Translations under genes and position numbers: made by a program | The notes under the pieces: generated by a model | What the model saw: only the letters and a program-made list of their open reading frames with translations | Databases searched by the model: none | Told to the model about the DNA's origin: nothing | Virus record (IMG/VR): IMGVR_UViG_3300037467_000966 | Strand: one strand, 5' to 3' | From: a virus | Taxonomy: Duplodnaviria > Heunggongvirae > Uroviricota > Caudoviricetes | DNA length: 64,000 nucleotides | Shown: piece after piece, positions 1 through 64,000 of the stretch | Layout of the letters: every line of letters starts with the position of its first letter | How positions within the stretch are numbered: position 1 is the stretch's first letter

Positions 1-85
1 CCTATTCAAAAAGTATCGTCAATACAGTCCCTGAGAACTTTTTTGTCAACGATTACCGCTTGAATTTTCTCAACAAAATTTTCTC

Positions 86-3000
86 TTACTGAGGTGTAAG
101 AAGATGTTTGTTAACCCGTTTGGGAATAGTTATCTTCTTGACGATGATACTTCTTTCATCATATTGTGGGTTATACTTCGTGTAGCAAGTCAGCTTGACC
201 ACAAGGTCTTTCTTCAGCTGGTCTGCAACCGTAGCATATACATCAGGGAATAAGACCATGCGCTTATTGCCTTCTAATGTATCGACATTAATAAATGCCA
301 TTGTGTCACCTTTCTTAGTCGGCATCACTTTGAATGAAGTCAAGATGCCGCCCGTGTTGACGTTCTCGTAGTCGCCCAGGTAATCCCAATTCACTGGCTG
401 AGAAACATCGGAGAGAGGATTACCAGAGACATAAAGCCCCAGTAATTCCTTCTCTGCTTCCAGTCTAACCTTATCAGTGAATCCATTGATTTCGTCAGAC
501 AAGTCATCCTTATCTCCACGAATCATGTACAATTGCTGCAGGATGTCCATACGGTTCAATGCATCCTTGCCCAGCTCGTCCAGCGCACCAGACCTTGCTA
601 GGACTTGAATGCTCCGTTTGTTAAGCTGCTTTTTCGGAAGTGTTTCAACCAGGTTCTGCAGACTTGTATATGGTCTTGCTTCCATAATATTAGATATTAC
701 TGCTTCGCCTAGTCCTTTGATAGCTGCTAAACCGAAACGTATATCATTACCTTCAACGGTAAAACCTACACCTGATGTATTAATGTCAGGCGGCAGGATA
801 TTGATTCCCATTCGCTTACATTCATTGATGTAGTTAATAACCTTTTCTTCCTTGTCTGCACCAATGGTTAATAGAGCTGTCATGAACTCTATTGGATAGT
901 ACGTCTTGAAGAAGGCAGTCTGATACGCAATGAAGCTATAACAAGCCGCGTGGGACTTATTAAACGCGTAGCCTGCGAACGGACGGATGTCATCACATAT
1001 ACGCTTGGCAACGTGCTGTGGTGTGCCGTGTTCAATCATCTTTGCTTCCAGCTCCTCTAAAGCTGGCTCTAAGATTTCCTTCTTCTTCTTACCTACGGCT
1101 TTACGTAGTACGTCCGCTTCGCCTTTCGAGTATCCAGCCATCCGTTGGGACACTATCATAACCTGCTCTTGGTAAATCATGATACCGAAAGTCTCTTTGG
1201 TAATGGCATCATACTCTGGATGTAAAGCTGGAATGTCTTCTTGACCATTCGCACGACGCTGGTATTGCGGAATATAATCCATCGGGCCTGGACGATACAA
1301 TGCGTTTCCAGCTACCAGTGTGTTGAAGTCTACCTTGTTCATTCCTCTGAACATCTTCTTCATACCATCTGACTCAAACTGGAACACGCCGTCAGTCCAT
1401 CCGTCTTTAATGGTCTGGAATACTTTCGGGTCTGTAGGCTCTAAGCTATCTGGGTCAATGTCAACGCCGTGACGTTCCTTTACAAGGCGTCTGGCAATAT
1501 CAACAACCGATAAGTTCTTTAAACCTAAGAAGTCAAACTTAATGTATCCGATTGACTCTAACGTTGGCCCTTCATACTGGGTAACACGCTCACCGTTCTT
1601 ACCACGCATTAATGGAGCTGCCTTTGATACTGGGTCAGGCGTGATTAACATACCACAAGCATGGATAGATGCAGAACGCGGAAGCTTCTCTACCTTAGAG
1701 GCTAACTCAAACAGTTCAGGATACTGACTGATATACGGCTGTAAGTCCGCGACTTCTTCCATCGCATCTTCAATGGACATAACCTTTCCTTGATGAACAG
1801 GGATTAGCTTATTCATGTCATTGATAATGTTGTGGTCAATGCCTAGACCGCGGCCAATATCTTTGAATGCTGCTTTTGTGGATAAGGTAGTGAACGTACC
1901 AATCTGTGCTACTTGGTCGGCTCCGTACTTCTCTGTAACATAATCAATAACTTCATGTCGTCTGAGGTAGTCGAAGTCCGTATCAATATCTGGGAAGCCA
2001 GGTCGCTCTGGATTAATGAAACGCTCAAACAGCAAATCATATTTGATGGGGTCTAAGTTTGTAATATGAAGCAGGTAACAGACAAGAGAACCAGCACCAG
2101 AACCACGGCCTGGGCCTACTAATATCCCATTGTCTTTCGCATACTTAATATAATCCCAAACGATTAATAGATAAGCTGAAATGTTTTTCTTGGCAATAAT
2201 ATCAAGCTCATAGTTCATCCGTTCCTGGTACTCAACAATGTTGATATCTCTGTCCATTGCTAATTCAAATAAGGCTACGTTACATAGCTGTGCAATGTAG
2301 GTATCAAATGTATGTCCAGATGGAACATCAAACTTAGGGAACTTAATGTCGCCCAGTTCTAATTCCACATTACACTTCTGAGAAATCTGGTACGCATTCT
2401 CTAGTGCTTCATGTGGGATGCCAAAGTCGAGCATCTCTTGAGCACTCATGAAGTAACAATGCTCATACACAGAGATGTCTGAAGCGTCCTCACTGCGTCC
2501 AATTGTTGTTAAGGCAGCGTGAATAGGCTTCTCTTCTTTGCGTAGCATATGGGCGTCTGAAGTGGCTACAAGCGGGATGTTCATCTCGACTGACCATTGT
2601 CTCAGAACCTCATTGACCAATATTTGTTCAGGCATGTCTGACGGTTGAATCTCAAGATACAATTCATCAAAACATTTCTGATAGAAGCGAATCAGGTTCT
2701 TCGCTACTTTATACCTGCCTCTTTGAATCAACTGAGGAACTTCTCCGCCGAGACAAGCAGTTGTGGCAATAATTCCTTTGCCATATCTTTTAATCAGTTC
2801 ATAGTCTGCGCGAGGCTTACGATAGAAGCCCTCCAGCTGGGCACGACTGGTCAGTTCCAGTAAGTTCTCATAGCCTTCATTTGTTCTTGCAATCAGAAGC
2901 ATATGAGCCATATTTGGACGCCAGCCAGTTTGATTCTTTTTGTCAAACCAGAATCCAGGCTGCTTGTCGTACTCCTCTTTCTTCCATGTCCTGTGCGGTG

Positions 3001-3283
3001 TGAGATAAATCTCGTTACCCAGAATAGGTTTTAATCCAGCCTTCTTCGCCTTCGTATAGAATTCAATATGCCCATGACAAACACCATGGTCCGAAATACC
3101 TATTGAATCCATTCCGTATTCTTTGGCAAGCTCGATTAAGTCATCAATCCGACAGAATCCATCCAACAAACTCCATGGAGTATGAAGATGCAGATGCGTA
3201 AAACGTACCGTACTAAAAACATTGTACGGAATATTAGTGACTTCCTGTTTAGTATCAACAGCAAACGATAAATCGTGCGTCAC
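86..3283 (-). CDS. dnaE: DNA polymerase III alpha subunit, DnaE family (PHP domain, polymerase core, C-terminal OB fold)
   Basis: 1065-aa ORF. N-terminal PHP motif HLHLHTPWSLLDG...SDHG. Long collinear polymerase body and a C-terminal OB-like segment typical of DnaE. Confidence 0.9.
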   Translation of the reverse strand: MTHDLSFAVDTKQEVTNIPYNVFSTVRFTHLHLHTPWSLLDGFCRIDDLIELAKEYGMDSIGISDHGVCHGHIEFYTKAKKAGLKPILGNEIYLTPHRTWKKEEYDKQPGFWFDKKNQTGWRPNMAHMLLIARTNEGYENLLELTSRAQLEGFYRKPRADYELIKRYGKGIIATTACLGGEVPQLIQRGRYKVAKNLIRFYQKCFDELYLEIQPSDMPEQILVNEVLRQWSVEMNIPLVATSDAHMLRKEEKPIHAALTTIGRSEDASDISVYEHCYFMSAQEMLDFGIPHEALENAYQISQKCNVELELGDIKFPKFDVPSGHTFDTYIAQLCNVALFELAMDRDINIVEYQERMNYELDIIAKKNISAYLLIVWDYIKYAKDNGILVGPGRGSGAGSLVCYLLHITNLDPIKYDLLFERFINPERPGFPDIDTDFDYLRRHEVIDYVTEKYGADQVAQIGTFTTLSTKAAFKDIGRGLGIDHNIINDMNKLIPVHQGKVMSIEDAMEEVADLQPYISQYPELFELASKVEKLPRSASIHACGMLITPDPVSKAAPLMRGKNGERVTQYEGPTLESIGYIKFDFLGLKNLSVVDIARRLVKERHGVDIDPDSLEPTDPKVFQTIKDGWTDGVFQFESDGMKKMFRGMNKVDFNTLVAGNALYRPGPMDYIPQYQRRANGQEDIPALHPEYDAITKETFGIMIYQEQVMIVSQRMAGYSKGEADVLRKAVGKKKKEILEPALEELEAKMIEHGTPQHVAKRICDDIRPFAGYAFNKSHAACYSFIAYQTAFFKTYYPIEFMTALLTIGADKEEKVINYINECKRMGINILPPDINTSGVGFTVEGNDIRFGLAAIKGLGEAVISNIMEARPYTSLQNLVETLPKKQLNKRSIQVLARSGALDELGKDALNRMDILQQLYMIRGDKDDLSDEINGFTDKVRLEAEKELLGLYVSGNPLSDVSQPVNWDYLGDYENVNTGGILTSFKVMPTKKGDTMAFINVDTLEGNKRMVLFPDVYATVADQLKKDLVVKLTCYTKYNPQYDERSIIVKKITIPKRVNKHLLTPQ

Positions 3284-3410
3284 TTGACCACCAACTTTCC
3301 TGATTAAATTGTTTATGACATATATGATACACCCATAAATAGGGTGATGTCACCAAAAACTTTTGTGGAAATTACCCTCCACTTTCTACACGTATCCCTC
3401 TAATCGGTGT

Positions 3411-3450
3411 CCTAGCTAAAAATAAAAGAGCCACCCCGAAGAGTAGCTCT
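3411..3450 (-). terminator. Intrinsic terminator (hairpin with CGAAG loop plus U-run) after the OB-fold gene
   Basis: Inverted repeat agagccacc/ggtagctct around ccgaag. Followed on the transcribed strand by CUUUUAUUUUUAG. Confidence 0.5.
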
Positions 3451-3465
3451 GTGCATTCAAATTAA

Positions 3466-3855
3466 TTATGCTTCAGGCAGCAGAGCAATCTGGTATGATA
3501 GTACTCTCACTGTTTCTGTTTTATGTTTGTTGACGGTTATCTTCTTACCCTTCTTATCATCGTAAGAATGAGAAGTATCAAGACGGCCTACCTTGCCTTC
3601 AACAATGACAGCATCGTCTTTGTTTAACTCGCCGTTATTCTTCACATATAATTCATATGCTTTTGGAGACAAGACAACCTGTGTCTCTCCGATTCCATCG
3701 TCTAATGTGAGGTAAACACCTTCACCAAAATCTGTCATGTTCAGGATAGCTGTAACCTTACCGCCGACAGTCACGGTTTCTCCATGAGAATTTGCATTCA
3801 AAGATGCACTAAACTTTGTAACAAATGGCTTTAAACGTTGAACTAAATTTGTCAT
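3466..3855 (-). CDS. OB-fold nucleic-acid-binding protein (tRNA_anti-like OB), separate gene upstream of dnaE
   Basis: 129-aa ORF. The G-x-V-x-V-x-G-x-V segment (GETVTVGGKVTAIL...VIVEGKVG) resembles the DnaE/PolC OB domain. Confidence 0.5.
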   Translation of the reverse strand: MTNLVQRLKPFVTKFSASLNANSHGETVTVGGKVTAILNMTDFGEGVYLTLDDGIGETQVVLSPKAYELYVKNNGELNKDDAVIVEGKVGRLDTSHSYDDKKGKKITVNKHKTETVRVLSYQIALLPEA

Positions 3856-3920
3856 GGCAGAAGCCCTCCTGGTCTCTTTTATTAACGATAAGCTTTATAA
3901 GACAGAATTGCAAGAATAAT

Positions 3921-4637
3921 TTATCCTGCTTGAGCCTCCATGCTATCTAATAATTCATTGACCAGTTCATCTGCTTCCGCATTCTCTTCTCGTGGTACAT
4001 GAATGAGATTAATACTATCAAACTCTTCTAGTAATTCTAATGCACAATCACGTAATCGTATTAAGTGTGGCGCTTTTGTAGTAGAAATTCGGTTGACTTG
4101 TGTGACAACCATTCTTGAATCGCTAAAGACATCAATGTGTTTTGCATTTAAACCGTTCGCCAATAGGTATTCTAATGCTTCGATTAATGCAACATATTCA
4201 GCTGTATTGTTTGTAGCTTCTGCTTCTGCGATGTGTTTTTCTGGGTCTTCATGTTGGAGTCTTGGCAACTGAATGGATGAACCGAGATACTTCGCTCCCT
4301 TGTGTAATAGCTGACTATCTCCACGAACAATGTAGGATATGCCGCTTACATTCGGTCTGGTGGTATCGTTGTTCCCTCGTGCCGCGCCGTCCACATTCAC
4401 AACCAACCGTTGGTAGTTATACTTAGGCTCTAGTTTCTCTTTAATTTCTCTGATAAGTAAATCAGTATCATGTCCATCTTCCTTTAATTGTTCAATGAGC
4501 TTACGAAGCTCTTCATTCAATTCATATAGTTGTTGGAGCTTGATAATGTTTCCTTTAAATTTGTCCAGCTGGTAAATCTTCTCCATGTATACTCTAAGAA
4601 GTTCCACCGCCATGTTGTAAGATACTTTGTAATTCAT
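3921..4637 (-). CDS. rnhA: Ribonuclease H (RNase HI-like) with N-terminal coiled-coil extension
   Basis: NVDGAARGN...AEYVALIEALEYL...DSRMVVTQ...HVPREENAEADELVN matches the RNase H catalytic DEDD signature order. Confidence 0.8.
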   Translation of the reverse strand: MNYKVSYNMAVELLRVYMEKIYQLDKFKGNIIKLQQLYELNEELRKLIEQLKEDGHDTDLLIREIKEKLEPKYNYQRLVVNVDGAARGNNDTTRPNVSGISYIVRGDSQLLHKGAKYLGSSIQLPRLQHEDPEKHIAEAEATNNTAEYVALIEALEYLLANGLNAKHIDVFSDSRMVVTQVNRISTTKAPHLIRLRDCALELLEEFDSINLIHVPREENAEADELVNELLDSMEAQAG

Positions 4638-5425
4638 AAGATGTTTTCCCCTTTTTGATGTGTTTATTTATCACTATCTTTGCCTCCTTTTGTTTAACAA
4701 ATACAATGGGACTTCAGCTCAACTGAATACCTGCCACTCAGTTATTTCACGTATATACTCGTACTCGGTCTTCACTACTGAGGGAATGCGCCACCACTCG
4801 CCGTGGGATTACACGTCTTACATATACTTCGTCTACTAGCCACTGACTTTCATAGGGAATTTTAGGGGCGGACAGTGCCGTGACCCTTGGCTCTTCTATT
4901 GCTTGGGCGTCCCTTGCATGACATGAATTCGGTTTATCTAGCAGTACGAATTTTTTCGTGGCTGGCAACTAAGCCTCCATTAGCCGAAGCTAAAGCTAGG
5001 TACAGTCTAGAATGCCGCCTAGACCGCAGCCAGTAGTTCCCTACTTATCTTCCCCTTACTAGAGATTCCTAATATCTTATGTCAGAACACAGTATGAATT
5101 CTCATACCGTCAGCTCACATAAGATTAACTTAGATTTCGGATAGGCTGTCAGGTCACGCTCCTTCATTTATCTGCTGGTGCATCCCCCAGCTAGCACCTA
5201 CGCATCCTAATCTCTAAGTAAGACAAGAAGACTTCAGATATGTCGTCACGGATATTCTTCGGCCCACCGTGCTATCCCAGCCGATATATATGGGATTACT
5301 AAAAGTTCTTGGCATCTTCTTTATCTGGTGACGGGGTTAGTTTTTGGAAGGAGAATAAACCGTCATATCTCCTGGCTCTGGTCAACATTTTTTATTTAAG
5401 CGGGAAAGCTGCCAAACAAAACCCT

Positions 5426-5512
5426 TGGAGCTGCCAGGAGGATTCGAACCTCCGACCTCTCCCCGTCGATGTGGACTCTTGGGGGAGTATTCTACCGCTG
5501 AACTACAGCAGC
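5426..5512 (-). tRNA. tRNA-like gene with encoded CCA. Canonical acceptor, D and T arms, but a 19-nt anticodon loop (12-nt insertion). Anticodon possibly AAG if the insertion lies after position 37.
   Basis: Minus-strand read GCUGCUG-UA-GUUCAGCGGUAGAAU-A-CUCCC[19 nt]GGGAG-AGGUC-GGAGGUUCGAAUCCUCC-UGGCAGC-U-CCA. The 7-bp acceptor stem pairs (two GU), and the T loop UUCGAAU is canonical. Confidence 0.5.
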
Positions 5513-5619
5513 ATATAAAAGACACCCCGCGAAGGGTGCCCCAGTGAAAAAATTATTCTGCCTGCTCGTAGTATTTCTCTAGGATGTTTTGGATATCCAC
5601 ATATGGAAAACTTTCTGTG

Positions 5620-5823
5620 TTATACATTTGCATCATTCTCCTTTTTCTTTTTCTTTAATTTATGCAAACCGAAATCAACAAGCGCATGTAAACCAAACCC
5701 AAGAAGGAATAGTTTAATAAGCCCGAAGAATCCAGTGAAATTAAATCCAAGATTAATTAAAGCTGTTGCAATAATAACGTACAGGATAGCGGCAATAATG
5801 AATCGTAAGTTACGATGACTCAT
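5620..5823 (-). CDS. Small hydrophobic membrane protein
   Basis: 67-aa ORF with two predicted TM stretches and a lysine-rich C-terminus. Abuts the vWA gene stop. Confidence 0.4.
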   Translation of the reverse strand: MSHRNLRFIIAAILYVIIATALINLGFNFTGFFGLIKLFLLGFGLHALVDFGLHKLKKKKKENDANV

Positions 5824-6614
5824 TACAATACAACACCTTTTGATTTCGCTTGACGTAACCAGTTAGGGAATTCTTTTAATACGGCTTCGTAAAGCTTCTC
5901 GTCAGCAATTCCATTCACATCTGAAATCTTTGTGAAGTCAGCGTTGTCTAAGTAGCGGCCTGTTAAATCATCCAATGATTGCAGATAGTTGAATGACTCA
6001 TTGCCGATACCGATGAACTGCCAGAAGATACCCTGCTTAGCAGCCTCAGTAATCACACGAGTTGTTTCAGAACGGTCACCATTGTCACCATCTGTCATGA
6101 AGAATACCAGTGTAGGAATCTTAACAGGCTTTACATCTTCAGGCATAACCGTCTTGCTTACTACTTCTGTTACGGTCTTTGATTTTGCACCGAACAGTTT
6201 GCCAAGGAATCCAGCTTCCACTTCTTTTGTTACTTCTTCTTGAACAACTTGTGGAGTGATAGCTGTGCCGTACTTAGCAATAATTTGTTTCATTACTGGA
6301 GCATACTCCGTACCACCAGATGCACGAAGACCCTTCTTCTTTAAGAAGTCTTTGTGATTGCTTTCATTGGCAGAACCAATATATTCATAGCCATGATTGA
6401 AAGCATAGATGTCGATTGATTTGTTTGGGTCCATGTTCATTCCAACGCCGATGAAGCGGTCAGCTTGTTCTTGAACATTCCCTTTGTCAATTTCCCATCC
6501 CATAGAACCTGATTTGTCGATAGCGAATACGATGTTCGCTTGAAGACCAGCAAGCCCTAACTTCTCTAATACGATTGCAGATTTCTTTTTTAAATCAATT
6601 ACGTTACCCAACAT
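5823..6614 (-). CDS. von Willebrand factor A (vWA) domain protein, TerY-like
   Basis: MIDAS motif VFAIDKSGSMG followed by ...FFMTDGDNGD. Sits next to the TerC/TerD genes. Confidence 0.8.
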   Translation of the reverse strand: MLGNVIDLKKKSAIVLEKLGLAGLQANIVFAIDKSGSMGWEIDKGNVQEQADRFIGVGMNMDPNKSIDIYAFNHGYEYIGSANESNHKDFLKKKGLRASGGTEYAPVMKQIIAKYGTAITPQVVQEEVTKEVEAGFLGKLFGAKSKTVTEVVSKTVMPEDVKPVKIPTLVFFMTDGDNGDRSETTRVITEAAKQGIFWQFIGIGNESFNYLQSLDDLTGRYLDNADFTKISDVNGIADEKLYEAVLKEFPNWLRQAKSKGVVL

Positions 6615-6619
6615 GTTTC

Positions 6620-6660
6620 TCCCCCTAGAAATTAGTAAAGCGGCCCCGAAAGACCGCTTA
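6620..6660 (-). terminator. Intrinsic terminator-like hairpin after terC
   Basis: aagcgg-ccccgaaaga-ccgctt stem-loop, then an A/U-rich tail on the transcribed strand. Confidence 0.45.
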
Positions 6661-6730
6661 TTTAAAGAATCGTCTGATAGCTCTGATGGCTCTGTCTATA
6701 GATGTAATCATGCTGATAAGTTGTCTGATA

Positions 6731-7483
6731 TTACGCGGCAACATTTTTCTTGCTGCCCTTGTTCTTTAATGCGTGAACCACAAATGTTAATCCAAATGTG
6801 ATGATTAAAACAATAAAGAATAACCAGTCTGGAGCTTCATATGAAGTCCAGTGTTGACCGATAAGGTTACCTACTTCATGCAGTTCAGTTACAAACATCT
6901 TAACCGCAATCAAGAAGATAAGAACGAATGCTGTTCCTTCCATCTCTGGAACCTTATTGATAAGCTTAATGAATACACCTGCAACAGAACGCATCATTAA
7001 GATACCAAGGATACCACCAGCGATTAATACATAGAAGCTTTGAGATAAAGCAAATGCTGCTAAGATACTATCAACAGAGAAAGCAATGTCCATTAACTCA
7101 ACAGAGATAATTGTTGTAACGAATGGCGACAAGCCAAGCTTACCAAAGAATGCTTGAACCTTGTTTTCTTCGAACTCGTCATTGATACCATCGCCGTCTT
7201 CGTCTTTCTTCTTAGAGGCAAAATGCTTAATAGATAAATAAGCAAGGTATAAAGCACCAACTGTTTTGATGGCCCATAAGTATTCCCAATCAGCGATATA
7301 AGCCCAGCCGAAGATACATACAGCACGGAAGATAATCGCGCCCCACATACCATAGAAAAGTGCTTTCTTTTGCTGACTAAGTGGTAATCTCTTTGTCATT
7401 ACTGCAAGTACTAATGCATTGTCTGCGCTTAGCAAACCTTCAAGTACGACTAACGTAACTACTAGTCCAATGATTGATAACAA
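6731..7483 (-). CDS. terC: TerC-family integral membrane protein
   Basis: Multi-TM 250-aa ORF with the TerC signature LLSADNALVLAV near the N-terminus. Confidence 0.85.
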   Translation of the reverse strand: MLSIIGLVVTLVVLEGLLSADNALVLAVMTKRLPLSQQKKALFYGMWGAIIFRAVCIFGWAYIADWEYLWAIKTVGALYLAYLSIKHFASKKKDEDGDGINDEFEENKVQAFFGKLGLSPFVTTIISVELMDIAFSVDSILAAFALSQSFYVLIAGGILGILMMRSVAGVFIKLINKVPEMEGTAFVLIFLIAVKMFVTELHEVGNLIGQHWTSYEAPDWLFFIVLIITFGLTFVVHALKNKGSKKNVAA

Positions 7484-7634
7484 CTATTCCAACTCCCTAA
7501 TTAATATTTGTTTTTGATTTTGTCCACTACATGTTTTGCTGCTGCCTTCACATTATCGTGAAAGAAGTGACCTACCACATAACCAACCACGAATGTAAGA
7601 ATCGTCCCTGACATCTTCATTCCCCCTGTAGATA

Positions 7635-7672
7635 TAATATCTATATATAAGAAAGGGCCGAAGCCCTCTCGT
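7635..7672 (-). terminator. Intrinsic terminator after terD (RNA hairpin GAGAGGGC-UUCG-GCCCUUUC plus U/A-rich tail)
   Basis: gaaagggccgaagccctctc inverted repeat immediately downstream of the 7676 stop. Confidence 0.55.
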
Positions 7673-7675
7673 ATT

Positions 7676-8257
7676 TTAAGCGACTGTTAATCCATAATCT
7701 TTAACGAAACCAGCTAGGCCATTTGCATAACCAGCACCGATAGCGTTGAATTTCCATTCGCCGTTTACTTTATAAATCTCACAAACTGCTACTCCAGTTT
7801 CAATAGAGAAGTCCTCACCTAAATCAAAGCGAAGGATTTCTTCATTTGTGATTTGGTCATACACGCGGACATAAGCATTGGATACTTGTCCGAAGTTTTG
7901 AGAACGACGCTCTGCTTCATAGATAGTTACTACGAAAGCAAGCTTCTGAATGTAAGCAGGCATTACTGAAAGGTCAACTTTGATTGTCTCATCATCGCCC
8001 TCTGTGCCACCAGTCAACTCATCCCCTGAGTGCTCAACTGCACCAGAAGCATGACGTAGATTATTATAGAATATAAAGTCGCCTTCGTCACGAGTTTTAT
8101 TTAATTCATTAACCATGAATACTGAAACATCCAGGTCAAAGTCTGCTCCGCCAGCATACTTATTTGTATCCCAGCCTAATGCTACATTAATCTTTGAAAG
8201 GTTTGTTCCTTTCGTTAAATCAACACGTTGCCCTTTTTTTACCAACTCAACTGCCAT
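7676..8257 (-). CDS. terD: TerD-domain stress/tellurite-resistance family protein
   Basis: GWDTN...GADFDLDVSVF...GD..TGGTEGDDETIKVDL...FVVTIY.A...QNFGQVSNAYVRV..GEWKF.A.GAGYA.GLA is a near-textbook TerD. Confidence 0.9.
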   Translation of the reverse strand: MAVELVKKGQRVDLTKGTNLSKINVALGWDTNKYAGGADFDLDVSVFMVNELNKTRDEGDFIFYNNLRHASGAVEHSGDELTGGTEGDDETIKVDLSVMPAYIQKLAFVVTIYEAERRSQNFGQVSNAYVRVYDQITNEEILRFDLGEDFSIETGVAVCEIYKVNGEWKFNAIGAGYANGLAGFVKDYGLTVA

Positions 8258-8388
8258 GATTCATTTCCCCTTTTCATAAAAGTCTTTTACTTCCATCCAT
8301 GCTTTTTTATAACCATAGTCATGACCTAAACAAAAGCCACCAACGACTGCGATGGTGACTATGCCTAGCATCTTTAACACTTCAATCA

Positions 8389-9006
8389 TTAGTTGATTCC
8401 AGCTACATAAGCCTCAAGACCGCCGCCGTAACCAGCGCCAACAGCTTTGAATTTCCAATCTCCACTGTGCTCATAAAGCTCACCAATAACCACGCAAGTT
8501 TCAATTGAGAAGTCCTCTGATAAGTCATAACGAGCTACCACTTCACCAGTTCCATCATTGACTACTTGCACATACGCATTGTGTACTTGACCAAAGTTTT
8601 GGTTACGTGTTGCTGCATCATAGATAGTGATAGCAAAACGAACAAACTTTGCAGCGATAGGAAGCTTCGCTAAATCAATTGTTACTGTTTCATCAGGGCC
8701 AGTACCTTCACCAGTACGGTTATCCCCAGAGGATACCACGCTGCCCGTAGGGTCACTTGGATTATTGAAGAATACGAATGAGTTCTCAGATATGATTTTG
8801 CCTCCATCACCTAAGATTGCAGCAGATGCATCTAAGTCAAATGCAGAACCGTCATACTGATTAGCATCCCAACCTAATTCCACTTTGAATTTTGTTACTC
8901 CTGGTACTGATTTTGTAAGATTGATGTTACCGCCTTTTTGCAAATTAATCATTTTGTTATTCCTCCCAATTTTTCTTTTGATTTTTTCTTGAATATATTT
9001 TATCAC
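8389..9006 (-). CDS. terD: TerD-domain protein (second paralogue)
   Basis: LGWDANQYDGSAFDLDASAAIL...SGDNRTGEGTGPDETVTIDL...QNFGQVHNAYVQV...GDWKFKAVGAGYGGGL has very high similarity to canonical TerD. Confidence 0.9.
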   Translation of the reverse strand: MIKYIQEKIKRKIGRNNKMINLQKGGNINLTKSVPGVTKFKVELGWDANQYDGSAFDLDASAAILGDGGKIISENSFVFFNNPSDPTGSVVSSGDNRTGEGTGPDETVTIDLAKLPIAAKFVRFAITIYDAATRNQNFGQVHNAYVQVVNDGTGEVVARYDLSEDFSIETCVVIGELYEHSGDWKFKAVGAGYGGGLEAYVAGIN

Positions 9007-9081
9007 TGCTCTTCACTTGAGTCATAGGCTTGCGCTCCCAAGTGATTCGCGGTGGAGTTACCTTTGGCTTTTTCTTTTTCA

Positions 9082-9327
9082 TCATGATTCCTCCGCCTTT
9101 ATGCTAAATCTTGTTCTGCAAACAGGGCATTTAAATCCAGCACTGAATTCTTCGACTGGCTTTATCCTTGGAACATAATAGTTCTCAAGGATTCTTCGAA
9201 GAGCATTTAGTTCAAAGTTGTTCAACTTCTTCAATGTCTTCTCCTCAAAGAAATATACAATGCCTGGATTTGGCGGCGGAGCTAACTGCATAATTTCTGC
9301 GATGTGCTCATCCTGTCTTCTACCCAT
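9082..9327 (-). CDS. Small hypothetical protein with C-terminal CPVC zinc-ribbon-like motif
   Basis: 81-aa ORF containing FKCPVCRTRF. Confidence 0.4.
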   Translation of the reverse strand: MGRRQDEHIAEIMQLAPPPNPGIVYFFEEKTLKKLNNFELNALRRILENYYVPRIKPVEEFSAGFKCPVCRTRFSIKAEES

Positions 9328-9339
9328 TCAATCACTTCC

Positions 9340-9546
9340 TTACTCATCTAACTTAAATGGTTCCCATACCTTATCATCCCAGCTAGAGGATATGTTGCTC
9401 AGCTTTTCGCTGTCAAACTTCTGTCTGAAGTGTTCTTCCAACTGTTTAACCACGGCGGGATTTACAACAAAGCCACCCATGTTATGGTCAATCAGAAAGT
9501 TCTTCAGGATAATCTTGCGAATAATATCATACTCTTTATTCACCAT
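9340..9546 (-). CDS. Hypothetical protein
   Basis: 68-aa ORF collinear with its neighbours. Confidence 0.4.
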   Translation of the reverse strand: MVNKEYDIIRKIILKNFLIDHNMGGFVVNPAVVKQLEEHFRQKFDSEKLSNISSSWDDKVWEPFKLDE

Positions 9547-9785
9547 TCATCTGGCCTCCATCCTAAAACATGTACAACAAAATATCCAACAGGGAAAATT
9601 AAAACAAGAAAGCCAATAACGCAACTTGTTATAATGGGCTGTTGTTTAAAACCTGCAATAACAAGCATGACAACTGCAATTGCTAGAAGCAGGATTAATA
9701 GAATTTGTATACCTACCATGAAGTAAGTGCCCCAGCTTATCCAGGGAAACTTCTTTTTCTTTTCTTTGTTAAGATTGACTGCCAT
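9540..9785 (-). CDS. Small membrane protein (two TM helices)
   Basis: 81-aa ORF with hydrophobic core ...GTYFMVGIQILLILLLAIAVVMLVIAGF. Confidence 0.45.
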   Translation of the reverse strand: MAVNLNKEKKKKFPWISWGTYFMVGIQILLILLLAIAVVMLVIAGFKQQPIITSCVIGFLVLIFPVGYFVVHVLGWRPDEW

Positions 9786-9786
9786 A

Positions 9787-10047
9787 TCAATACTCCTTAC
9801 TTAGTAGCATTGCAGCGCCCTTATTGCTCTTTAAAGATTCGCTTAGGTACAATGGAGTAAACCCACGGTCAAAGGTTAGAATGCCTTCCCAACCTGCGTA
9901 CAAGCTGCCGTAGTTTTCTACAAGTCTAAAAGTTCCTTCGCATTTGTTTGGGGCCATACTAATTAACTCAAGCTTATGAAAGCTATACTCATATACCCAG
10001 CCAACTTTAAAACGATTGCCTTGTGAGTCACGTCTTTCTGGTGGCAT
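9787..10047 (-). CDS. KEW-tail family small protein (C-terminus ...AAMLLSKEY)
   Basis: First member, in transcription-terminal position, of a tandem array of small proteins sharing the C-terminal LL(S/D)KEW peptide. Confidence 0.55.
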   Translation of the reverse strand: MPPERRDSQGNRFKVGWVYEYSFHKLELISMAPNKCEGTFRLVENYGSLYAGWEGILTFDRGFTPLYLSESLKSNKGAAMLLSKEY

Positions 10048-10048
10048 G

Positions 10049-10342
10049 TTACCACTCCTTACTTAATAAATTAACGGCTTCTTTATTTGATTCAATAGCA
10101 ATTTCAACGGCGTCTTCTGCTGTTATACCTAGTCCTACTCCATTGCCCATAGGAACATTCATCCTACGTACAAACTCGGAGTAGTTATAATCATCAGGTT
10201 CCAAGCGGAGAACCTTCTCATTATCTTCACTAGGAATTACCCGATAGCCACCATTAGATTTCTTTTCTACATCAAAGACTTAACCTATCATTTTTTTATA
10301 CCACTTGCTAGTGGAAGAAATACTTTTAATTCGTACTTTCAT
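10049..10342 (-). pseudogene. KEW-tail family member interrupted by an in-frame TAA after codon 20 (nonsense pseudogene, or shorter product from an internal start)
   Basis: Minus-strand frame reads MKVRIKSISSTSKWYKKMIG*VFDVEKK...NKEAVNLLSKEW. The stop follows an A7 tract and the same frame continues to the family C-terminus. Confidence 0.5.
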
Positions 10343-10343
10343 C

Positions 10344-10652
10344 TTACCACTCCTTTGAAAGCAATCGCTTTGCTTCCATATTGTTTTTCGCTTGAGGAAA
10401 CATCAGGTCTTCTTCAGGATAAGAGTTCCTATAAGTTAGCGCATCCTGCGGCCAATCTTCTGGAGCCACTACGCGAATATCATACCACCATCCTGTCTTG
10501 AAATCACCGTCGTCCCAGAACACATCTAAGATTCTAGCTTGTGGTGTCTGCCAACTGCCGAGTTGCTTTATGTAATAAGCCTTTGGCTGTAGCGTAATGA
10601 TATCGCCTACCTTAAAGTTAGCCGTCTCCTTGCTCGGTCTATTTCTTGCCAT
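10344..10652 (-). CDS. KEW-tail family small protein (...EAKRLLSKEW)
   Basis: 102-aa ORF with the C-terminal family motif, tightly packed against its neighbours. Confidence 0.6.
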   Translation of the reverse strand: MARNRPSKETANFKVGDIITLQPKAYYIKQLGSWQTPQARILDVFWDDGDFKTGWWYDIRVVAPEDWPQDALTYRNSYPEEDLMFPQAKNNMEAKRLLSKEW

Positions 10653-10653
10653 C

Positions 10654-10959
10654 TCACCACTCCTTGCTTAAACGTTTTTTCGCTTCTTGATTTGTTACTG
10701 GAGGAGCTTCCGCCAACATCAAATCTATATCGCGATAATATAATTCATCTTGGGTTTCATCTTCCCAGAGGACAGAATATTGAAAGTGCTTAAAGTGTTT
10801 AGAATACTTTCCTTCTATCTCTCCTTGGTGACATCTACCCACAATGGTTCCGACAACAGCATATTCTTCTCCATTGTCACCTTCTCTTTTGTTTTGTTCG
10901 TACCACTCTGAATCATCTGTAAGTAGTACTTTCTCTCCTAATTCATACATACCTACCAC
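10654..10959 (-). CDS. KEW-tail family small protein (...EAKKRLSKEW)
   Basis: 101-aa ORF. The true start is probably ATG at 10948-10950 (MYELGEK...). Confidence 0.6.
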   Translation of the reverse strand: MVGMYELGEKVLLTDDSEWYEQNKREGDNGEEYAVVGTIVGRCHQGEIEGKYSKHFKHFQYSVLWEDETQDELYYRDIDLMLAEAPPVTNQEAKKRLSKEW

Positions 10960-11171
10960 TCCTTGTCCAATAGGGTAGAAGCCCCTTTGTTATTACTAGA
11001 TACAGGAGCTAAACATGATAGAAAAGAATGACATTCTACGCCATTGTCCCATTTAATACGAGGACTTTCTTTTCCTTCTCCTTCTATAATGGTTCCTGTC
11101 ATACCAACTGGAACATTATATCCTGGGTGTACATACTTAATTCGTTTGACTCTTTGACCTTTGTAATACAT
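10953..11171 (-). CDS. KEW-tail family small protein (...ASTLLDKEW)
   Basis: Start adjusted to the internal ATG (MYYKGQRVKR...) just after the upstream gene's stop. The longer track ORF overlaps its neighbour out of frame. Confidence 0.5.
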   Translation of the reverse strand: MYYKGQRVKRIKYVHPGYNVPVGMTGTIIEGEGKESPRIKWDNGVECHSFLSCLAPVSSNNKGASTLLDKEW

Positions 11172-11172
11172 T

Positions 11173-11445
11173 CTACCACTCCTTGTCCAGCAGCCTAGCA
11201 GCTTCCTTATTACTAGAAGAAGGAATAGAAATAATCCTATCTCCATATGGGTCTAGCCTGTGAGACACTACGCTGCCAAGCCAGCCGCATCCTTTTGGCT
11301 TTCTTACAATCGTTGCCATGTTAGCATGGTCATCCCAGGCCAAATCCCTTGGCAACTCAAAATCCATTCCAATTGCATCCATAGAAATAGATTTCCTTTT
11401 ATTCTGCCCTATGCGGATAATCGTTCCTTTTGGAAGCTTCTTCAT
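11173..11445 (-). CDS. KEW-tail family small protein (...EAARLLDKEW)
   Basis: 90-aa ORF, first gene of the tandem array. Confidence 0.6.
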   Translation of the reverse strand: MKKLPKGTIIRIGQNKRKSISMDAIGMDFELPRDLAWDDHANMATIVRKPKGCGWLGSVVSHRLDPYGDRIISIPSSSNKEAARLLDKEW

Positions 11446-12044
11446 ACCATCACTCCTTGAATAAAAAAAATTCTTTACCCAATAGAAAGTACAAACAAGA
11501 TAGGATTCGAATCAGCGTGTGCATGCCCCAGGTTAGCAGCTAAAGGAAACCATAGGTTCCTCCACTCATCTAATACCTATCATTGATAAGAGAACGTCAG
11601 ACCAGGCTGGTAATTTCTAGGCATGCATTTAACCCCACCTGTACCATGAGGTCACCTACAACGTCTTGGAATTCTCTTATGCGTACTCTCTATTCAGTAA
11701 AGAATTTAAAAAGCTCCTTGGGCAGGAAGAAAATAAGATACAATCATAGGCTTCAGTGCTTACCATCCGACAGTGGGACTCGAACCCACACGCCTCTCGG
11801 CGGACAGAGCTATCTCCGTCTGCGTCTGCCAATTTCGCCATGCCCGATGGGGCTTACTTGGCACCTATGATATGGAGAAGAACTTCGGATTGGTGTCTAT
11901 TGCAGACCCCAGAAGGAATCGAACCAGCTACTTTCCGCTTATAGGCGGCTGTTTTACCCAATAAACTATGCGGGCCTCCACTACACCGTAGTTCCTGGCA
12001 TTCTTCTCATTCTTATTCTCTACCTGCCCAAAGAGCAAGTAACC

Positions 12045-12602
12045 TTATTTACCTAGTATGTGTTCAACAATATCACTGACTCCGTGGAATCCGTAAATCA
12101 TTGTAACACCGTCAAGCTTTTCAAGCTCCTGATTCCAATGATGACTAGGAACCAGAACAGGTCGCCCTGTCTTAATCCAATCTACCACATTATGGATAGC
12201 ATCGTCAATTAAAATGTCCGCATTAATTAGGTCTTTCCTAGATGCCGTAATAAAATTCCTTTGTGGAATGAATGGAAGATTCTTTTGCAACCAGTTCCAC
12301 TTACCACCTACTGCGTTAGGAAAAGCAGACGTAACAATAATGACATCATAGTTTTCAGTAAGCTTCTTTAGTTCAGGAACAACATATTCATCAACCAGTT
12401 CCAGGCTTTCATAAGTCGCTGGGTCATTCAGATAAGATATTAAATCATAGTCAGGATGAAATACCTCATGTTTAAATGCCGCCATCTGTTCGTATTCTAA
12501 TTGATGGTCTGGGTGAAGAATATTGTGGTGTTCCATAATCCGTTTCATTAAATAAACAATTGTGTCGTCCATATCAACCGCGACGATTTTCTTTTTCTCC
12601 AT
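12045..12602 (-). CDS. 5'(3')-deoxyribonucleotidase (HAD superfamily, NT5C-like)
   Basis: N-terminal HAD motif I VAVDMDDTIV, with size and layout of dNMP nucleotidases. Confidence 0.8.
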   Translation of the reverse strand: MEKKKIVAVDMDDTIVYLMKRIMEHHNILHPDHQLEYEQMAAFKHEVFHPDYDLISYLNDPATYESLELVDEYVVPELKKLTENYDVIIVTSAFPNAVGGKWNWLQKNLPFIPQRNFITASRKDLINADILIDDAIHNVVDWIKTGRPVLVPSHHWNQELEKLDGVTMIYGFHGVSDIVEHILGK

Positions 12603-12645
12603 GTTAAGCCTCCCTGTAAATCTCTCTATCTATTGTACCAACTTA

Positions 12646-12990
12646 CTATTTTACATTCCATTCATATTTTTTCAAGAGGGATTTAGCCTCCGTATTCTTT
12701 TCAATGAATGGTTCGGCTTCATTCTTGCTAATCCACATCCACGGCCCTCTCTCATAACGCTCAGGCAAGTCGGAACTACGGTATGTTCGAATAATCTTAC
12801 CTACTCTTACATCGCCATCACTAATAAAAGTGCCAGTAGTTTCAACTCCTGTATGAACCAAGTACCAGCCGTACTTTGGGTCGCTGTCGTGTTCGTGTTC
12901 TTCAATGTAGACTTCTCGAATAGGATTCTGATTAAGGCTATCTCGAATATCACTGCTCCAATGATTCTGAACCTTTACGCGAACCTTCAT
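12646..12990 (-). CDS. KEW-tail-related small protein (...EAKSLLKKYEWNVK)
   Basis: 114-aa ORF. C-terminus is a variant of the family motif with a 3-aa extension. Confidence 0.5.
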   Translation of the reverse strand: MKVRVKVQNHWSSDIRDSLNQNPIREVYIEEHEHDSDPKYGWYLVHTGVETTGTFISDGDVRVGKIIRTYRSSDLPERYERGPWMWISKNEAEPFIEKNTEAKSLLKKYEWNVK

Positions 12991-13019
12991 GTTATCACCT
13001 CATAAAAAAAGACTACCGC

Positions 13020-13937
13020 TTACGCAGTAGCCTCCGTCTTTTTAGCAGGAACTTTCTTCGCTGGAGTCTTCTTTACTTCCACTTCAGCCTTTGGTTCTTC
13101 AACTGGTTCTGGTTTTAAGAAACGTGCCTTATTCAGCTTGGTATCAAAGCTCATCGTTTGTGCATTGAAGGTAACGGCATGAGTCTTTAATCCTTCACCC
13201 TGTCTTGCGTCAGCTGATAACACTGTATTGGCAAAACCTAATGCTAAGTTCGCTGCCGTTTGGTTCGTAAAGATGTTCTGAGGATTGCTCACGGCCCGCT
13301 CCGCACAACTCATTTCATGTGGAAGTTTATCTGTTGCCTCTAGAATCTCTGGATACATATCCGCTACGCTTGGAAGATTGAATAAGTGAGGAACCTTTTC
13401 GCCCTTCACAAAGTCACGTCCAGCATTGTAACCAACAACAACTTGACCAGCCCACTCTTCATTTCCCATGTCCAGCCAGAACATACCTTTTGTTTCCTTG
13501 AACACTTCATTCACAATCGCACGAGTCTTATTGTTATCCACCGCACCGACTACGAAAGGAACCAAGTTATGCCGATTAACAATTTGCTTTAACATCTTTG
13601 GCCCATCCAGATATTCTCCAATGATGGTTACCTCAACACCGAACGCACCGCCATAACGCATGCCCATGATTTCAGCTTTGTTATGACCAACATCTCTTGG
13701 CAAGAAGTTCTGACGTGTTAAGTTCTTATCCTCAACGCTGTCTGCATCAATGATAGTTACTGCATGCAATGCCTTGTTCTCCAGCTTAAGCATTCTGTTT
13801 TGAAGACTGATTTGACGAATTAATTGTGGAATAAAATAACCGCCGTTGCCGCCTGCTCCAATAATAATCCAATGCTTTGCCTTCTTTGCTTGTACATCCA
13901 AAGTATAAGTTGGTTCTAATGCCATTGATAAATCCAT
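13020..13937 (-). CDS. E1-like ubiquitin-activating enzyme (ThiF/MoeB fold)
   Basis: Rossmann motif WIIIGAGGNGGY, then IIDADSVEDKNLTRQNF...DVGHNKAEI (the E1/ThiF ATP-binding and arginine-finger region). K/P/E-rich C-terminal tail. Confidence 0.8.
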   Translation of the reverse strand: MDLSMALEPTYTLDVQAKKAKHWIIIGAGGNGGYFIPQLIRQISLQNRMLKLENKALHAVTIIDADSVEDKNLTRQNFLPRDVGHNKAEIMGMRYGGAFGVEVTIIGEYLDGPKMLKQIVNRHNLVPFVVGAVDNNKTRAIVNEVFKETKGMFWLDMGNEEWAGQVVVGYNAGRDFVKGEKVPHLFNLPSVADMYPEILEATDKLPHEMSCAERAVSNPQNIFTNQTAANLALGFANTVLSADARQGEGLKTHAVTFNAQTMSFDTKLNKARFLKPEPVEEPKAEVEVKKTPAKKVPAKKTEATA

Positions 13938-14007
13938 GATTAATTCCTCCTAGTTTTTGTTTTGTTCCTTAATTGAAGTAAGAGCAGCCAAAGACTGCCC
14001 TCTCTTC

Positions 14008-15294
14008 TTAATCTAAGAACCAATCATTACGTTCGCCATGAAGATGACCATAACCGCTGTTCTCAGTCATTGTATCACTCACAACGTAATCGTACCCAAG
14101 GTCAATCAGCTCTTGAACGATTTCCTTAACGGTCTCTTCCACTTCGCCAATTGATTTAGTGTCGTCTCCCAGATTTTTTTCCAGAAAAATTTCGACTTCT
14201 GTTCTCGGCTCGCTGCTTGCGCTTTTGCTCGCGCTGCTCCCGCTTAGTGATTCTTTTTTTTTAGAATCTAAGCCTTGTGCTTTCGCATTAGCTGCCACAA
14301 TATCATCCTTGTTCGCTCGTCCCCCTGGTGAGCCATGGTAGCCATAGCCGCCAGATGTCCCATACCCATAGTAGTCCCACTCGTCCCCCCACTTGTCGTA
14401 ACTGGGAGATGTCCCTGTCCCCGACTTTTTTGCGTGATAGTTGTAACCTCCGTAAGAACGAGAGTGTTGTCCCATCCAATCGTCTGGAGCTTCAACACGA
14501 GGCCATGGTCCTTTAAATGATTTGTGTTCTACTTTTTCTTCGACTACTGGTTCGAATCCTTCTACTGGTACAGTAGTTGTTACCAGTGTCTTGATTTCTA
14601 CTTGAGGAATATCAAACAGCAAAGCTGGGTCAATGTTTACGCGTGTGCCGCCACATACCCAACGGAATAAGAAGTTTGGTTCATCCTTGTCGATGTTGCC
14701 CCATACTCCGTAGAACTGAGTCATGTTTTCATTGGCATCATCTGTACCAGACCAGAACGCTCCCATCGTATGGTGGCTGTGCGTCTCACATAATGGTGTG
14801 CAATTCTCACGAAGATAATTCACCATCCCATCCTGATGGAACTCAGATAATGAACCAGAGTTCTTTTGCTGTGGACAATACACAATCAACTGTCCATCTT
14901 CAATAAGGCCCTTGATGTCTGTGCCATCTGTATACTTTGGTGGCAGCTCCACATTATCATGATTCCAGAAGAACAATGCGCTGGCTTCTGTCTTATCCTT
15001 CGTATGAACATCACGATAGAAAGTTAATACCATGATTAGATACTTCAAAGGAATCTTTGGAATCAATAACTCTGGACCTTCTTCCATTGATTCAAGACCT
15101 GGAATTGCTTTGTCCGCTGGGATATCTGAAAGCTTTACTTTGAATAAAGCAACAGGAGTCTTCACCACTCGGAAGACCCCGTTACGTGCAACAACGATAT
15201 TGGTTGGTTTATCATAAGCCTCAGCTGGTTGTGGACCGAAGTGCTTACCTACTAATTGACCTGCTAACATTGCGGTTAAATCTAAATTTGCCAT
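14008..15294 (-). CDS. JAB/MPN (JAMM) metallopeptidase with long low-complexity G/Y/S-rich C-terminal region
   Basis: Perfect JAMM motif E...HSHHTMGAFWSGTD (H-x-H-x7-S-x2-D). Confidence 0.75.
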   Translation of the reverse strand: MANLDLTAMLAGQLVGKHFGPQPAEAYDKPTNIVVARNGVFRVVKTPVALFKVKLSDIPADKAIPGLESMEEGPELLIPKIPLKYLIMVLTFYRDVHTKDKTEASALFFWNHDNVELPPKYTDGTDIKGLIEDGQLIVYCPQQKNSGSLSEFHQDGMVNYLRENCTPLCETHSHHTMGAFWSGTDDANENMTQFYGVWGNIDKDEPNFLFRWVCGGTRVNIDPALLFDIPQVEIKTLVTTTVPVEGFEPVVEEKVEHKSFKGPWPRVEAPDDWMGQHSRSYGGYNYHAKKSGTGTSPSYDKWGDEWDYYGYGTSGGYGYHGSPGGRANKDDIVAANAKAQGLDSKKKESLSGSSASKSASSEPRTEVEIFLEKNLGDDTKSIGEVEETVKEIVQELIDLGYDYVVSDTMTENSGYGHLHGERNDWFLD

Positions 15295-15336
15295 TTTAAA
15301 ATTCCTCCAATTGTTTTAGTTTTTTGTTTGATTATC

Positions 15337-16095
15337 TTAACGTAAATACTGTTCACCATGACGACGAATGGCATCGCCTAAACGAATTGCTGGCTGTAAA
15401 ATATCATTCTTGAATCGTGGTGTTTCCCCTTTTGCGTCTGCTTCTTTACAGATTCTGTCCATGTATTGCAGTAAGTGAATCGTTCTCTCACGTACAATAC
15501 GTTGACCGTTTACCGTATCTTCAAAGCGCTCAAACTTGCCGCCATCTAAATCATTATTAAATGGATTAGCGAAGAAGCGGTCTGGAACAGTCATGATGGA
15601 TTTAGAACCACCAAGCGCTGGGTAATCAGACTCAGAACCCCAGCATAGGTAACTATGATTAGAGTTCGCAAATGGGAATGTATACAATTGGTCATTCAAG
15701 CTAAGCACAGGTTGCTTAATCGCATATGCTACTCCGTGGCGATACCGACGCGTATCATTTGCTGGGTTGTGCAAAACATGAATAATCCAAACTGCTGCTG
15801 GTGCTACAATCTGAAACTCAGGGAACGCATTCTCCCCTGTCTCGCTTCTCATATCAAACTTGGCAATGTGCCTTGTCTCTGGAGTTGCGATAACATACTG
15901 TTCCATGTTATTAACCTTTGTATATTTTTGTACGCCAAAACCATAAGGAAGAAGCGGCGATTCAATCCGCTCACCTCTGGTTAGGACTTCTTGAATTGCT
16001 TGAACATTTGTATTTTTGATTGAGCGCTCTCCATTACGGATAACTTCAATCTGAATACTATCTGGATTTAAGTGAATACTTGTGCGGTTTTCCAT
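15337..16095 (-). CDS. Putative E2-like (UBC-fold) conjugating enzyme
   Basis: FPFANSNHSYLCWGSESDYPAL aligns with the UbcH5 active-site region [23 protein letters not shown] (NSN-x-S-x2-C followed by S-x-W/Y-x-PAL). Adjacent to JAB and E1. Confidence 0.45.
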   Translation of the reverse strand: MENRTSIHLNPDSIQIEVIRNGERSIKNTNVQAIQEVLTRGERIESPLLPYGFGVQKYTKVNNMEQYVIATPETRHIAKFDMRSETGENAFPEFQIVAPAAVWIIHVLHNPANDTRRYRHGVAYAIKQPVLSLNDQLYTFPFANSNHSYLCWGSESDYPALGGSKSIMTVPDRFFANPFNNDLDGGKFERFEDTVNGQRIVRERTIHLLQYMDRICKEADAKGETPRFKNDILQPAIRLGDAIRRHGEQYLR

Positions 16096-16107
16096 TTCAA
16101 TTCCTCC

Positions 16108-17811
16108 TTAGAATGGTAAATCTTCTTCGTAAGTGTACTCTTCAATTACATCAAATGGCAGATGGTAATCATGGATTGCAACCCTTGCTCCATTGCTTAT
16201 ACCAGCGTATACGCATGCAGCATCAAGCTCACGGAAACGTCTTACATCCCCGCCTTCACGAATAACTACATAGCGCTCTAGTGGAATCGCTCTGCCGTTC
16301 ACATAGATGCCAGGTGCTGTTGCCCGCGGTGGTTCTGCAGTTGGTTCAGCTTGTACAACTTCTTCCACCTGAGCATTTAATCGAGCAATCAACTCATCAA
16401 ATGGCGTCTGCGTTGGAACTTCTTCCACCACTGGTTGTGCTGGCTGAGCTTGCAACTGTTGACGAAGTTGTTCAGCTAAAGCATGACGGCGTTCAGCATT
16501 GGCTCTCGCTTCTGCTTCTATACGCTGACGTTCTTGCTCTTCCAACTCTTGGAGTCGCGCTTCTTCCTCTTGGCGTCTTATGCGCTCAGCTTCCTGACGA
16601 GCACGTTCTTGTTCCATCTCACGACGGATTTGCTCTTCACGCTGACGACGTTCTTCTTCTAAACGAAGTCTTTCTGCTTCTTGACGAGCACGCTCTTCTG
16701 CCTCTTCACGCTCCTTCTGAATACGCTCCTGCTCTAACCAAGGCTCAATCTCAGCCTCCGCCTCACGACGGATACGCTGAGTAACCTCTAGCAACTCAGT
16801 ATGTCCTTCTGGCAATAAGTGCTTCCAGAATTCCATATTAAATTCAGCATAGATGTAATCTTGGATAACGATTGGAGCAACACCATTACGGCTACGGTCA
16901 CCAGTCATATCAATGCTGGTAACTTTACCCCAACCTTGCAGCTCATAACCTTCTGGCTCTTGGTAACCATCGAATGGTGGCAATGCAATCCATCCTTCTT
17001 CTTCAGAACCTGATGGAGCCATAACCTTTACCTTGAGTCCTGTAGGCACCATTTCCGCCGCTGTAGGAGCGACAGCATATTCAGGAGCCTTACCATTCTC
17101 TCTTGCCCATTCAAGGAACTTGTGAGCAAATAAGCGGTCTGTTGCATCAGCTGATTCTTGAAGCTGAACCGCTGGCTTGAATAACTTCTCCATCACCCTG
17201 CGGCTATAATCTCGAAGCTCAGTGCGGATACGCTCTAATCGTTCTTGCTCACGGCGCTGAATCTCTGCTTCCATTAACCTTGTAACTTCACCATGGATTG
17301 CAGCTAGCGCAGAATCCTTACTGTACTCAGCATCAATCCAGTTAACAAAATCAACTAGGCCAGACTGAATGAATTGATAGATGCGATTGGTCTTGAACGG
17401 AATGTACAAGAATGTATTCCCGTTTCTTTCTTCGCGGCGAACCACATAACCAGATTGAAAAGAATTACGATTGTCTCTCATTCTCCTATAAAGCTGATTG
17501 TGGTTCTGCTCAAACCAAGACTTCCATTCAGGTTCACTATTATAGATTTCTCTTATCTTGTTAGCTTTCCTGTGGATGTGACTATCAAGACGTAGAGAAT
17601 AACTATGTTGGTTCTGTCTAATGCGACAGCCAGGGAACTTCTTCTTTAGATAAGCGAACACTAAATCTTTCACTATCTCTTCTTCCTGTGCTCCTGTTTG
17701 TGGAAGCGGCGGAAACTCTTCAATGTATTGCTTGTTGGCAAGTAGCCTAGAACTCATTACAAAGTTTAACTTGCTGACTAATGCGGTTGCATTAACTGTC
17801 ATGTCCCTCAC
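16108..17811 (-). CDS. Large hypothetical protein with long E/R/Q-rich coiled-coil segment
   Basis: 567-aa ORF inside the Ubl-E2-JAB-E1 operon. Candidate adaptor, E3 or target. Confidence 0.6.
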   Translation of the reverse strand: MRDMTVNATALVSKLNFVMSSRLLANKQYIEEFPPLPQTGAQEEEIVKDLVFAYLKKKFPGCRIRQNQHSYSLRLDSHIHRKANKIREIYNSEPEWKSWFEQNHNQLYRRMRDNRNSFQSGYVVRREERNGNTFLYIPFKTNRIYQFIQSGLVDFVNWIDAEYSKDSALAAIHGEVTRLMEAEIQRREQERLERIRTELRDYSRRVMEKLFKPAVQLQESADATDRLFAHKFLEWARENGKAPEYAVAPTAAEMVPTGLKVKVMAPSGSEEEGWIALPPFDGYQEPEGYELQGWGKVTSIDMTGDRSRNGVAPIVIQDYIYAEFNMEFWKHLLPEGHTELLEVTQRIRREAEAEIEPWLEQERIQKEREEAEERARQEAERLRLEEERRQREEQIRREMEQERARQEAERIRRQEEEARLQELEEQERQRIEAEARANAERRHALAEQLRQQLQAQPAQPVVEEVPTQTPFDELIARLNAQVEEVVQAEPTAEPPRATAPGIYVNGRAIPLERYVVIREGGDVRRFRELDAACVYAGISNGARVAIHDYHLPFDVIEEYTYEEDLPF

Positions 17812-17816
17812 CTCTC

Positions 17817-18368
17817 TTAAATAAAGTCAATAGATTCAACTGCTACTGTTCTTGCACGAGTTATTTGATTCACAAAGCCAACGACTTGTCTTTCTACTTC
17901 TGGCAAACGACGCTGTATCTGATGCTTAAAATCATTAAGTTGACTATCATTGTAACGACTAAAGTCCTGAACGGTTTGTGCATTGTTTATCGTTTCAATG
18001 ATTTGTCTTAGGTCAGATGTCAGCAAAAATCTTTCCCGTTCACCCTCAAGGTCATTACAAATCCTTGCGATGTCTGGTAAGAATCCATTTGCTTCCCAGT
18101 GGTCAGCAGGCTCTTCATTCCTTACTACTTCTACTTCCACTGCTGGTCTTGCCTGTACTGCTTCTTCTGGATTCACTTGTTCATTCCTCCTTAGTGATTC
18201 ACATCTTTGACAAACTCGATAATGTGAATAAGAATCTCTATCAACCGTTTGGTTGCTGAAGCCTTGACCGCAATACATTCTGTCGCCGCTTCTTCTAATA
18301 TGAAGAACTCGCGTTGTATTACTTGGAACATACTCAATCGTTGCTACCATCTCTACACTCCCTTTCAT
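17817..18368 (-). CDS. Hypothetical protein with N-terminal Cys cluster (C-x19-CxxC), possible zinc-binding module
   Basis: 183-aa ORF directly downstream of the hexa-repeat gene. Confidence 0.55.
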   Translation of the reverse strand: MKGSVEMVATIEYVPSNTTRVLHIRRSGDRMYCGQGFSNQTVDRDSYSHYRVCQRCESLRRNEQVNPEEAVQARPAVEVEVVRNEEPADHWEANGFLPDIARICNDLEGERERFLLTSDLRQIIETINNAQTVQDFSRYNDSQLNDFKHQIQRRLPEVERQVVGFVNQITRARTVAVESIDFI

Positions 18369-18428
18369 AAAAAAATAGAGGGCCGTGCATAAGCAAGCAG
18401 CCCTCTACCTTTTGTCATGGTATCCAGA

Positions 18429-19508
18429 TTAAGCTAATTTAATCACTAGCTTTGTGAAACGGGCACCTTTCGTACCAGCTTTCACGGTGAAACGAATCTC
18501 GTCGCCAACCACTTCGAATGTTGCATTCTTCAGTTCAGGGAAGATTTCGCTCATGGATGCCTGGATTTCTTCAGGCTTTAAGCTGTCGTCTTCCACGTTA
18601 AGGCGGTTAGAGCCGTATACAACGACTCTCGCACCTTTCGTACCAGCCTTAACAGTGAATCGGATTTCATCCCCAACAACTTCAAACGTTGCGTTTTTCA
18701 ACTCAGGAAAGATTTCAGACATGGAAGCCTGAATCTCTTCTGGTTTTAAGGAATCATCCTCAACATTTAAACGATTAGAACCATAAACAACTACGCGTGC
18801 CATACCTTTCGTCCCCGCTTTCACTGTGAATCGAATTTCATTTCCAACTACCTCGTAGGTAGCATTCTTCAACTCTGGAAAAATCTCAGACATAGATGCC
18901 TGGATTTCTGCTGGAGTCAAAGATGAGTCCTCTACATTCAGACGGTTTGAACCATACACAACAACTCTTGTCATACCTTTTGTACCTGCCTTTACTGTGA
19001 ATCGGATTTCGTTTCCTACTACTTCATACGTAGCATTTTTAAGCTCTGGGAAAATCTCGCTCATAGAAGCTTGAATCTCCGCTGGTGTTAAAGAAGAATC
19101 TTCAACATTCAAACGATTGGAGCCGTAAACAACCACGCGGGTCTGGCCTGAACCAGAACCCTTTGTGCCTGCTTTGACAGTGAAACGAATCTCATTGCCT
19201 ACGACTTCGAAAGTAGCGTTCTTAAGCTCAGGGAAAATCTCAGACATAGAAGCTTTGATTTCCTCTGGGCTTAAAGAATCATCCTCAACGTTTAAGCGGT
19301 TGGAACCGTATACCACAACGCGGGTAGCACCCTTCGTCCCAGCTTTAACTGTGAAGCGGATTTCGTTTCCAACGACTTCGTAAGTTGCATTCTTTAACTC
19401 AGGAAAAATTTCAGACATTGACGCTTGAATTTCTGCAGGTGTTAAAGAAGAATCCTCCACGTTAAGACGATTTGAACCATAAACCACTACTCTTGTTTGA
19501 TTAGACAT
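18429..19508 (-). CDS. Tandem hexa-repeat small-domain protein (6 x ~57 aa, each unit ending ...KAGTKG), candidate polyubiquitin-like precursor
   Basis: Six near-identical units (T)RVVVYGSNRLNVED(S/D)SL(T/K)P(A/E)EI(Q/K)ASMSEIFPELKNAT(Y/F)EVVG(N/D)EIRFTVKAGTKG. First gene of the operon that ends with E2-like, JAB and E1. Confidence 0.6.
   Translation of the reverse strand: MSNQTRVVVYGSNRLNVEDSSLTPAEIQASMSEIFPELKNATYEVVGNEIRFTVKAGTKGATRVVVYGSNRLNVEDDSLSPEEIKASMSEIFPELKNATFEVVGNEIRFTVKAGTKGSGSGQTRVVVYGSNRLNVEDSSLTPAEIQASMSEIFPELKNATYEVVGNEIRFTVKAGTKGMTRVVVYGSNRLNVEDSSLTPAEIQASMSEIFPELKNATYEVVGNEIRFTVKAGTKGMARVVVYGSNRLNVEDDSLKPEEIQASMSEIFPELKNATFEVVGDEIRFTVKAGTKGARVVVYGSNRLNVEDDSLKPEEIQASMSEIFPELKNATFEVVGDEIRFTVKAGTKGARFTKLVIKLA
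18462..19499 (-). repeat. Six tandem ~171-180 bp near-identical coding repeats
   Basis: DNA-level repetition is visible (e.g. gtgaaacgaatctcgtc/gccaac...cttcagttcaggg recurs with period ~171-180 bp). Confidence 0.85.
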
Positions 19509-19573
19509 ACCAACATTCCTCCATAGAATTAATATATTTTGGTGCCCCTCCTAACCTGTGCGGTTGTTCAGGA

Positions 19574-19614
19574 CATAAAAAAGACTAGGTAGGAACCCCT
19601 AAGAACCCACCTAG
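19574..19614 (-). terminator. Hairpin plus U-run upstream of the hexa-repeat gene (terminator or attenuator)
   Basis: ctaggtagg-N13-ccacctag inverted repeat followed by an A6 run on the plus strand (U6 on RNA). Confidence 0.4.
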
Positions 19615-19857
19615 TTAAAAGAATCGTCGCGATATCCCCATCGCTTCAGATTGCTGTCTTTCCAGCCGTCAAAAATATAGTCAAGTCAGATAAAGTTAGT
19701 CAGACCTTATCGACGGTGGGAAGCACGTTAGTCAGACGTACACCCTAGAATCCAAAAACAATAAGCAATGTTAACATTAAAACATAAAATCAGCTTTGAA
19801 GAAAAGTTCTAAAAGTTTGAGACCATTTAGAAACTGGTGAATCTGATTGTCGAAACC

Positions 19858-20037
19858 TTACAAACCCATTTTCTTGATTACTTGATTCTTCATCTTGCGT
19901 TTTACTCCATTGACTTTTGAGTTCAACTTCTTCTTGATGAACTTCTCAGGGTCGGCCTGCATCTCAAGGGCCGCGGCCATGGCGTTCAACTTCTTCGCCA
20001 TAGCACGCAACTCTTTCGGGTTGTTAGAGAACAACAT
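19858..20037 (-). CDS. Small basic protein (59 aa), translationally coupled (TAATG) to the upstream gene
   Basis: Minus-frame MLFSNNPKELRAMAKKLNAMAAALEMQADPEKFIKKKLNSKVNGVKRKMKNQVIKKMGL. Below the 60-aa track threshold. Confidence 0.4.
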   Translation of the reverse strand: MLFSNNPKELRAMAKKLNAMAAALEMQADPEKFIKKKLNSKVNGVKRKMKNQVIKKMGL

Positions 20038-21824
20038 TATTTGTTGCCCTTAACATCCTTAGCTTGTGCTTGTGGAGCTGCTGGGGCGCCTCCAAACAGA
20101 CCACCTTGACCATTGAATCCACCCATTAAAGCAAGAGTAGTTAGGTCAAGTTCGCCATCGCCAAGAGCTAGCATCATCATTGGATTGAAGTTGCCGCCGC
20201 CTTGTTGACCCATCATCATCAATGGAAGAAGCTTATCCTTAGAACCGCCATCTTTCATTGCAAGAAGCATCAATGGATTGAATCCTTGAGAAGCTACTCC
20301 ACCTTGTTGCATCAACATTAATGGTAGTAAGTCATCCATGTTATCGCCAAGAAGCATTAACATTGTTGGGTCGATTGCTCCACCCTGAGCACCACCAAAG
20401 CCGCCAGTAAGAGCCATGATTTTCACAAGCTCATCCTTGTTACCATCGCCAAGGGCAAGAAGTAAAGCTGGGTTGAATCCGCCTTGACCAGCAGCATCCA
20501 ATGTCTTAACAACAGTGTAGAATGCTTTACCAAAGATTGGGTTAGTAGTTGGTAGTACAGAACCATTAGCGTTCTTTTCAGGTACAACCACTTCTACATA
20601 ACCATCATTTACTTTAGTAACATACCCAAAATCAGCACCGTTTAATACAATGTCTCCAACTTTTACTTCATCAGCAGCAGTTGGTAATTTGAATGCAGGT
20701 ACATTGAAGTCAAGAGTTAATCCAGTTACATCAGTGATAGTGCGTGTTGCTGGTTCGAATGCCACAAAGTTTTGAGAGATACCTTTACGAAGTGCAAGAC
20801 CGCCAGTTGTGATTGAGAATGCAAATTTTCCTTCTACTTTACCAAATTGATTTTTGAATGCTCCGAATAAGTTTTTCATAGTTCCATTACCTCCGATTGT
20901 TTTGTTTGATTTTTGGTTTAATTTTGCGTTTAATTGAGCTTGTACATCAGCTTGCTGTTTTGCTTGTGCTAACTTTTGGTTTAATTGATTTTGAATATCC
21001 ACTTTCAACGCCTCCGCTTTTTGTTTTTGTTCGATTGCTGCCACACGATTGATAGCTTCATATGCTGCATCTTGTGCATCATACGCTACATCAGCAACAC
21101 TTTCGATTTCGTGAGCAACATCACTCACTCTGTCATCAAGGCTACCAATTTCATAACCAAGACTGTTTACTGCGCTTTGAAGACGACTTGCATCTTCTCG
21201 TACTTCGTTTGCCCTTTGCTTTGCAATTGCCGCATCAAGCCGTGCTTGGCTACCCACTTGCTGAGCAGATTGAGCACGAAGATTAGCTGTTAAAGAAGAT
21301 TGTTTTGCTTCTTCAACTTCCTTGCTGATGTTGTTCACGCCATCAAACATGCTGACATGTGAATAAGCATGAGAGTGAGCTAGGTTATAGTCGCCATAAA
21401 AAGATTCAGCACCACGGAAAGCGTAGTAATCGTCGTCCTCTTCCTCCTCTTCGTCATCCTCATCGTCCCAATCGTCATCTCCGTAGATATCATCTTCTGT
21501 ATAGCTAGAAGCTTGTTCTACTTGAGCGCGAAGAGAATCAGTTAACGACTGACCTTTCACTTGCGCCCGAAGCTGAGAAGTTAAATCATTCTTCTTTGTA
21601 TCAACCACGTTAACTAGATGATACTCAGCTCCTTCATATCCTTGAATCAGAGTGCCAATACCACGCTTCTGAGATTCAAAGATGCCAGCTGCTACTTGCT
21701 TACGAACAAGAACTTGATGTCCTGTATTCGTATCAATCTTGTAGTTGCTCCCTCCAATCGTAATAATTTCACCAACTGCGACATCAGATAGTTTTCTTAA
21801 ACCCACTGTGTCAACCTCCTTCAT
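20037..21824 (-). CDS. Large hypothetical protein: N-terminal domain, poly-acidic tract (DDDWDDEDDEEEEEDDD), coiled coil, C-terminal Met/Leu/Gly-rich repeats (FNPxLLLAxGDG...GG)
   Basis: 595-aa ORF with 3-4 degenerate C-terminal repeats. Confidence 0.7.
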   Translation of the reverse strand: MKEVDTVGLRKLSDVAVGEIITIGGSNYKIDTNTGHQVLVRKQVAAGIFESQKRGIGTLIQGYEGAEYHLVNVVDTKKNDLTSQLRAQVKGQSLTDSLRAQVEQASSYTEDDIYGDDDWDDEDDEEEEEDDDYYAFRGAESFYGDYNLAHSHAYSHVSMFDGVNNISKEVEEAKQSSLTANLRAQSAQQVGSQARLDAAIAKQRANEVREDASRLQSAVNSLGYEIGSLDDRVSDVAHEIESVADVAYDAQDAAYEAINRVAAIEQKQKAEALKVDIQNQLNQKLAQAKQQADVQAQLNAKLNQKSNKTIGGNGTMKNLFGAFKNQFGKVEGKFAFSITTGGLALRKGISQNFVAFEPATRTITDVTGLTLDFNVPAFKLPTAADEVKVGDIVLNGADFGYVTKVNDGYVEVVVPEKNANGSVLPTTNPIFGKAFYTVVKTLDAAGQGGFNPALLLALGDGNKDELVKIMALTGGFGGAQGGAIDPTMLMLLGDNMDDLLPLMLMQQGGVASQGFNPLMLLAMKDGGSKDKLLPLMMMGQQGGGNFNPMMMLALGDGELDLTTLALMGGFNGQGGLFGGAPAAPQAQAKDVKGNK

Positions 21825-22121
21825 AATAATGAATGTTTAAGCCAACCAACTCCCGAAGTTAGAGGGCTTATGACAGCCACTATAATAAATAAGAGCCAGA
21901 ACCTTTATCGGTCCCGACCCTTGTAAATGCATCGTGCAAGTATTTCTCCAATGACTTCAGCAACGATATTCCAAATGATATCTATCACTCTTTCATTCTT
22001 ATTTGATACTCCCATAGTATGCGAATCGGCTGGTCTTTATCCATCGTCATCCAGATTTCATCGTAATACTCTAGTTTCTCACCTAGTAATAACTTTTCCA
22101 TTGCTTCGCAAGGAGATAATA

Positions 22122-22976
22122 TCATTTAGTTAGCCTACTTGCCAAGATGGAAAATGTTTTTTCTTCACCAATGTTTTCTAAGTGTTGCCAGAACCATTCA
22201 GCTAAATCCTTACCAGTCATCTCACTTTCAAGGTCGCCTCCAAGTAGACCTTCAATGTTGTCCAGTTTCATAAGAATCATATCAATCTTACTAGGCGAAC
22301 GTCCTTCTCTTACGATTATCTCTGCGTTCTTATGATTCGCAAAGTATTCGCGTGTTGCTTTCTGAGCTGGCGTTTCCCCCTTCTGCTCTTCATGTTTAAG
22401 AAGTTTTAAATCTTCAGAGGTAGTAAGAATCAACTCGCTCTTCTCAGCAACTGGTTTTGATTTCTGTTCAGCCAGCTTTGCATTTAACTTATCCTGCAAT
22501 GTTTCAACCTTCGGCTCCTCCTTCTTCTGTTGAAGTTGAGCACGTAAGCTTGCAGCCAAATCAGGTTTCGGAAGTTCAGGAGCTGGTACATCGTGAATAG
22601 TTAACTGACCTTTCTCGACTTCTTCCTGGGCAACCGTTTCTGTTTCACATTCATTAATTTCTTTAATCAAATCCAATGAATACCGAGCAGGCCCAATGTT
22701 TAACACTGGATGACCGCCGCATAAATCAACCATACAAGAACTAACAACAGCCGAAGGAACATTATCTAATCCATCTCTTAATCCTGCCGCTCCATCCTGA
22801 GATGCAACGATGGCTTTGCCGAATCGAACTAAGATAAGACCTGGATGCTTCTTTACGAATGATTGAAGCTTACCTTCTAATTCCTCCATGGCTGGAATAA
22901 CAAATCTTTTCACCACATTTTCTTGCTCAAGTTCAACGAACATTCCTTCTGAACCTTTTGTTAAACTCAATCCCAT
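22122..22976 (-). CDS. Hypothetical protein (start adjusted to ATG with AAAGGAG RBS)
   Basis: The track ORF extends to 23036, but the internal ATG at 22976 has a strong SD 8 nt upstream and removes the out-of-frame overlap with the upstream gene. Confidence 0.6.
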   Translation of the reverse strand: MGLSLTKGSEGMFVELEQENVVKRFVIPAMEELEGKLQSFVKKHPGLILVRFGKAIVASQDGAAGLRDGLDNVPSAVVSSCMVDLCGGHPVLNIGPARYSLDLIKEINECETETVAQEEVEKGQLTIHDVPAPELPKPDLAASLRAQLQQKKEEPKVETLQDKLNAKLAEQKSKPVAEKSELILTTSEDLKLLKHEEQKGETPAQKATREYFANHKNAEIIVREGRSPSKIDMILMKLDNIEGLLGGDLESEMTGKDLAEWFWQHLENIGEEKTFSILASRLTK

Positions 22977-22989
22977 TTCATCATCTCCT

Positions 22990-23769
22990 TTAATATCCGC
23001 CTGGACTTTCTTCGCGGTGTCCTTGCCCACTGACAATCATGTTGTTTAACTTTCTAATATAATCACCCATTGTTTTGCATTCTTCCATGTGAGGAAATCC
23101 ACGGTTCTTCATTATCTTAAAGCATGTATCACCAACTTCATCTTCAACCATCTTTAAGCAATTACGAAGAAGAATATCTGTGCCCATTGGCTCCTTAACT
23201 GCTTCTTTTATTTCAGCATTCAATGGAGTATCAATGGTGAATCCATACTTGGCAGCGAACCGAATCGCCCGTGTTGCTAAGTTTGTTGTCATCCTGTCCG
23301 TTGTTTTTCTAATGATTCCTCTATCAAGGTCACGCCATGCATACTTCGGAGCATAGAAAAAACCATCTGACTTCAAACATATCTGATTAATACTAAAGTC
23401 AAAACGAACGGGAGCGAATGCCCACTCATCATCTGCATTAATCCAATGAACAGGTATTTCTGATTTCGTGAATGTGTAGGGGTCGCAATAGATGTCATGA
23501 GGAATCTCTGTTCCATCCTGCTGCCCAAGTGCTAACACTCCTGTCTTTTCTAAGATGTCTCTTGCATAAGGAACATCACGAATACAAACATCATAATCAT
23601 TCCAGTGCTTTCCCTTGTATAAATCCCTAGGAAACCCACCTGCAAATGACCATTGTGTTCCATGTTCCATTGCAACTGAATCCATTATATCCATGAATGT
23701 TTTCATGCCTGCATCAATCTGACCTTCATAAGGTCGTCTTTCGTATTCAACTTCAGTCGGGTGCATCAT
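22990..23769 (-). CDS. Hypothetical protein
   Basis: 259-aa ORF with coherent composition. Confidence 0.6.
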   Translation of the reverse strand: MMHPTEVEYERRPYEGQIDAGMKTFMDIMDSVAMEHGTQWSFAGGFPRDLYKGKHWNDYDVCIRDVPYARDILEKTGVLALGQQDGTEIPHDIYCDPYTFTKSEIPVHWINADDEWAFAPVRFDFSINQICLKSDGFFYAPKYAWRDLDRGIIRKTTDRMTTNLATRAIRFAAKYGFTIDTPLNAEIKEAVKEPMGTDILLRNCLKMVEDEVGDTCFKIMKNRGFPHMEECKTMGDYIRKLNNMIVSGQGHREESPGGY

Positions 23770-23995
23770 TTACCTCCTTTCATTAAACAAAACATCCAGC
23801 GTTCAGCATCATCGTTTCACGGCCCCGTGCTCGCGCAGTAGCCTGCCACTAGCTTAATAACTGGATGTGACATATAGATTTCAGATTAATCCTAAGACCT
23901 TCACCTAAAACGGTATGGCGGGAATCTCGCTTTTACTCGCTATGAGGACATTAATTACCAGCGTTGTCATCGCCGTAACCCTATTCTTAGGCAAC

Positions 23996-24151
23996 CTTAA
24001 TTTCTATTCATCTTAGACAGCACGATGTCAATCGTCACTGAAGTGTAGCTGCTCCCAAGAAGTCAACTCACTTAGGTAGTAAAAAATACTGGTTGGAGAT
24101 AACCTAAAAAACCTACCTACCATCATACTGTCTAAGACAAATAGAACCACA
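23996..24151. repeat. Inverted-repeat-flanked element, copy 1 (TIRs TTAATTTCTATTCATCTTAGACAG / CTGTCTAAGACAAATAGAACCA)
   Basis: ~22-bp imperfect terminal inverted repeats enclosing ~110 bp. Confidence 0.6.
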
Positions 24152-24316
24152 TCAACTTCGGACGGTGTACCATAATCCCCCTTCCTTCGATGTTGACCAC
24201 TCCTTGAATCAATCACGAAGGCGTAGGAAGTCCGCAGCCCATATTTAATCCTTGGCATTGATGTGGGATAAACAGATTTCAGTAGACCGCTTACGCTATT
24301 AGCGGGGTCCATGTGT

Positions 24317-24416
24317 CCTTAATTTCTATTCATCTGGGAAGATGCAAAGGCGGGGCCTACAATCGGGCATAATCCGCGGTCATATCATTGCATCCTCCAA
24401 GATAAATAGAACCATG
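24317..24416. repeat. Inverted-repeat-flanked element, copy 2 (TTAATTTCTATTCATCTGGGAAG / CTCCAAGATAAATAGAACCA)
   Basis: Same TIR family as copy 1, with different interior. Confidence 0.55.
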
Positions 24417-24563
24417 TGTAATTCAACGTCAACAGGCTGCCACGCTGCGTGACATTTAAACTTCGTCAAAGCTCCATCACCCTAGCTTAATATACACATG
24501 GTAATAAACAGATTTCAGAATCAATAGATGTGCAAGGCGGCTTAGAAGGCCGCGGCACTCATC

Positions 24564-24649
24564 TTAATTTCTATTTATCTTAGAAGGTACAACACATAAG
24601 TTGTGAGCTGGTCAAGCTCGTTATACCCTCTAGGATAAATAGAACCACA
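24564..24649. repeat. Inverted-repeat-flanked element, copy 3 (TTAATTTCTATTTATCTTAG / CTAGGATAAATAGAACCA)
   Basis: Same TIR family. Spacers between copies share TAAACAGATTTCAG. Confidence 0.55.
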
Positions 24650-24895
24650 TAGAGTTCAGTGTCGCGGTGTGAAGAGTTTGTTGGCTCGCTATGAGTTTCC
24701 ATCCCATCACTAACTTAATATCTATGTGGAACGCAAGAACTTCGGTTTCAAACAGGAATTGGTTTCCACTCACTAGTGCTGTCCACCCTAACCTTGGCAT
24801 TCTTACATCTTTGAAAATACGAAGCAGGGGAAAGGAACCGAAAAGGAAACCTGCCTCGTACCCTCAAAGACGAAAGAATATCTTTCGCCCGAAGC

Positions 24896-25288
24896 CTACC
24901 AGTCGTATTCAATACTACCAAACTTGATTTCAATCAATTGCTTGATGACCGCATCATACTTATCAAGTTTTAATCTCACTTGATTCTCTGTCATCTTGCC
25001 TTCCTCCAACTTACTTTCATAATAATATTTATTATCCAGTATGCTGTCGGCAATTCTTTCAAGGTCAAGAACCTCGCGTCGATTCAATTCAAATTCTTCT
25101 TTGATAAAAGAATACAATGGGTCTTTCACATCACCGATATAATCAAAGTGTTTCAACATCGCATCTGGAAGTTCCATTAGTTCTTCCAATGTTTGCGGAT
25201 TGTTAAACTTCCTTAAGAAAGCATCGACTCGTTTTAAGTCAATGCCTTCCTTCTTTGCAAACTCTCTTAATAATGAAATACCGTCCAC
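24896..25288 (-). CDS. Hypothetical protein
   Basis: 130-aa ORF. Confidence 0.55.
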   Translation of the reverse strand: MDGISLLREFAKKEGIDLKRVDAFLRKFNNPQTLEELMELPDAMLKHFDYIGDVKDPLYSFIKEEFELNRREVLDLERIADSILDNKYYYESKLEEGKMTENQVRLKLDKYDAVIKQLIEIKFGSIEYDW

Positions 25289-25296
25289 TTTATCAC

Positions 25297-25404
25297 CTAC
25301 TTGGGAATTTGATTCTTACCACTACGACACATTGGACATTTGTTTGTAATGATTTCACAATCATCATAATCAAAGCCGCAGTTGCCACATTCGATTTCTC
25401 TCAT
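25297..25404 (-). CDS. Mini zinc-ribbon protein (35 aa, CGNC...CPMC)
   Basis: Minus-frame MREIECGNCGFDYDDCEIITNKCPMCRSGKNQIPK. Below the track threshold. Confidence 0.35.
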   Translation of the reverse strand: MREIECGNCGFDYDDCEIITNKCPMCRSGKNQIPK

Positions 25405-25422
25405 TCGAATCACTAGCGTCAC

Positions 25423-25560
25423 CTACTTTGTATGTTTGGCTGGCTGAATCACTCCTAAGAATGTCCAGCCATTTGATTGCATCCATGCTAAGAATTCGTT
25501 CGTGAATGTTTCTTCATCAACCGTGACACCGACAGAGCCTTCAATATCAAACCAACCCAT
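25423..25560 (-). CDS. Small hypothetical protein (45 aa) starting right after the NAMPT stop
   Basis: Internal ATG of the 82-aa track ORF. The longer form would overlap the NAMPT 3' end out of frame. Confidence 0.3.
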   Translation of the reverse strand: MGWFDIEGSVGVTVDEETFTNEFLAWMQSNGWTFLGVIQPAKHTK

Positions 25561-25561
25561 C

Positions 25562-27091
25562 TTATTGGGCCGCCAATCTTTCACGAATTTCAGATAAGCT
25601 TTCTTCACGTTTGATTTCACCGTTCTCAAAGATAACTTCAAGAAGGTCAATGTTTGCAAAGTTTGCTTCATAAGTTTTCGTATCCAGATTATCAGTGGCT
25701 ACTAATTCACCACCGACTTTTACAACTGCCACTAATCCAGTTAATGATTTCTTTGTACCATCATCTGTCTTAGGGTCTTTCAATAAGAAGCGCTCTTCTC
25801 CATCCACTTCAGCAAAGGTTGCTTTCATCGCATGTGCAAATGTATCACGCGTTGTATACTGATAGGTAAAGCTTCCGATACCAAATACCACGTTTGTTGA
25901 AGCAAAGCCTTTTTCTTTTAACAAAGCACAAATCAAATCAGCTCTCTCTAGCGTAATAGAATCGCCGTAGATAGCTCCGATGTGAGGGTCTAATACTTTG
26001 TACCCTAAATCATTTACTGTGCCGCCAATGATGTCGTAGAGGCTCTCAATTAAACCTTTACGCACCAATTCTTCTTCTGCATTCGGGTCACCACAAAGAA
26101 TCTTAACTGGGTCACCACTGTCAGGACGAATAACCACGCGACCATCACGACCAAGGATTTCTTCTTTCAGCTTCGGTAAGTATTCACCAACCACTTTCCA
26201 GAAGTCCCAAGTATCAGATACTACGCTGAAGAAACCTGTTGGATACTTTTCAGTCATCAGTGATTTGAATAATTCATACTCATCTGTTTGACCGTATGCG
26301 CACATCACTGAATGTTCAGTCGCAGGTATTGAAGTTGCCACCAATTCTTTCTCGATGTTTGCATTGTAATAAGCTTCAAGATAATTGATAGCTGGGATTG
26401 TATCTGTACCAACAAAACTTAGTAAGTGACCAGCACCACTTGCTGCCGCCGCATCCTTGCCAGCCATACCGCGCATAGAGAAATCATGACCCTGGAATTC
26501 AACACCTGCTGTAGAACCTGTTGTTTCCATCGCATACGCATCAAGAATCTGACGGTACGTGTAAGCAATCGTTGCAGATGTTGTTGGCTGCCAAAGCTCA
26601 GCTGACATAATGGTTTCAAGATAATTTGTTACCCAGTAGAATTCATCCACTGTATTTTCGATGACCAACATTGGAACACGCATTGGAACCAACGTACCTT
26701 CTTTCACAGCTCTTACACGAACTGGAAGATAACCTAAATCATGAAGAGCTGCAATGTGCTCCGCATCGACCTTTGATGCTTCCATTAATGGGTCTGCAAC
26801 ACCCTGAACATTGCCAGGATTGATTAATGTAAAGTAGATAACACGTTGGTATTCAAATACCACTTCATCCTTTGGACGGCTAAAGAAATGCTCATTGAAG
26901 TAATCAACAAAGTATTTCTTGGTTAATCCTTGGAAGTTAAACGCTACAACTTTCTTTGCTTTCGGGAAGTACTTGTTGCCTCGTGCAATCCATGTGCTGA
27001 AAACCTTATTTGTTTTCTTTGGATACTGCTCACGGTGAGACACCTTGTAAAAATCACACAACAATGTAGCTGGAAAAATAGTTTTAGTCAT
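25562..27091 (-). CDS. nadV: Nicotinamide phosphoribosyltransferase family protein (NAMPT/NadV-like; could be the homologous nicotinamide-ADPR transferase)
   Basis: N-terminus LLCDFYKVSHREQYPKKTNKVFS parallels NAMPT [24 protein letters not shown]. Full-length 509 aa. Confidence 0.85.
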   Translation of the reverse strand: MTKTIFPATLLCDFYKVSHREQYPKKTNKVFSTWIARGNKYFPKAKKVVAFNFQGLTKKYFVDYFNEHFFSRPKDEVVFEYQRVIYFTLINPGNVQGVADPLMEASKVDAEHIAALHDLGYLPVRVRAVKEGTLVPMRVPMLVIENTVDEFYWVTNYLETIMSAELWQPTTSATIAYTYRQILDAYAMETTGSTAGVEFQGHDFSMRGMAGKDAAAASGAGHLLSFVGTDTIPAINYLEAYYNANIEKELVATSIPATEHSVMCAYGQTDEYELFKSLMTEKYPTGFFSVVSDTWDFWKVVGEYLPKLKEEILGRDGRVVIRPDSGDPVKILCGDPNAEEELVRKGLIESLYDIIGGTVNDLGYKVLDPHIGAIYGDSITLERADLICALLKEKGFASTNVVFGIGSFTYQYTTRDTFAHAMKATFAEVDGEERFLLKDPKTDDGTKKSLTGLVAVVKVGGELVATDNLDTKTYEANFANIDLLEVIFENGEIKREESLSEIRERLAAQ

Positions 27092-27512
27092 TATTTGTTT
27101 CCTCCCGTTTCAATTTAATATAACTGCTAGCTTGCTTTAATGAATAATAAGCTGACTCTAATCCTGCTCTGTCGTCCAGCAGGATGTTGTAATAAATCTT
27201 GCCGCCTTTAAACGGAAGACCTGGCATGTTTTCATTGACTGCGTCATAAGGAATATCCCATCTATCAAGATAATTCTTAATGAAATCATGTCGTTCTGGT
27301 TCACTTGTACTAAAGACAATCAAGTAACAGCCAAGCTTCTTGCACTCCCGAAGAAGTTCAATGACTTGGTCGTACTTGTTGCCTTCCTTGTGGTAGTCAT
27401 GAACCGTTCCATCAAAGTCATAAGCAACGATTAACTTCCCGTGCTGCTCCCACTCCTTAATTAAACGAAGGGTTGCAGCACCTGGCAATAGGTACGGGTC
27501 AGTCAAGAACAA
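27084..27512 (-). CDS. HAD-like phosphatase-fold protein (DxDGT motif)
   Basis: IVAYDFDGTVHDY motif I. 142 aa. Confidence 0.45.
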   Translation of the reverse strand: MFLTDPYLLPGAATLRLIKEWEQHGKLIVAYDFDGTVHDYHKEGNKYDQVIELLRECKKLGCYLIVFSTSEPERHDFIKNYLDRWDIPYDAVNENMPGLPFKGGKIYYNILLDDRAGLESAYYSLKQASSYIKLKREETNND

Positions 27513-28377
27513 TCAGCTCCTCGACATCCGTCACATCAATCTTATCTTTATATAGCTGATTTGCCCAATCATGTTGAGCTTGGTCAGATAAGATAGAGTT
27601 GGTTGTAAACACTTTGTTGATTGGACTTTCCGTAAATATTTTACCCTTGAAGATAGTGTCTTCTGCGTGAGCCACACAAAGATAGATTTCTTCAAAGCCA
27701 CGCTTCTTCAACTCATCAGCAGCCATGATAAACGTACCACCCTTACTGGATAAGTCATCAACGATAATCGCTTTCTTACCAATGCCTGGTGTAACCAAAT
27801 CAAGTTTCGTTATGTAACCTGTTTGGAAATCACGATGTTTCAAACCAACGATTGCTTGAAGGTCAAACATTTTCTCGTAACGTTTCTCCGCACCAGCATC
27901 AGGATAAACAAGGAAATCATTGTCGAAATCAAAATCAATTTCATTCATAACATAGTTCACTAAGAATTGATTTACCATTAATGGTTTTGAACGGTCAAGC
28001 AATGCACATGTTACATCTGAATGTGGTTCAATCACAAACACTTTATCGAAATAAAGGCTGTTAATAAAAGCAGAAACATATTTTAAAGTAAATACGCTGC
28101 CGCCTTCGCTTCTGTCCATGCGTGAATAAGGCATGTAATAAACAAGCAGATAACAAGGAACTGTTGCAATCAAGTCCATGTGATTCTTAACAAACATCAG
28201 CTTGATTAAATCCGCATCATCTTCGTACTTAAATGATAGGATATTTACCTGCTCCATATTTTGTTTGAAGAAATTGAGCGCTGGATGCTCCTCCGTTGCT
28301 TCAATTGTTGTAATCACATGTGTTTCGCCATTAGGAAATCTACCGAACGGAACTTCTTTGCCATTTAATAAAATCAT
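27499..28377 (-). CDS. Ribose-phosphate pyrophosphokinase (Prs) family protein, divergent. PRPP synthetase or ADPR-pyrophosphate synthetase-like
   Basis: YMPYSRMDR (Prs CFPYARQDK), VYPDAGAEKR (Prs SPDAGGAKR), and PRTase motif IIVDDLSSKGGT. Confidence 0.8.
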   Translation of the reverse strand: MILLNGKEVPFGRFPNGETHVITTIEATEEHPALNFFKQNMEQVNILSFKYEDDADLIKLMFVKNHMDLIATVPCYLLVYYMPYSRMDRSEGGSVFTLKYVSAFINSLYFDKVFVIEPHSDVTCALLDRSKPLMVNQFLVNYVMNEIDFDFDNDFLVYPDAGAEKRYEKMFDLQAIVGLKHRDFQTGYITKLDLVTPGIGKKAIIVDDLSSKGGTFIMAADELKKRGFEEIYLCVAHAEDTIFKGKIFTESPINKVFTTNSILSDQAQHDWANQLYKDKIDVTDVEELIVLD

Positions 28378-28613
28378 TTTGACTCCTCCACTTCTTCTTC
28401 TAATGGTTCACCGAATGCTGCCGATACAAGAATCGTATTGCTGTTGTCGTACTCCCAAACTTTCACGAATGGGTCAATGCCTTTTGGAGCCTTAAACTTA
28501 CGTGTTGTGCGTGGCGGGATGGGACTCATATCGCATTCAATCCCATGAATCGCTGTTGCTGGATGAATCACATACTCCTTGTTTGTATCATTGTAAAATA
28601 TCATATTATCCAC
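28374..28613 (-). CDS. Hypothetical protein
   Basis: 79-aa ORF. Confidence 0.5.
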   Translation of the reverse strand: MDNMIFYNDTNKEYVIHPATAIHGIECDMSPIPPRTTRKFKAPKGIDPFVKVWEYDNSNTILVSAAFGEPLEEEVEESK

Positions 28614-29341
28614 CCATCTAAAGTCGCATCAAAGATTAAATCTCTTAGCTTCTCCTGAAGCTGATTGTTTACTTCGACACGAATTTCTTTTGATTTGTAA
28701 ACATCTTTTAATTCTTGTGCTGCTGTTTCCCAATCCTTAATCAGCATTCTGATTTCATCAAATGTAAACTTACCACGTTTGATATCTATCATGAACTGGC
28801 GTTCTTCACCTTCATACCAGATAGCTTTCTTGTAGTCCGTAAAGCCATTTGCATGAAACTTAACCAGTACTTTGCAAAGATGAACAGCCAACATTGCTTT
28901 CTTTGGATTGTAAGCATGTCGTTCAATCAGTGCCCGTGTCTTCTCCGAAGTTGGATTCTGAAGGTCATTGATGTTCCGCTGAACCGTACCCATCGTAGCA
29001 CTGTAAAGATTGGAGAGATTCATATTGGCTATGTCATCTCTCATCGCAATGATTTCATCCATCTTCTGGCATCCGAATGTTTCAATGCCTGGGCTAAATA
29101 ATAAATCAAGATAAGCAGGATTCGCTTTGAACAATAAAGTCTCAAGCCGTCTTACATCCTGAACATCTTCATCCACTTCATCCGAAGTTGTTTGCTTTGC
29201 ATGCTTCTTGCCTTCATATAAATCATCAAAGGTTGGAAGAACAAAGTATTTCAAATCCACATCTGATTGTTCATCATTTAAATTACGCATATGACTGCCG
29301 CCATTTATCATAGCAACAACATGTCTGTCATGCTTCTTCAT
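28601..29341 (-). CDS. Predicted nucleotidyltransferase (Pol-beta superfamily fold)
   Basis: GGSHMRNLNDEQSDVDL fits the GS-x9-13-DxD NTase signature. Confidence 0.5.
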   Translation of the reverse strand: MKKHDRHVVAMINGGSHMRNLNDEQSDVDLKYFVLPTFDDLYEGKKHAKQTTSDEVDEDVQDVRRLETLLFKANPAYLDLLFSPGIETFGCQKMDEIIAMRDDIANMNLSNLYSATMGTVQRNINDLQNPTSEKTRALIERHAYNPKKAMLAVHLCKVLVKFHANGFTDYKKAIWYEGEERQFMIDIKRGKFTFDEIRMLIKDWETAAQELKDVYKSKEIRVEVNNQLQEKLRDLIFDATLDGWII

Positions 29342-29634
29342 CGAATCCCATCCTTATGTTTGACCTCATGATACTTATCACCTAAATGAAGCATATCTTC
29401 GACAGTGTCCGCAAGTTCCTTCATGATGATAGCTCTCACAACTCTTAGTGTTTCCCTTCTTACTGATTCTTCAACAGGGTTTTGTTTGATGCCAGCTAAT
29501 GCATTGGATGCCGATAGCCTGCGCTCCTGCTCTTCAAATTCATCAATCTTTGTAATAACATGATGAGCGAAGTGCGGTGTATCTTTAAATTGCAATGGTA
29601 GTGCATCTTTGATTTGCTTAATTTTTTCTAGCAT
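29338..29634 (-). CDS. Hypothetical protein
   Basis: 98-aa ORF. Confidence 0.5.
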   Translation of the reverse strand: MLEKIKQIKDALPLQFKDTPHFAHHVITKIDEFEEQERRLSASNALAGIKQNPVEESVRRETLRVVRAIIMKELADTVEDMLHLGDKYHEVKHKDGIR

Positions 29635-29646
29635 CCAATCATCCTC

Positions 29647-29901
29647 CTAAAGTGACTCTACTAATTTTGCAATGCATGTTGGGCAAATACCTGTCTTGCC
29701 ATGTAATTCATGAATAGCTACTACTGTACCGCATTCTGCACAACCTGGATTGTACTTGCGAAGAACAATGTTTTCCCCATCTTTAAAGAATTCCATTGCT
29801 TGGTCATCCTCGCAACCCATTGCTCTACGCATTTCTTTTGGTATTACGATACGTCCTAAGCTATCAATCTTTCTGATGATTCCTGTCGCTAACATTGCCA
29901 T
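29647..29901 (-). CDS. AbrB/SpoVT-family DNA-binding regulator with C-terminal Cys4 zinc ribbon
   Basis: GIIRKIDSLGRIVIPKEMRRAMG is the AbrB/MazE swapped-hairpin signature. C-terminus has CAECG...CPTC. Confidence 0.75.
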   Translation of the reverse strand: MAMLATGIIRKIDSLGRIVIPKEMRRAMGCEDDQAMEFFKDGENIVLRKYNPGCAECGTVVAIHELHGKTGICPTCIAKLVESL

Positions 29902-30049
29902 CTCTCCCTATGGTATCTATTTTAGTTTTATCTTCTACATAATCCTCACATACGGGGCAAATGATTTCTTCGCCCTCGTACATGACCTTTCGGGTATTAC
30001 TACAACAAGCACAATTAATCATTTGATTTTTCGAACCATTTTTTCTCAC
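29864..30049 (-). CDS. Small Cys-rich protein (CACC...CPVC)
   Basis: 61-aa ORF. Confidence 0.35.
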   Translation of the reverse strand: MRKNGSKNQMINCACCSNTRKVMYEGEEIICPVCEDYVEDKTKIDTIGRDGNVSDRNHQKD

Positions 30050-30227
30050 GAAGATTAACTAGCTTAACACCAGTATGATTTACACAATGCAAATCCCCAT
30101 TTGTAGCATTCTCAAAGAAAAGCTTATCAAGTTCACCTGCTGCTGCTAATAATGCTGCGCGTTCCACACTGATTTCTTTTAAAGTTGTCATTTGTTGTTT
30201 CCCCTTTTCAATGGTTTTAATAGCCAC
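30015..30227 (-). CDS. Small hypothetical protein
   Basis: 70-aa ORF. Confidence 0.35.
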   Translation of the reverse strand: MAIKTIEKGKQQMTTLKEISVERAALLAAAGELDKLFFENATNGDLHCVNHTGVKLVNLREKKWFEKSND

Positions 30228-30269
30228 TCTCCAATGGCTGTAACAATATCAATACACATAAAGATAAAA

Positions 30270-30674
30270 TCAATCATTTGTATTACCCTTGATTAATTCC
30301 ATGATATCTTTTAGTGCATAGTACTCAGGAGCAAAGACATGCATAATACCGTTTGCTAATACTACTAAATCAATAATCATCAAAGCTAACATAAGAAAAG
30401 AAATGAAATAGCCGAAGCCGCCATAATAGCCGCCTTTGAACTCTTCTTTTTCTCGCTTGAGAAAGTGTCTTGCAGCCCATAGAAACACAAACAATAACGG
30501 AACTGTTACTACCAGCTCCGCTACTCCATACATCATTTCTTTTTGAACAACCGCTATGTAAACATGCTCGGCTGCTACACCTAATTGTTTTGCTACTTCC
30601 TTAACGACATCACCAATTCTATCTGTTCTGTCCATCAGATAATTAATCAGCTTGTCCTGTGTTGCGTCTCTCAC
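30270..30674 (-). CDS. Membrane protein (3 TM)
   Basis: 134-aa ORF with hydrophobic segments. Confidence 0.5.
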   Translation of the reverse strand: MRDATQDKLINYLMDRTDRIGDVVKEVAKQLGVAAEHVYIAVVQKEMMYGVAELVVTVPLLFVFLWAARHFLKREKEEFKGGYYGGFGYFISFLMLALMIIDLVVLANGIMHVFAPEYYALKDIMELIKGNTND

Positions 30675-30686
30675 TTAACCACTCCC

Positions 30687-31082
30687 CTAAAATGGTATTC
30701 TAAAGCTATTAAACTTCTTAAACAATTCTTCTGCCCTTTTCTTTTGCTCATCGTACTCCCACATGTCACCTTGAAGAAGTTTGTTTTTAAAGATGGCATT
30801 ATTACCAACTGGCTGACAGTCTTTAATACGAACAGTAAAGATTTTAATATTATCTTGCACACGCCTAGTGCGATGAATATGATTGTGTTCCCTACCATAC
30901 CTCGCAATCATTTCTTCGGGTGTCATGCCATCGTGCGATAGGGTTCCAACACGAATTAAATGTTCGGCAGCATCTCCTTCTACATTAAAGTAAGCCATCC
31001 ATTTTGTCCCTGGCTTTGTGACCGCGTACTCCACATCATCAGGGTCTCTCATTTCAATAATATCACCTGCCCTAAATGTCAT
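30687..31082 (-). CDS. Hypothetical protein
   Basis: 131-aa ORF. The overlapping 30671-30907 frame is judged spurious. Confidence 0.55.
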   Translation of the reverse strand: MTFRAGDIIEMRDPDDVEYAVTKPGTKWMAYFNVEGDAAEHLIRVGTLSHDGMTPEEMIARYGREHNHIHRTRRVQDNIKIFTVRIKDCQPVGNNAIFKNKLLQGDMWEYDEQKKRAEELFKKFNSFRIPF

Positions 31083-31221
31083 AGCGACACCTCACTTTTT
31101 CCATATCCAAACTGCTATAAAAATAAGTACAATCATAAGTGCAACTGGGATACTGAAGAAATAAAAATATGCTTGTAATGTATCCCACATTGTTAACGTC
31201 TTGCCTTCATACATCTGCTAA

Positions 31222-31260
31222 CCCCCCAGAAAGCAGAAGGCCCCGAAGGGCCTACTCAGC
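31222..31260 (-). terminator. Hairpin (GGCCCCGAAGGGCC core) at the sigma-factor gene stop
   Basis: Extended stem agtaggccc/gggccttct around a UUCG loop on RNA. Weak U-tail. Confidence 0.45.
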
Positions 31261-32682
31261 TTCTACATTTAATGTGAATGTGATAGAACCGTTATTGCTT
31301 TCTTCAAGCATGCTAATCAGCTCTTTCATTTCAGCTACGAAATCTTCAGTTGGAACGTTCCCGCCCGAAGCATGATACTTAAATGTTAGAAGCTTTTGAA
31401 TCTTACCCATTGGTGATGTCTCTGTAGCAACGCTTTCAGCAGCCATCTCCTTGCGAACCTCTGCTTCAACTTCTGCACGAAGCTCGGCTTTGATTTCAGC
31501 CTTGAACTCTTCGATTGCTTCTGCCATATTCACAACAGGCTGTTCAGGCTTCTTGATTTCCACTTGCTCAACTTCATGTTTTACAACAGGCACTTGTTCT
31601 ACCAACCTTTCCTTGTCTTTTTCACCCATGAAAGCTGGATGATTAATCACTGGCGTTTCAACTGGTACTTCAATCTCCACCCGTTTCTTAGGTTCATTGA
31701 CCCATTTGTAATCGCCTTTCTCATATAAACGACGTAATCTGGTTAGACTACCTGTTGGGACACCTGTTTGTTTTGATATCTCTGCATAGGTATATTTACC
31801 TTCTGCCAACAACTGGACCGCTTTATCGGTGTCCCCGCTATGTTCACGAACCATGCCTGGATGATTAGTCATCTTTTCCTTCCGCACTTCTTTTGGACGG
31901 TGCTTCTGAGCATACGTTGCAATAGTGCTGTAAGGTACGCCTGTCTTTTCATTGATTTCTTTGTAAGACATCGTCGTTGTCTTTAACAAGTGAATAACTT
32001 CTTTCTTATTGGCTGGTGCAATTCCTCTAGCCATTTTCTCTTCATTCCTTTCTGCCTTAGCTTGATTAGACTCAATGGTCTTTTTTATTTTCTTCAATAT
32101 CTTTTTCTCTATCCTTGATATGTAGGACTGAGAGATATCGAGTGCCGCCGACACTTCCCGTTGTGTTTGATTTTGAAAGTAACGCATAAGAATAATATCT
32201 TTATCCCGTGGCGACAAGCCTTCCAATGCAGCTCGTACTTCAGCCATGGTATCGTTCCATTCAAACACTTCTGAGAAATGTTGGATGTTCTTATCAGGCG
32301 TGACATCCATCAAAGTTAATTCATGTCCATCTATATCCGTCGTTATCGGGCTGTCAATGGACGTTTCAGCTTTGATTTTCTTACCTTTCCGAAGGAACAT
32401 CAAGATTTCGTTGTCGATGCATCGTGAAGCGTATGTAGCAAACTTGACTTCCTTCTCTGTGTTAAAAGTATGAACAGCTTTAATCATACCGATTAATCCA
32501 ATACTAAACAAATCCTCTATGTCTAGTCCTGTGTTGTCATACTTTTTTGCAATATGCACTACCAACCTGAGATTACCTTCAATTACTTTCTCTTTAGCTT
32601 CCTCATCCCCCGCCTTGTATGCTCTAAGCAGCTCTAATGTTTCTGTAGGTTTTAGCGGTGGTGGCAAATCCATCATCGACAT
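31252..32682 (-). CDS. Phage-encoded sigma-70-family RNA polymerase sigma factor with long C-terminal extension carrying two HTH-like repeats
   Basis: Region 2 DLFSIGLIGMIKAVHTFNTEKEVKFATYASRCIDNEILMFLR. Region 4 TQREVSAALDISQSYISRIEKKILKK. Then repeats Y(K/A)EI(N/S)(E/K)(K/Q)TGVP... Confidence 0.85.
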   Translation of the reverse strand: MSMMDLPPPLKPTETLELLRAYKAGDEEAKEKVIEGNLRLVVHIAKKYDNTGLDIEDLFSIGLIGMIKAVHTFNTEKEVKFATYASRCIDNEILMFLRKGKKIKAETSIDSPITTDIDGHELTLMDVTPDKNIQHFSEVFEWNDTMAEVRAALEGLSPRDKDIILMRYFQNQTQREVSAALDISQSYISRIEKKILKKIKKTIESNQAKAERNEEKMARGIAPANKKEVIHLLKTTTMSYKEINEKTGVPYSTIATYAQKHRPKEVRKEKMTNHPGMVREHSGDTDKAVQLLAEGKYTYAEISKQTGVPTGSLTRLRRLYEKGDYKWVNEPKKRVEIEVPVETPVINHPAFMGEKDKERLVEQVPVVKHEVEQVEIKKPEQPVVNMAEAIEEFKAEIKAELRAEVEAEVRKEMAAESVATETSPMGKIQKLLTFKYHASGGNVPTEDFVAEMKELISMLEESNNGSITFTLNVEAE

Positions 32683-32783
32683 TGCTTCACCTCCATGGAA
32701 GATACCAGGTACAACAAAAGGAGGTAGTTGAAAACAAATCTGGTATCCTCTATGCAGGAGAAGCCCGAAGGCCTCCCGCTATT

Positions 32784-33338
32784 TTATTCTTCGATTACAA
32801 GCAACGTATGAACATAGCTAAGAATCTGTGCCTTAGCATGTGCTGTTAACTTGCAGTCACGCACCCATTTAGGAGCCTCATCTGAGCCGATGTTGCGTCC
32901 TCCGCCCATCTGCATATAGATATCACCCTCTGCAAAATCAGAGGCAAATATGCTGATGTTATCAATTGTAGCGGCATGTGTTTGAAGACGAACCTTACAA
33001 AGGATACCAGCCTTCACTTGATTTTCAGTTGGTTCAAAGATATCAATCATCTTAATGCCTAGTACTTCATTGCTTGACTCATCAGTAACAATAGATAAGT
33101 CGCCTTTACGGTTCAAGTACCAGAATGGTTTTGCACCGCTGCCAGTGGCACGACGAGTATTGTTATCAGCTTGGTCAAACGCAATACGTGGACTAACTTG
33201 CTTAGTTTCTTTCTTAGCTGCTGGAGCCTTAGTTGATTTACGAGTAGTTGTTTTTGTTGTCATTGTGACAACCTCCTTCGAATAGTTAATATATTTAAAA
33301 GACCCCATTGCTGGGGCCGCCTTACACATAAATTCCAA
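32784..33338 (-). CDS. K/T-rich N-terminus protein, paralogue of 46615-47175
   Basis: Shared architecture and shared C-terminus AQIL(S/R)YV(H/D)(T/S)LLV with the 46615 gene. Confidence 0.6.
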   Translation of the reverse strand: MEFMCKAAPAMGSFKYINYSKEVVTMTTKTTTRKSTKAPAAKKETKQVSPRIAFDQADNNTRRATGSGAKPFWYLNRKGDLSIVTDESSNEVLGIKMIDIFEPTENQVKAGILCKVRLQTHAATIDNISIFASDFAEGDIYMQMGGGRNIGSDEAPKWVRDCKLTAHAKAQILSYVHTLLVIEE

Positions 33339-33561
33339 TTGCTCTTCTTTGTCTTACTGGATTCAATACAAATTCACGGAGTATTAAGAATGCATCAATC
33401 ATCAAACATACCACTGACCATATCTTAAAGAACAATGGGATTGCTGCCCAAGTTACAATGGTCATCGTTGTTTCAATCAATAGACTGCATACCATCCATG
33501 TCTTCGCACCAATTGATGTTTTTCTTGCTGACACTATCTTCTTGGTATCCAACCATCTCAT
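33322..33561 (-). CDS. Small membrane protein, paralogue of 48507-48710
   Basis: SIGAKTWMVCSLLIETTMTIVTWAAIPLFFKIW vs SVGAKSWMVMSFLIESCMAFTMWSVIPWFFKLW. Confidence 0.5.
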   Translation of the reverse strand: MRWLDTKKIVSARKTSIGAKTWMVCSLLIETTMTIVTWAAIPLFFKIWSVVCLMIDAFLILREFVLNPVRQRRAIGIYV

Positions 33562-33564
33562 CTC

Positions 33565-33837
33565 CTATCTAATCGTGTCGGGGATTTTCCACCGAGTCAT
33601 GATTGGTATTGGATGCAAGATGTATGGAAATTCGACTACGAAAAATAAACCATGACAATCTGTACATAGATTCATTTCTGCAATCAAATGGGTTTCACGA
33701 GAATCAATCACATCAATCAGTTCGGGAGCCGCATAATTCTTACAGTGCGGACAACATGTATCATTTGACCAATAATGTTCTGATACAATTGCCACATCTA
33801 CTTCTTTATAGGCAACACCTGCCGTCATCTGAATCAC
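33565..33837 (-). CDS. Cys-rich small protein (CCPHC...CTDC), putative zinc finger
   Basis: 90-aa ORF. Confidence 0.45.
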   Translation of the reverse strand: MIQMTAGVAYKEVDVAIVSEHYWSNDTCCPHCKNYAAPELIDVIDSRETHLIAEMNLCTDCHGLFFVVEFPYILHPIPIMTRWKIPDTIR

Positions 33838-33840
33838 CTC

Positions 33841-34098
33841 CTAGCGAATATCATCTTTTGCTAATAGCACTTTAGCATCTTTGTTATTACCAAGATTCAT
33901 ACTGAATTGATAAACCTCACTGTCTTCTGGATGCTTTCCAAGAAAGACTACAGGCTGACCAATCGCGTTGCCTAATCGTGTTGCAACTTCCTTGCTCCAC
34001 CTCTCACCTCCACCAGTATAGAGACTGACAATTCCTTCTTTTCGCAATATTTCCTCAGCTTGCTTCCATTGTGACGGTAAATTTTTTCTATCTAGCAA
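33841..34098 (-). CDS. Hypothetical protein
   Basis: 85-aa ORF. Confidence 0.5.
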   Translation of the reverse strand: MLDRKNLPSQWKQAEEILRKEGIVSLYTGGGERWSKEVATRLGNAIGQPVVFLGKHPEDSEVYQFSMNLGNNKDAKVLLAKDDIR

Positions 34099-34431
34099 AT
34101 GGCCTCAACTCCTTTCGTACCAAGGGATAGAAAATTCACAGAATATTCATAATAAACTTTCTTCTTTTTCCGAGGTGTAATTTTCTCTAAAAACCTTTAT
34201 TAGTATATATAGAGTGACTTTTCTACGACGCATGATGTAGAGAGTTACATTCTACAGAAAATGGAAGAAAAGAAAAACCACCACCAAAAAGGTACAGCGT
34301 GCGTACAGAGTTAGCGTGGAGTGCGAAGCATGACCACGCAGAAACGATAGCGTACAATATATACTTTATAAGATGGGGGTCTAAGGGGGCTGGACCCTTG
34401 ACCCAGTATATCCATATGGGTAGTAATGTAC

Positions 34432-35181
34432 CTACACTGCACTCAAGCCATCATCATCTGTATCGGACAGTTCGTGCGCGTCCACCCAGTCAGCAGCTGC
34501 ATCATCTGGATTCCAATCAATCATTGCTGGTGCATCAGCCAAGTGAGCCGTTAACTGAGACTTGAATGAATCAGTCAGGCTTTGTACCTTTGCCTTCTTC
34601 TCTGCATCAATCTCTACTGTACGCTTAGCACGGGCTTCATACGCCGCCTTCTGACTGATATAAGTATCACGAAATTTCTTTGTTACTTCACATGATTCAT
34701 CATCCAATGGTAGTGCTACCCAATTCATTGGCTCTCTTGTTTCCTGATAACCAAAGATACTTGGACGACGTTTAAATGGATATGTTCCATGCAATTCATC
34801 GAGCAGTTCATGGATATATTTAAAGTCTTTGAATATCTGAGTCTGATTTATACCAACATATTCAGATACTTTCATTGTGAAATCCATATCTCCTGAATAA
34901 TAGATAGTGCCATTTACGAAATCAGCCACCGCATAAAACTTCTCAGGAGCCTCATCTTGCATCAATATGGCATCACCCTTATGAATGTCTACCTGCTTGC
35001 CTATCATCGCAGGATGGCCCGATAGAACCGTTACACCTACCAATGCCTTCAAGACGTTGTCTACGACAGCCATTGAGCCAACCAGTTCTTCATAACCCAG
35101 GCGCTTTGCATACTCATCACCAATGGTTACATATTGTACTTGTTTCATAGTTAAATCCTCCTTTTGGATACTTCTGTGCAT
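34432..35181 (-). CDS. Hypothetical protein
   Basis: 249-aa ORF. Confidence 0.6.
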   Translation of the reverse strand: MHRSIQKEDLTMKQVQYVTIGDEYAKRLGYEELVGSMAVVDNVLKALVGVTVLSGHPAMIGKQVDIHKGDAILMQDEAPEKFYAVADFVNGTIYYSGDMDFTMKVSEYVGINQTQIFKDFKYIHELLDELHGTYPFKRRPSIFGYQETREPMNWVALPLDDESCEVTKKFRDTYISQKAAYEARAKRTVEIDAEKKAKVQSLTDSFKSQLTAHLADAPAMIDWNPDDAAADWVDAHELSDTDDDGLSAV

Positions 35182-35336
35182 GATTCATCAATCCAACGCT
35201 TATCTTCTTCGCTGGCTTGAGTATAAGTTTTATTAATGAATGCTTCTCCTTCAGTAGATATCTTGCATCCACACATCAAAGCTAGCTCCATTAATCCGAT
35301 AGTAATAATATCAGCACCTGATTTCATATCCTTCAC
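35151..35336 (-). CDS. Small hypothetical protein
   Basis: 61-aa ORF. Confidence 0.35.
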   Translation of the reverse strand: MKDMKSGADIITIGLMELALMCGCKISTEGEAFINKTYTQASEEDKRWIDESCTEVSKRRI

Positions 35337-35395
35337 TCCTTAAATCAATGTTAGTAGAGAACCAACAACCATAACAACCATACCGATAGTACAAA

Positions 35396-35899
35396 TCATT
35401 GCGATGCAGAAACCAAAGATGTCGAAATCCAATTGTCTGACCCCCAGTATCCCGTAGGAATTTCTTTTCCTGCTGCTATCTTTGCCATGTCCTCCCTTCT
35501 CAACGCTTTTAGTTTGGATAACCGTTCTCTTAAACGCATTCCACGAGGATAGAATTCACTAAAGTCTTCCACATTATAGCCAATCTGCATGATTCCCTTA
35601 CCTATGATTAGTGGTGCTTTAATCAAACGTGGATTGCATTTGACATACAAATAAAGCTTAGATAATGGAAGTGACTCTACATCAATGCCGCGTGCCAACA
35701 ATTCCTTATAGACTTTGCCATTCTTAGCAATGATGTCGTCTGTTCCGTTCTCTGTGTAGCTTAGGATATCTTTCAGTTCCTCAAATGTTAACGGCTCTGT
35801 CCCCATATTGCGAACCTCAAATTCTTGCCCAACTGCCTGTAAATGAGCAACAGCTTTTCTAGATGACGGATTCGATGACAGTATAAAAACTCGAATCAT
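35396..35899 (-). CDS. Hypothetical protein
   Basis: 167-aa ORF. Confidence 0.6.
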   Translation of the reverse strand: MIRVFILSSNPSSRKAVAHLQAVGQEFEVRNMGTEPLTFEELKDILSYTENGTDDIIAKNGKVYKELLARGIDVESLPLSKLYLYVKCNPRLIKAPLIIGKGIMQIGYNVEDFSEFYPRGMRLRERLSKLKALRREDMAKIAAGKEIPTGYWGSDNWISTSLVSASQ

Positions 35900-35933
35900 T
35901 TCTCCATTCCTCCCCAGGAATCAAAAAAGACCC

Positions 35934-36215
35934 CTATTCAGGAGTCCTTTCATCAATTAATTTTTTACTTGCTTCTAATACATCTTTTGTAGAGGTGCCA
36001 AGGACATCCTTCTTCAAATTGTATATCTTCACATCACCCGACATTTCTCTGACATACTTTTCAAATTCCTTTTTGTCTTTGAACTTATCAGTATCAAACA
36101 TGCCAGGTCTTCTAACTTTAACACCACGTTCTACCGTAAAATCATCAAACTCTTTACTAGTCGGGCCTACGATTCCAGTGCCCGCAATATGACCACCCAA
36201 TGATGAACGTCTCAT
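35934..36215 (-). CDS. Hypothetical protein
   Basis: 93-aa ORF. Confidence 0.5.
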   Translation of the reverse strand: MRRSSLGGHIAGTGIVGPTSKEFDDFTVERGVKVRRPGMFDTDKFKDKKEFEKYVREMSGDVKIYNLKKDVLGTSTKDVLEASKKLIDERTPE

Positions 36216-36436
36216 TTGTATGCCTCCCTTATTTCGCGGTATTCATACATCATATTCTTACCATTTGGTGTAGCCCCTATGTAATGCTTCTCACCAATCC
36301 AGGTAATCTTTCCGTTATTCTCAGCAACAATGAACATGATGTCATGGATTTCGTCAATATCTTTGCATTCATAAGAACCATGACTAATGACTTGCCCAGG
36401 AAACTTAGCATGAACTTTGTACTGTGCAGCTTGCAT
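36212..36436 (-). CDS. Hypothetical protein
   Basis: 74-aa ORF. Confidence 0.5.
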   Translation of the reverse strand: MQAAQYKVHAKFPGQVISHGSYECKDIDEIHDIMFIVAENNGKITWIGEKHYIGATPNGKNMMYEYREIREAYK

Positions 36437-36437
36437 A

Positions 36438-36749
36438 TCACCACTCCTTATCTAACATTCGGGCTGCGGCCTTATTGCTGGTCTCACCCTTCTCAACTGG
36501 GACAGCGTGCCCTCGCTCAATCCAACAGCTAACATAGCTCTGACCATAACCTGTTCCGCCATTAGTATACTTTCTTCCTCTCATCTCTGAAAACTGCTGG
36601 TCATTATGCGGACTAGTTGCTAAATAGTAAGCGCTAAAGAACTGGTCTCCTGGGTCACATACTTCAAAGACTCTCCCTATGGCAGACCTCTTTTTATCAT
36701 ACCAGTGGCCGCTAAATCCATCTTCTATTATTTGAACGAACATTCTCAT
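36438..36749 (-). CDS. KEW-tail family small protein (...AAARMLDKEW), dispersed copy
   Basis: C-terminal family motif. Confidence 0.6.
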   Translation of the reverse strand: MRMFVQIIEDGFSGHWYDKKRSAIGRVFEVCDPGDQFFSAYYLATSPHNDQQFSEMRGRKYTNGGTGYGQSYVSCWIERGHAVPVEKGETSNKAAARMLDKEW

Positions 36750-36760
36750 CCCTCCACTTC

Positions 36761-36794
36761 ACACAAAAAAAGGAGAAGACCGAAGCCCTCTCCT
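36761..36794 (-). terminator. Intrinsic terminator (RNA GGAGAGGGC-UUCG-GUCUUCUCC then U7)
   Basis: Fully paired 9-bp stem with GU wobbles and UUCG tetraloop, followed by a U7 run. Confidence 0.7.
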
Positions 36795-36800
36795 AATTTA

Positions 36801-37919
36801 TTAATATGCTAATTTGTAGTTCACACCAGTATCATATTGTTGTTTGATAACAATACCACTTACTTGAACTTCTTCTGTTGGGTCTCCCTCTTCATCTGTT
36901 ACATTCACCGTGATAGCATCAGCAGGAACAGTCATTTGAGTTACCTCTTCGACAATCGTAGCTGGATTAAAGCTCAATGAGAAGTATTTGCCACTGCCCA
37001 TATAGCCATCCAATCGAATCTCTTCAGAGAATAAGTCTAAACGCTGACTCTTTAGGTCATGTGACTTACCATCAGAGAATACAACTTTTACATTGTAACG
37101 TTGGTCATCTGTATTCAAGATGTTCAGGTCACCAATAGCCTCCTTGAACGAATACCCTTCATTTAATTCAAACGCGATTGCACGTAGACTGTCGTAGTTA
37201 AGCTTCACACGATTTGCAAATGATACAACATGGTTGATTTCGCCATGATATTCTGGAGCAACCTTATCTCCTAAATACTCTTGAATCTCAGCAGATGATG
37301 GATAGTCAAAGCGAATGTGATAATGGAAGCGACCAGGGCGGCTCAACATGAACTCATTTACTCGATTCAAATCATTAACAGTGATAGCATACAATCTCTT
37401 CTGTTGAGATGTACCATCGAACAGACCCAATAGATTGTCTTGATTCTCAACATTAGGATTCTGTTGTTGATTACCGCCACCGCCAAATTGATGACCACGA
37501 TTAGAAGCAAACATCTTCTCGAATTCATCAAAGATAACTAAGCATTCTTGTTCAATCTCCTCAATGAAATCAGCAATGCCTGGGAATGCCTTCGTAACCA
37601 TGACAACTGGAATACCCTTCGCAACAACTGCTTCTGCAATCAATTGAACGAACATTGATTTACCCATGCCTTTTTTACCAGAAAGGATAATACCCATGCT
37701 ACGATTAAACTTCTCGTAAGATTTCAAAACTTTTGTAATCTTCTCAGCATGAGAGCCATAGATTTTCTCCTCAGTAGTTTCAAAGCTTGTTACCTCTGTC
37801 AAATAAAAGCCCATCATTGGATGGAACTCCACCTTGTATGTAGCTGCTGGAAGTTCGTTGTAAGTTTTAAGGTCATCACCATAAATTCTAAATGTTTTAC
37901 CAGTACCGACGATTTTCAT
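36801..37919 (-). CDS. P-loop NTPase (Walker A GKKGMGKS, Walker B LVIFDEFE)
   Basis: 372-aa ORF with central ATPase motifs. Confidence 0.7.
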   Translation of the reverse strand: MKIVGTGKTFRIYGDDLKTYNELPAATYKVEFHPMMGFYLTEVTSFETTEEKIYGSHAEKITKVLKSYEKFNRSMGIILSGKKGMGKSMFVQLIAEAVVAKGIPVVMVTKAFPGIADFIEEIEQECLVIFDEFEKMFASNRGHQFGGGGNQQQNPNVENQDNLLGLFDGTSQQKRLYAITVNDLNRVNEFMLSRPGRFHYHIRFDYPSSAEIQEYLGDKVAPEYHGEINHVVSFANRVKLNYDSLRAIAFELNEGYSFKEAIGDLNILNTDDQRYNVKVVFSDGKSHDLKSQRLDLFSEEIRLDGYMGSGKYFSLSFNPATIVEEVTQMTVPADAITVNVTDEEGDPTEEVQVSGIVIKQQYDTGVNYKLAY

Positions 37920-37941
37920 AATTAATTCCTCCAGTTTGTTT

Positions 37942-38148
37942 TTAATAGTTTTCTTCTTCCATCCATGTCTTCACTAACTCTAGCATTTCTTCATTGCTAT
38001 CAAACTCTGTTACATCCAACCAACTGTTGTTCACTCGAACTAAGAGCCAGTTCCAGCCCCATGCAACAATCACATGAGGGCCGTAACCATCTCGTCCGAA
38101 TCTTCCATCGCAGAAGCTTTCGATTTCCATGCCAACTTTTAGTTCCAT
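37942..38148 (-). CDS. Small hypothetical protein
   Basis: 68-aa ORF. Confidence 0.45.
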   Translation of the reverse strand: MELKVGMEIESFCDGRFGRDGYGPHVIVAWGWNWLLVRVNNSWLDVTEFDSNEEMLELVKTWMEEENY

Positions 38149-38151
38149 GAC

Positions 38152-40233
38152 TTAATCCCAACGGTCAATCTTCACAAGCTGAGTAGTGGCACCAGTTGTA
38201 ACTTTCAGTGTCACATTCCAGTCTTGGTCTTTATTGAATCCAATACCACATGCACTTGCTTCATCAGCACCTTCGATTGTCGCATTCGCCGCAAAGTGCT
38301 CAAGCGTTCTACGAATTTCACGAAGCTCTGAAATCAAATGCTCGTTGAAGAATCCACGGCCTGCACCTTCAGATGTATCCTTCACATCTTTCAATAAGAA
38401 GAATGTGTGGTTACCAGCTTCAGGAGCCTGCTTCTCACCCCAAAGATTTGGAGAAGTGGTAATACCCGTTACTTCAACGAATGTGTTTTGTCCAGCAGTC
38501 CAGCTTTCATCAGATGTGATAGCTGCATGACGAATGTGACTTACTTCACCGTTGACATAATCAAATTCAAATACATCAACTTGGTATCCAGTTGAGCCAG
38601 ATACGCCGTTGTAAGTGAATTTCTTGCCATTACGTAATGCAAGTTCGACTTTAAATGCCGTCTTACCAGTTCCACGCTCGCAGAAGTTATGAACATAGAA
38701 GCGATAACGTCCGTTAGGAGCGCCAGTTGCAAAGCGAATGTTTTCTACTGGATGTGGATTGCGATGACCACCGCCATTCATATCAATGTCAAGGTAACCG
38801 CCGCTTCGACGACCACGCTTGTCACTCCAGTAAATGTGTTCACCGTATGGTGTTTCACCATGCAAGTCTAAGTCAGTAAATCCTTCCCATGCTAGAGACA
38901 CACGAATGTCGTTATTTTCATAACGTCCGCCCGCTGCTTCAACACGCTCTTTGATTTCAGCATCCACACCACCATGATAATACCAGCTGAATGTGTTATC
39001 CCAACGCAACATGTTTGGTGCGCCTTCGACAGCAGCTGTAACCAATGCCATGAAGCGGTCAGGATTGTCAATCAATGCTTCAATCTTGTCAGCCGTAGGC
39101 AATACAGTTCTTTGGAACTTAGCCCATGTCATAACAGTTGATGGAAGATTGCTGACGTTTCCTTGCTTAGGCTTTGTATCCTTTGGAGTCAAATGACCGA
39201 ATACACCGCCTGTAGTTTTTGGTGCTGCAGCTTGCTCTACTGCCTTAGGCCACCAGAACATGGCTGGCACTTCTTCAATCTTTGCATAACGACGCTTTAA
39301 TGAGTCAGCACTTACAAGGCCAGCTTCTACAAACTTCGCAAAAATCTTTTCATCTTCACGAATCTTATTAGCTGTTGGAGCAGACTGAGCACGCATGAAT
39401 GTTGCTGGATTTAAACGCTGTGCTAATGCGCGACCAGCTTCAGCCAATGATGCGCCGCCATTGATATCATTCAATGTTTGACCAACGTTAGAGCTGTTAG
39501 ATGGAATGAATCCAGTTGGTGCGCCTACTGCTGCTAACCATAGGAAGTTTTCCTTCTGCTTACGGTCTGCAAATGTATCAAGCTTAACTAGCACATTGCG
39601 GAACCATTCAGCAGCTGGAACATAACGCTCACCACGGTAAACCGTTTCAGATTTTAATAAAGCAATAACAGATTCAACCGTTTCAACATTGTGCTGAGAA
39701 GACACACGACGTAGAACATTGTAGTCCTCACGCTTTGCAGCAGATACTTGATAAGCAGTACGAAGAACGCTACGGTTAGCCATTCCTTCTGGTAGACGAA
39801 CGTGAACGTGTGTCCACTCACCAGTCTTAGGAGTACCTAATACACGAGCATCAGGAATAAATACACCATCAACACGGGCATTTTGTACAGCTTGTTGCAT
39901 CGCTGCTACTGCTGGCCCGAAGAATGTTGGTACACTTGCAAAATCAAGAATAGCAGAGCGTTGGTTTCCATCAGCATCAATCGTTACAAGACCGCCATAA
40001 CGAGTCCAGAATTGACGGCAACCATGACAAGTATAATGCTGGCGTGTTCCCTCTTTGTGCTCTGGAAGGTTTGCCAAGTACAACTCGTACAACTCTTCTC
40101 TTGCAGTAGTCGTGAACAATTGCTTGCCGCCATCAATCATCTTATCGAAATGAGCCTGAACAGCAGCCTCAAATTGTGGGTAACCATCACGTACAGAATC
40201 CTCGTTAGTGTAAACATTGAATAAGTTAGTCAT
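38152..40233 (-). CDS. Large hypothetical protein (693 aa) downstream-coupled to the ATPase gene
   Basis: Long ORF with no motif recognisable by eye. Confidence 0.7.
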   Translation of the reverse strand: MTNLFNVYTNEDSVRDGYPQFEAAVQAHFDKMIDGGKQLFTTTAREELYELYLANLPEHKEGTRQHYTCHGCRQFWTRYGGLVTIDADGNQRSAILDFASVPTFFGPAVAAMQQAVQNARVDGVFIPDARVLGTPKTGEWTHVHVRLPEGMANRSVLRTAYQVSAAKREDYNVLRRVSSQHNVETVESVIALLKSETVYRGERYVPAAEWFRNVLVKLDTFADRKQKENFLWLAAVGAPTGFIPSNSSNVGQTLNDINGGASLAEAGRALAQRLNPATFMRAQSAPTANKIREDEKIFAKFVEAGLVSADSLKRRYAKIEEVPAMFWWPKAVEQAAAPKTTGGVFGHLTPKDTKPKQGNVSNLPSTVMTWAKFQRTVLPTADKIEALIDNPDRFMALVTAAVEGAPNMLRWDNTFSWYYHGGVDAEIKERVEAAGGRYENNDIRVSLAWEGFTDLDLHGETPYGEHIYWSDKRGRRSGGYLDIDMNGGGHRNPHPVENIRFATGAPNGRYRFYVHNFCERGTGKTAFKVELALRNGKKFTYNGVSGSTGYQVDVFEFDYVNGEVSHIRHAAITSDESWTAGQNTFVEVTGITTSPNLWGEKQAPEAGNHTFFLLKDVKDTSEGAGRGFFNEHLISELREIRRTLEHFAANATIEGADEASACGIGFNKDQDWNVTLKVTTGATTQLVKIDRWD

Positions 40234-40285
40234 TAAAATCGTCTCCTTTTTTACATCCGAATTTTTGTTAGCAAACCAATAACAA

Positions 40286-40480
40286 TTAGTTAATTACCCT
40301 TGCATTGATGTAATTCATAACAGTTGGTACGACTTCATCAATGAATTCTCTTGCATTTAAACCAGCAACATTGTTGTAAACATACCCTAAAGATTCACAT
40401 GTCTTGTCTCCTAATTTGCCTACGGCGCTGAGCGCAACGTCAGCCAAAATGAACATGACCGCGATGTCTTGCATCCTCAT
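40286..40480 (-). CDS. Small hypothetical protein
   Basis: 64-aa ORF. Confidence 0.4.
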   Translation of the reverse strand: MRMQDIAVMFILADVALSAVGKLGDKTCESLGYVYNNVAGLNAREFIDEVVPTVMNYINARVIN

Positions 40481-40481
40481 C

Positions 40482-40766
40482 TTATTTCCTCCTTAGATTC
40501 ATCGTATAATCCCTGGACTTATGAACACTACACATCCAGTTATCAACTTGTCGTTGCAAGTGAGAGCTTGTTTCAAACATGGCTATTAACTTACCCCATG
40601 CTAAATCAACTAAGCCATAACGATAGGATACTTTTTTCCCACTATCATCGACAATTTTAGTGAGATTAAGAGCAACAACCATGTACTGTCTGCCGCGCAT
40701 CATATCGTCAACAAATATTAAATCCCCTTCTCCTACTTCTGGATTTTCATTAATATGGACATCCAT
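40482..40766 (-). CDS. Hypothetical protein
   Basis: 94-aa ORF. Confidence 0.5.
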   Translation of the reverse strand: MDVHINENPEVGEGDLIFVDDMMRGRQYMVVALNLTKIVDDSGKKVSYRYGLVDLAWGKLIAMFETSSHLQRQVDNWMCSVHKSRDYTMNLRRK

Positions 40767-40770
40767 TATA

Positions 40771-41148
40771 TCAGCCTCCTACGTAAATTACATCAACAGC
40801 ATCTTTGTCATCTTCTTTAGCAGATGTATAAACATCGCTGCTGTAACGAGTATAATCAAATGCATCAACAAAATCACGACGCTCCAATACCATCTTGCGC
40901 TGTGAAGCATAAGCATTAACGGTAGCGTTACCCATCTCCATGCTGTTGTGAGTATGAGCCACGATTAAAGCATTGTCGGGCGCATCCTTAAATTTTTCTT
41001 TCATTTGTCCCCAAGTTAATTGACTAGCCATATTATCTACTCCTTCGCAAACCAGTATCGTAAAGCAAAATAAAGAATAACAATAGGTATAATAGCGGGC
41101 CAATAATGCCCTATAAAGTGAAGTTTCTGAAGCTCCAATTGCCACCAA
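40771..41148 (-). CDS. Hypothetical protein (true start may be the internal ATG near 41031)
   Basis: 125-aa ORF with an odd N-terminal segment. Confidence 0.4.
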   Translation of the reverse strand: MVAIGASETSLYRALLARYYTYCYSLFCFTILVCEGVDNMASQLTWGQMKEKFKDAPDNALIVAHTHNSMEMGNATVNAYASQRKMVLERRDFVDAFDYTRYSSDVYTSAKEDDKDAVDVIYVGG

Positions 41149-41167
41149 TCATGAAAGAAACTATTCA

Positions 41168-41632
41168 TCAAAGCTCATCCTCATTGCATACTGGAAAAGC
41201 TTGATAATCATCTCTAGTAGAGAACACTCTGCCATTCCAACAGATGTAGTTGTATTTAAGGTCCTTTGCTGTGTGTATACATTCCCGCCAGGATTTTGGC
41301 ATCATCCTCTTTGCGTCAAACACATCCCTCCAGCCATTTGGCTTTGGCTCTTCAATATATTCCATGAACTTATGAGAATATAAATCCAGAAATCCAAGCG
41401 AGATATCTTTCTCCCTGCCATCGGCTAGCCTGCCTATCATCCGATTCATCTGTGGATTACACCAGAAATAAAGAACAGGAGTCAGCCGAGTATTTGTACT
41501 TGACCAACATCCTGAATCAGGGTTGTTCCAATCTTCGTTGTACTTCAAACCATTTTCACTAACAGTCGTTACTTTCTTGCCAGATTTCAGCATCTCGTAA
41601 AGTTCGACTGACTTTTGCCCTATATTAATCAT
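41168..41632 (-). CDS. Hypothetical protein
   Basis: 154-aa ORF. Confidence 0.55.
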   Translation of the reverse strand: MINIGQKSVELYEMLKSGKKVTTVSENGLKYNEDWNNPDSGCWSSTNTRLTPVLYFWCNPQMNRMIGRLADGREKDISLGFLDLYSHKFMEYIEEPKPNGWRDVFDAKRMMPKSWRECIHTAKDLKYNYICWNGRVFSTRDDYQAFPVCNEDEL

Positions 41633-42882
41633 TTGCTCTCTCCTTTGATTTGTTTTATAAGAGCAGCCTGTCTCTTTCTTTTGTCATCCCACGCTTTCAT
41701 GCCTTCAAGTTCCTTATTACCTTTAACTTTAGAAATCTCATTAGCCCAGAATAGAAATGGCCCGTAATTAGAATGTCCTTCATGTAATCCATTCCGACCA
41801 CGAGCATCTGCTAATCCTAATTGAGCAAGACCTTCAACACCCAATGCACTTTTTCTAGCTCCTTCAATCATATCGACTTTCTTCACGTCCCTCATTTCAT
41901 GAACACGATGAAATCTCATATGATTAAGAACGCCAAAATGAGCGGCATTAAACCATTTTTTCGGAAGCTTCAAACGAATACATATTTCTTCTAGCGGTGC
42001 TACACCAGCTTCTTCATGACCATGATGCTTAGGCCACAACTCTTTAGGAGTACGAGCCTTACCAAAGTCATGACAAAGAGCAGTAAATCTCCTTTCAACT
42101 TGGTCTGTTAGCTTGCACATCTCAGACAAAACCTGCATCGTATGATTATACGCATCACCCTCTGGATGATGTTCAGGATGTTGCTCCACACCAATTAAGT
42201 CATAAACTTCTTTGAAGTGAACCTGTAGGCACTGCCCATTTTTCAGTACTTCAAAAAACTTTTCTGGGTGGTCAGACTCTAAAGCTTTTTCTAGTTCAAG
42301 ATAAACACGTTCAACCGATAATGACTTCATCTCCTCTTGTAGAGTTTCATCCTTCATCATTTCTAATGTATTCGGATGTACATCAAATCCTAATTGAGCA
42401 GCAAATCGTGCGGCCCGATAAACCCTTAATGGGTCTTCTTTAAACGCTTCTGTTGTTGCATTGATTATTTTATTCTTAATGTCTCTCTGACCGCTAAATG
42501 GGTCATAAAGCTCATCTCGAAGAATGTTATAAGCAATCGCATTCATTGTAAAATCACGACGAGATAAGTCTTCTTCAATCGTAATGTCGGGACTAGAATC
42601 TATTTCAAATCCTCTGTGTCCTTCGCCCACTTTCTTTTCTCTCCTAGCAAAAGCTACCTCACATATTTCTTCTCCGATTTCTAGAAGATATACATGAAAG
42701 CTAAGCCCAACAGAATAAGCACGAGGAAATAATCTTTCAAATTGTTCTCCTGTTAAACCAGTAACACAATAATCATTATCATGAACGGGAATGCCCAAGA
42801 TTTTATTACGGATGCTGCCACCCACACGGTAAGCAATACCCCCAGCTTCATGCACTGCATTAGCAAATTCCATTTCGTTCAT
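41629..42882 (-). CDS. cca: CCA-adding tRNA nucleotidyltransferase (class II NTase head plus HD domain)
   Basis: GGSIRNKILGIPVHDNDY (GG-x-VRD-x-LLG...DxD) and C-terminal HD motif CHDFGK. Confidence 0.85.
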   Translation of the reverse strand: MNEMEFANAVHEAGGIAYRVGGSIRNKILGIPVHDNDYCVTGLTGEQFERLFPRAYSVGLSFHVYLLEIGEEICEVAFARREKKVGEGHRGFEIDSSPDITIEEDLSRRDFTMNAIAYNILRDELYDPFSGQRDIKNKIINATTEAFKEDPLRVYRAARFAAQLGFDVHPNTLEMMKDETLQEEMKSLSVERVYLELEKALESDHPEKFFEVLKNGQCLQVHFKEVYDLIGVEQHPEHHPEGDAYNHTMQVLSEMCKLTDQVERRFTALCHDFGKARTPKELWPKHHGHEEAGVAPLEEICIRLKLPKKWFNAAHFGVLNHMRFHRVHEMRDVKKVDMIEGARKSALGVEGLAQLGLADARGRNGLHEGHSNYGPFLFWANEISKVKGNKELEGMKAWDDKRKRQAALIKQIKGESK

Positions 42883-42892
42883 CTAATCACTC

Positions 42893-43117
42893 CTAGTCAC
42901 ATAATAATTGAACAGCCTTTTTTAGTTCAGCCTTGTTAATATGAATAACGCGGCTTTCTGTTTCACCATAAGAGCCATATATATAAAGTTCAACAGAGTC
43001 TCTATAATGAGAAGACTCCTCTAAGGCAACGTTTGTTTGTATGCCATCGTGATTGCCAGTGCCATGGTCTTGTACTTCAACTTCAATTTTAATTTTTGCC
43101 ATCACGCTTCCCTCCAA
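42893..43117 (-). CDS. Small hypothetical protein
   Basis: 74-aa ORF. Confidence 0.45.
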   Translation of the reverse strand: MEGSVMAKIKIEVEVQDHGTGNHDGIQTNVALEESSHYRDSVELYIYGSYGETESRVIHINKAELKKAVQLLCD

Positions 43118-43284
43118 AATTTATTGCACGTTGGACAATAGAATTCATCAATGCTGCCCACATCTTCTGTAGCAGGCAAAGAACCTAGAACCACGATATT
43201 ATGAAAAGCATCTCGACAGATGCCTTCTTCAGCTTGAATAAAGCGACGGGTAGGATATTCCTTTTCTTCATTTGGATTTGTCAT
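43102..43284 (-). CDS. Small protein with CPTC motif
   Basis: 60-aa ORF. Confidence 0.4.
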   Translation of the reverse strand: MTNPNEEKEYPTRRFIQAEEGICRDAFHNIVVLGSLPATEDVGSIDEFYCPTCNKFWREA

Positions 43285-43466
43285 CAGAACGGCTCCTTAT
43301 AAGTTAGTACTAGCTTGCCATCAAATACAATCAGACTGATTGGTTCAATGTACGGGTTCCTATCAATAAAGCTTTCATATCCATGAGCAAATACGAACGT
43401 TTCAACTAACAGCTTTCTTGCTGGTGGCATTGACGGCTTCAACAGTTCTAACGGGTCCATTCTCAT
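43284..43466 (-). CDS. Small hypothetical protein
   Basis: 60-aa ORF. Confidence 0.35.
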   Translation of the reverse strand: MRMDPLELLKPSMPPARKLLVETFVFAHGYESFIDRNPYIEPISLIVFDGKLVLTYKEPF

Positions 43467-43551
43467 TCTCCTTTACGATAATTTTATTTAAGTATTGCTG
43501 GGTTAAATGCGATAATCCTTTTTCATTTACCTTTGTATTTATCTTCGGCAT
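43402..43551 (-). CDS. Small basic protein (internal start MPKINTK...). Overlaps the previous ORF, so one of the two may be spurious.
   Basis: 49-aa ORF. Confidence 0.25.
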   Translation of the reverse strand: MPKINTKVNEKGLSHLTQQYLNKIIVKENENGPVRTVEAVNATSKKAVS

Positions 43552-43659
43552 TGTGATTCTCCTCCTCCATTGGTGCTTCTTTAAACTGGTCAAAAATAAA
43601 AGTAGCAAAGTAAGCTATGCATGCGGCAATTAAATACCACCACCAATGTAAATGCATGA

Positions 43660-44271
43660 CTAGCCTCCAATCGGTTTAAAATACATCATCCAGCCAGCTA
43701 ATTCAAGCTGACGCTTAGCTTTCAAAAATATGTAGTCGAGATTCTCACCCAACTTAATTGTTCCATCTTCTTCAAGATGCTTACATGGAATCCATATATT
43801 CTGATTGGTTTGGAATCCGTCAGCGCTGCTGATAATCACATAGCGCTTAGCATTGTAGCCTTTATAACTTCTATCAATCAGTCGAATCGGAATGCCCTTG
43901 TAATTCTGAACATCAAAATTCAATCTTGCATCTCCTCCTTCTGATAACACATCACTAATCTTAGCGAAAACAAATTCACTAAATGGAACTTCACCAATTG
44001 CTTTCATCTTACGTGGTGACAGAGCAACCATATTGGCATCAAACATGATGTCCACAAAATAAAAAGTACGATTACGATAAGAAACTTTATCCCCAAATTT
44101 CATTACGATTTCCCCCTCTACATTGAACATGACGCAATGGTCATCATTACAAAAACAATTAGAAAAGCAATGCCAAGGCATCCCCATTCTCTGCCTGGTC
44201 CCCAGAAAATAAGATAACAAAGAAACAATAAGATAATCGTTGTAAGCAACATAAAATTCCCTCCCCTTCAC
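43660..44271 (-). CDS. Hypothetical protein (real start probably internal MKFGDK...)
   Basis: 203-aa track ORF. Confidence 0.5.
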   Translation of the reverse strand: MKGREFYVAYNDYLIVSLLSYFLGTRQRMGMPWHCFSNCFCNDDHCVMFNVEGEIVMKFGDKVSYRNRTFYFVDIMFDANMVALSPRKMKAIGEVPFSEFVFAKISDVLSEGGDARLNFDVQNYKGIPIRLIDRSYKGYNAKRYVIISSADGFQTNQNIWIPCKHLEEDGTIKLGENLDYIFLKAKRQLELAGWMMYFKPIGG

Positions 44272-44303
44272 ACAAAAAAAGGGCTGCCCCGAAGGACAAC
44301 CCT
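44271..44303 (-). terminator. Intrinsic terminator (RNA GGGUUGUCC-UUCG-GGGCAGCCC then U7)
   Basis: Immediately after the SPFH gene stop. Confidence 0.7.
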
Positions 44304-44310
44304 AGTTTAA

Positions 44311-45333
44311 TTATTTAGATGCTGGTAATTGAATCATTGGTGTGTTGCCACCTTGAACCTGAGGAACAGAACCATTCCATTTCTTAATCCAGTTATCTTG
44401 AATGATAGCAGGAGTTAATGATTGTTCCAGCTTAGCATTCGCCTTAGCTTGTGCATCAGCCTTGATTTGTACTTCTTTAGCAGCAGCTTGAGCCTGAATA
44501 ACTTGAACCTGAGCCTTGTTGTCGGCGTCAATCTTATCGTTAATCATCTCTTGCTCTTTGTTGCGTTGCTCACGCTTTAAGAACTCATTACGGTTCTGTG
44601 CATCAGCAATTTGCTGTAAGGATTTCAATGTTGTCTTATCAGGACGAACATCAGATAATGCGAAACTTTCAAGCATGATGCCATCTTTCGCTAGAATCTT
44701 AGCAAGTTCAGACTCCATTTCTTTTGTAGCCTTGTCACGTTGTTCAGCATACATTGCTAACACTCCGTAACGAGTAGAAACTTCCTGCATAACTGTTTTA
44801 ATCTGGGTCTTAATGTAGCTCTCTTCAATTTCTGGAGCCTCTTTACGACGGAACTTGGTAAAGATATGTGGAAGCTTATCATCTTCCATGTGGTAAGAAT
44901 AAACTACGTCAACATTCACTGACTTACCATCAGAAGTATTGATGTCGAAATCTTCATTCCCTGGAGAGTTCTTTGTTTCCTTCTTAGTAAGATAAACCGT
45001 TTCAGTTGATACAGGGTACTGCGTCACATCTACCCATGGTGCATGCCAGCGTAACCCTTGGTTAAGAACTTCTTTCTTTAAGCCGCCAGACAAACTGAAC
45101 TGGACGCCTTTGTATCCAGGTTGAATAATATCAGAGCTTTGACCAATAATCGTTCCAGCAATAATAGCAGCTACAACAAACCCACCAATTTTAACAGCTT
45201 TCTTCTTGTACTTTGTGTATAATTCTTTCTCTTCGATATTTAAGTTCATGCTTCTTTCACTCCTAGTTTGTTTTTGTTGTTGTATTCTATTTAAGCCCTC
45301 GTTTAACAAGCGCTGTAAATCCTTATCATCCAT
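44311..45333 (-). CDS. SPFH/band-7 (prohibitin/HflK-like) domain membrane protein with C-terminal coiled coil
   Basis: N-terminal TM, then YKGVQFSLSGGLKKEVLNQGLRWHAPWVDV..., typical of an SPFH domain start. Confidence 0.65.
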   Translation of the reverse strand: MDDKDLQRLLNEGLNRIQQQKQTRSERSMNLNIEEKELYTKYKKKAVKIGGFVVAAIIAGTIIGQSSDIIQPGYKGVQFSLSGGLKKEVLNQGLRWHAPWVDVTQYPVSTETVYLTKKETKNSPGNEDFDINTSDGKSVNVDVVYSYHMEDDKLPHIFTKFRRKEAPEIEESYIKTQIKTVMQEVSTRYGVLAMYAEQRDKATKEMESELAKILAKDGIMLESFALSDVRPDKTTLKSLQQIADAQNRNEFLKREQRNKEQEMINDKIDADNKAQVQVIQAQAAAKEVQIKADAQAKANAKLEQSLTPAIIQDNWIKKWNGSVPQVQGGNTPMIQLPASK

Positions 45334-45452
45334 TACTTAGTACCTCCGAAAAAGATTCGCCATAACTTAACAGCCCACTTCGCTAGAATCGGGCCGTAGA
45401 AAAATCCTGCGCCAATCATTGTAATAAGTACTAGCGCATAATACATTAACAT
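45333..45452 (-). CDS. Micro membrane protein (39 aa), TAATG-coupled to the SPFH gene
   Basis: Minus-frame MLMYYALVLITMIGAGFFYGPILAKWAVKLWRIFFGGTK. Confidence 0.35.
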   Translation of the reverse strand: MLMYYALVLITMIGAGFFYGPILAKWAVKLWRIFFGGTK

Positions 45453-45461
45453 ACAATCACC

Positions 45462-45605
45462 TCAATGCATCATGGTAAGTAGTGTAAAAAATCCACCTAC
45501 CAAGAAAACTAAAAGGAGGACAATGCCTCCTAAAACCATGCCCCATCTTTTGTCCAGAATTCCAATTACAAAACAGGCAAAGACTGCCAAAAATAATGCG
45601 TACAT
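45462..45605 (-). CDS. Micro membrane protein (47 aa)
   Basis: Minus-frame MYALFLAVFACFVIGILDKRWGMVLGGIVLLLVFLVGGFFTLLTMMH. Start abuts the upstream stop. Confidence 0.35.
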   Translation of the reverse strand: MYALFLAVFACFVIGILDKRWGMVLGGIVLLLVFLVGGFFTLLTMMH

Positions 45606-45863
45606 TTAAGCCTCCATTCCGTCATCAACTAGCACAATCTTGTAGCCATCGACGCGGTCAATTAATTTTCCATACCCATTAAACGATGTGAAGCCCATTT
45701 GTTCTGTCCAGAACTTCTGTGCCAGTACAACTGCTTCAAGTGCTGAATGAGCGGCGTATAATCTACCTTCATCAACGTGAACTCCTGCTTCAGGATGTAT
45801 TGCAATACCAACCACTTTATACAATTGCTTTGGTGATACCATATTCATTAGTTCGCTTGTCAT
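45606..45863 (-). CDS. Hypothetical protein
   Basis: 85-aa ORF. Confidence 0.5.
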   Translation of the reverse strand: MTSELMNMVSPKQLYKVVGIAIHPEAGVHVDEGRLYAAHSALEAVVLAQKFWTEQMGFTSFNGYGKLIDRVDGYKIVLVDDGMEA

Positions 45864-46124
45864 TTAAAATTCCCCCTGTAATAATCTTTTTGCTTCCCTA
45901 TTAGTTCGAGCAACCAACGATTTAAATCGTGATTCATCAATGCCAATTACATCTCCAGGGTCATGCCCTTTCGATACAGTAAACTCAGTAATTCTAACTG
46001 ACCATACATCGCTGTGTCGATGCTCTGTAACAATACCTCTGAAGATATAACTGTCATCATTTCTTGAGCGATGCTGGCTGTAAAAATTATATTCACGACC
46101 AATTTCTATCTCCACGACTACCAC
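45864..46124 (-). CDS. KEW-tail-related small protein (variant ...EAKRLLQGEF)
   Basis: 86-aa ORF. Confidence 0.5.
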   Translation of the reverse strand: MVVVEIEIGREYNFYSQHRSRNDDSYIFRGIVTEHRHSDVWSVRITEFTVSKGHDPGDVIGIDESRFKSLVARTNREAKRLLQGEF

Positions 46125-46516
46125 TCCTTCGACAGTAAACTTTTTGCTTGAGTATTCTTCTCGAAGACTGTCACTTCCTTCACATGGTCATGCGGAATAA
46201 ACGTGTACTTCCTCACATCTAATTCATCATGAGGCTTAAGAATACCTTCTACTTCAGGATGCATATAGTGAATCTTGTCATCACGCTCAATAGGAGAACC
46301 ATCGGTTTCATAGCCTTCCGTAGGGCGAATAATATACCATACAGAACCATTGCCATGATTTCCTTGCACCTTGACCAATACTTCTCGAATCTCTCCTTCT
46401 GGACCGCGTAATTCACTCGTTAATTTTACATGCATAAAACCACTCCTTCCGTCGTGCAACGGCGAATATCCCGCTCGGTTAAAAATATCCAAGTATAAAA
46501 AAGAGGACGCCGCCAT
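46118..46516 (-). CDS. KEW-tail family small protein (...QAKSLLSKEW)
   Basis: 132-aa ORF. Confidence 0.6.
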   Translation of the reverse strand: MAASSFLYLDIFNRAGYSPLHDGRSGFMHVKLTSELRGPEGEIREVLVKVQGNHGNGSVWYIIRPTEGYETDGSPIERDDKIHYMHPEVEGILKPHDELDVRKYTFIPHDHVKEVTVFEKNTQAKSLLSKEW

Positions 46517-46567
46517 ACCTATACTCTGTTGTTAAGGAAAGAGCACAACCAGAAACTCTCCCCTTAA

Positions 46568-46603
46568 CATAAAAAAAGGGACAGCTCTAAAAGAACCATC
46601 CCT
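46568..46603 (-). terminator. Intrinsic terminator (10-bp wobble-rich stem, then U7)
   Basis: gggacagctc...gaaccatccc on the plus strand, preceded by an A7 run. Confidence 0.55.
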
Positions 46604-46614
46604 TCCCTAACTTC

Positions 46615-47175
46615 CTATGCGTCAACCAATAGGCTGTCCACATAGCGTAGGATTTGCGCCTGAACCTTGCGGTCAAGAGTCAAATCACTAACGTACTGAG
46701 TCTGACCTTCACGCTCGTAGCTACGACGTTGCATACGAACATAAAGACTGTCGTCACGGTTAGACTCAACCACGGCAATACCTTTAACTTGACCAATAAT
46801 GGTTTCTAGCGTAATCGTCGCTACAGTACCATTGTTCCACTGTGCCTCACTAGGCTCGTATACCTTGATTTCACGAATACCCAACGCGTCGTTGAAAGAA
46901 TCCGCCGTTACACCTTCAGTCTCTGCTGAATCCTGAAGATACCACATACCATTACTAGATACAGCTTGGGCACCTAATCTACGCTTTGTAGCAGGACGCT
47001 CCTGAACCTTTGGTGCATTTGAACCAGTAGACTGGCGTGTAGATTTACGTGTAGTAGTTTTAGTTTCTGCCACTTGATTTTCCTCCTTCTTTGTTTCAAC
47101 CTGAGCTTTCGCTTGGATGTTTTCCTTAGCTGTAGATTTTCTTGCTGGAACCTTTACTGATACTTTTGTTGTCAT
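46615..47175 (-). CDS. K/T-rich N-terminus protein, paralogue of 32784-33338
   Basis: Shared C-terminus AQILRYVDSLLV. Confidence 0.6.
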   Translation of the reverse strand: MTTKVSVKVPARKSTAKENIQAKAQVETKKEENQVAETKTTTRKSTRQSTGSNAPKVQERPATKRRLGAQAVSSNGMWYLQDSAETEGVTADSFNDALGIREIKVYEPSEAQWNNGTVATITLETIIGQVKGIAVVESNRDDSLYVRMQRRSYEREGQTQYVSDLTLDRKVQAQILRYVDSLLVDA

Positions 47176-47261
47176 AATAAATTTCCTCCTATGCCTCTTT
47201 GGGCCAATTAATTTTATTCACACGGCGATTAGCAACATACAATAAACCTTACCCTTACCTT

Positions 47262-47447
47262 TTAACTCTCACCACCTTTAAATATCATCTTACCTACAAA
47301 CCACAAACAACCAATCACCACCAAGATAATCCCTAGTCCACCTAGAACGGGAACCAAGAATGCAACCACGGCGGGTAATACCGTAAAGCCTAAGAACAAA
47401 AAGCCACATATGAAAATCAGACTCCTTATCAGAGCCATATGTATCAC
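47262..47447 (-). CDS. Small membrane protein
   Basis: 61-aa hydrophobic ORF. Confidence 0.45.
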   Translation of the reverse strand: MIHMALIRSLIFICGFLFLGFTVLPAVVAFLVPVLGGLGIILVVIGCLWFVGKMIFKGGES

Positions 47448-47498
47448 TTCCTTTCACATGCGAAAAGGGAGACAGTACCAAGACCGCCTCCCCATATA

Positions 47499-48062
47499 TT
47501 AAGCTTCCTTATCAAATAACTTTCCTAGCGGACCTAAATCCATCTTGCCACCGCCAAGCTTTCCTAATAAATCACCCAGGCTAACCTCTTTAAGCTCTGG
47601 CTTTTCCCATGGTAACTTGCCACCCATCATATCTTTCAAATCCTTAGGCAGTTCGCCACCATTCTTTGCCTCCTCATGCTTCAAGAACGCCTTCAATAAC
47701 GGATTATCCTTTGGAATAGCCATGCCTTTACCATGAATAGGATGATTAACAGGAATAGCACCAGTCTTCTTCATAAGGTCATCCAGCATGCCTTGCATAA
47801 AATCCTTCTCATCCTGCTCATCAGCGGCGGACGCCATAGCCTCATCCAAATCTACTTCCATTACCTGACGTAGTTCAAATAGAATACCAGGAAGCTCCTT
47901 TAATACTTTCAAACCTTCCATTAAGTTATAATCAGAAACAGAAACCTCTAAGCCTTCAATAATAATACCATCAGCTAATTGTGGTACTGGAATCATCACT
48001 TTACCTAATTTAAAATTCATGTTCATGTCAACATACCTCCAAAGTTTTATAATAAATTTCAC
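47499..48062 (-). CDS. Hypothetical protein
   Basis: 187-aa ORF. Confidence 0.6.
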   Translation of the reverse strand: MKFIIKLWRYVDMNMNFKLGKVMIPVPQLADGIIIEGLEVSVSDYNLMEGLKVLKELPGILFELRQVMEVDLDEAMASAADEQDEKDFMQGMLDDLMKKTGAIPVNHPIHGKGMAIPKDNPLLKAFLKHEEAKNGGELPKDLKDMMGGKLPWEKPELKEVSLGDLLGKLGGGKMDLGPLGKLFDKEA

Positions 48063-48259
48063 ATGACTAAAGGGAGATACCAGCGCGGCACCTCCCTACT
48101 TTAACTTATATTCTATCACACTTTTACCTTCCATAGAAGCGAATAACATATCCTGCTTATGCGCACATCCAGCAAACGGGTCTTCCAATGTACCACATAG
48201 TAAACAACAAGCACTGCCTTCCATTTCATCAATGATTGGATGACTCTGCATTTCTCTCA

Positions 48260-48520
48260 TTATTCAACAACCTCCGTAAGGGAATACATTAAATCTAACA
48301 ACGGCTCGGATAAAACCTCCTCAATATAGCCGCGGTAAGGACTATCCAAATAATCAATCTCTAACGTAGGCTCTTCACCCTGAGAATCAACTATATGAAT
48401 CGTAGCCTCATCACCATCAGGAACAGTAACAGTAACGACGGCAACAACACCACTCTCAAATAAATCATCCGTAGGTTCCTCTACAACTAAATTAGCATTA
48501 CCAATACTAAACATATACAT
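48260..48520 (-). CDS. Acidic small protein
   Basis: 86-aa ORF. Confidence 0.5.
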   Translation of the reverse strand: MYMFSIGNANLVVEEPTDDLFESGVVAVVTVTVPDGDEATIHIVDSQGEEPTLEIDYLDSPYRGYIEEVLSEPLLDLMYSLTEVVE

Positions 48521-48710
48521 TCCTCCTACTAATCGGGTGCAGGATAAACTCCCTGCTTATTAAGAATAAATCTATCATCAAACAGAATACAGTCCATAGC
48601 TTAAAGAACCATGGTATAACAGACCACATAGTAAATGCCATACATGATTCAATCAAGAACGACATAACCATCCATGACTTAGCACCAACACTTACCGACT
48701 GTCTATCCAC
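48507..48710 (-). CDS. Small membrane protein, paralogue of 33322-33561
   Basis: See 33322 entry. Confidence 0.5.
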   Translation of the reverse strand: MDRQSVSVGAKSWMVMSFLIESCMAFTMWSVIPWFFKLWTVFCLMIDLFLISREFILHPISRRNVYV

Positions 48711-49174
48711 AACATCACCTCCTAATGGCGGGCGGGATTACCTTATGATTACAACATCACTATATAGTACAATAAGACATAGACAACTATATAGAGATAG
48801 ACCATATAGCATTACCCCATACAAGATAAGCTAATAGAACACCTAACCACATAGAAGTACCTATACCTAAACAAAACCATATAGCACATTTATTATAATT
48901 ATCCATACAACTTTCCTTTCATAGGTGTATTTTCCACTTTTACCTCTTATTATAGTACTTATGACTTTAGTCATTAGTCACCCATAATATAGGCACAAGG
49001 TACAAATAAATAAACATAACCTCTCAAACCCTTGGTACGCAAGGACTTTTTACTACCAGTACCCTCAAACATTCATTGTGTCTTACCTAGGCCCACTTTT
49101 AGTGTGTCCATTTGTTACCTTAAGGTTAAGTAAGTTACCATGACTTTATGACATCCAGAGAGAAAGGGAGTCAC

Positions 49175-49423
49175 CTACACGGCGCTCCCTATGCGTTCCT
49201 CTATATAGTCTCTGTCCATCTCCATCTCCATAGGATGGCTTATATAGTATTCCTCCAAGCGGCGGCGTATCTCCACTGGACCTTCTTCGGTATCACACTC
49301 TGGTAATACAGGGTCCTGTACTATATAGATATCATTGCCTATATAAGAGATGAATAGCCCGTCGGTGCCCAGTGTCATCCCTTCCTTTAATACATACATA
49401 CACTTATCAATAAACTCTTCCAT
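49175..49423 (-). CDS. Hypothetical protein inside the CTATATAG-rich spacer
   Basis: 82-aa ORF. Contains motif copies itself, so the call is uncertain. Confidence 0.4.
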   Translation of the reverse strand: MEEFIDKCMYVLKEGMTLGTDGLFISYIGNDIYIVQDPVLPECDTEEGPVEIRRRLEEYYISHPMEMEMDRDYIEERIGSAV

Positions 49424-49519
49424 TCTACCATTCCTCCTATATAGTACTACTTATGCCTATTAGCTAAATCATATAGCATTATGACACCACATATGAAAAA
49501 CAATGCCGCCACGTATAAC

Positions 49520-49612
49520 ACTCTATTCTATATAGTCTTCCTCTCCCTATATAGTTCCTGCTATATATACCATATACCTATATAGTACATGATACTCTCT
49601 ATATACATCCTA
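49520..49612. repeat. Array of CTATATAG-core repeats (5 copies, ~14-19 bp spacing)
   Basis: ctatatag at 49528, 49547, 49561, 49578 and 49597. Confidence 0.6.
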
Positions 49613-50059
49613 CCTATTAATTCAATTCAATTAATCAGGCGTAATACGCCCACCAGCGAAAGCCTCCTCTAAAGGGGTCCCCCCACAACTTCAACCAGCC
49701 GAAGGCGAATAGTCAGCCGAAGGCAGGTCCTCCTATATAGGGACTCCCACACCCTATTTGCATATGGCTCGCTCATCGCTCGCCATCGGGCTTGCACCTG
49801 CTACCGCAGGGTCCGATAAAGAACGGGGCCTCTATAGCTAAACGCTCCCCGCGTGCGTCGGCGCAACAAGTTCGAATCTTAAGGGTCCCCTTCCCATGCG
49901 TAAACTCCGTGACAGCTTCCCCCCATTCACTTGAACTTGTAACGCGCCTCCTACCAGTCAAGCTTGGCCTCGCTTCGCTCGGCGTATCGGGCGGGTATAT
50001 TCTCCAGCGTATATAGATAATGTATAAAACTAGCAGCCCATACAAGTAATCATCTCCCT

Positions 50060-50090
50060 ATATAGTAATAAAGGAGGCCGAAGCCCCCAT
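50060..50090 (-). terminator. Intrinsic terminator (RNA GGGGGC-UUCG-GCCUCC then U/A-rich)
   Basis: Immediately downstream of the 50099 stop. Confidence 0.5.
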
Positions 50091-50098
50091 GGTGACAA

Positions 50099-51319
50099 TT
50101 ACTCTGCTACAACTCCCCACATGTCAAGACCAGCATCATACTGAGCAATAGCCATGATTAATGCAAGAGTTTCACGAGGTACAACCAAGTTAGGAACAGT
50201 TTGGAATACCCAGTTGCCATCAAACTCCATATCCAAAGCGTGTGATACAGATACTTCAGCGTCAGCATGTTTCTTCTTGCAGCTTGTGCAGTATAGGTTA
50301 CCAGTGTTGCCTTTGAATTCTTTACCGCAAGTACAAGTAGCTTTCACATTGATTTCATTAGGTCTCCAGAAACCGAATGCAGGACGAAGGCCGTTCTTTG
50401 TATCCACCCATCCAATAGAAGTAGATGCAAGGTCAGAGCTAGAGTTAGCAGATGCATTCTTGATTGGGAACTCCAAGATGTTACCATTAGCTTTGATTTG
50501 GATTACCACAGTGATGTCTGGGTTGTTACGAGTACGAGACACTTCACTTGGGTCAACCAATACGATTTGCTCAATACCTAGTTCAGCATCAGACAATGTT
50601 TCAAGGATTCCTTCTAATCGGTTTAATACAGGGTATAGTTCAGCATTCAAGTACCAAGGGCCTTCAAACTTCTTGAATTCATTCTTGATTGATTCAGAGC
50701 GACCTAGACGACGACGACCTTCAGCAGCAGCAGGCTTAGTATTCTTTAGTACACGGCTAGTAGATTTACGGTTTGGTTTATTCATTTCAGTTTCCACCTT
50801 TTCATTAGTTGTAGTTTTAGTTTCTTTTACTTCAGCTTTCTTTTCTTCTTGTGTAGCAGCACCAGTATTTAAACGACGACGACCAGCAACCTTCTTTTCT
50901 TCTTGTTTCATTTCAACTTCCTCCTTAGTGTTTTCAACTTTGTTTGCATGTTTAGCCAAGAACTTTTGTGCAGCAGATGATTTAGCGATAGTAGCAGCTT
51001 TCTTTTCTTCAGGTGTAGATTCAACAGATACAGTGATTTCAGCAGTTTTAGTAGTTTTCATTAATTCCATCTCCTTAGTGTATGCTTGGTTTAGTACAGC
51101 AGCGATTGCATTAGCAACATTGATATCATCAGATACTACAGCGATGGACTTCTCTCCGCCGTTGATAGCTTCCATCACATACATATCAACAGCTTCTTCA
51201 AGTCCGTTCTTGCCCTCAGCAGTAAAGTTGTTAACAGTCATTTGGAAGTCTTCAACAAGAACATCAACACCAGCTTTAACATCTTCAGTAGTTGCTACGA
51301 ATTTTACAAATTTAGTCAT
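50099..51319 (-). CDS. Hypothetical abundant-looking protein: N-terminal domain, K/E-rich linker, C-terminal CxxC...CxxC zinc ribbon
   Basis: 406-aa ORF bracketed by terminators. CTCGKEFKGNTGNLYCTSCKK. Confidence 0.7.
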   Translation of the reverse strand: MTKFVKFVATTEDVKAGVDVLVEDFQMTVNNFTAEGKNGLEEAVDMYVMEAINGGEKSIAVVSDDINVANAIAAVLNQAYTKEMELMKTTKTAEITVSVESTPEEKKAATIAKSSAAQKFLAKHANKVENTKEEVEMKQEEKKVAGRRRLNTGAATQEEKKAEVKETKTTTNEKVETEMNKPNRKSTSRVLKNTKPAAAEGRRRLGRSESIKNEFKKFEGPWYLNAELYPVLNRLEGILETLSDAELGIEQIVLVDPSEVSRTRNNPDITVVIQIKANGNILEFPIKNASANSSSDLASTSIGWVDTKNGLRPAFGFWRPNEINVKATCTCGKEFKGNTGNLYCTSCKKKHADAEVSVSHALDMEFDGNWVFQTVPNLVVPRETLALIMAIAQYDAGLDMWGVVAE

Positions 51320-51354
51320 GATTAATTACCATCCTTATTATTAGTTATAGTTTT

Positions 51355-51392
51355 TTGGTTAAATAAATAAAGGGAAGCCCGAAGACTCCCCT
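51355..51392 (-). terminator. Intrinsic terminator (RNA GGGGAGUC-UUCG-GGCUUCCC then UUUAUUUAUUU)
   Basis: Textbook hairpin plus U-tract after the 837-aa gene. Confidence 0.75.
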
Positions 51393-51402
51393 GTGGTATT
51401 GC

Positions 51403-53916
51403 TTATAGTCCTAGAAGGTCAGCGATGTAGAACTTCACATCATCACAAACATTCAAGGCTTCTAGTGCAGCTTTAGGGTCAGCATCACGTTTCACATTGC
51501 TTACAAGAGAAGCATCGCGGCGAGAACCATCAGCAAACACATAGTAGTTGTTTGTTAATTCGATTTGAAGCATATGCTGTAATGCACCAGTAGCAAGCTC
51601 CACATCTTTAGCGTCATCACCAACAAGAACGAAACGTTGACCGCTTTCGATGACACGGTAGACATAGTCCATAGCCTTGTCATTCAAGTAACGAGTGAAC
51701 TCAGTTGGCATTAAATCTTTGTAACCCATACCATAACCGATTTCATCTTCACGGTCCATAGTCTCACCCATAACCCACTCCACTTTGATTTCTTCTAAGT
51801 GAGCTGGAGCTTCGATTACAGTCCCATCTTCTTGCTCTACTTCAAGAACCACATTAGTAGTATCGAAGAAGTATGGTGCGAATGCTGGAATCTTCTTAGA
51901 CTCTTCACGCTCTTGAGCACGAACGATGGCTTGAGCTAACCAGTACACAGCAAGGTCCCACTTATCGTTCTCAGCATCAGTTAAACCTTCAGGCTTGTTA
52001 TCAGCTAATTCGAAGATTGCTTCTGCTTGAGCTTCATCAAGTTTCCACATGTTGAATGCAGCAAAGAAGATTTGGTTGATTTTCTTCATTACATCATTGT
52101 GACGAACATCTTCTGGCATAGTTGGCGCAACAAATCCTTTATCTGAGTATTTGAATACGTGTGGTGCTCCGTATACAGTTAATCCAGCAGATTTAACACG
52201 AACAGCTAATGGCTTCTCAACTTCACCAGGGAACTTAGGCACCCATAGTTTCTTACCTTCTACTTCAACATATGTTTGAACGAATTGACGCTCAACTTGT
52301 GGAAGCTCTTTGTAGAATGGAGAAACATAATCAGACTTACCTTGCTCACGTAATGATGCACGTTCAGCTGCTACCTTACCTTCAGACTTAGGAGTGTTGC
52401 CATGGTAGTGAACACAATCTTCAGCCGCACCTCTTGTACCTTCAGCACGGAATTCAAACTTGTTGATTGCTTCACCTTTCATTAGGATTTGATTGTGACC
52501 AACATAACGGATTCTTCCTTCTGCATCACGATAGTCTGTTTTCTCGAATTGCTCAGCTTCGTTTAATGCAAGTGTTGCTTCAACATCCACAAACTTCTGA
52601 GAAAGACCACAAACAACGGACGGCAGGTTGCTACCCACTTGAGCCAATTCAAGGATGCTTAATGGATTCAACACAGAACGAGACTTTCTTGAAGTATCCA
52701 AATCACCGTTTACTTCATCACGTTGGAACAAACGTACACTGTGAGCACAAGTAGTACAAAGCTTATTGATGGCATGGATATTACGCACATCTTGTTGAGC
52801 AAACTCACCAGTGAACACTTGGATATACGCAGTTACCTGAGCATTGAACCAAGAGTTGTTATCAGCTACATACATAGACTCATCTTTGAAACGTGCATTC
52901 TTGCTGTTGATATAACGTACATCAGCAGTCTTGAATACAGGCCATGGGCGTCCACCATTCTTATCAGCATCAACTGGAAGGTTAACTCTTGGCTTACCGT
53001 CTTTACCTAATTTGATTGGTAGTACAATATAGCCTTTACCTTCAGCTGGTTTCATAGAGTTGTTACGTGGCTTAGTGAAGTCAGCATCATAAGCAACACG
53101 ATTACCTTCAGCATCATAGCCATTGAAGTCTAACCATTCAACCATACCCATGCGACCAGTGTTTGGATTTGGCAACTTACGGTTGAAGAACTTGATTTGC
53201 ATATAATCCTTAGGAATACGCACAGTTACTTCACCGATAATTGTTTGCTCCCACTTCTCACCATTCTTGTTCACACCTTCACTGTGACGAACATACTTAC
53301 GGCTACGAATCTCTTCACGAGTTGCTTCTGCTTTCTCAGCATAGAACCAGATGTTTTCCACACGCACACCAAAGTCACCAATGCTACGGAAGTATTCATT
53401 CTTAGAATTGTTCACGTTGTCCAGCATAGCTTGAATCTCATTTGACAATCCACCAGTATGAGATACGTTAAACTCATTGAATGCACCTTTCTCTAAGTGC
53501 TTAGAGTTGTTGATTGCCTTTTGATTACGGTAGTTTACTTGTTCTTGTTCAGTCATAGTTTGAACTTCCTCCTTTTGATTTGTTTCTGCCACTAGAGTCT
53601 CACTAGCAGCAGATAATTGACCAACTTCACCTTCAACTTCTACAGTTTCAGCAACAGGACCACGAAGAGATTCCATATCAGCCGCGAAATCTTCATCGTC
53701 AATATCCATTTCAAGAGCACGAGCGAAAAGGTTAATCTTAACTGCTTTAGTCATACGAGTAGTGTGAGCAACCATTAATGAATCAAGAGCTTCGTCAAGC
53801 ATAGCAACAGTTACATTACGTCCAAGACCAGTTACGAAAGCTTCGATTTCAGTAGCAGTTTTAACTCCAGCGTTGATTACCATTTCGATTACAGTTGCGA
53901 TAGTAGTGTTTGTCAT
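51403..53916 (-). CDS. Large hypothetical protein (837 aa), terminator-insulated
   Basis: Long clean ORF with an N-terminal segment similar in character to the 406-aa neighbour. Confidence 0.75.
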   Translation of the reverse strand: MTNTTIATVIEMVINAGVKTATEIEAFVTGLGRNVTVAMLDEALDSLMVAHTTRMTKAVKINLFARALEMDIDDEDFAADMESLRGPVAETVEVEGEVGQLSAASETLVAETNQKEEVQTMTEQEQVNYRNQKAINNSKHLEKGAFNEFNVSHTGGLSNEIQAMLDNVNNSKNEYFRSIGDFGVRVENIWFYAEKAEATREEIRSRKYVRHSEGVNKNGEKWEQTIIGEVTVRIPKDYMQIKFFNRKLPNPNTGRMGMVEWLDFNGYDAEGNRVAYDADFTKPRNNSMKPAEGKGYIVLPIKLGKDGKPRVNLPVDADKNGGRPWPVFKTADVRYINSKNARFKDESMYVADNNSWFNAQVTAYIQVFTGEFAQQDVRNIHAINKLCTTCAHSVRLFQRDEVNGDLDTSRKSRSVLNPLSILELAQVGSNLPSVVCGLSQKFVDVEATLALNEAEQFEKTDYRDAEGRIRYVGHNQILMKGEAINKFEFRAEGTRGAAEDCVHYHGNTPKSEGKVAAERASLREQGKSDYVSPFYKELPQVERQFVQTYVEVEGKKLWVPKFPGEVEKPLAVRVKSAGLTVYGAPHVFKYSDKGFVAPTMPEDVRHNDVMKKINQIFFAAFNMWKLDEAQAEAIFELADNKPEGLTDAENDKWDLAVYWLAQAIVRAQEREESKKIPAFAPYFFDTTNVVLEVEQEDGTVIEAPAHLEEIKVEWVMGETMDREDEIGYGMGYKDLMPTEFTRYLNDKAMDYVYRVIESGQRFVLVGDDAKDVELATGALQHMLQIELTNNYYVFADGSRRDASLVSNVKRDADPKAALEALNVCDDVKFYIADLLGL

Positions 53917-54027
53917 TTTAAATTATCCCCTTTTGATTGTTAGTTTTTTATGATGGCCTCTCACCCATCTGTGTCCTCACTGTTAAACCAACCATTGACT
54001 CTCCCGACAACGACAATTATTTATCTA

Positions 54028-54648
54028 TTAATCTGCTAGTGGTGCTTGGCGGCCTAACTTACGACGACCACCTTTAAGTGGAGCAGCAACACCTTCATCT
54101 TTCTTAGTCTCCATCTTCACCACGTTTTCTTCTTTCTTTGGTTCAGGCTGTTTAATCTCGATGATTTCTTCCTCTTCATCTTCTTCCACTTCACCAAATG
54201 GATTTGTACCGAATAACTTCTGAGCTAACATGCCCAACATCTGAGTTACCTCAGGATTCACAACAACATCAGCAACAGCTGCTACTTTCTTTGCCACTTC
54301 TTCATCTTTCTTAGCCTGAGCTTCCAAACGGTCATCCTCAAGGATAGCCTCAACGATTTCTTCATCAGTTGGAAGATTCACACCAGTAGCCTGAGCAATC
54401 ATTGAAATCTTAACTGCGTCAACACGTTGTTGCATTTCAACGTTATTCAAACGAGTGTTGAACTTGGCAGCAATACCATCAACTTTCTTATTAGTTGCAG
54501 GCATAACTCCTTTAACAGTAGAGCCAACAGTTGCAGCAGTAGACTTAGTAGTATCCCAAGCCTTGTTAGCGAATTGAGTTGTAGCTTCAACAGCAGCACC
54601 TCCGTTATTTCCTAGTGCTGATTTGAATTGTGATAATGTGAATGCCAT
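54028..54648 (-). CDS. Hypothetical protein (start adjusted to ATG with GAAAGGAG RBS)
   Basis: The track ORF extends 17 codons further upstream without an RBS. Confidence 0.6.
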   Translation of the reverse strand: MAFTLSQFKSALGNNGGAAVEATTQFANKAWDTTKSTAATVGSTVKGVMPATNKKVDGIAAKFNTRLNNVEMQQRVDAVKISMIAQATGVNLPTDEEIVEAILEDDRLEAQAKKDEEVAKKVAAVADVVVNPEVTQMLGMLAQKLFGTNPFGEVEEDEEEEIIEIKQPEPKKEENVVKMETKKDEGVAAPLKGGRRKLGRQAPLAD

Positions 54649-54761
54649 GATTATTTTCTCCTTTCGTCCCGCCCCTTTTTGGGCTGCCAGACGTACCAAT
54701 GACTAAGTGACAGGGATAGACAGATTTATCCCAACAACAATGACGGTCACCTCCTACGCCA

Positions 54762-54788
54762 TACAAAAAGGAGAGCCGAAGCTCCCCC
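54762..54788 (-). terminator. Intrinsic terminator (RNA GGGGAGC-UUCG-GCUCUCC then U5)
   Basis: ggagagccgaagctcccc preceded by caaaaa on the plus strand. Confidence 0.7.
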
Positions 54789-54793
54789 TGTCA

Positions 54794-55216
54794 TTACTTT
54801 ATGTCACCATAGGCCCATTTAGTTAACCAAGAGCCAAGGCCGCCAGCACCTTTCTTTGTAACCTTCTTAGTGGTATCAATTGCCTTAGCTGTCCTTTCAC
54901 CAAGACTCTGAGCTAAAGCACCACCACTCGTTTGCTTAGCCACTTGGTCAGCAGTCTTACCAGTACTAGCTTGGATAACAATATCTAAAACGTCATATGC
55001 ACTCATACCAGATGGGTCCATACCAACCTGCTTTACCATAGCGAATACAGACAATAGTTCTTTAACCTCTTTACGCTTCATAGCAGCACCAGCAATTTCT
55101 TCATCTAATGCATCAGGGTCAGCAATGATATCATTAAGAATAGTAATGCGTTTCATTAGTCTTTCCTCCGTGAAGCTTACAAACTCTGAACCTAGTAAAT
55201 TGATTTCTTTTGACAT
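54794..55216 (-). CDS. Hypothetical protein (start adjusted to ATG with GGAGG RBS)
   Basis: MSKEINLLGSEF... with GGAGG 7 nt upstream. Confidence 0.6.
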   Translation of the reverse strand: MSKEINLLGSEFVSFTEERLMKRITILNDIIADPDALDEEIAGAAMKRKEVKELLSVFAMVKQVGMDPSGMSAYDVLDIVIQASTGKTADQVAKQTSGGALAQSLGERTAKAIDTTKKVTKKGAGGLGSWLTKWAYGDIK

Positions 55217-55725
55217 GATTAATTCCTCCAATTTAAAATTTAGTAACATAATAAAGGGAACTGCGAATCGAGCAGGAAACAGAACAAACTCTCCCCGTCA
55301 TTTAAGAAACCCCGCGACGGGTGTTTCTAACTACGTTAGGCTCCCACCCCCTTTCGGTAGGTGAGTAAAAGACAGACGACCTGGGTACTTGCTGTTGATT
55401 GCTGTTGCTTCAGATGTTTGTACGTGTTGTTTCATGATAGTTTCCATCTCCATTGCTTGTGTTGCTTCCCCAGTAAACCCCCGCCAACCATTTCTCCTCT
55501 CCCTAGTGTAACTCTGTCTGTATACATCGAGGACAAACTTAGGCGGGCCTTGCACTTTTACCAACTCCTTTCATACTATGCTCAGGGACCCATACCACCC
55601 TGGCAATCTTACTAGCACCCTCCAACCAATGCATGCTGTTACCAACATGCCCCTCACCAGTTCTTCGGTAACTGGCTACTGTGCTTTAATTAATCCGTGG
55701 CAAATGCGACTAGATGACAACTTCC

Positions 55726-56190
55726 CTATCTCTGATAGTAATTTGGGGGAAGAGGTTTTACCTTTTTAGTACGTGCTGTTATATCATACATAGGTGCGTC
55801 ATCAAATAATCGAAAAGCTCTACGGACTAATGCAGCTGCATCCTTCTTGATGGCAACTGAGAATAACGGTCTAAGGCTAGACACTAAAGCTCGGATTTCC
55901 TTTAGGTCTTTACAATCTCTTTCCATCTTTGTGATAGCGTACTTAAACTCACCTGCACGGGCACATAAATCCATGAAGTATTCAGTTTTGATTTCTTCAT
56001 TACCCAATGCATTGATGCTTGTTTCGCGAACGACAAGACTGAAAGATTTTGTAGCAACGACTTTTCTGTACGTTTGCCCCTCAAACTGCACAACGCCCTC
56101 GATATTTACCAAGCCTTTATGGACTTCAATGTGGTAAGAGCGATTGTATTTCTCAAATTCCCATGTTAGCATTAATTGACGGTTCTCCAT
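55726..56190 (-). CDS. Hypothetical protein (start adjusted, GGAGG RBS)
   Basis: MENRQLMLTWEF.... Confidence 0.55.
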   Translation of the reverse strand: MENRQLMLTWEFEKYNRSYHIEVHKGLVNIEGVVQFEGQTYRKVVATKSFSLVVRETSINALGNEEIKTEYFMDLCARAGEFKYAITKMERDCKDLKEIRALVSSLRPLFSVAIKKDAAALVRRAFRLFDDAPMYDITARTKKVKPLPPNYYQR

Positions 56191-56644
56191 CCTTATTACC
56201 TCCAGTAATGATTTGAATGAAAATCGTATGTGCCAACCCATTGATGTGTGCTACAATATTGCTCTCTTTAACCACTCGATTAACATAGTGGCGGCGAGCA
56301 TTAATGCGTTCTTTAATGTTAACAGTATTACAAGGTGCATAGAAAGCTTCATGTTGCTCAACGATATTGTCAATTGCTTCAGAACCCAAGAAAGCTTCAT
56401 ATTTACGACCCATCTCCAATAGCTCTTGAATGTTCAAATCATGAGCGTCATTGGTCAAACCAAAGATGGCCGCATACCTTCTTGCTTCTTCAAAGTCTTC
56501 TAAATTGTGCAAAGTCTTTGGTGCTAAGTTGATGTGTTGATGTCCACAGTGTCCTGCTAGTCCATAGATAGCGATGCCCATAGTAACGGCAATTGATGCT
56601 AAAGCCAATAAGATGATTAATAGTGTTTCCATTGATAGTTTCAC
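56153..56644 (-). CDS. Membrane-anchored hypothetical protein (N-terminal TM)
   Basis: 163-aa ORF. Confidence 0.5.
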   Translation of the reverse strand: MKLSMETLLIILLALASIAVTMGIAIYGLAGHCGHQHINLAPKTLHNLEDFEEARRYAAIFGLTNDAHDLNIQELLEMGRKYEAFLGSEAIDNIVEQHEAFYAPCNTVNIKERINARRHYVNRVVKESNIVAHINGLAHTIFIQIITGGNKDGEPSINANMGI

Positions 56645-56666
56645 TCCTGTAAGTTTTGAATTATGA

Positions 56667-57047
56667 TTATTCTTCTTCTGATGCGGCTACTTCTTCTACC
56701 ACTTCCGCATCAATGATGTCTTGAGTAGATTTCCAAAGGTGTCTTTCTTGTAATGCGCGATTGTCTTTAAACAGACGAACCTTCTCTGCTTGCTCAGCTT
56801 CCCACTGTGCCTGAAGCTTGCGTTGTCTTTCAATTTCAGCCAGCTCATCTTTGAGTCTTTTCTTTTCCTCATTCCAAGCCAGGATAGCTGCATGGTTTTC
56901 TTCAATTAATTTGGCAATGTGCTGCTCGTGCTCAAGGCGTAATTTTGCCTGACGCTTTTCTTCGCGCTCCAGTCTAGTCTCAAGTTCAAATGCGTGAGCA
57001 ACAATACGTTTAACTTTTTCCCATAAACTGATTCTAGTTTTAGCCAT
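56667..57047 (-). CDS. Coiled-coil protein
   Basis: 126-aa ORF, E/K/R-rich. Confidence 0.55.
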   Translation of the reverse strand: MAKTRISLWEKVKRIVAHAFELETRLEREEKRQAKLRLEHEQHIAKLIEENHAAILAWNEEKKRLKDELAEIERQRKLQAQWEAEQAEKVRLFKDNRALQERHLWKSTQDIIDAEVVEEVAASEEE

Positions 57048-57064
57048 GATAGGTTCCTCCCTTA

Positions 57065-57283
57065 TTATAGTTCGAACATTGCAACAAGCCAGCAGTGTAA
57101 CTCATGAGCTTGCTCAGGCGTAATGACGCAGAATTGTACAGCTTGGGTAACGGCCCCGTAAAACTTAAATACAATAGAAAGAACTTCTTCAATAGAGAAG
57201 AAACTTTCAGCATTGCCAAGAAGTAAAACATCCTGAACGGCTTCGGTTAATTCAGCACGGATTGCTTCATCAATAGTCATCAT
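57065..57283 (-). CDS. Small hypothetical protein
   Basis: 72-aa ORF. Confidence 0.5.
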   Translation of the reverse strand: MMTIDEAIRAELTEAVQDVLLLGNAESFFSIEEVLSIVFKFYGAVTQAVQFCVITPEQAHELHCWLVAMFEL

Positions 57284-58623
57284 TATTCTGCATCTCCTGG
57301 GATGTCTAGAGTTTGACCTGCGTGAATCCAGTGACCTGCATCTGTTGCATTGCGAACATCGTCATGCATCAGTCTGTCTTTGTTAGCTTCCCAGATTCGA
57401 TGCCATTGATTACCGTCACCATAGACAGCAACAGCAATATCCCACAGTGTATCACCATCATGGACAATAGCAGTGTCCACTTGAACAGGGACAATGTCTT
57501 CATGACCATCGACAGAAACAGCATCAGAAGGCTCTGAAGGCTTGTTGTCAACAACAGGGGCTGGACTATTCTCCTTAGGCTTAGACTGCTCTGTGGCCTT
57601 GTGAGAAGCCTCAGGATGCACCTTAGGAGAAGGAGCTTTATCAACACCCATGTTAAACATAGAGACAACAGCAAACAGCACCATTAATGCACCAGCAGTA
57701 ATCAGCGCTTTAGGGCCAAACTTCTTAATCTTAGCCCAGATACTGCCGAAGAAGGCGGCAACTGCATCTTCAAAAGCAGGCTTTTCTTCTTTAGGCTCAT
57801 CTGTATTCATTTGAGCTTCGTACATTTCAATCTGAGCCATAACTACCGCACGCTTATTCTTGTAGTCAATTACCTCTGCAAGAATAGCATCAATATCCAT
57901 ACGGATATCTAGTGGGATATGTTGACCGTATTCATTGTGAGCATCCTCCGTCATGCTCTTTGATTTTGCAGATAGTTCATCTTCCTGAGCTTTAAGGAAC
58001 TTAAATTCTAGTCCAGCTTGAAGATAGGTCATGCCTGCAACCTTGATTATATAAGCAGCAAATAAATCTTTGTTAGCAACTGCCTCTAGAGCAACATGCT
58101 CCATTAAATAGCTATACTTAGCAAATACATCTTCTGGATTCACAATGTCACCAGTGTCCACAACACGACTAAGGTCAAAGTCATATTCAGACTCTTGCTG
58201 TTGTTGGTGAAAATAATCAAGAGCATCTTGGACTGGGCGCTCCTCCGCATTCTCAACACTGTAGCTTCCTACTGGTAAATCAATCACCGCATCATCCCCA
58301 GGAATAAAGCTATTGATTTCATTAACCAAATCACCTAGGTCAGAAGGGATTGTTAAATCAGCTTCAGAATGCACTGGAGGAGTATCGAAATTGTCATGAC
58401 GGTGCAATTGGCAAAGACCATCTTTCACAGCCACTTCTTCACACTTACGTCCATTAGGCCAAACATAAGAGCAGATAACTAAAACATTAGACTCTTCAAC
58501 AGCAGGACGGTGAGAAGCACAGAATCCGTTAACCAAACCAACAGTTTGCTTGCAGCGTTCTCCATTCTTCTTGATTGCTTCACAAGTTACTTTTCCACGA
58601 CGATTAGCCAAATTAATTACCAC
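57283..58623 (-). CDS. LysM-domain protein with N-terminal Cys-cluster (zinc-ribbon-like) and central TM segment
   Basis: C-terminal DGDTLWDIAVAVYGDGNQWHRIWEAN...GQTLDIP is a LysM motif. Confidence 0.7.
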   Translation of the reverse strand: MVINLANRRGKVTCEAIKKNGERCKQTVGLVNGFCASHRPAVEESNVLVICSYVWPNGRKCEEVAVKDGLCQLHRHDNFDTPPVHSEADLTIPSDLGDLVNEINSFIPGDDAVIDLPVGSYSVENAEERPVQDALDYFHQQQQESEYDFDLSRVVDTGDIVNPEDVFAKYSYLMEHVALEAVANKDLFAAYIIKVAGMTYLQAGLEFKFLKAQEDELSAKSKSMTEDAHNEYGQHIPLDIRMDIDAILAEVIDYKNKRAVVMAQIEMYEAQMNTDEPKEEKPAFEDAVAAFFGSIWAKIKKFGPKALITAGALMVLFAVVSMFNMGVDKAPSPKVHPEASHKATEQSKPKENSPAPVVDNKPSEPSDAVSVDGHEDIVPVQVDTAIVHDGDTLWDIAVAVYGDGNQWHRIWEANKDRLMHDDVRNATDAGHWIHAGQTLDIPGDAE

Positions 58624-58725
58624 CTTTTAATAGTATAGTTTTTACTCGCTGGACTTAGGGACGGACGACCTTACAATACAAGCTCCTTTCTGGACAGTTT
58701 AACGCCTTGTCCAGGGCGGGAGATA

Positions 58726-59655
58726 TTACTCCTGAGAGCTGTGCATGAATTCAAAGATGTTTACTACTTTAGGGTTAGACTCATGCTCTTGAACATCAGT
58801 ATCAAACTTCTTTAATTCCTTAAGCTGCTTATCAGTAGGAATATTGAATACAAATCTACCAGCTTCAACCTTCAGGAGCTTTTCCTCAATAAGAAAATTG
58901 TATTTCTCTACACGGCTTAGGATTGTTTGAATAACTTCAATCTCTTCACCGTATTCTTTCTCTTGCTTACAGATAAGCTCTTCAAAGCGTTTAACATTCT
59001 CCTCTTTGCGTAAATCAAAGTGAAGGTAACTACTAGCTGTAGCAATATCTTCATCTGCAAGGTAAATGTCCATAGCTCTAACTGAGCCATTCTCTTTACG
59101 CTCAATCACCATAGCCATACGAGGAGCCTTATCTGCCCATGCACCAGTCTTTGTTTCAATGCCGATAGTACAAGCATTGTAAGAGTAAATCGTGCCAAAT
59201 AGAGGAGATTTGACAGTCTTATAGTGGCGGCTTGCATTAAACTTCTCTTTACGAAGAATATATAGCTCCTTCTCAAGAGTAAGCAGACGTAAAGCTGTTT
59301 CTTCACTCATTTCAGCAGAGCGCTCAATAGCATCCCTTACTGATTCATAGCGAACACCATAAGCAGTAACGTATAGTACATTCAAGCTGTCAATCTTTGT
59401 CGTGATACGTGGAGCAGTTTCAGAGTCATAAGAGCCAGTGCCAAATTTACCAACAAGACGGTTCTTTTCCTCAGCGGACATTTCATCAGCAAGTTTCATT
59501 GCCTTAGCTTCAAGCTTTTCATAGAGAGACACAGGAGCAGCTTCAGACTTAGACTTCTTACCTTTCATGACCATAGCAACAATAACAGCAACCAACGCAG
59601 CAACAACAACAACAGATAAAATAATAGTAGCTTCAAACATTCTAGATTCCTCCAA
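58726..59655 (-). CDS. Membrane-anchored hypothetical protein
   Basis: 309-aa ORF with N-terminal TM. Confidence 0.6.
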   Translation of the reverse strand: MEESRMFEATIILSVVVVAALVAVIVAMVMKGKKSKSEAAPVSLYEKLEAKAMKLADEMSAEEKNRLVGKFGTGSYDSETAPRITTKIDSLNVLYVTAYGVRYESVRDAIERSAEMSEETALRLLTLEKELYILRKEKFNASRHYKTVKSPLFGTIYSYNACTIGIETKTGAWADKAPRMAMVIERKENGSVRAMDIYLADEDIATASSYLHFDLRKEENVKRFEELICKQEKEYGEEIEVIQTILSRVEKYNFLIEEKLLKVEAGRFVFNIPTDKQLKELKKFDTDVQEHESNPKVVNIFEFMHSSQE

Positions 59656-59669
59656 TGATAGTTTAATTT

Positions 59670-59702
59670 TATTTTAAAAGGAGAGGCCCGAAGACCCCTC
59701 CC
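59670..59702 (-). terminator. Intrinsic terminator (UUCG-loop hairpin then U4A4)
   Basis: ggagaggcccgaagacccctcc after the 59709 stop. Confidence 0.65.
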
Positions 59703-59708
59703 ATTGTT

Positions 59709-60209
59709 TTAAAGCAGATTTAATTCTTCTAAATATCTACGCATTTCAATGATGAATTGACGAGCATAGGCAATAGTAGGAGCATTGGTTTTATTATGAC
59801 GCACCACATACTCGAAAATCTTAAAGCCTTTAGCCATATAATCATAATCAGCAAATTCCTCACACTTATCAATTAAGCACATTGCTCTAAGGAATTCATG
59901 CTCCTTTTCCATATGACCAAGTACATCAATAAGACCCTGGTAATTGCTAAGAGTAATGAAACGATAAACTTCTTTAGCACCAGGAAGATTGACTCTGTAA
60001 ACAAAACCAGATGGAGACATGTCCTGCAGTAGTGCAGCAATTTCCTCAGCAGTAAGAATTTCTTTTGCTTCACCAGAGATTGATTTACCAGCAGCCTGCT
60101 CTTCCATAGCACGACGAATCATTTCACGCTCTTTCTTGAAAGTAGCCAAAACCTCAGAGTTACGCTTCTTGTTCTTCCCAAGTAAAAATTTCTTGATATC
60201 AATAATCAT
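59709..60209 (-). CDS. Hypothetical protein
   Basis: 166-aa ORF. Confidence 0.6.
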   Translation of the reverse strand: MIIDIKKFLLGKNKKRNSEVLATFKKEREMIRRAMEEQAAGKSISGEAKEILTAEEIAALLQDMSPSGFVYRVNLPGAKEVYRFITLSNYQGLIDVLGHMEKEHEFLRAMCLIDKCEEFADYDYMAKGFKIFEYVVRHNKTNAPTIAYARQFIIEMRRYLEELNLL

Positions 60210-60210
60210 G

Positions 60211-60579
60211 CTAGATTCCCTCCCGATTTTGTTTTTCTTGAATTTCTTTTTGTTCCATTAGATAGTCGTTCTCAAATGCAATAACACCTTTGGTTGGAAT
60301 GACAATACCAGCAATTAGCCAACCTTCTTTACTTGCCCTAACCTGAATGACTGTAAAACCAGCACGCTGAAGAGCTGCTTTAGCCGCAAACTGCAATCTA
60401 CCTCTTTCACTAAACAATTCCCAAGAAGCCAGTTTACTGATTTCATTAATCTTCTTGTACTCAAGGTCAATAAAGTAACGGTTTGTTTCTGAGTCATAGT
60501 TTAACTCGTAGTCAACTTCGCTTTGTCTCACCTCCTCTAATTGGTATATAAGGTGTTCTAGTGGGTTCATGATAGTCAT
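60211..60579 (-). CDS. Hypothetical protein
   Basis: 122-aa ORF. Confidence 0.55.
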   Translation of the reverse strand: MTIMNPLEHLIYQLEEVRQSEVDYELNYDSETNRYFIDLEYKKINEISKLASWELFSERGRLQFAAKAALQRAGFTVIQVRASKEGWLIAGIVIPTKGVIAFENDYLMEQKEIQEKQNREGI

Positions 60580-60635
60580 CTGAACTCCTCCTTTGGTTTA
60601 TTGTCCTTCATGGGAATGGCTACCCAATCCAGACA

Positions 60636-60668
60636 CGATAAAAAGAGAAGGCCCGAAAGCCTCCTCAT
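60636..60668 (-). terminator. Terminator-like hairpin (CCGAAAG loop) then U-run
   Basis: gagaagggcccgaaagcctcctc preceded by aaaaag. Confidence 0.45.
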
Positions 60669-60676
60669 AGGAATTA

Positions 60677-60859
60677 TTAACGGCAATCTTCGTGATAGCA
60701 CTCACTAGGAGTGATAGGCTGATTCCATTCTTTCTCAATATCCTTCTGAGACCTACCATCAAATGCGAATGGGTTGTTCATAGACACGATAATAAAAGCA
60801 ATTACACCTAATACAGTAACAACAATAGCCCATTTAATAACTTTCGCTAAATCTTTCAT
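60677..60859 (-). CDS. Small membrane protein
   Basis: 60-aa ORF with TM. Confidence 0.45.
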   Translation of the reverse strand: MKDLAKVIKWAIVVTVLGVIAFIIVSMNNPFAFDGRSQKDIEKEWNQPITPSECYHEDCR

Positions 60860-60860
60860 T

Positions 60861-61193
60861 TTACATTACCTCCAAAAATAGTTTATTTAAGTTTTCAATA
60901 GCTTCAATTAACTGACTGTTGTTTTCAGGGTGTAGCTGAGAGGCACCACCACTGGCAGGCGGCTCCTCATTCATTCCTTTATCTTCTGCCTCGTCTAAGA
61001 TGTCGATAATTAAGTAATCTGGGATGTTAGTTCTACTAAGCACGGCTTCACATTGTTCAATATACCAATGAACAGGAAAGCCAGGGTCAATCTTAAGGTT
61101 TTGTGCAATACAATGTGCAATAACGCTCTCGATGCCAATACGTGCAATCTGAATCTGTTTATCCTTTAGAGTTACTCTACCGACACGCTTCAT
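60861..61193 (-). CDS. Hypothetical protein (start adjusted to the internal ATG after the upstream stop)
   Basis: MKRVGRVTLKD.... The longer track form overlaps 61195-61554 out of frame. Confidence 0.5.
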   Translation of the reverse strand: MKRVGRVTLKDKQIQIARIGIESVIAHCIAQNLKIDPGFPVHWYIEQCEAVLSRTNIPDYLIIDILDEAEDKGMNEEPPASGGASQLHPENNSQLIEAIENLNKLFLEVM

Positions 61194-61194
61194 A

Positions 61195-61554
61195 TTAGTC
61201 CTCCAAGTCCCAGAGCCAATTCCAAACTTTCTTTGCATCACTGCGAAGAGTACGTTTAGACTCGCCCTTGTATCCATTATTAAGGTAAACAACTTTATCT
61301 GCAGGCTCTTCAATGATAGTCTCAACAGGCGCAGGCTTACGGTTCTTCATGAAGCTAGGAACATCAATAGATTCTTCCTTAATCATGCTTACACCATAAG
61401 TAACAGCAGGTTCACGACGAACAACAGGAGCAACAGCAGGCTTACTAACGTGCTTAGCAAATCCTTTACCTGAAGCATCCACAAAAGTCATAACGCCATT
61501 CTTAACTACACCTTTACCAACCATTCCTAAAACCTTTTCCATTATAGACTCCAC
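61195..61554 (-). CDS. Hypothetical protein
   Basis: 119-aa ORF. Confidence 0.55.
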   Translation of the reverse strand: MESIMEKVLGMVGKGVVKNGVMTFVDASGKGFAKHVSKPAVAPVVRREPAVTYGVSMIKEESIDVPSFMKNRKPAPVETIIEEPADKVVYLNNGYKGESKRTLRSDAKKVWNWLWDLED

Positions 61555-61571
61555 CTTTGCTAGTTTAGTTT

Positions 61572-61605
61572 TTTATATAAATAAAGAGAGGCCCGAAGAC
61601 CTCCC
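61572..61605 (-). terminator. Intrinsic terminator (RNA GAGGUC-UUCG-GGCCUC then UCUUUAUUUAU)
   Basis: gagaggcccgaagacctc after the 61613 stop. Confidence 0.65.
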
Positions 61606-61612
61606 ATTGTTT

Positions 61613-62491
61613 TTACTTATTGAAGTGTTCAGCAATAAATGCTTTCCAAACGCCCTTTTGACCAGGATACTTCTTAGTGTATTGCATGTAAGCACCCTGA
61701 CATACAGGATGGAACTTACGGAACTCATTAGTGTCATTAACATTAATCCCATTATCAATAGCAAATTCAACAATAGGGATAATGACATTTAAGAATCCAG
61801 CTTCATCACTAGGCACCTTAGACCAAGCCACAGAGTACCCACTTCTACCCTTATTAAGTGGAGTACAAATAGTGCTAAGAGTAAGCCTGCTGCTACCTTT
61901 CTTCTTAATAGTAGCTTTACGTTGTTTCTTAGCAGGCTTTTCAGTAACCTCAATAGCATCCAAAATAGTATTCACAGCTGTACTATGCTCTTCGATTACT
62001 TCTTCTAACTTGCCATGAGTAACAGGAACCATTGGAGTTAATTCAAATTCAACTGGAGCAGATTGCAGCTTAGCTAATTCAACTTGAAGCTCTAATTCTC
62101 TGATACGTAGTTCAGCCAATTTGATTTCCTCTGCACGCTTGTTGCTTTCTCTTGCATCTAATACCTCGTTTAACATTGCTTTAAATTGTTCCATCATCAT
62201 TTCCTCTACCTCTTTCTCTGCTTGTAATTTAGTATCTGCGATTAATTTATTGTAAAAGCTTTTGTTCATGAAACCCCAAACATCATCATCTGCATTTGCT
62301 ACGTTGTAATCTACAACTTCTTCAGTTTCAAAATTAGTAACACCAGTACGTTTCATTTTATCTTCTAGTGATTCTGTAGCTAGTTTCTTATCAGCTTGCT
62401 GCTTTAAATGATGACCTTCTGCTGCTAATTTACCTTTCTTGCTCATTCTTTTGCTAACTTCTTCGTATTTCTTTCCCCAATTTCTTGCCAT
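61613..62491 (-). CDS. Coiled-coil protein
   Basis: 292-aa ORF, charged and heptad-like. Confidence 0.6.
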   Translation of the reverse strand: MARNWGKKYEEVSKRMSKKGKLAAEGHHLKQQADKKLATESLEDKMKRTGVTNFETEEVVDYNVANADDDVWGFMNKSFYNKLIADTKLQAEKEVEEMMMEQFKAMLNEVLDARESNKRAEEIKLAELRIRELELQVELAKLQSAPVEFELTPMVPVTHGKLEEVIEEHSTAVNTILDAIEVTEKPAKKQRKATIKKKGSSRLTLSTICTPLNKGRSGYSVAWSKVPSDEAGFLNVIIPIVEFAIDNGINVNDTNEFRKFHPVCQGAYMQYTKKYPGQKGVWKAFIAEHFNK

Positions 62492-62523
62492 TCTAGTTTC
62501 CTCCTGCTAGTTAAAAGTATTTT

Positions 62524-62778
62524 TTATAAGAAAGATTTAACGGATTTCTTAACTTCAATTTCCGCTAAAGTCTTTTCCTTCTGGTACTGCGCTGTTTCTA
62601 GTAAGCCTTTAATCCAATCAATATCATTTTGATTAAATGTTTCAGGTGCTTTAATCATCATTGAATAAGTTTCTAAATAAGAATCAATGTTTGTGTTCCA
62701 AACCCTAAGTGCTGCGTTTAAAGATTGAATCTGTAAATCTACCATTTCAGCAGTTAAAATATCGAATTCTAAGTTCAT
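62524..62778 (-). CDS. Hypothetical protein
   Basis: 84-aa ORF. Confidence 0.5.
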   Translation of the reverse strand: MNLEFDILTAEMVDLQIQSLNAALRVWNTNIDSYLETYSMMIKAPETFNQNDIDWIKGLLETAQYQKEKTLAEIEVKKSVKSFL

Positions 62779-63011
62779 TAGTTTCTACCTCCATTGTTAA
62801 ATTCTCTCCAAGCTTCGTTTTGCACAAGGCGAAGTTTACGAGTAAATTCAGGTTTTTCGATGTGATTCAAGATGTCTTTCATTTCGGTAAGTTCGGCAGT
62901 AAGCTCTTCTTGTAAACGAAGGTTTCTGTTGCGAATGGCTTCTTCCAATAAACCGTGGTACATTTCAATGTCCTTTCTTAATAGGTTCGCAATGATAGTT
63001 AATTCTGACAT
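62778..63011 (-). CDS. Hypothetical protein
   Basis: 77-aa ORF. Confidence 0.5.
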   Translation of the reverse strand: MSELTIIANLLRKDIEMYHGLLEEAIRNRNLRLQEELTAELTEMKDILNHIEKPEFTRKLRLVQNEAWREFNNGGRN

Positions 63012-63115
63012 GTTTGTCCTCCAGGGTTAAAGTCCCACGACTATTAATTGGTGACCACAAGGGCCATGATATAAAGGGAACGGCGAATCACATATAGCCT
63101 AACTACCTGGCTATA

Positions 63116-63619
63116 TTAAGAATCCCCGTCCCAATTGAAATTAAAGGTAATGCTGCGAGGACTAGACGGGAGCTGAGTACGCTCGTATCTAGCAACCTCA
63201 TAAGACATGGCTTTAAGCATACTTTCATGAATGCTCATATCAAAGTGCCAGTTAATCTCTTCTTCCACATAGATGTCTTCACTTAAGCCATAGTAGTAAG
63301 TATCAATGTCAGTATCTACTTGACCAGCTTTATATCCTCTAGCTCGTGACCTTCCACCAAGCAAGTAATCATTAGGGTTTACTAGGAAACCATTTTCTGC
63401 AGGAATACGAATACGGCGGTGCTGGATAAAACCATTTGTGTTATTTGCATAAACAAGAGCAGTAGCATAAGATGTAGAAAACCAAGAAATACCTTCAAGA
63501 TTATCAGTATCAGAACCACGGAAGATATCGAAAACATACCAGCCTTCAGAATCAACAGTGTAAACAGGTTCAGTAGAAAGCATTAATTCAGCAGATGGTT
63601 TATCTAAAACTTTTAACAT
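63116..63619 (-). CDS. Hypothetical protein
   Basis: 167-aa ORF. Confidence 0.55.
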   Translation of the reverse strand: MLKVLDKPSAELMLSTEPVYTVDSEGWYVFDIFRGSDTDNLEGISWFSTSYATALVYANNTNGFIQHRRIRIPAENGFLVNPNDYLLGGRSRARGYKAGQVDTDIDTYYYGLSEDIYVEEEINWHFDMSIHESMLKAMSYEVARYERTQLPSSPRSITFNFNWDGDS

Positions 63620-63861
63620 TATAAAACTTCCTTTCCAATTAAAATATTTTGTTTGTACATTTCAGAATCAGCGGGCAATTCTACCCAAGAAATTAAACCT
63701 TCGATTTTTGATTCTTTTCTTTTTTCGAAATTAACTTGCTTGATTTTGCTTGAAGAATCTGAGTAGTAATCTTGGTACATTTTTTCAATGCGTTTTCTTA
63801 GAAGTTCGTTTTTCATTTTCTTTTCCTCTTTTCTAGTTGTAGGTTTTTTATGTAAACACAA
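63619..63861 (-). CDS. Hypothetical protein, first gene after the CCCC-TTATATAG array
   Basis: 80-aa ORF. Confidence 0.5.
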   Translation of the reverse strand: MCLHKKPTTRKEEKKMKNELLRKRIEKMYQDYYSDSSSKIKQVNFEKRKESKIEGLISWVELPADSEMYKQNILIGKEVL

Positions 63862-63961
63862 ATATAGGAGGCCCTATATAGGACCCCCCCCTTATATAGA
63901 CCCCCCTTATAGGAAGGCCCCTTATATAGCACCCCTTATATAGAGGCCCTACTATATAGCA
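63861..63961. repeat. Phased array of 6-7 CCCC-TTATATAG units (period 14-18 bp) directly upstream of the structural-type operon
   Basis: TATATAG at 63875, 63893, (TTATAGG 63907), 63923, 63937 and 63953, each preceded by a C-run. Confidence 0.7.
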
Positions 63962-64000
63962 CCCTTTGCTAGCTGCTTCTTGTAGTAGGCCACAGTAGCC

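Follow-up and report, generated by a model that had tools for sequence, protein, structure and literature searches.

Small genes with a common C-terminal tail

The window, i.e. the whole 64-kb stretch of DNA that was analysed, originates from a large uncultivated Bacillus-type phage. Eleven small genes on its minus strand share one C-terminal tail. Six of them form a tandem array (9787-11445) while the others are dispersed (Table 1).

Table 1. Genes of the tail family in the window
Gene	Position	Strand	Length	Features	Tail
m1	9787..10047	minus	86 aa	last family member of the array	SNKGAAMLLSKEY
m2	10049..10342	minus	97 codons	second array gene	SNKEAVNLLSKEW
m3	10344..10652	minus	102 aa		NNMEAKRLLSKEW
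m4	10654..10950	minus	98 aa	start at 10950; SH3-like 'A' body class	TNQEAKKRLSKEW
m5	10953..11171	minus	72 aa	coupled ATG at 11171	NNKGASTLLDKEW
m6	11173..11445	minus	90 aa	first array gene; tail profile E = 7e-8	SNKEAARLLDKEW
m7	12646..12990	minus	114 aa	directly downstream of the ThiF gene	KNTEAKSLLKKYEWNVK
m11	33841..34098	minus	about 85 aa	TTG start; gene-caller product P0014	NNKDAKVLLAKDDIR
m8	36438..36749	minus	103 aa	downstream of an AAA ATPase gene	SNKAAARMLDKEW
m9	45864..46115	minus	83 aa	GTG start at 46115; gene-caller product P0013	TNREAKRLLQGEF
m10	46118..46516	minus	132 aa as called	coupled to m9	KNTQAKSLLSKEW

A preliminary description of the sequence had listed ten of these ORFs as a family of at least ten proteins of 70-130 aa, which end in a common peptide of 8-10 residues. 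The ten ORFs are real, their stop codons begin at the lower coordinates given in Table 1, and their C-termini read exactly as quoted. The count was too low, since a profile of the tail revealed m11 as an eleventh member, and the peptide is longer than proposed, comprising 12-13 residues from an invariant Asn. Its consensus is (S/T/N)-N-x-x-A-x-x-L-L-x-K-E-W, numbered here N1-x-x-A4-x-x-L7-L8-x-K10-E11-W12 (peptide form SNKEAKRLLSKEW). Asn occupies position 1 in 19 of 19 tails and Ala position 4; N, K and E are near-invariant, and the last residue is W, Y or F. Searched against 2,841 six-frame ORFs, the tail profile detected the listed members with E values from 3e-8 to 2e-5, its matches being confined to C-termini at a distance of 0-6 residues from the protein end. 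With corrected starts the products have 72-114 aa. For m10, called with 132 aa, the true start is probably the internal ATG at about 46435, which would give 105 aa like its orthologue P0012 (tail SNTEAKNLLSKEW).

Several members were compared with gene-caller products or with the syntenic relative L002. For m5 the gene caller yielded the identical 72-aa product (P0009), and P0006, the orthologue of m3, is 49% identical overall with a conserved tail. The m2 reading frame is broken by an in-frame TAA at 10280-10282; the L002 orthologue (9780-10088) is intact at this site, with GMVFDV opposite G-stop-VFDV in the window. The order of the array differs between the window and L002. Directly after m1 there is a coupled gene for a small membrane protein. 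Scanned for promoters and terminators, the array yielded matches no more numerous than shuffled sequence did.

Tail codons serve as ribosome-binding sites

The array tails terminate with AAG GAG TGG and the stop codon, followed after 1-2 nt by the ATG or GTG of the next gene. The pair K-E is encoded by AAG-GAG in all eight coupled tails (p about 1.6e-6 from the genome's codon usage). Outside this pair, the K and E residues of the tails use AAA and GAA in the ordinary way. Since AAG-GAG is placed 7-8 nt upstream of the next start codon, the K-E codons double as the Shine-Dalgarno (SD) site of the following gene. Thus, the choice of the terminal K-E codons is fixed by the ribosome-binding site, a point missed in the preliminary description. 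The coupled translation postulated there is supported by the SD inside the tail and by the short stop-to-start gap, but the "stop/start overlaps" it invoked do not exist, as the genes lie 1-2 nt apart. The first gene, m6, has its own SD (AAGGAG) upstream of the ATG at 11445, and the terminal CAG GGG GAA of m9 still offers the gene after it a purine-rich SD.

The uncoupled members (m7, m11 and the L002 genes at 6810 and 14841) are those without the canonical KEW-stop ending. There is no coupled start downstream of m7, whose tail has non-SD codons (AAA ... GAA) and whose L002 orthologue (6810-7157) ends with KKYEWSVE. At m11, the SD of the next gene (TAGGAGGTGAT) lies over and beyond the m11 stop codon. 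The locus is a clear case of dual coding, in which the last residues of a conserved peptide use only those codons that also form the next SD. This bears on motif discovery and on the reading of conserved C-termini in compact operons.

Selection on the tail

From N1 to S9, synonymous variation is free, with six Leu and four Ala codons in use, and synonymous changes are common at the conserved Leu, Ala and Arg codons, indicating that the tail is selected as protein and not as DNA. The tail NNKGASTLLDKEW is identical on the non-orthologous bodies of m5 and of the L002 gene at 9780, though encoded with four synonymous differences. Synonymous divergence being high, gene conversion was discarded as an explanation of why the tails are uniform.

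According to the per-position entropy, N1, A4, L7, L8, E11 and W12 cluster within 140 degrees on a helical wheel. The conservation moment (0.21) was reached by 343 of 10,000 permutations and is thus of modest significance (p about 0.03). Two AlphaFold2 models, calculated with alignments of two and three sequences, had low confidence (pLDDT 41 and 35); both draw the tail as a helix and the remainder as all-beta. The tail presumably adopts a helical conformation. A membrane-targeting amphipathic helix was dismissed because the corresponding tails of two other phages (WH1 and L020 types, see below) are acidic.

Divergence of the bodies

That the bodies upstream of the tail are unrelated, as had been noticed by eye, holds at the sequence level. 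After removal of the tails, pairwise BLASTP gave E values of 0.09 or higher (database of roughly 900 residues), and hhalign linked only two pairs of subfamilies, S3-S4 and S2-S8, the latter (m2 and m8 bodies) with 79% over 71 columns, which points to a distant relation. Compared to L002, orthologous bodies are 29-67% identical and neighbouring core proteins 74-92%, while the key positions of the tail are fixed. A linker of 3-6 residues separates the tail from the last predicted strand, which often reads DL-x-x-h.

Domain searches gave weak matches. All best Pfam matches of the members were under the gathering threshold, those of m5 being DUF4314 (PF14192; E = 0.018, 15.4 bits, cut-off 27) and SH3_12 (E = 0.01, 16.2 bits, cut-off 26.2), and seven of ten members had no Pfam match at E <= 1. 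In PHROG, m4 matched phrog_9469 (E = 1e-3) and m5 phrog_2431 (E = 4e-4), both families of unknown function; seven members remained without a match at E <= 0.1. The family profile had no match in the PDB sequence search at E <= 10, the best single member being m5 (E = 0.32). The matches of m4 and m5 to DUF4314 and the small SH3-like phage proteins of PHROGs 2431, 3782 and 9469, all beta-barrel families, are weak; the m4 class bears the pattern KVGDxV...Y.V.W typical of such small proteins. These matches span the barrel alone and leave the tail unaligned, and most members have none.

Distribution and relatives

Among 1.84 billion representative proteins, the strict tail occurs only in this phage and in close metagenomic relatives. 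A tail-focused profile searched against the same representatives retrieved only the window's own proteins, the orthologue P0012 and two false positives with low-complexity repeats. In a set of 5.8 billion proteins queried with the family profile, m4 and the m2 orthologue, the matches listed were the window's own proteins and the orthologue P0006. A megablast search of phage genomes with the locus yielded nothing and tblastn of m3, m7 and m10 against 50,697 phage records nothing meaningful. A degenerate DNA pattern of the tail gave eight matches in IMG/VR, every one internal or out of context and therefore attributable to chance. No family of this kind is mentioned in the literature on 0305phi8-36-like and jumbo phages.

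Loci of relatives were retrieved by an alignment-based search rather than with the single ThiF protein. Most of them lack the tail family according to a regex scan of the ORF ends, some of which were checked by eye; two loci (L011, L013) stop short of the array region. The related phage KLEB27-3 has no tail family, which therefore seems to be dispensable for this phage group. In the Bacillus phage vB_BceM_WH1, a related jumbo phage, 18 of 71 CDS end with N-x3-4-h-x2-h-K-x-E plus 2-6 further residues, a motif with only two internal matches in 9,641 residues. The WH1 genes, annotated as hypothetical, also stand in tandem (gp189-193, gp225-232, gp245-249 and gp252-253) and share with the window the ThiF-to-Pol III alpha neighbourhood and a C-terminal N(N)-x-x-x-h-x-x-h-K-x-E. 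Their tails are of another sequence type, extended by 2-6 residues past the Glu, and their body classes differ from those of the window with the exception of the SH3-like one. K-x-E is kept in WH1 even where the SD follows the stop codon. A third tail type, NNxxhxxhLxDxEE, was found at the IMG/VR locus L020, which comes from another related jumbo phage.

The tail profiles of the window and WH1 did not detect each other in either direction. On the other hand, the m4 subfamily without its tail aligned to WH1 gp190-193 with an hhalign probability of 96.3% (E = 1.6e-9), and this profile similarity firmly joins the window and WH1 by one SH3-like body class. Alignments of L020 members to the classes S4 and WB were weak (64% each) and give weak indications of a link of the SH3-like class to the L020 phage and of a second shared class.

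A proposed docking tail on variable heads

The reading that we prefer, tentatively and at somewhat less than an even chance, is that the heads vary while the tail is a constant docking element, which binds one partner or other members of the family. The genes would form a multigene family specific to this lineage, encoding small phage proteins that are non-structural and probably early. Each would carry a fast-evolving and mostly beta-rich head of 60-100 aa, belonging to one of several mutually unalignable classes (at least one of them SH3-like), and a tail that would form a short capped amphipathic helix. The conserved face (N, A, L, L, E and W) most likely would dock all members on one common partner, which might be a hub protein of the phage or of the host, or else the tails of other members. 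By this predicted intermolecular docking on a putative common partner, different heads would be brought to, or regulated by, one machine, and the K-E of each tail would at the same time couple translation of the next array gene as SD. The functional tag on a diversifying body suggested earlier is in this way supported indirectly, by purifying selection at the protein level, a single helical face, fast bodies and genome-specific tails; the existence of a docking partner is the predicted part. In each genome the tail is of a distinct type and sits on bodies of more than one class, which suggests docking. Against it, an A/L/L/W face of this kind on a 10-kDa protein is more usually buried than exposed. 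Moreover, the concerted evolution of the tails is deduced from one strong and two weak body links across genomes; should the non-SH3 classes have arisen separately in each lineage, the tails would be alike simply by descent.

It is conceivable, if doubtful, that the proteins are ordinary diverged paralogues with one small beta-barrel fold (SH3/Sso7d/chromo-like), whose C-terminal helix packs on the barrel and plays no role in partner binding. The helix would then be the slowest-evolving element and hence the only part still recognisable. The weak SH3-like matches of several bodies fit this explanation, as do the short linker, the low-confidence models with an all-beta body and a terminal helix, the traces of common ancestry between S2 and S8 and between S3 and S4, and a recurrent strand-like Y-x-x-x-DL element just upstream of the tail in the window, L002 and WH1. 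However, most body pairs show no profile-profile similarity, and the GIPP...PHW...GWR class of WH1, m11 and the L002 gene at 14841 do not look SH3-like. Co-variation of body and helix would be expected for a packed helix, but the tail is uniform within a genome and switches its type between genomes. In addition, the invariant Asn and the polar E11 are atypical of a protein core. A conservation at the nucleotide level, with the 3' end acting as initiation region of the next gene (A-rich enhancer and SD) or as a joint for cassette recombination and the peptide as by-product, appears very improbable. While the invariable AAG-GAG of coupled tails, the constant distance between SD and start, the loss of the exact KEW ending where no coupled gene follows, the divergent array order in L002 and the occurrence of the same tail on non-orthologous bodies agree with it, it accounts for the codons of two positions and not for the whole motif. 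Synonymous sites vary freely in N1-S9, the GC-rich Ala codons are invariant in the amino acid that they encode, uncoupled members retain N-x-x-A-x-x-L-L and a Lys-acid-hydrophobic ending in non-SD codons, and WH1 has preserved K-x-E where the SD is located beyond the stop codon.

A further explanation, which we consider hardly probable, is that the tail is a signal for processing, turnover or modification, whether a host AAA+ protease reads it as a degron or the adjacent PRTRC-like ThiF(E1)/JAB cassette recognises it. The conserved Lys or the C-terminal carboxylate would then be reactive and the whole family timed or marked together. The ThiF gene is followed immediately by a family gene in the window and in L002, while in WH1 and L012 the family gene stands two genes downstream; since family genes make up 10-25% of the local genes, this adjacency is weak evidence. 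The near-invariance of N, K and E, the proximity of a PRTRC-like ThiF, a JAB protein and a PRTRC_C-like match, and the agreement of the WH1 tails with the SUMO-like consensus h-K-x-E would also suit a signal. The window tails do not agree with that consensus, as their K is directly followed by E-W. The E1 substrates known so far have small residues (GG) at their C-terminus and not aromatic ones, KLEB27-3 carries a ThiF/PRTRC_A cassette in spite of lacking the tail family, and to our knowledge the window tail is unlike the known Bacillus ClpXP tags, which counts against a degron.

Comparison with known systems

None of the established C-terminal signals that were considered corresponds to the tail. 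The beta-clamp motif (QL[SD]LF or QLxLxL) and the PIP box (Qxx[LIM]xx[FY][FY]) differ from N-x-x-A-x-x-L-L, which has no Gln at position 1 and no aromatic pair. An ssrA-like ClpXP degron is a nonpolar C-terminal tripeptide of the LAA type, whereas the members end in K-E-W/Y/F. Ubiquitin-like or PRTRC_C-type substrates of E1 were rejected as the proteins end in W, Y or F without Gly-Gly, and no family member matched Prok_Ub or PRTRC_C; the PRTRC_C-like match sits in a different gene (18429-19508). A RiPP precursor with follower peptide would have a short, hypervariable core and a modifying enzyme next to it. This too was discarded, as the bodies have 60-100 aa and are strand-rich in the low-confidence AlphaFold models, and no RiPP enzyme was found among the neighbouring genes.

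Regarding architecture, the clamp-binding tails of T4 gp43, gp33 and gp55, the ClpX-binding peptide of SspB and the SSB tail are examples of C-terminal peptides that tether unrelated proteins to a hub by way of a linker. Like these, the window tail is located at the extreme C-terminus, is hydrophobic and charged and has an aromatic or hydrophobic last residue, but it matches neither the clamp motif and PIP box nor SspB LRVVK or SSB DDDIPF. Moreover, the peptide in those systems is common to a handful of proteins with distinct functions, and not to a tandemly expanded family. The members of the window also resemble an SspB-like adaptor in the succession of body, linker of 3-6 residues and conserved tail, a likeness restricted to architecture and one-face conservation. 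By this putative analogy, functions may be separated as in SspB, with the tail directed to a hub and the body to cargo. In the poxvirus ankyrin/PRANC (F-box-like) proteins and similar viral multigene families, numerous paralogues differ in their target-binding bodies but share a conserved C-terminal element that docks on a single host machine. They too belong to a large DNA virus and evolve fast in copy number and body sequence. Unlike them, the proteins studied here have a tail of only about 12 residues and non-repeat bodies of 60-100 aa, show no sequence relationship to PRANC proteins and come from a phage with a bacterial host.

A more specific form of the docking idea, which we deem unlikely, is that the tail acts as a genome-specific 'plug' joining diversifying, target-binding heads to one machine, with tail and socket co-evolving and the same codons coupling the array. 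The machine may, for example, be a protease/unfoldase or the PRTRC-like E1/JAB system encoded nearby. If true, phages would possess in this family an equivalent of the F-box/PRANC-type adaptors found in eukaryotic viruses, and a host or phage hub as partner would make the family a clear arms-race family of a prokaryotic virus with a constant docking motif and a variable specificity domain. The gene content of jumbo phages consists mostly of small orphans that offer no route to a function. In the region studied here, at least a tenth of the genes share a 12-residue handle, and therefore the identification of one tail-binding protein could give context to a whole block of genes, including those of the cultivable vB_BceM_WH1.

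The tail family in the window

All ten ORFs of the preliminary description are present on the minus strand, and their C-termini match those quoted there exactly. However, the conserved peptide, initially given as 8-10 residues, is longer and begins at an invariant asparagine, its consensus being (S/T/N)-N-x-x-A-x-x-L-L-x-K-E-(W/Y/F)-stop. Sixteen tails, taken from the window and a relative, were used to construct a profile, with which the complete set of 2,841 six-frame ORFs from the window and related loci was screened. It recovered the members with E values of 3e-8 to 2e-5; each match lay 0-6 residues before the C-terminus, and no significant internal match occurred among these ORFs. The profile also detected an eleventh member ending with NNKDAKVLLAKDDIR. 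Of some 115 plausible window genes, about one tenth carry the tail. After start-codon correction, the proteins comprise 72-114 amino acids, and the array genes, for which stop/start overlaps had been proposed, are instead 1-2 nt apart. The second array gene contains an in-frame TAA codon; recent pseudogene formation, read-through at this site or an error in the assembly could account for this codon. The orthologue of this gene on L002, a 25-kb JGI contig syntenic with the window (ThiF 90% identical), is intact and reads GMVFDV at this place.

Divergent bodies and conserved tails

The earlier statement that the bodies are unrelated holds at the sequence level, since BLASTP with tail-stripped proteins (database of ~900 residues) yielded no significant pair (E of at least 0.09). 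Profile-profile comparison of 13 tail-stripped subfamilies linked only S2 to S8 (79%) and S3 to S4 (59%, 21 columns). L002 has an array with eight or nine tail-bearing genes of its own. While core proteins of the window and L002 share 74-92% identity, orthologous family bodies share only 29-67%; moreover, orthologues of some members are absent and the gene order of the arrays is different. Tail positions N1, A4 and L8 show virtually no variation and L7, K10 and E11 very little; positions 2, 3, 5, 6 and 9 vary freely. On a helical wheel, N1, A4, L7, L8, E11 and W12 lie inside a 140-degree arc, and this one-sidedness of conservation was equalled in only 3.4% of permutations. Orthologous tails exhibit many synonymous differences at conserved Leu, Ala and Arg codons, which indicates that the tail is maintained by selection at the peptide level. 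The same synonymous changes rule out that tail conservation stems from recent duplication, from gene conversion or from an RNA motif.

Distribution and versions in related phages

In its strict form the tail is extremely rare. The matches listed for the family-profile search proposed at the outset, run against 5.8 billion proteins, comprised no more than the proteins of the window itself and a single orthologue from L002. A tail-focused profile matched, among 1.84 billion representatives, the window's own proteins, a 105-aa orthologue of m10 (P0012) and two repeat proteins, which were rejected as false positives. A degenerate DNA pattern for the tail gave no genuine match in IMG/VR, and no significant match for the family was obtained in Pfam and PDB. 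PHROG gave only marginal matches, to families of unknown function (E about 1e-3 to 4e-4). The 0305phi8-36-like and jumbo phage literature searched does not describe the tail family.

Within 40 kb of Bacillus phage vB_BceM_WH1, 18 of the 71 annotated CDS end with N-x3-4-h-x2-h-[KRN]-x-[ED] plus 2-6 residues, a pattern found at internal positions only twice in 9,641 residues. The IMG/VR jumbo contig L020 contains about nine small genes with the ending NNxxhxxhLxDxEE. Window-type and WH1-type tail profiles did not detect each other in either direction. By contrast to tail types, body classes are common to different genomes: with tails removed, the SH3-like class of the array gene m4 matched WH1 gp190-193 (hhalign 96.3%, E = 1.6e-9), and the L020 members matched this class and the WH1 'GIPP' class more weakly, at 64% each. 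Tail type thus appears to be determined by the genome and body class by orthology, which would need a homogenising constraint across all paralogues of one phage. The 13-residue tail NNKGASTLLDKEW is shared, residue for residue, by non-orthologous bodies in the window and L002, and its coding sequences differ by four synonymous changes. Either an old exchange of tails at the borders of genes or strong convergence may explain this identity, which also points to a homogenising constraint.

Interpretation of the tail

All eight coupled tails ending in K-E-aromatic use the codons AAG GAG; after them come one further codon, the stop and a spacer of 1-2 nt before the ATG or GTG of the downstream gene, so that an AAGGAG Shine-Dalgarno (SD) site precedes that start by 7-8 nt. 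From the codon usage of the window (AAG 0.555, GAG 0.34), the chance of this result is about 1.6e-6; Lys and Glu elsewhere within the same tails show ordinary use of AAA and GAA. L002 obeys the same rule, and the variant tail QGEF (CAG GGG GAA) retains a purine-rich SD. Conservation at the nucleotide level alone would cover only the AAG-GAG codons. The four members without a tightly coupled downstream gene, or with an SD after their own stop (m7, m11, L002 6810 and L002 14841), are those departing from ...KEW-stop. Three of them retain a Lys-acid-hydrophobic ending in non-SD codons, and WH1 tails keep K-x-E even with the SD located after the stop codon. These endings indicate that the residues themselves are under selection, the SD setting only codon choice and distance to the stop.

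We tentatively favor a 'variable head, constant tail' family in which the tail docks all members onto one partner. The tail would form an amphipathic helix, short and capped, and through its conserved face every member would dock to a hub protein or to the tails of other members; the heads diversify in the pattern expected of host-interaction genes. Somewhat less probable is the main rival, one small beta fold common to all members with the terminal helix as its best-conserved, self-packing element. Such a fold is favored by the linker of only 3-6 residues before the tail, by the hydrophobic face and by a 'Y...DL' strand that recurs directly before the tail. Two AlphaFold models also show an all-beta body with the tail drawn as a helix; due to too few homologues, however, their pLDDT values were low (41 and 35), and they were given little weight. 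A degron role of the tail or a tie to the neighboring PRTRC-like E1/JAB cassette is conceivable but has low probability; Bacillus jumbo phage vB_BauM_KLEB27-3 has such a cassette and lacks the tail family. By analogy, the proposed docking architecture resembles the clamp-binding tails of T4, where a motif is common to several proteins, and the ClpX-binding tail of SspB; as a viral multigene family it recalls the poxvirus ankyrin/PRANC proteins. The tail family falls outside the sequence definitions of all these systems. The observation is solid, and follow-up is feasible in a cultivable relative.

Genomic neighborhood

Features of the window and of contig L002
Feature	Position	Strand	Remark
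tRNA-like genes (three)	5426-5512, 11764-11848, 11902-11976	minus	ARAGORN
TerF (vWA), TerC, TerD (tellurite-resistance-type)	5823-9006	minus	adjoin array
Second array gene	10049-10342	minus	TAA at 10280-10282, reads MIG*VFDV
Tail NNKGASTLLDKEW	10953-10994; L002 10047-10088		identical
PRTRC-like cassette as a whole	13020-19508	minus	
ThiF/E1-like, cassette	13020-13937	minus	PRTRC_ThiF E = 8e-37, below cut-off
JAB/PRTRC_A-like, cassette	14008-15294	minus	
359-aa protein, cassette	18429-19508	minus	odd diffuse matches to Prok_Ub/PRTRC_C
NAMPT/NAPRTase-family enzyme, adjacent PRPP-synthetase-like protein	25562-28377	minus	
Eleventh family member	33841-34098		tail profile
Spx/ArsC-family-like ORF	35396-35899	minus	by eye; no obvious CxxC motif

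All genes of the window lie on one strand; they include genes for a DnaE-type Pol III alpha, RNase H, 5'-nucleotidase, sigma factor and AAA ATPase. No match at the nucleotide level was found among deposited phages; window proteins are present in JGI metagenomes, on contigs up to 526 kb. ThiF is 50-52% identical to its counterparts in the Bacillus jumbo phages WH1, Edson and KLEB27-3, and the TerF/TerC/TerD genes are also kept in L002. WH1 homologues of the genes neighboring the cassette are annotated as virion structural proteins. The NAMPT/PRPP-synthetase-like pair, likewise found in KLEB27-3, is of the NAD-salvage type thought to be used by phages against NAD-depleting defences.

According to ARAGORN, the tRNA-like genes have non-standard anticodon loops of 6, 8 and 6 nt. 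The Rfam tRNA model matches two of the three, and its alignment at 11904-11975 has a gap in the anticodon loop. The ~0.8 kb at 4640-5420, where no convincing coding-strand ORF was found, may represent a deletion or a non-coding element; the equivalent place in L002 is occupied by two small genes (14431-14838 and 14841-15131), the latter a family member ending with NNMEAKHLLSLM. Spx regulator annotations are also present in the WH1 and KLEB27-3 regions examined.

Follow-up and report, generated by a model that had tools for sequence, protein, structure and literature searches.

The island and its genomic setting

In the 64-kb window, meaning the whole stretch of DNA analyzed here, a non-coding island is bounded by a 5'(3')-deoxyribonucleotidase gene, whose stop codon is at 12045, and a 90-aa gene that starts at 11445. 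The minus strand carries all long ORFs of the window. Within the island, no minus-strand ORF of at least 60 aa is present; the ORFs found are one of 54 aa on the minus strand and short ones that overlap on the plus strand. The GC content is elevated (0.457 vs. 0.411 for the window), in agreement with the ORF-poor, GC-elevated character described in the initial annotation. This GC excess stems from the tRNA-bearing half of the island (0.502). A promoter scan revealed no promoter-like site directly upstream of the island, and a consensus terminator scan no minus-strand terminator inside it. Downstream of the island, an array of small "KEW" proteins is encoded.

The phage is known from metagenomes only. 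Its nearest isolates, at about 50% amino acid identity, are the jumbo Bacillus phages vB_BceM_WH1, vB_BauM_KLEB27-3 and Edson. The flanking nucleotidase is also encoded on a 526-kb metagenomic contig and has its closest cellular homologues in Paenibacillus. Among the proteins of the window are DNA polymerase III alpha, TerD/TerC/TerF-like proteins, NAPRTase, a sigma factor and a ThiF/JAB/prokaryotic-ubiquitin cluster, as well as an RlaP nucleotidyltransferase of RNA repair (28601-29341) and, at 41629-42882, a CCA-adding enzyme.

Relatives were obtained solely through exact-protein look-ups, and in all of them (L003-L010, L016, L017) a homologous RNA locus follows the nucleotidase gene. Five copies of the island from independent assemblies (L003-L007) are identical, which rules out sequencing error. 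L008 is a 97% variant, and the nucleotidases of L009, L010 and L016/L017 share 86, 75 and 71% identity with that of the window, respectively. In a blastn search of 50,697 phage records, neither the island nor region 23770-24895 was matched, and patterns of scaffold and cargo gave chance matches or none in viral, metagenome and genome contig collections devoid of this phage group.

Two tRNA-like modules with irregular anticodon arms

The three T-loop-like motifs reported initially were recovered on the minus strand, shifted by 1-3 nt (Table 1). Their core, TTCGANTCC, occurs five times in the window, where 1.37 occurrences are expected and 1 of 100 shuffles reached five; three of the five copies sit inside the 600-nt island. 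It had been stated that none of the motifs completes a cloverleaf. This holds for the third, around which (11513-11503) no cloverleaf was obtained at any ARAGORN threshold tried, relaxed settings included, and fails for the other two, which belong to the ARAGORN cloverleaves termed modules 1 and 2 here. Both display a D loop with GG and a T loop of the form UUCGAnU, and both have the acceptor, D and T arms that build the elbow of the L shape, with one to two mismatches in the acceptor stems. Neither has a canonical anticodon arm with a 5-bp stem, a 7-nt loop, U33 and a 3-nt anticodon.

In module 1, the Rfam alignment places a 6-nt anticodon loop, CUAUAA, and ARAGORN labels the module tRNA-??? 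(at), with a 2-base "anticodon". The covariance-model check proposed in the initial annotation matched this module to the Rfam tRNA family (RF00005) with 31.4 bits over 11975-11904, a narrow pass of the gathering score of 29, in comparison to 54-65 bits for ordinary tRNAs of related phages. Two mismatches are located in the acceptor stem and two in the T stem. Aligned with the slot-2 CAU tRNAs of L016/L017, module 1 shows a single gap, at C34.

Module 2 gives no match to the Rfam tRNA model even at E≤10. Its D, variable and T arms are intact, the variable arm having 4 bp and the T arm being perfect, and the 7-bp acceptor stem contains one G-G mismatch. In the anticodon arm, GACGG-AGAUAGCU-CUGUC, the loop comprises 8 nt and lacks U33; in the MFE fold of the region, in which the D, anticodon, variable and T hairpins are all formed, this arm can alternatively zip up to 7 bp, topped by the tetraloop AUAG. 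The ARAGORN label is tRNA-??? (atag), with a 4-base "anticodon". Since the loops have 6 and 8 nt (or form a tetraloop), a normal U33-plus-triplet anticodon cannot be presented by either module, and decoding is unlikely for the same reason. CCA is encoded in neither module 1 nor module 2; a CCA-adding enzyme of the phage is encoded in the window.

The comparison with tRNA loci of related phages revealed that the homologous slots hold a CAU tRNA and tRNA-Leu(UAG) with normal 7-nt loops. The suggestion of decayed tRNA genes is thereby partly supported, as regards their origin. Uniform decay is contradicted by the pattern of divergence: between module 2 and tRNA-Leu(UAG) of L009, 19 of 19 positions of the D arm and 16 of 17 of the T arm are identical, whereas only 1 of 18 in the anticodon arm and about 1 of 18 in the variable arm are, and these divergent arms still form stem-loops. 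This sequence pattern suggests that the tRNA body is under constraint, with anticodon and variable arms that would be free to change.

The further suggestion of intron-containing tRNAs finds no support, given the loops of 6 and 8 nt and the lack of a match to intron families at E≤10; for a tRNA split by a group I intron, Intron_gpI was unmatched over 11300-12200. Mimicry of host RNA by the cargos of the island was also considered. The 18-mer of the module 2 anticodon hairpin has three unrelated matches in 596 Gb of genomes, and short-BLAST of the island cargos against E. coli 16S/23S/5S and Enterococcus and Paenibacillus 23S/5S rRNA returned 10-nt matches at chance level only. One of these connects GGAGAUAGCU of module 2 to 23S rRNA, in what we take to be the helix 35 region.

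A three-way-junction scaffold with exchangeable cargos

Both modules lie at the tips of arms of a larger RNA. The folding and alignment analyses show that positions 12036-11461 specify a structured non-coding RNA of about 575 nt, composed of two tandem homologous three-way-junction units, A and B (Table 1). Per unit, the 5' and 3' ends form a closing helix of 25-26 bp, which holds two arms and is followed by a U-run. An arm is made up of an outer helix, a conserved internal loop termed pedestal, an inner helix of 3-4 bp and an exchangeable cargo of 60-110 nt. Among the suggestions of the initial annotation, tRNA-like modules of a larger non-coding RNA thus fits best, as both modules tip arms of a three-way-junction RNA that is supported by covariation.

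Table 1. Features of the island and the third tRNA-like gene of the window.
Feature	Position	Strand	Sequence, pairing or basis
T-loop-like motif 1	11789-11773	-	GTGGGTTCGAGTCCCAC
T-loop-like motif 2	11925-11915	-	GGTTCGATTCC
T-loop-like motif 3	11513-11503	-	GATTCGAATCC
Unit A, P1 5' strand	12011-12036	-	GCUCUUUGGGCAGGUAGAGAAUAAGA; pairs with 11738-11713
Unit A, P2 5' strand	12000-12008	-	GAGAAGAAU; pairs with 11883-11875; encloses module 1
Slot 1 pedestal loop GCCA	11996-11999	-	opposite GAA 11886-11884
Module 1, class I cloverleaf, CAU-type without nucleotide 34	11902-11976	-	ARAGORN and Rfam
Slot 1 pedestal loop GAA	11884-11886	-	invariant
Unit A, P2 3' strand	11875-11883	-	GUUCUUCUC; pairing and compensatory changes
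Unit A, P3 5' strand	11863-11871	-	AUCAUAGGU; pairs with 11751-11743; encloses module 2
Slot 2 pedestal loop GCCA	11859-11862	-	homologue alignment
Module 2, type II, tRNA-Leu-like	11764-11848	-	ARAGORN cloverleaf; MFE fold
Slot 2 pedestal loop GAA	11752-11754	-	homologue alignment
Unit A, P3 3' strand	11743-11751	-	GCCUAUGAU; pairing and compensatory changes
Unit A, P1 3' strand (11738-11713), then UUUUU (11712-11708)	11708-11738	-	inverted repeat
Unit B, P1' 5' strand	11683-11707	-	AAAUUCUUUACUGAAUAGAGAGUAC; pairs with 11492-11468
Unit B, arm 1	11586-11680	-	P2' AUAAGAGAAU/GUUCUCUUAU, pedestal UCCA/GAC; homologous to unit A (alignment)
Unit B, arm 2	11493-11585	-	P3' GAUAGG/CCUAUC, pedestal AUUA/GAA; pairing, arm swap in L008
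Unit B, P1' 3' strand (11492-11468) and U-run	11461-11492	-	inverted repeat
Third tRNA-like gene, outside the island	5512-5426	-	51.7 bits, perfect stems, encoded CCA

No inverted repeat of the window is longer than P1, the closing helix of unit A, whose 26 bp include one U-U mismatch and two G-U pairs; the second-longest is P1' of unit B (25 bp, one mismatch, two G-U pairs). The P1 3' strand with its UUUUU could represent a terminator-like end of unit A. In L010, L016 and L017, the homologous U-run is directly followed by the RBS of the next gene, and in the window the RBS and ATG (at 11445) of the next gene come after the U-run of unit B. Unit B is, to judge by the alignment, a diverged duplicate of unit A. 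Its cargos are not tRNAs, one of 68 nt (11666-11599) in arm 1 and one of 62 nt (11570-11509) in arm 2. Here, the third "T-loop" finds its place: GAUUCGAAUCC is composed of the end of the fourth cargo, the GAA loop and the P3' 3' strand (...UGAUUC-GAA-UCCUAUC), which parallels AAUCCGAAGUUCU of unit A (...AAUCC-GAA-GUUCUUCUC). This motif is a strand of the scaffold and not derived from a tRNA.

The pedestal is an asymmetric 4x3 loop with 5'-GCCA, UCCA or AUUA opposite 3'-GAA or GAC. GCCA of slot 1 is unchanged in all five unit-A homologues, and the GCCA/GAA loop is invariant at the end of both arm helices of unit A. Compared by eye with the consensus of kink-turns, sarcin-ricin/loop E motifs, the hammerhead core and the archaeal bulge-helix-bulge, the loop was a misfit in each case, and it fits no RNA motif that we could name. 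Mimicry of the tRNA 3' NCCA end by the GCCA loop is weakened by the common AUUA variant. For the scaffold, an rRNA origin was considered as well, since the P1 5' strand matches E. coli 23S rRNA 1621-1637 over 17 nt with one mismatch, better than 150 shuffles. This match is treated as chance because it is missing from Firmicute rRNAs and from the scaffolds of the relatives.

Evidence for the fold and its strand

The same P1/P2/P3 three-way junction was obtained in independent MFE folds of unit A across five homologues or lineages. Across the relatives, compensatory changes affect 8 of 26 positions in P1, 3 of 9 in P2 and 6 of 9 in P3. For the 318 nt that follow module 2 on the downstream side, the folding z-score is -2.97.

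For covariation, eight scaffold copies with their cargos removed were aligned over 43 pairs. In this alignment, 94.0% of the cells are paired, in comparison to 44.6-52.3% with slid partners, and 21 of the 43 pairs changed on both sides, in comparison to 2-5 in the slid controls. The covariation score is 0.473, that of the slid controls 0.08-0.13, and none of 500 shuffles reached 0.473. Furthermore, 26 G-U pairs stand against 4 A-C mismatches. This excess indicates that the functional molecule is the minus-strand RNA and not a palindrome at the DNA level. The main limitation of the structural support is the number of independent lineages; as these are only about four, the covariation rests on few events.

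Exchange of cargos between relatives and loci

In the more distant lineages, the slots of the scaffold have other occupants. In L009 they hold a 100-nt type II tRNA-like module (loop CCUGAAA) and tRNA-Leu(UAG), in L010 the type II module, here with CUGUAAA as a Tyr-like loop, and a non-tRNA cargo, and in L016/L017 the type II module, with CGGAGG as its 6-nt loop, and a CAU tRNA or tRNA-like module. Between L016 and L017, the nucleotidase protein and the flanks are identical; the slot-2 cassettes of the two are wholly different, with breakpoints at the pedestal.

L008 equals the window except in unit B, of which a complete arm (about 11595-11500 in the window) is replaced. In the replacement arm, P3' has changed from GAUAGG/CCUAUC to GAUAAA/UUUAUU in a compensatory manner and the AUUA/GAA loop is kept. 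A homologue of the replacement cargo is present in the window at 23868-23800. One gene call of L008 begins within the replaced arm, in company with a change of the normal start codon from ATG to ATA; it was not taken as a sign of coding.

A strict descriptor of the pedestal found six perfect copies, all on the minus strand, in three ORF-free regions of the window (12.0-11.4, 5.4-4.6 and 24.9-23.8 kb). The plus strand gave a single weaker match, and shuffled sequence 1.2 matches on average. At the other loci, the same modules have different neighboring genes.

A third tRNA-like gene with an rRNA hairpin

The tRNA-like gene at 5512-5426 has an "anticodon loop" of 17-19 nt. Its anticodon arm, CUCCCCCAAGAGUCCACAUCGACGGGGAG, is identical over 29 of 29 nt to 23S rRNA of Paenibacillus, Enterococcus and Listeria. 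The matched stretch corresponds to about 2465-2485 of E. coli, presumably the helix 89 hairpin. Public "phage" records that match CUCCCCCAAGAGUCCACAUCGACGGGGAG turned out to be fragments of rRNA operons. No antisense target of the 17-nt loop is present within the window.

The homologues of this gene in the relatives all have a 6-bp stem, U73 and CCA; the loop has 7 nt in L034 and 18 nt of a different sequence in L036. At a related locus, one relative has a CUA (amber-suppressor-type) tRNA. Taken together with the island modules, all three tRNA-like genes of the window have anticodon loops of the wrong size. In this phage group, the exchange of the anticodon arm of a tRNA body for a foreign hairpin is, as far as these sequences tell, a recurring design. 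It is mainly due to this recurrence that the anticodon arms of the island are read as payload and not as damage.

Comparison with known systems

The locus resembles each of the nearest known systems in one respect and differs from all of them in the testable features that define membership. Beyond tRNA, Rfam 15 gave no match at E≤10 in 11300-12200, 4500-5700 and 23740-24940. ARAGORN found no tmRNA, and the Rfam tmRNA model was likewise unmatched.

Phage tRNAs are known to counteract defence systems that cleave tRNAs (PMC13096335). In T5/T6, tRNA-Tyr acts against retron-Eco7/Septu (PMC13096335; Azam et al., 2024, PMC11555353). The clusters of such tRNAs share with the island that tRNA-shaped RNAs are gathered in gene-free stretches and that variation falls on anticodon and variable arms, the loops that are cut by host nucleases. 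Also common to both is that the phage encodes enzymes of tRNA maturation and repair, here the CCA-adding enzyme and RlaP; RNA-repair genes occur in jumbo phages (PMC7824862). In contrast, counter-defence tRNAs are working molecules with 7-nt loops that replace cleaved host tRNAs, whereas the loops of the island modules have 6 and 8 nt. The covarying three-way-junction scaffold is a feature of the island that is undescribed for these clusters.

The Y RNA YrlA combines, like the island, a long stem of the 5' and 3' ends with a tRNA-like module that has T and D arms (PMC4201824). YrlA Y RNAs are bound by Ro60/Rsr and are present in some phages, too (PMC4201824). The island modules differ by keeping an anticodon arm and by occurring twice per unit, and the Rfam Y RNA/YrlA models were unmatched at E≤10. 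A TROVE (Ro60/Rsr) domain is absent among the 50 window ORFs scanned, the window being part of a genome of about 0.5 Mb.

GOLLD and ROOL are large structured non-coding RNAs of phages and prophages, typically located beside tRNAs or containing them (PMC12286853), which recalls the island. With about 250-330 nt, the units of the island are far smaller, and they are modular and repeated in tandem; the GOLLD/ROOL models were unmatched at E≤10 in all three loci.

A further likeness concerns processing. The stalks of rRNA operons and the intergenic RNase III sites of T7 are long flanking helices with an internal loop in a polycistronic transcript. As in the island, these helices are built from sequences that flank a stable RNA. 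The 4x3 GCCA/GAA loop of the island is, in contrast, no described RNase III signal, and cleavage of the island is a proposal only.

In the engineered "tRNA scaffold" of Ponchon and Dardel, a foreign hairpin reportedly replaces the anticodon stem-loop, and the chimera is said to be processed and stable. This scaffold is a laboratory tool; the gene at 5512-5426 with its 23S hairpin has exactly the same design. In the literature searched, neither a description of a scaffold like that of the island nor a natural phage equivalent of the tRNA scaffold was found. The locus is filed here under phage loci of tRNA and tRNA-like RNAs.

A putative function of the island and its alternatives

The comparative analysis shows the fold and its minus strand, the modular arms, the non-decoding tRNA-shaped cargos and the conserved elbow with hypervariable arms. 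Based on the sequences, the reading that we favor, with a modest lean only, is that the locus produces processed, tRNA-scaffolded small RNAs that do not decode, released from a covarying modular frame and possibly acting as decoys.

In such a mechanism, the island would be transcribed by read-through on the minus strand, which is assumed because no promoter-like site lies upstream. The long helices with their pedestals would act as signals for processing or presentation, similar to the RNase III stems of rRNA or T7 genes. The tRNA body may be a carrier that is recognized by host RNase P and RNase Z and by the CCA-adding enzyme of the phage and that resists decay, while anticodon and variable arms would form the variable payload. 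The products would be stable, tRNA-shaped small RNAs without decoding function. Speculatively, these RNAs might be mimics that serve as decoys or competitive inhibitors of host nucleases or other enzymes recognizing tRNA or rRNA hairpins. This speculative decoy step would agree, by analogy, with reports of phage tRNAs that counter the cleavage of tRNAs by host defences (PMC13096335) and with the RNA-repair genes of jumbo phages (PMC7824862). For a counter-defence role, the only indirect evidence lies in the hypervariable anticodon and variable arms on a conserved body.

Several points speak against this interpretation. The stem mismatches of module 1 and its 31.4 bits look like decay; mimicry of host RNA was found for neither island module; and the scaffold could be a plain frame for tRNA expression and processing, of which the two copies in the window are dead. 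The last point is raised by the homologous cargos of the relatives, several of which have retained a canonical loop of 7 nt (Leu-UAG, Tyr-GUA, Met/Ile-CAU). A wider claim, that the loci belong to an undescribed modular class of RNA, a mimic or decoy arsenal against host factors recognizing tRNA or rRNA hairpins that occupies at least three loci in the window and is diversified by cassettes moving between slots, is put forward here as tentative, with the odds against it.

According to the main rival, the island would be an ordinary tRNA operon with RNase III-type processing stems, whose two tRNA genes are now functionless pseudogenes in this phage, module 1 by a 1-nt deletion of C34 and module 2 by a remodeled anticodon loop. 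The normal-looped tRNAs in the same slots of the relatives fit to this, as do the four stem mismatches and marginal score of module 1 and the failure of module 2 with the Rfam tRNA model. However, the divergence is not uniform, since D and T arms are conserved and the anticodon and variable arms were replaced and are nonetheless helical. The wrong loop is common to all three tRNA-like genes of the window, the third of which is perfect in all other respects and contains an exact copy of an rRNA hairpin. Moreover, a 6-nt loop has arisen again independently in slot 1 of L016/L017, and unit B and other loci mount cargos that are not tRNAs on the same scaffold. On this balance, we regard the pseudogene operon as rather unlikely, although it is the strongest of the competing explanations.

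It is improbable that the island acts in cis, as a set of large conditional terminators or mRNA-stabilizing 3' and 5' structures that govern read-through from the nucleotidase to the "KEW" genes, with the tRNA-like parts being incidental. Such a role would agree with the U-run at the end of each unit, with the RBS that immediately follows it in L010, L016 and L017, and with an island that is not preceded by a promoter-like site. Yet the consensus scan detected no minus-strand terminator in the island, a "loop" of 270 nt with two conserved cloverleaves far exceeds what a terminator needs, and the same modules stand beside different genes at other loci.

Loops of 8 and 6 nt are the sizes of experimentally studied frameshift-suppressor tRNAs. 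This agreement in size, together with the CUA tRNA of one relative at a related locus, would speak for functional, if unconventional, decoders, the 8-nt loop reading a quadruplet in the style of a +1 suppressor and the 6-nt loop serving doublet or -1 decoding at particular sites of the phage. We consider this very improbable: position 33 of the 8-nt loop is not U, the loop can zip up to leave a tetraloop on a 7-bp stem, neither acceptor stem is perfect, and the ORFs of the window read normally in table 11.

Finally, an element acting as DNA, be it a MITE-like insertion, a recombination site or a cruciform, would account for nested inverted repeats and cassette swapping but is hardly credible, since the outer helices vary in sequence between slots and relatives and conserve their pairing, the opposite of transposon terminal repeats, the G-U to A-C ratio of 26:4 is sensible only for a minus-strand RNA, and the cargos include bona fide tRNA folds.

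Implications

The tRNA genes of phages are usually read as helpers for codon usage and, lately, as spare parts against tRNA-cleaving defences. Here, a locus is described in which the tRNA body is constrained and the anticodon arm is free in size and sequence, mounted on a covarying frame that carries non-tRNA cargos as well. For annotators, this gives a reason to keep calls such as "tRNA-???" or "pseudo-tRNA" in large phages. If the modules are processed and stable, they would represent a natural counterpart of the laboratory "tRNA scaffold", and RNA decoys may then form a layer of phage counter-defence.

Exchange of Arms and Cargos and a Family of Type II Modules

Near-identical phage genomes are separated by the replacement of whole arms or whole cargos (the inserts mounted on the conserved internal loops, here called pedestals) within the RNA scaffold, as seen between the window and its 97% variant L008 as well as between the two related lineages L016 and L017 (see the table). 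A homolog of the cargo that was brought into L008 is present in the window itself at 23868–23800. The more distant lineages L009, L010 and L016/L017 carry tRNA-like modules of type II, which belong to one family. Here, an unusually long variable-arm hairpin with the tip ACGUAUCGU is conserved, and the anticodon loops differ throughout the family (CCUGAAA, CUGUAAA and a 6-nt CGGAGG).

Coordinates of RNA features and protein genes in the window and its relatives
Feature	Position	Strand	Remarks
Replaced arm	L008 1553–1650 vs. window ~11595–11500
Replaced scaffold segment	L016 vs. L017, 5470–5580
Type II tRNA-like modules	L009 4143–4244; L010 6639–6738; L016/L017 ~5313–5420		~100 nt, one family
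tRNA-like gene	window 5426–5512	minus	51.7 bits, stems perfect, CCA encoded
tRNA, anticodon CUA (amber-suppressor type)	L035 4597–4668		63.4 bits, well-formed
ORF-free stretch	window 4638–5425	minus	~790 nt, immediately after the tRNA-like gene
Counterparts of this stretch	L034 ~7400–8830; L036 ~6330–6720
Pedestal module AAGAAGAU-GCCA-...-GAA-GUCUUCUU	window 5313–5233	minus	inside the ORF-free stretch
ORF-free array	window 23770–24895	minus	1.1 kb, built from the same modules as the island
Small paralogous proteins, tandem array	window ~9000–11445	minus	80–100 aa, immediately 3′ of the RNA island
DNA polymerase III alpha gene, then separate 129-aa ORF	window 86–3283 and 3466–3855	minus
RlaP RNA-repair nucleotidyltransferase	window 28601–29341	minus
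CCA-adding enzyme	window 41629–42882	minus	PolyA_pol head, RNA-binding and HD domains

Related RNA Loci Outside the Island

The anticodon arm of the tRNA-like gene is identical in 29 of 29 nucleotides to a hairpin of Firmicute 23S rRNA, which we take to be helix 89. In the homologs of this gene the loop comprises 7 nt (L034) or 18 nt of a different sequence (L036), and in L035 the equivalent locus is occupied by the CUA tRNA.

The ORF-free stretch that follows the gene has a conserved beginning (AGGAGAUAUGACGGUUUAUUCUCCU...), and the cargo of its pedestal module varies in length among the relatives. No Rfam match was obtained for this stretch at E ≤ 10. The 1.1-kb ORF-free array contains two GCCA/GAA pedestals (24798–24741 and 24256–24157), several units of the form UAGAA-AUUA-AG...CU-GAA-AUCUG, and three long hairpins based on UUCUAUUUAUCUUAG/CUAAGAUGAAUAGAA; neither Rfam nor phage records yielded a match for it.

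A further rRNA resemblance lies in the 5′ strand of P1, the closing helix of unit A of the island, where UGGGCAGGUAGAGAAUA (12014–12030, minus strand) matches E. coli 23S rRNA 1621–1637 at 16 of 17 positions, which was equalled by none of 150 shuffles. Since UGGGCAGGUAGAGAAUA has no match in the Firmicute rRNAs compared or in the scaffolds of the relatives, this resemblance is probably due to chance.

Separately, unannotated bacterial 23S-5S rRNA is present inside three public records filed as phage genomes, MZ092003.1 (81–84 kb), PQ520109.1 and OR846755.1, where the LSU_rRNA_bacteria model gives scores of 2010 to 2964 bits. A serine recombinase gene adjoins the rRNA in Paenibacillus phage Pd_22F.

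Protein Genes

The array of small proteins is without Pfam hits, and four of its members (10344–11445) share a K-E-W C-terminus; at the same place, L009 harbors 13 consecutive small ORFs (4708–8300). The 129-aa ORF beside the DNA polymerase III alpha gene displays an OB-fold and a weak hit to a HINT domain, and the pair could represent a split gene or the remnant of an intein.

The genes for the CCA-adding enzyme and RlaP are consistent with maturation or repair of tRNA-shaped RNAs by the phage.

What the first reader, a model, noticed from the sequence alone, without database searches (positions are those of the whole stretch)
13020..19508. Phage-borne ubiquitin-like conjugation operon in Bil order: poly-Ubl - X - X - E2-like - JAB - E1
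One minus-strand operon encodes, in transcription order: a six-fold tandem small-domain protein (19508->18429), a Cys-cluster protein, a 567-aa coiled-coil protein, a candidate UBC-fold protein (15337-16095), a JAB/MPN peptidase with a perfect H-x-H-x7-S-x2-D JAMM motif (14008-15294), and an E1/ThiF-family activating enzyme (13020-13937).

The order Ubl-E2-DUB-E1 matches bacterial BilABCD-type (ISG15/ubiquitin-like) conjugation systems. Those are known as anti-phage defences encoded by bacteria. Here the cassette sits inside an apparent phage genome, among DNA replication, NAD+ and structural genes, which suggests a phage-encoded Ubl conjugation or deconjugation machine. It could act on virion proteins, on host proteins, or as a counter-defence. 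The two extra proteins may be adaptor, E3 or target.
Basis: partly seen in the sequence, partly recalled or inferred. Interest (0 to 1): 0.9.

Follow-up and report, generated by a model that had tools for sequence, protein, structure and literature searches.

The report
Phage-encoded polyubiquitin-like conjugation cassette
A jumbo phage related to Bacillus phages carries what looks like a complete ubiquitin-style protein-tagging kit (a six-copy tag precursor, an activating enzyme, a carrier enzyme and a trimming protease); it belongs to the uncharacterised PRTRC type, not the Bil defence type, and looks like an inherited core module of this phage lineage.

Summary
The six minus-strand ORFs exist as described. 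The 359-aa protein is six head-to-tail Prok_Ub/PRTRC_C units (Pfam 5.9e-30). Each unit ends in AGTKG and an 11-aa cap follows the last one. The units are 90-100% identical in protein, but their synonymous codons are fully randomised, as in polyubiquitin genes. A unit models as a ubiquitin-like beta-grasp.

The 305-aa protein is a ThiF/E1, closest to PRTRC_ThiF. The 428-aa protein is a JAB with an intact JAMM motif. The 252-aa protein has an invariant Cys151 and a downstream His207. It gets no family hit itself, but its orthologues pass Pfam Prok-E2_D. Fold evidence for E2 is weak.

The families and gene order (C-x-x-B-A-ThiF) match the PRTRC system (Iyer 2006, operon type 6D), as annotated in Ralstonia phage Dina. 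They do not match Bil. The two extra proteins are cassette-specific and of unknown function. The "Cys cluster" is a lineage-specific N-terminal extension.

The cassette is syntenic in Bacillus jumbo phages WH1, Edson and KLEB27-3 and in several metagenomic jumbo-phage contigs, with 2-6 Ubl units. It is absent from 185,579 species-representative genomes.

Verdict: a real feature and a new variant of a known but uncharacterised kind. Function and targets are inferred, not shown.

The parts
18429..19508 (-). Polyubiquitin-like precursor (359 aa). Six Prok_Ub/PRTRC_C units lie at 19329-19508, 19158-19328, 18975-19157, 18804-18974, 18633-18803 and 18465-18632. Each ends ...KAGTKG. An 11-aa C-terminal cap (ARFTKLVIKLA) lies at 18432-18464.
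17817..18176 (-). Conserved small acidic protein ('ORF5' core, about 119 aa from GTG 18176). Its C-terminus is an invariant D-[FY]-I. Function unknown. It is specific to the phage form of the cassette.
   Evidence: Seven homologues of 118-139 aa start at the position of this GTG, which is preceded by AGGAGG. No Pfam, NCBIfam or PHROG hit. It sits between the Ubl gene and ORF4 in every related locus.
18177..18368 (-). In-frame N-terminal extension of ORF5 (64 aa) holding the 'Cys cluster' (C33, C53, C56, H23, H49). It is lineage-specific, and whether it is translated is unresolved.
   Evidence: tblastn finds no homologue in the 14 related loci held at that point or elsewhere in the window. There is only a weak, sub-threshold RYYR-CCHC hit (E 0.008, 16.5 bits against a cut-off of 27). 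A possible SD, AAGGGAG, lies before ATG 18350.
16108..17811 (-). 567-aa cassette-specific protein ('ORF4'). It has an N-terminal domain, a middle beta-rich domain of about 85 aa (residues about 251-337), an E/R/Q-rich coiled coil (residues about 345-470) and a small C-terminal domain. It occupies the slot that PRTRC_F holds in classical PRTRC operons. Function unknown.
   Evidence: Only 37 representatives among 1.84 billion proteins. The middle domain also occurs as stand-alone proteins of 88-138 aa. No Pfam family. No PDB relative apart from coiled-coil noise. No similarity to Dina PRTRC_F. Syntenic in all relatives.
15337..16095 (-). E2-like protein of Prok-E2 family D, the PRTRC_B equivalent (252 aa). 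The candidate catalytic Cys151 (15643-15645) lies in FPFAN-x5-LCWG. The downstream His207 (15475-15477) lies in a helix.
14008..15294 (-). JAB/JAMM metallopeptidase (428 aa). It has an N-terminal domain, Glu103 (14986-14988), the motif HSHHTMGAFWSGTD (14740-14781), a G/Y/S-rich low-complexity linker and an acidic C-terminal domain.
   Evidence: Pfam Prok-JAB 1.5e-5, 25.3 bits. NCBIfam PRTRC_A 8.3e-10, 38.5 bits, below the 101.8 cut-off. The motif is conserved in all relatives, including Dina PRTRC_A and Arash gp247c.
13020..13937 (-). E1-like ThiF-family adenylyltransferase (305 aa). It has GAGGNGG (13839-13859), DADSVEDKNLTRQ (13710-13748), a single conserved Cys211 (13305-13307) and a Lys/Pro/Ala-rich C-terminal tail.
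   Evidence: Pfam ThiF 2.4e-11. NCBIfam PRTRC_ThiF 8.2e-37, 126.8 bits, below the 144.75 cut-off. The Cys and the motifs are conserved through to Dina PRTRC ThiF and Arash gp246c. 50-52% identical to the ThiF proteins of Bacillus phages WH1, Edson and KLEB27-3.
18371..18412 (-). Hairpin plus U-run immediately after the poly-Ubl stop codon. It is a candidate (leaky) intrinsic terminator or attenuator separating the Ubl gene from the enzyme genes.
   Evidence: RNA fold: -26.4 kcal/mol, z = -5.2, and 0 of 200 shuffles fold as well.
13008..13035 (-). Intrinsic-terminator-like hairpin plus T-run overlapping the E1 stop codon. It marks the likely 3' end of the transcription unit.
   Evidence: Found by the terminator scan. 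Fold: -17.6 kcal/mol, z = -4.9.
19584..19615 (-). Weaker hairpin plus T-run upstream of the poly-Ubl gene. It suggests that the Ubl gene has its own transcription start within the 350-nt gap.
   Evidence: Fold: -17 kcal/mol, z = -2.2. This is inference only.
20037..21824 (-). 595-aa upstream neighbour, homologous to WH1 gp208 ('virion structural protein'), followed by a 59-aa ORF at 19858-20037. It is adjacent to the cassette in most relatives but not in KLEB27-3. It is probably context, not part of the system.
   Evidence: No Pfam or PHROG hit.

Best explanation
This is a phage-encoded ubiquitin-like protein conjugation system of the PRTRC / Iyer-Burroughs-Aravind '6D' type. It has been rebuilt around a polyubiquitin-style precursor.

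Proposed mechanism:
1. The 359-aa precursor is made in excess. It has its own SD and a hairpin/U-run between it and the enzyme genes.
2. The JAB metallopeptidase cuts after the Gly of each ...AGTKG unit. This removes the 11-aa cap and releases six near-identical beta-grasp monomers of about 57 aa with a free C-terminal Gly.
3. The ThiF-type E1 adenylates that Gly, possibly via a thioester on Cys211.
4. The Ubl passes to Cys151 of the E2-like protein and then onto lysines of target proteins.
5. The JAB can also reverse the modification.

The two cassette-specific proteins (ORF5 core and ORF4) are the best candidates for adaptor/E3-like specificity factors or for the substrates themselves.

The cassette is syntenic in all three sequenced isolates with the closest DNA polymerases and has diverged to a similar degree as the polymerase. 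I therefore favour a pro-viral role needing stoichiometric amounts of tag, such as modifying phage or virion proteins or host proteins during infection, over an accessory defence role.

Shown: the domain families, the catalytic motifs, the repeat architecture and its selection signature, the beta-grasp model, the synteny and the distribution. Inferred: processing, adenylation, thioester transfer, conjugation, targets and biological role.

The confidence of 0.6 is for the whole statement. Roughly: 0.9 that this is a PRTRC-type Ubl/E1/E2/JAB system, 0.6 for the processing-and-conjugation mechanism, and 0.35 for the pro-viral role.
For: Families:
- Prok_Ub x6 (5.9e-30), ThiF and Prok-JAB.
- PRTRC_C above its curated cut-off, with the best E1 and JAB hits to PRTRC_ThiF and PRTRC_A.
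- Orthologues of the 252-aa protein pass Prok-E2_D.

Catalytic residues are conserved out to Dina and Arash: E1 Cys211 and the ATP motifs, E2 Cys151 and His207, and the JAMM motif. The E2 pattern of a Cys, no classical His and a conserved downstream His is exactly what Iyer et al. described for type 6D.

The gene order equals the annotated PRTRC operon of phage Dina.

The precursor has the logic of polyubiquitin:
- Every unit in every relative ends in Gly.
- The inter-unit linkers vary.
- Copy number ranges from 2 to 6.
- pN is 0.057 against pS 0.85, and synonymous codons are fully randomised.
Together these show that each unit is selected as the same mature protein.

Bacterial PRTRC_C proteins are single units that end exactly at ...KG.

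There is an experimental precedent for JAB pre-processing after Gly: BilC cuts BilA between Gly97 and Ala98.

Vertical inheritance: the only three phage isolates with about 60% identical DNA polymerase all carry the cassette. The flanks are syntenic, with NT5C downstream. No relative was found in 185,579 species genomes.
Against: - There are no biochemical or genetic data for any PRTRC/6D system, nor for this cassette, in the literature I could search.
- The E1 and JAB score below NCBIfam's curated PRTRC cut-offs.
- No ParB, PRTRC_E, PRTRC_F or RING/E3 was detected.
- The targets are unknown.
- The WH1 record calls its poly-Ubl a 'virion structural protein' on an unstated basis. That could mean the unprocessed protein is itself structural.
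- The pro-viral role is inferred only from conservation and synteny.
Confidence: 0.6

Rival explanations
1. It is a Bil-like conflict system carried by the phage. The same E1/E2/JAB/Ubl chemistry would be used to tag and disable competing phages (superinfection exclusion) or other mobile elements, as Bil tags the central tail fibre.
For: Bil, CBASS type II and 6A-MBL, which are E1/E2/JAB systems, are anti-phage systems, and other uncharacterised operon families are predicted to be so. Classical PRTRC sits on ICEs, plasmids and temperate phages such as Dina. The window also carries other stress or defence-like cargo, a Ter cluster.
Against: The cassette is a syntenic, co-diverging part of the genome in all three isolates with the closest DNA polymerases, not a sporadic island gene. 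No PADLOC defence model fits beyond weak Cap2 E1 similarity. A 4-6-copy precursor points to bulk demand for the tag in every infection.
Confidence: 0.2
2. The poly-Ubl is an unprocessed structural (virion) protein made of beta-grasp beads. The adjacent enzymes act on something else or only trim it.
For: WH1 gp211, the 5-unit orthologue, is annotated 'virion structural protein', and the upstream neighbour's homologue gp208 is too. Multi-beta-grasp Ubls of the Bil/Bub systems act as multi-domain units and filaments.
Against: The basis of the WH1 annotation is not stated. Units are near-identical, each ends in the family's reactive Gly, and the linkers are variable. The last unit is capped by 1-19 unrelated residues, sometimes a single residue. 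That pattern is expected for a precursor of monomers, not for a beaded fibre. Single-unit bacterial homologues end exactly at that Gly. Copy number varies from 2 to 6 among close relatives.
Confidence: 0.1
3. It is a counter-defence module. The JAB strips host Ubl or CD-NTase conjugates (Bil, CBASS type II), and the phage Ubl/E1/E2 acts as a decoy or competitor for the host conjugation machinery.
For: The JAB has an intact active site and extra C-terminal domains not found in classical PRTRC_A. The host-encoded systems it could oppose are known.
Against: A deconjugase alone would be enough for that job. Here a complete, co-evolving Ubl-E1-E2 set plus two further conserved proteins is maintained. 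No sequence similarity to Bil, Bub or Cap proteins was detected.
Confidence: 0.07
4. It is a ThiS/MoaD-type sulfur-carrier or small-molecule adenylation pathway, with no protein conjugation.
For: The E1 also hits ThiF and MoeB models at lower scores. The Ubl model also resembles MoaD/ThiS.
Against: No rhodanese, cysteine desulfurase or thiazole/molybdopterin synthase partner is present. An E2-like protein with a conserved Cys and a JAB are present. A six-copy carrier would be unprecedented for a cofactor pathway. Iyer et al. separate 6D from the sulfur-transfer operons.
Confidence: 0.03

Closest known systems
PRTRC system (ParB-related, ThiF-related cassette; NCBIfam TIGR03735-03742), which is operon type 6D of Iyer, Burroughs & Aravind 2006; for example Ralstonia phage Dina gp02-gp07
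   Same: It has the same four protein families: Prok_Ub/PRTRC_C, Prok-E2_D/PRTRC_B, Prok-JAB/PRTRC_A and PRTRC-type ThiF. The order is the same, C ... B-A-ThiF. The E2 signature is the same (a Cys plus a downstream His, with no HPN His). The Ubl C-terminal motif, G-x-K-G, is the same. It is also carried by mobile elements, including phages.
   Different: The Ubl is a 2-6-unit capped precursor instead of a single 67-69-aa protein. PRTRC_E, PRTRC_F (alpha-hel2) and ParB are absent, and two unrelated cassette-specific proteins take their place. The JAB has extra low-complexity and acidic C-terminal domains. The E1 and JAB score below the curated PRTRC cut-offs. The host element is a lytic-looking jumbo phage lineage of more than 200 kb.
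BilABCD (bacterial ISG15-like) systems, types I and II (Hor et al. 2024; Chambers et al. 2024)
   Same: It has separate Ubl, E2, JAB DUB and E1 genes in one operon. In Bil the DUB pre-processes the Ubl after a Gly and E1/E2 conjugate it to lysines. This is the best-characterised mechanistic model for what is proposed here.
   Different: No detectable sequence relationship to solved Bil proteins or to PADLOC models. The E1 is a minimal 305-aa ThiF without a separate CYS domain. There is no CEHH protein. Bil is a host defence, whereas this is phage-encoded and lineage-conserved.
Eukaryotic polyubiquitin genes (UBI4, UBB, UBC)
   Same: Both have head-to-tail identical units with no or minimal spacers. 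Each unit ends in Gly, and extra residue(s) cap the last unit. Units are identical in protein but differ at synonymous sites. Copy number varies between relatives. Processing by a deubiquitinase is required (established knowledge for eukaryotes; for the phage).
   Different: The similarity is analogous, not orthologous. The unit is a 57-aa minimal beta-grasp of the Prok_Ub family ending in a single Gly (TKG), not the 76-aa ubiquitin ending RGG. It is probably processed by a JAB rather than by USP/UCH enzymes.
Bub (6E/DUF6527) and type II Bil multi-beta-grasp Ubls (Gong et al. 2024, PMC11601603)
   Same: One polypeptide holds several beta-grasp domains and sits next to E1, E2 and peptidase genes.
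   Different: Those proteins hold one to three non-identical domains that act together as dimers or Ca2+-dependent filaments. Here the units are near-identical, and each carries the reactive C-terminal motif.
Type II CBASS Cap2/Cap3
   Same: ThiF-type E1 chemistry, an E2-like Cys and a JAB that reverses or primes conjugation. The only PADLOC hits of the E1 are to Cap2 models.
   Different: In Cap2 the E1 and E2 are fused, there is no Ubl (the CD-NTase itself is conjugated), and no CD-NTase or effector is present here.
Lambda/T1 tail-assembly TAPI (Ubl) + TAPK (JAB + NlpC/P60)
   Same: It is a phage precedent for a beta-grasp protein with a C-terminal Gly next to a JAB peptidase.
   Different: It has no E1 or E2, so processing occurs without conjugation. 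The families and genomic context are different.

Membership tests
PRTRC system / Iyer 2006 type 6D | Small beta-grasp Ubl of the Prok_Ub/PRTRC_C family with a conserved C-terminal Gly | tested here: met
   Pfam Prok_Ub 103 bits (gathering score 25) and NCBIfam PRTRC_C 54.7 bits (cut-off 45.95). Each unit ends G-T-K-G, aligned with the bacterial PRTRC_C C-terminus. The model is a beta-grasp.
PRTRC system / Iyer 2006 type 6D | E2-like protein (Prok-E2_D/PRTRC_B) with a conserved Cys, no classical E2 His and a conserved downstream His | tested here: met
   The window protein has no HMM hit itself. Its orthologues score 26-40 bits against a gathering score of 25. C151 is invariant and H207 is at least 90% conserved, and both align with Dina PRTRC_B. 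Fold support is weak.
PRTRC system / Iyer 2006 type 6D | JAB peptidase (PRTRC_A) with an N-terminal JAB-N domain | tested here: inconclusive
   Prok-JAB scores 25.3 bits, at the gathering score. PRTRC_A scores 38.5 bits against a cut-off of 101.8, over the C-terminal part of the model only. The JAMM motif is intact. An N-terminal domain is present and aligns loosely with Dina's.
PRTRC system / Iyer 2006 type 6D | PRTRC-type ThiF E1 | tested here: inconclusive
   PRTRC_ThiF is the best NCBIfam hit by far (8.2e-37, 126.8 bits), but it is below the curated cut-off of 144.75.
PRTRC system / Iyer 2006 type 6D | PRTRC_E and PRTRC_F (alpha-helical) proteins | tested here: not met
   ORF4 and ORF5 have no NCBIfam or Pfam hit. 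ORF4 versus Dina PRTRC_F gives BLASTP E 0.052 and hhalign probability 0.1.
PRTRC system / Iyer 2006 type 6D | Associated ParB-related protein | tested here: not met
   No ParB domain was found among the ORFs scanned with Pfam or PHROGs (the six cassette ORFs, 10 neighbouring ORFs and 10 large ORFs elsewhere in the window). Small ORFs elsewhere in the window were not all scanned.
PRTRC system / Iyer 2006 type 6D | Gene order C-(F)-B-A-ThiF on one strand | tested here: met
   The window order is Ubl-ORF5-ORF4-E2-JAB-E1, and the Dina order is E-C-F-B-A-ThiF.
BilABCD (type I/II Bil) | Sequence or profile membership of BilA, BilB, BilC and BilD | tested here: not met
   No PDB chain matched the Ubl, the Ubl profile, the JAB or the E2 profile, and no Bil, Bub or Cap2 chain matched any of them; the E1's only match was a weak one (E 0.005) to an unnamed ThiF-type protein, 9egc. 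PADLOC gave only Cap2 E1-E2 hits at 1e-6 or weaker. I could not verify which Bil models that PADLOC release holds.
BilABCD (type I/II Bil) | Operon with separate Ubl, E2, JAB DUB and E1 | tested here: met
   This feature is shared with PRTRC and so does not discriminate.
BilABCD (type I/II Bil) | Anti-phage defence function encoded by the host | not testable with these tools
   Here the cassette is on a phage genome. Its function was not assayed.
Polyubiquitin-type precursor (functional class, not a homology family) | Tandem near-identical units each ending in the reactive Gly, a capped last unit, protein identity maintained against synonymous divergence | tested here: met
Polyubiquitin-type precursor (functional class, not a homology family) | Proteolytic release of monomers by a DUB | not testable with these tools
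   Inferred from the adjacent intact JAB and from the BilC precedent.
Type II CBASS (Cap2/Cap3) | E2-E1 fusion protein plus a CD-NTase substrate | tested here: not met
   The E1 and E2 are separate genes. No CD-NTase was found in the cassette or in the neighbours scanned.

The most novel reading that the evidence does not exclude
A lineage of jumbo phages infecting Bacillus-like hosts encodes its own polyubiquitin-style tag factory as a core, vertically inherited module: a capped 2-6-unit precursor, a processing JAB, an E1, an E2 and two dedicated specificity or substrate proteins. The phages use it pro-virally to attach a 57-aa Ubl covalently to virion or host proteins in bulk during every infection. 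This would be a virus-side counterpart of the bacterial Bil/CBASS conjugation defences. It would also be an independent invention of the polyubiquitin gene architecture outside eukaryotes.
Probability: 0.35. Interest if true: 0.85.

Novelty: new variant of a known kind. Interest (0 to 1): 0.68.

Why it matters
Protein conjugation by bacterial E1/E2/Ubl systems has so far been demonstrated only for host-encoded systems (CBASS type II, Bil, Bub; anti-phage roles are shown for the first two). The PRTRC/6D family was predicted in 2006 and is widespread on mobile elements, but I found no experimental characterisation of it.

This cassette offers three things.
1. It is a 6D-type system in cultured, lytic Bacillus phages (WH1, Edson, KLEB27-3), so the family becomes directly testable by phage genetics and proteomics.
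2. It is evidence that viruses of bacteria, not only their hosts, maintain complete Ubl conjugation machinery as conserved genome content.
3. It is a striking convergent copy of the eukaryotic polyubiquitin gene design: identical units, a terminal cap and randomised synonymous sites. That bears on why this design evolves, for example for rapid stoichiometric supply of tag or for resistance of the repeats to recombination.

If the targets turn out to be virion proteins, this would be a new mode of phage particle maturation. If they are host proteins, it would be a new host-takeover mechanism.

Tried and rejected
- megablast of the whole cassette against 50,697 phage records found no match.
- PHROGs gave no family for five of the six proteins. 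The hits for the repeat protein have no matched stretch passing the threshold on its own, so I treat them as noise from summing weak matches over six repeats.
- PADLOC gave only weak Cap2 E1-E2 hits.
- Sequence and profile searches of all PDB chains with the Ubl, the Ubl profile, the E1, the JAB, the E2 profile and the ORF4 profile found nothing informative.
- Foldseek of the E2 model against PDB found nothing below E 0.4. The afdb50 library was not available.
- Testing ORF4 as a divergent PRTRC_F by BLASTP and hhalign gave no support. An hhalign of the E2 profile against the single Dina PRTRC_B sequence was not significant (E 0.27), although the Cys regions align.
- A single-unit word-indexed protein search returned only 2 hits. 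It was repeated successfully with an alignment.
- Scans of IMG/VR and of the species genomes with the E2 alignment found no relatives. A species-genome scan with the Ubl alignment found none. IMG/VR with the Ubl alignment gave one 244-kb UViG.
- Literature searches for PRTRC, for Prok_Ub/Prok-E2, and for jumbo phage + ubiquitin-like + ThiF found no paper describing this cassette. The papers on 0305phi8-36 and BpSp do not mention it. One search was wasted on an over-broad term.
- I considered and rejected the idea that the 'Cys cluster' marks a conserved Zn-binding E3-like protein, because it is absent from all homologues.
- I considered using the Salmonella phage Arash virion MS as evidence that E1 and E2 are packaged. 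I rejected it as weak, because 116 proteins including RNA polymerase were called 'structural'.

Full report
**1. Observation**

The window as a whole looks like one strand-biased phage genome segment. PHROG hits include DNA polymerase (phrog_405, E = 0), nicotinamide phosphoribosyltransferase, a sigma factor and a tRNA nucleotidyltransferase. By DNA polymerase, the closest sequenced phages are Bacillus jumbo phages vB_BauM_KLEB27-3, vB_BceM_WH1 and Edson (60-61% aa identity). The next-best hits drop to about 40%.

**2. The tag precursor**

The 359-aa protein (18429-19508) consists of six units of 56-61 aa. Each ends ...KAGTKG, they are joined by 0-5 variable residues, and an 11-aa cap (ARFTKLVIKLA) follows the last one.
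- Pfam Prok_Ub matches all six units (5.9e-30). NCBIfam PRTRC_C scores above its curated cut-off.
- A 27-sequence alignment of one unit with bacterial PRTRC_C proteins gave an AlphaFold model with pLDDT 86. Its topology is beta-beta-alpha-(short alpha)-beta-beta.

The repeat has a distinctive selection signature.
- The units are 90-100% identical in protein but only 70-83% identical in DNA. Between units pS is 0.85 and pN is 0.057.
- At amino-acid-identical positions, 58.4% of codons differ. Independent draws from the window's own codon usage would give 58.7 +/- 2.1%. So the DNA is not homogenised at all, and the protein identity is held by selection.
- The same design recurs in every relative examined. 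There are 5 units in WH1 and Edson, 4 in KLEB27-3, 6, 6 and 4 in three metagenomic contigs, 4+3 split over two genes in another, and 2 in more distant lineages.
- In every case each unit ends in Gly and a 1-19-residue cap follows the last Gly, sometimes a single residue.
- Bacterial PRTRC_C proteins, by contrast, are single 67-69-aa domains that terminate exactly at ...KG.

This is the architecture of eukaryotic polyubiquitin genes. It argues that each unit is released as the same mature monomer.

**3. The enzymes**

E1 (13020-13937):
- It hits Pfam ThiF. By a wide margin its best NCBIfam hit is PRTRC_ThiF (8.2e-37, 126.8 bits), although that is below the curated 144.75-bit cut-off.
- The nucleotide-binding GAGGNGG motif, the DxDxVExxNLxRQ motif and a single Cys (C211, in EMSCAER) are all present. 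All are conserved out to the PRTRC ThiF of Ralstonia phage Dina and to a ThiF in Salmonella phage Arash.

JAB (14008-15294):
- It has Glu103 and H172-S-H-x7-S-x2-D185, conserved in all relatives.
- It reaches the Pfam Prok-JAB gathering score (25.3 against 25). It partially matches PRTRC_A.

The 252-aa protein (15337-16095):
- It has no family hit of its own.
- 11 of the 25 sequences in the alignment (the window protein, which has no hit, plus 24 homologues) hit Pfam Prok-E2_D. Orthologues in Edson, three metagenomic lineages and others score 26-40 bits against a gathering score of 25.
- Cys151 (in FPFxN-x5-LCWG) is invariant and a downstream His207 is at least 90% conserved. Both align with PRTRC_B of phage Dina.
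- This is precisely the signature Iyer et al. gave for the E2-like protein of their fourth operon type: a Cys, no classical E2 His, and a conserved His further downstream.

Fold evidence for E2 is weak.
- The model is confident (pLDDT 84.9). Its order of elements is a beta-meander, a long loop with the Cys, then helices, which fits the E2 core.
- I therefore rest the E2 call on family, motif and position, not on fold.

**4. Which system it is**

- RefSeq annotates Ralstonia phage Dina gp07-gp02 as PRTRC E-C-F-B-A-ThiF. Pfam confirms C = Prok_Ub (2.6e-25), B = Prok-E2_D (1.6e-45) and F = alpha-hel2.
- The window reads C(x6)-ORF5-ORF4-B-A-ThiF.
- No cassette protein or profile matches any solved Bil, Bub or Cap2 chain. 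PADLOC yields only weak Cap2 E1-E2 hits for the E1.
- So the system works like Bil, which has separate Ubl, E2, JAB and E1 and in which a JAB pre-processes the Ubl after Gly97|Ala98. But it belongs to the PRTRC/6D lineage.

It is not a canonical PRTRC.
- PRTRC_E, PRTRC_F and ParB were not found.
- Two other proteins take their place in every phage version.

ORF4 (567 aa) belongs to a family with only 37 representatives among 1.84 billion proteins. It has no Pfam or PDB relative. Its middle domain of about 85 aa also occurs as stand-alone proteins.

ORF5 has a conserved core of about 100-120 aa ending in D-[FY]-I and a variable N-terminus.
- The homologues begin at the position of an in-frame GTG (18176) preceded by AGGAGG. 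In another lineage the N-terminus is a Rho_N/SAP-like domain.

**5. Operon structure**

- A strong hairpin followed by a U-run lies directly after the poly-Ubl stop codon (-26.4 kcal/mol, z = -5.2).
- A terminator-like hairpin overlaps the E1 stop codon (z = -4.9).
- A weaker hairpin precedes the Ubl gene.
- This fits, but does not prove, a design in which the Ubl gene is expressed in excess over the enzymes.

**6. Distribution**

- The six-gene cassette (Ubl(n), small protein, large protein, E2_D, JAB, ThiF) is syntenic in WH1, Edson and KLEB27-3. It is also syntenic in metagenomic contigs of up to 240-247 kb and in one 244-kb IMG/VR genome, often with the same NT5C gene downstream.
- Divergence of the cassette proteins from the Bacillus phages is 52% identity for the E1, 40% for the E2 and about 52% for the Ubl. 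That is of the same order as the DNA polymerase at 60%.
- No relative of the E2 or of the Ubl unit was found in one genome from each of 185,579 bacterial and archaeal species.
- I read this as vertical inheritance within a jumbo-phage clade rather than sporadic acquisition. That is the main, and only indirect, argument for a pro-viral role.

**7. Mechanism proposed**

1. The JAB cuts the precursor after each Gly.
2. The E1 adenylates the exposed Gly, with a possible Cys211 thioester.
3. The Ubl is transferred to Cys151 of the E2-like protein.
4. The Ubl is conjugated to lysines of targets, and the JAB can reverse this.
5. ORF4 and ORF5 act as adaptors or as substrates.

The families, motifs, architecture and selection signature are shown. 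All chemical steps, the targets and the biological role are inferred.

The rivals are listed in the Rival explanations section with their tests. They are a phage-borne anti-competitor system, an unprocessed structural poly-protein (WH1 gp211 is annotated 'virion structural protein' on an unstated basis), a counter-defence deconjugase or decoy, and a sulfur-carrier pathway.

**8. Novelty**

- The PRTRC/6D operon type has been known bioinformatically since 2006. It is already labelled in at least one phage genome. The KLEB27-3 record notes a PRTRC_A domain and a ThiF.
- The following appear undescribed in the literature I could search: the capped multi-unit precursor with the polyubiquitin-like selection signature, the replacement of PRTRC_E, PRTRC_F and ParB by two dedicated proteins, and the status of the cassette as a conserved module of a lytic-type jumbo-phage lineage. 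That library lacks most subscription journals, so priority cannot be excluded.
- I rate it a new variant of a known kind. Interest is moderately high, because three cultured Bacillus phages make the uncharacterised 6D family, and the idea of virus-side ubiquitin-like conjugation, directly testable.

Noticed in passing
window 5823-9006 (minus strand): A phage-borne tellurite-resistance-like gene cluster: vWA-TerF-like (5823-6614), TerC (6731-7483), TerD (7676-8257) and TerD (8389-9006). All are strong Pfam hits.
   Followed up: partly
window 5426-5512, 11764-11848, 11902-11976 (minus strand): ARAGORN calls three tRNA-like genes with abnormal 2- or 4-nt 'anticodons'. Rfam confirms tRNA at 5429-5512 (51.7 bits) and only just at 11904-11975 (31.4 bits). 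The middle one gets no Rfam hit. They may be intron-containing, frameshift-suppressor-like or degenerate phage tRNAs.
   Followed up: partly
window 18465-19508; also L001 4829-5728, L008 6081-6782: Ubl units within one genome are far more alike in protein (93-99%) than units from different genomes (about 52% between the window and WH1). Yet their synonymous sites are as different as random codon draws. This is concerted evolution at the protein level without any DNA homogenisation. It could reflect re-duplication followed by saturation, selection against recombinogenic repeats, or parallel co-evolution with E1, E2 and JAB. It is unresolved.
   Followed up: partly
L004 (Salmonella phage Arash OQ632216) 1519-4539: A second, unrelated phage lineage has an E2-like protein (gp248c, with the Cys aligned), a Prok-JAB (gp247c) and a ThiF (gp246c) in a row. 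No Ubl was recognisable in the adjacent ORFs I translated. Two of the three are annotated 'structural protein', from a very permissive virion MS that called 116 proteins.
   Followed up: partly
window 13020-13110 (E1 C-terminus); 14290-14500 (JAB linker): The E1 ends in a histone-H1-like Lys/Pro/Ala tail (KKTPAKKVPAKK). Close metagenomic relatives share it but WH1 and Edson do not. The JAB carries a G/Y/S/D-rich low-complexity linker and an acidic C-terminal domain that Dina PRTRC_A lacks.
   Followed up: no
window 16801-17061 (ORF4 residues about 251-337): The middle domain of ORF4 also exists as stand-alone proteins of 88-138 aa in the 1.84-billion-protein library, with no Pfam annotation. 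It may be a mobile binding module.
   Followed up: partly
window 20037-21824: The 595-aa upstream neighbour (homologue of WH1 gp208, 'virion structural protein') has a C-terminal third made of repeated Gly/Met/Leu-rich motifs (GGFNPxxLLALGDG...DLLPLMLMQQGG). It has no family hit.
   Followed up: no
MT835919.1 (human faecal 'Bacteriophage sp.' contig), hit H4: A human-gut phage contig encodes an E1 that is 32% identical over 82% of the window E1. Gut 'Bacteriophage sp.' contigs are also the next-closest DNA-polymerase relatives, at 37-40%. A related cassette may therefore exist in gut Bacillota phages.
   Followed up: no
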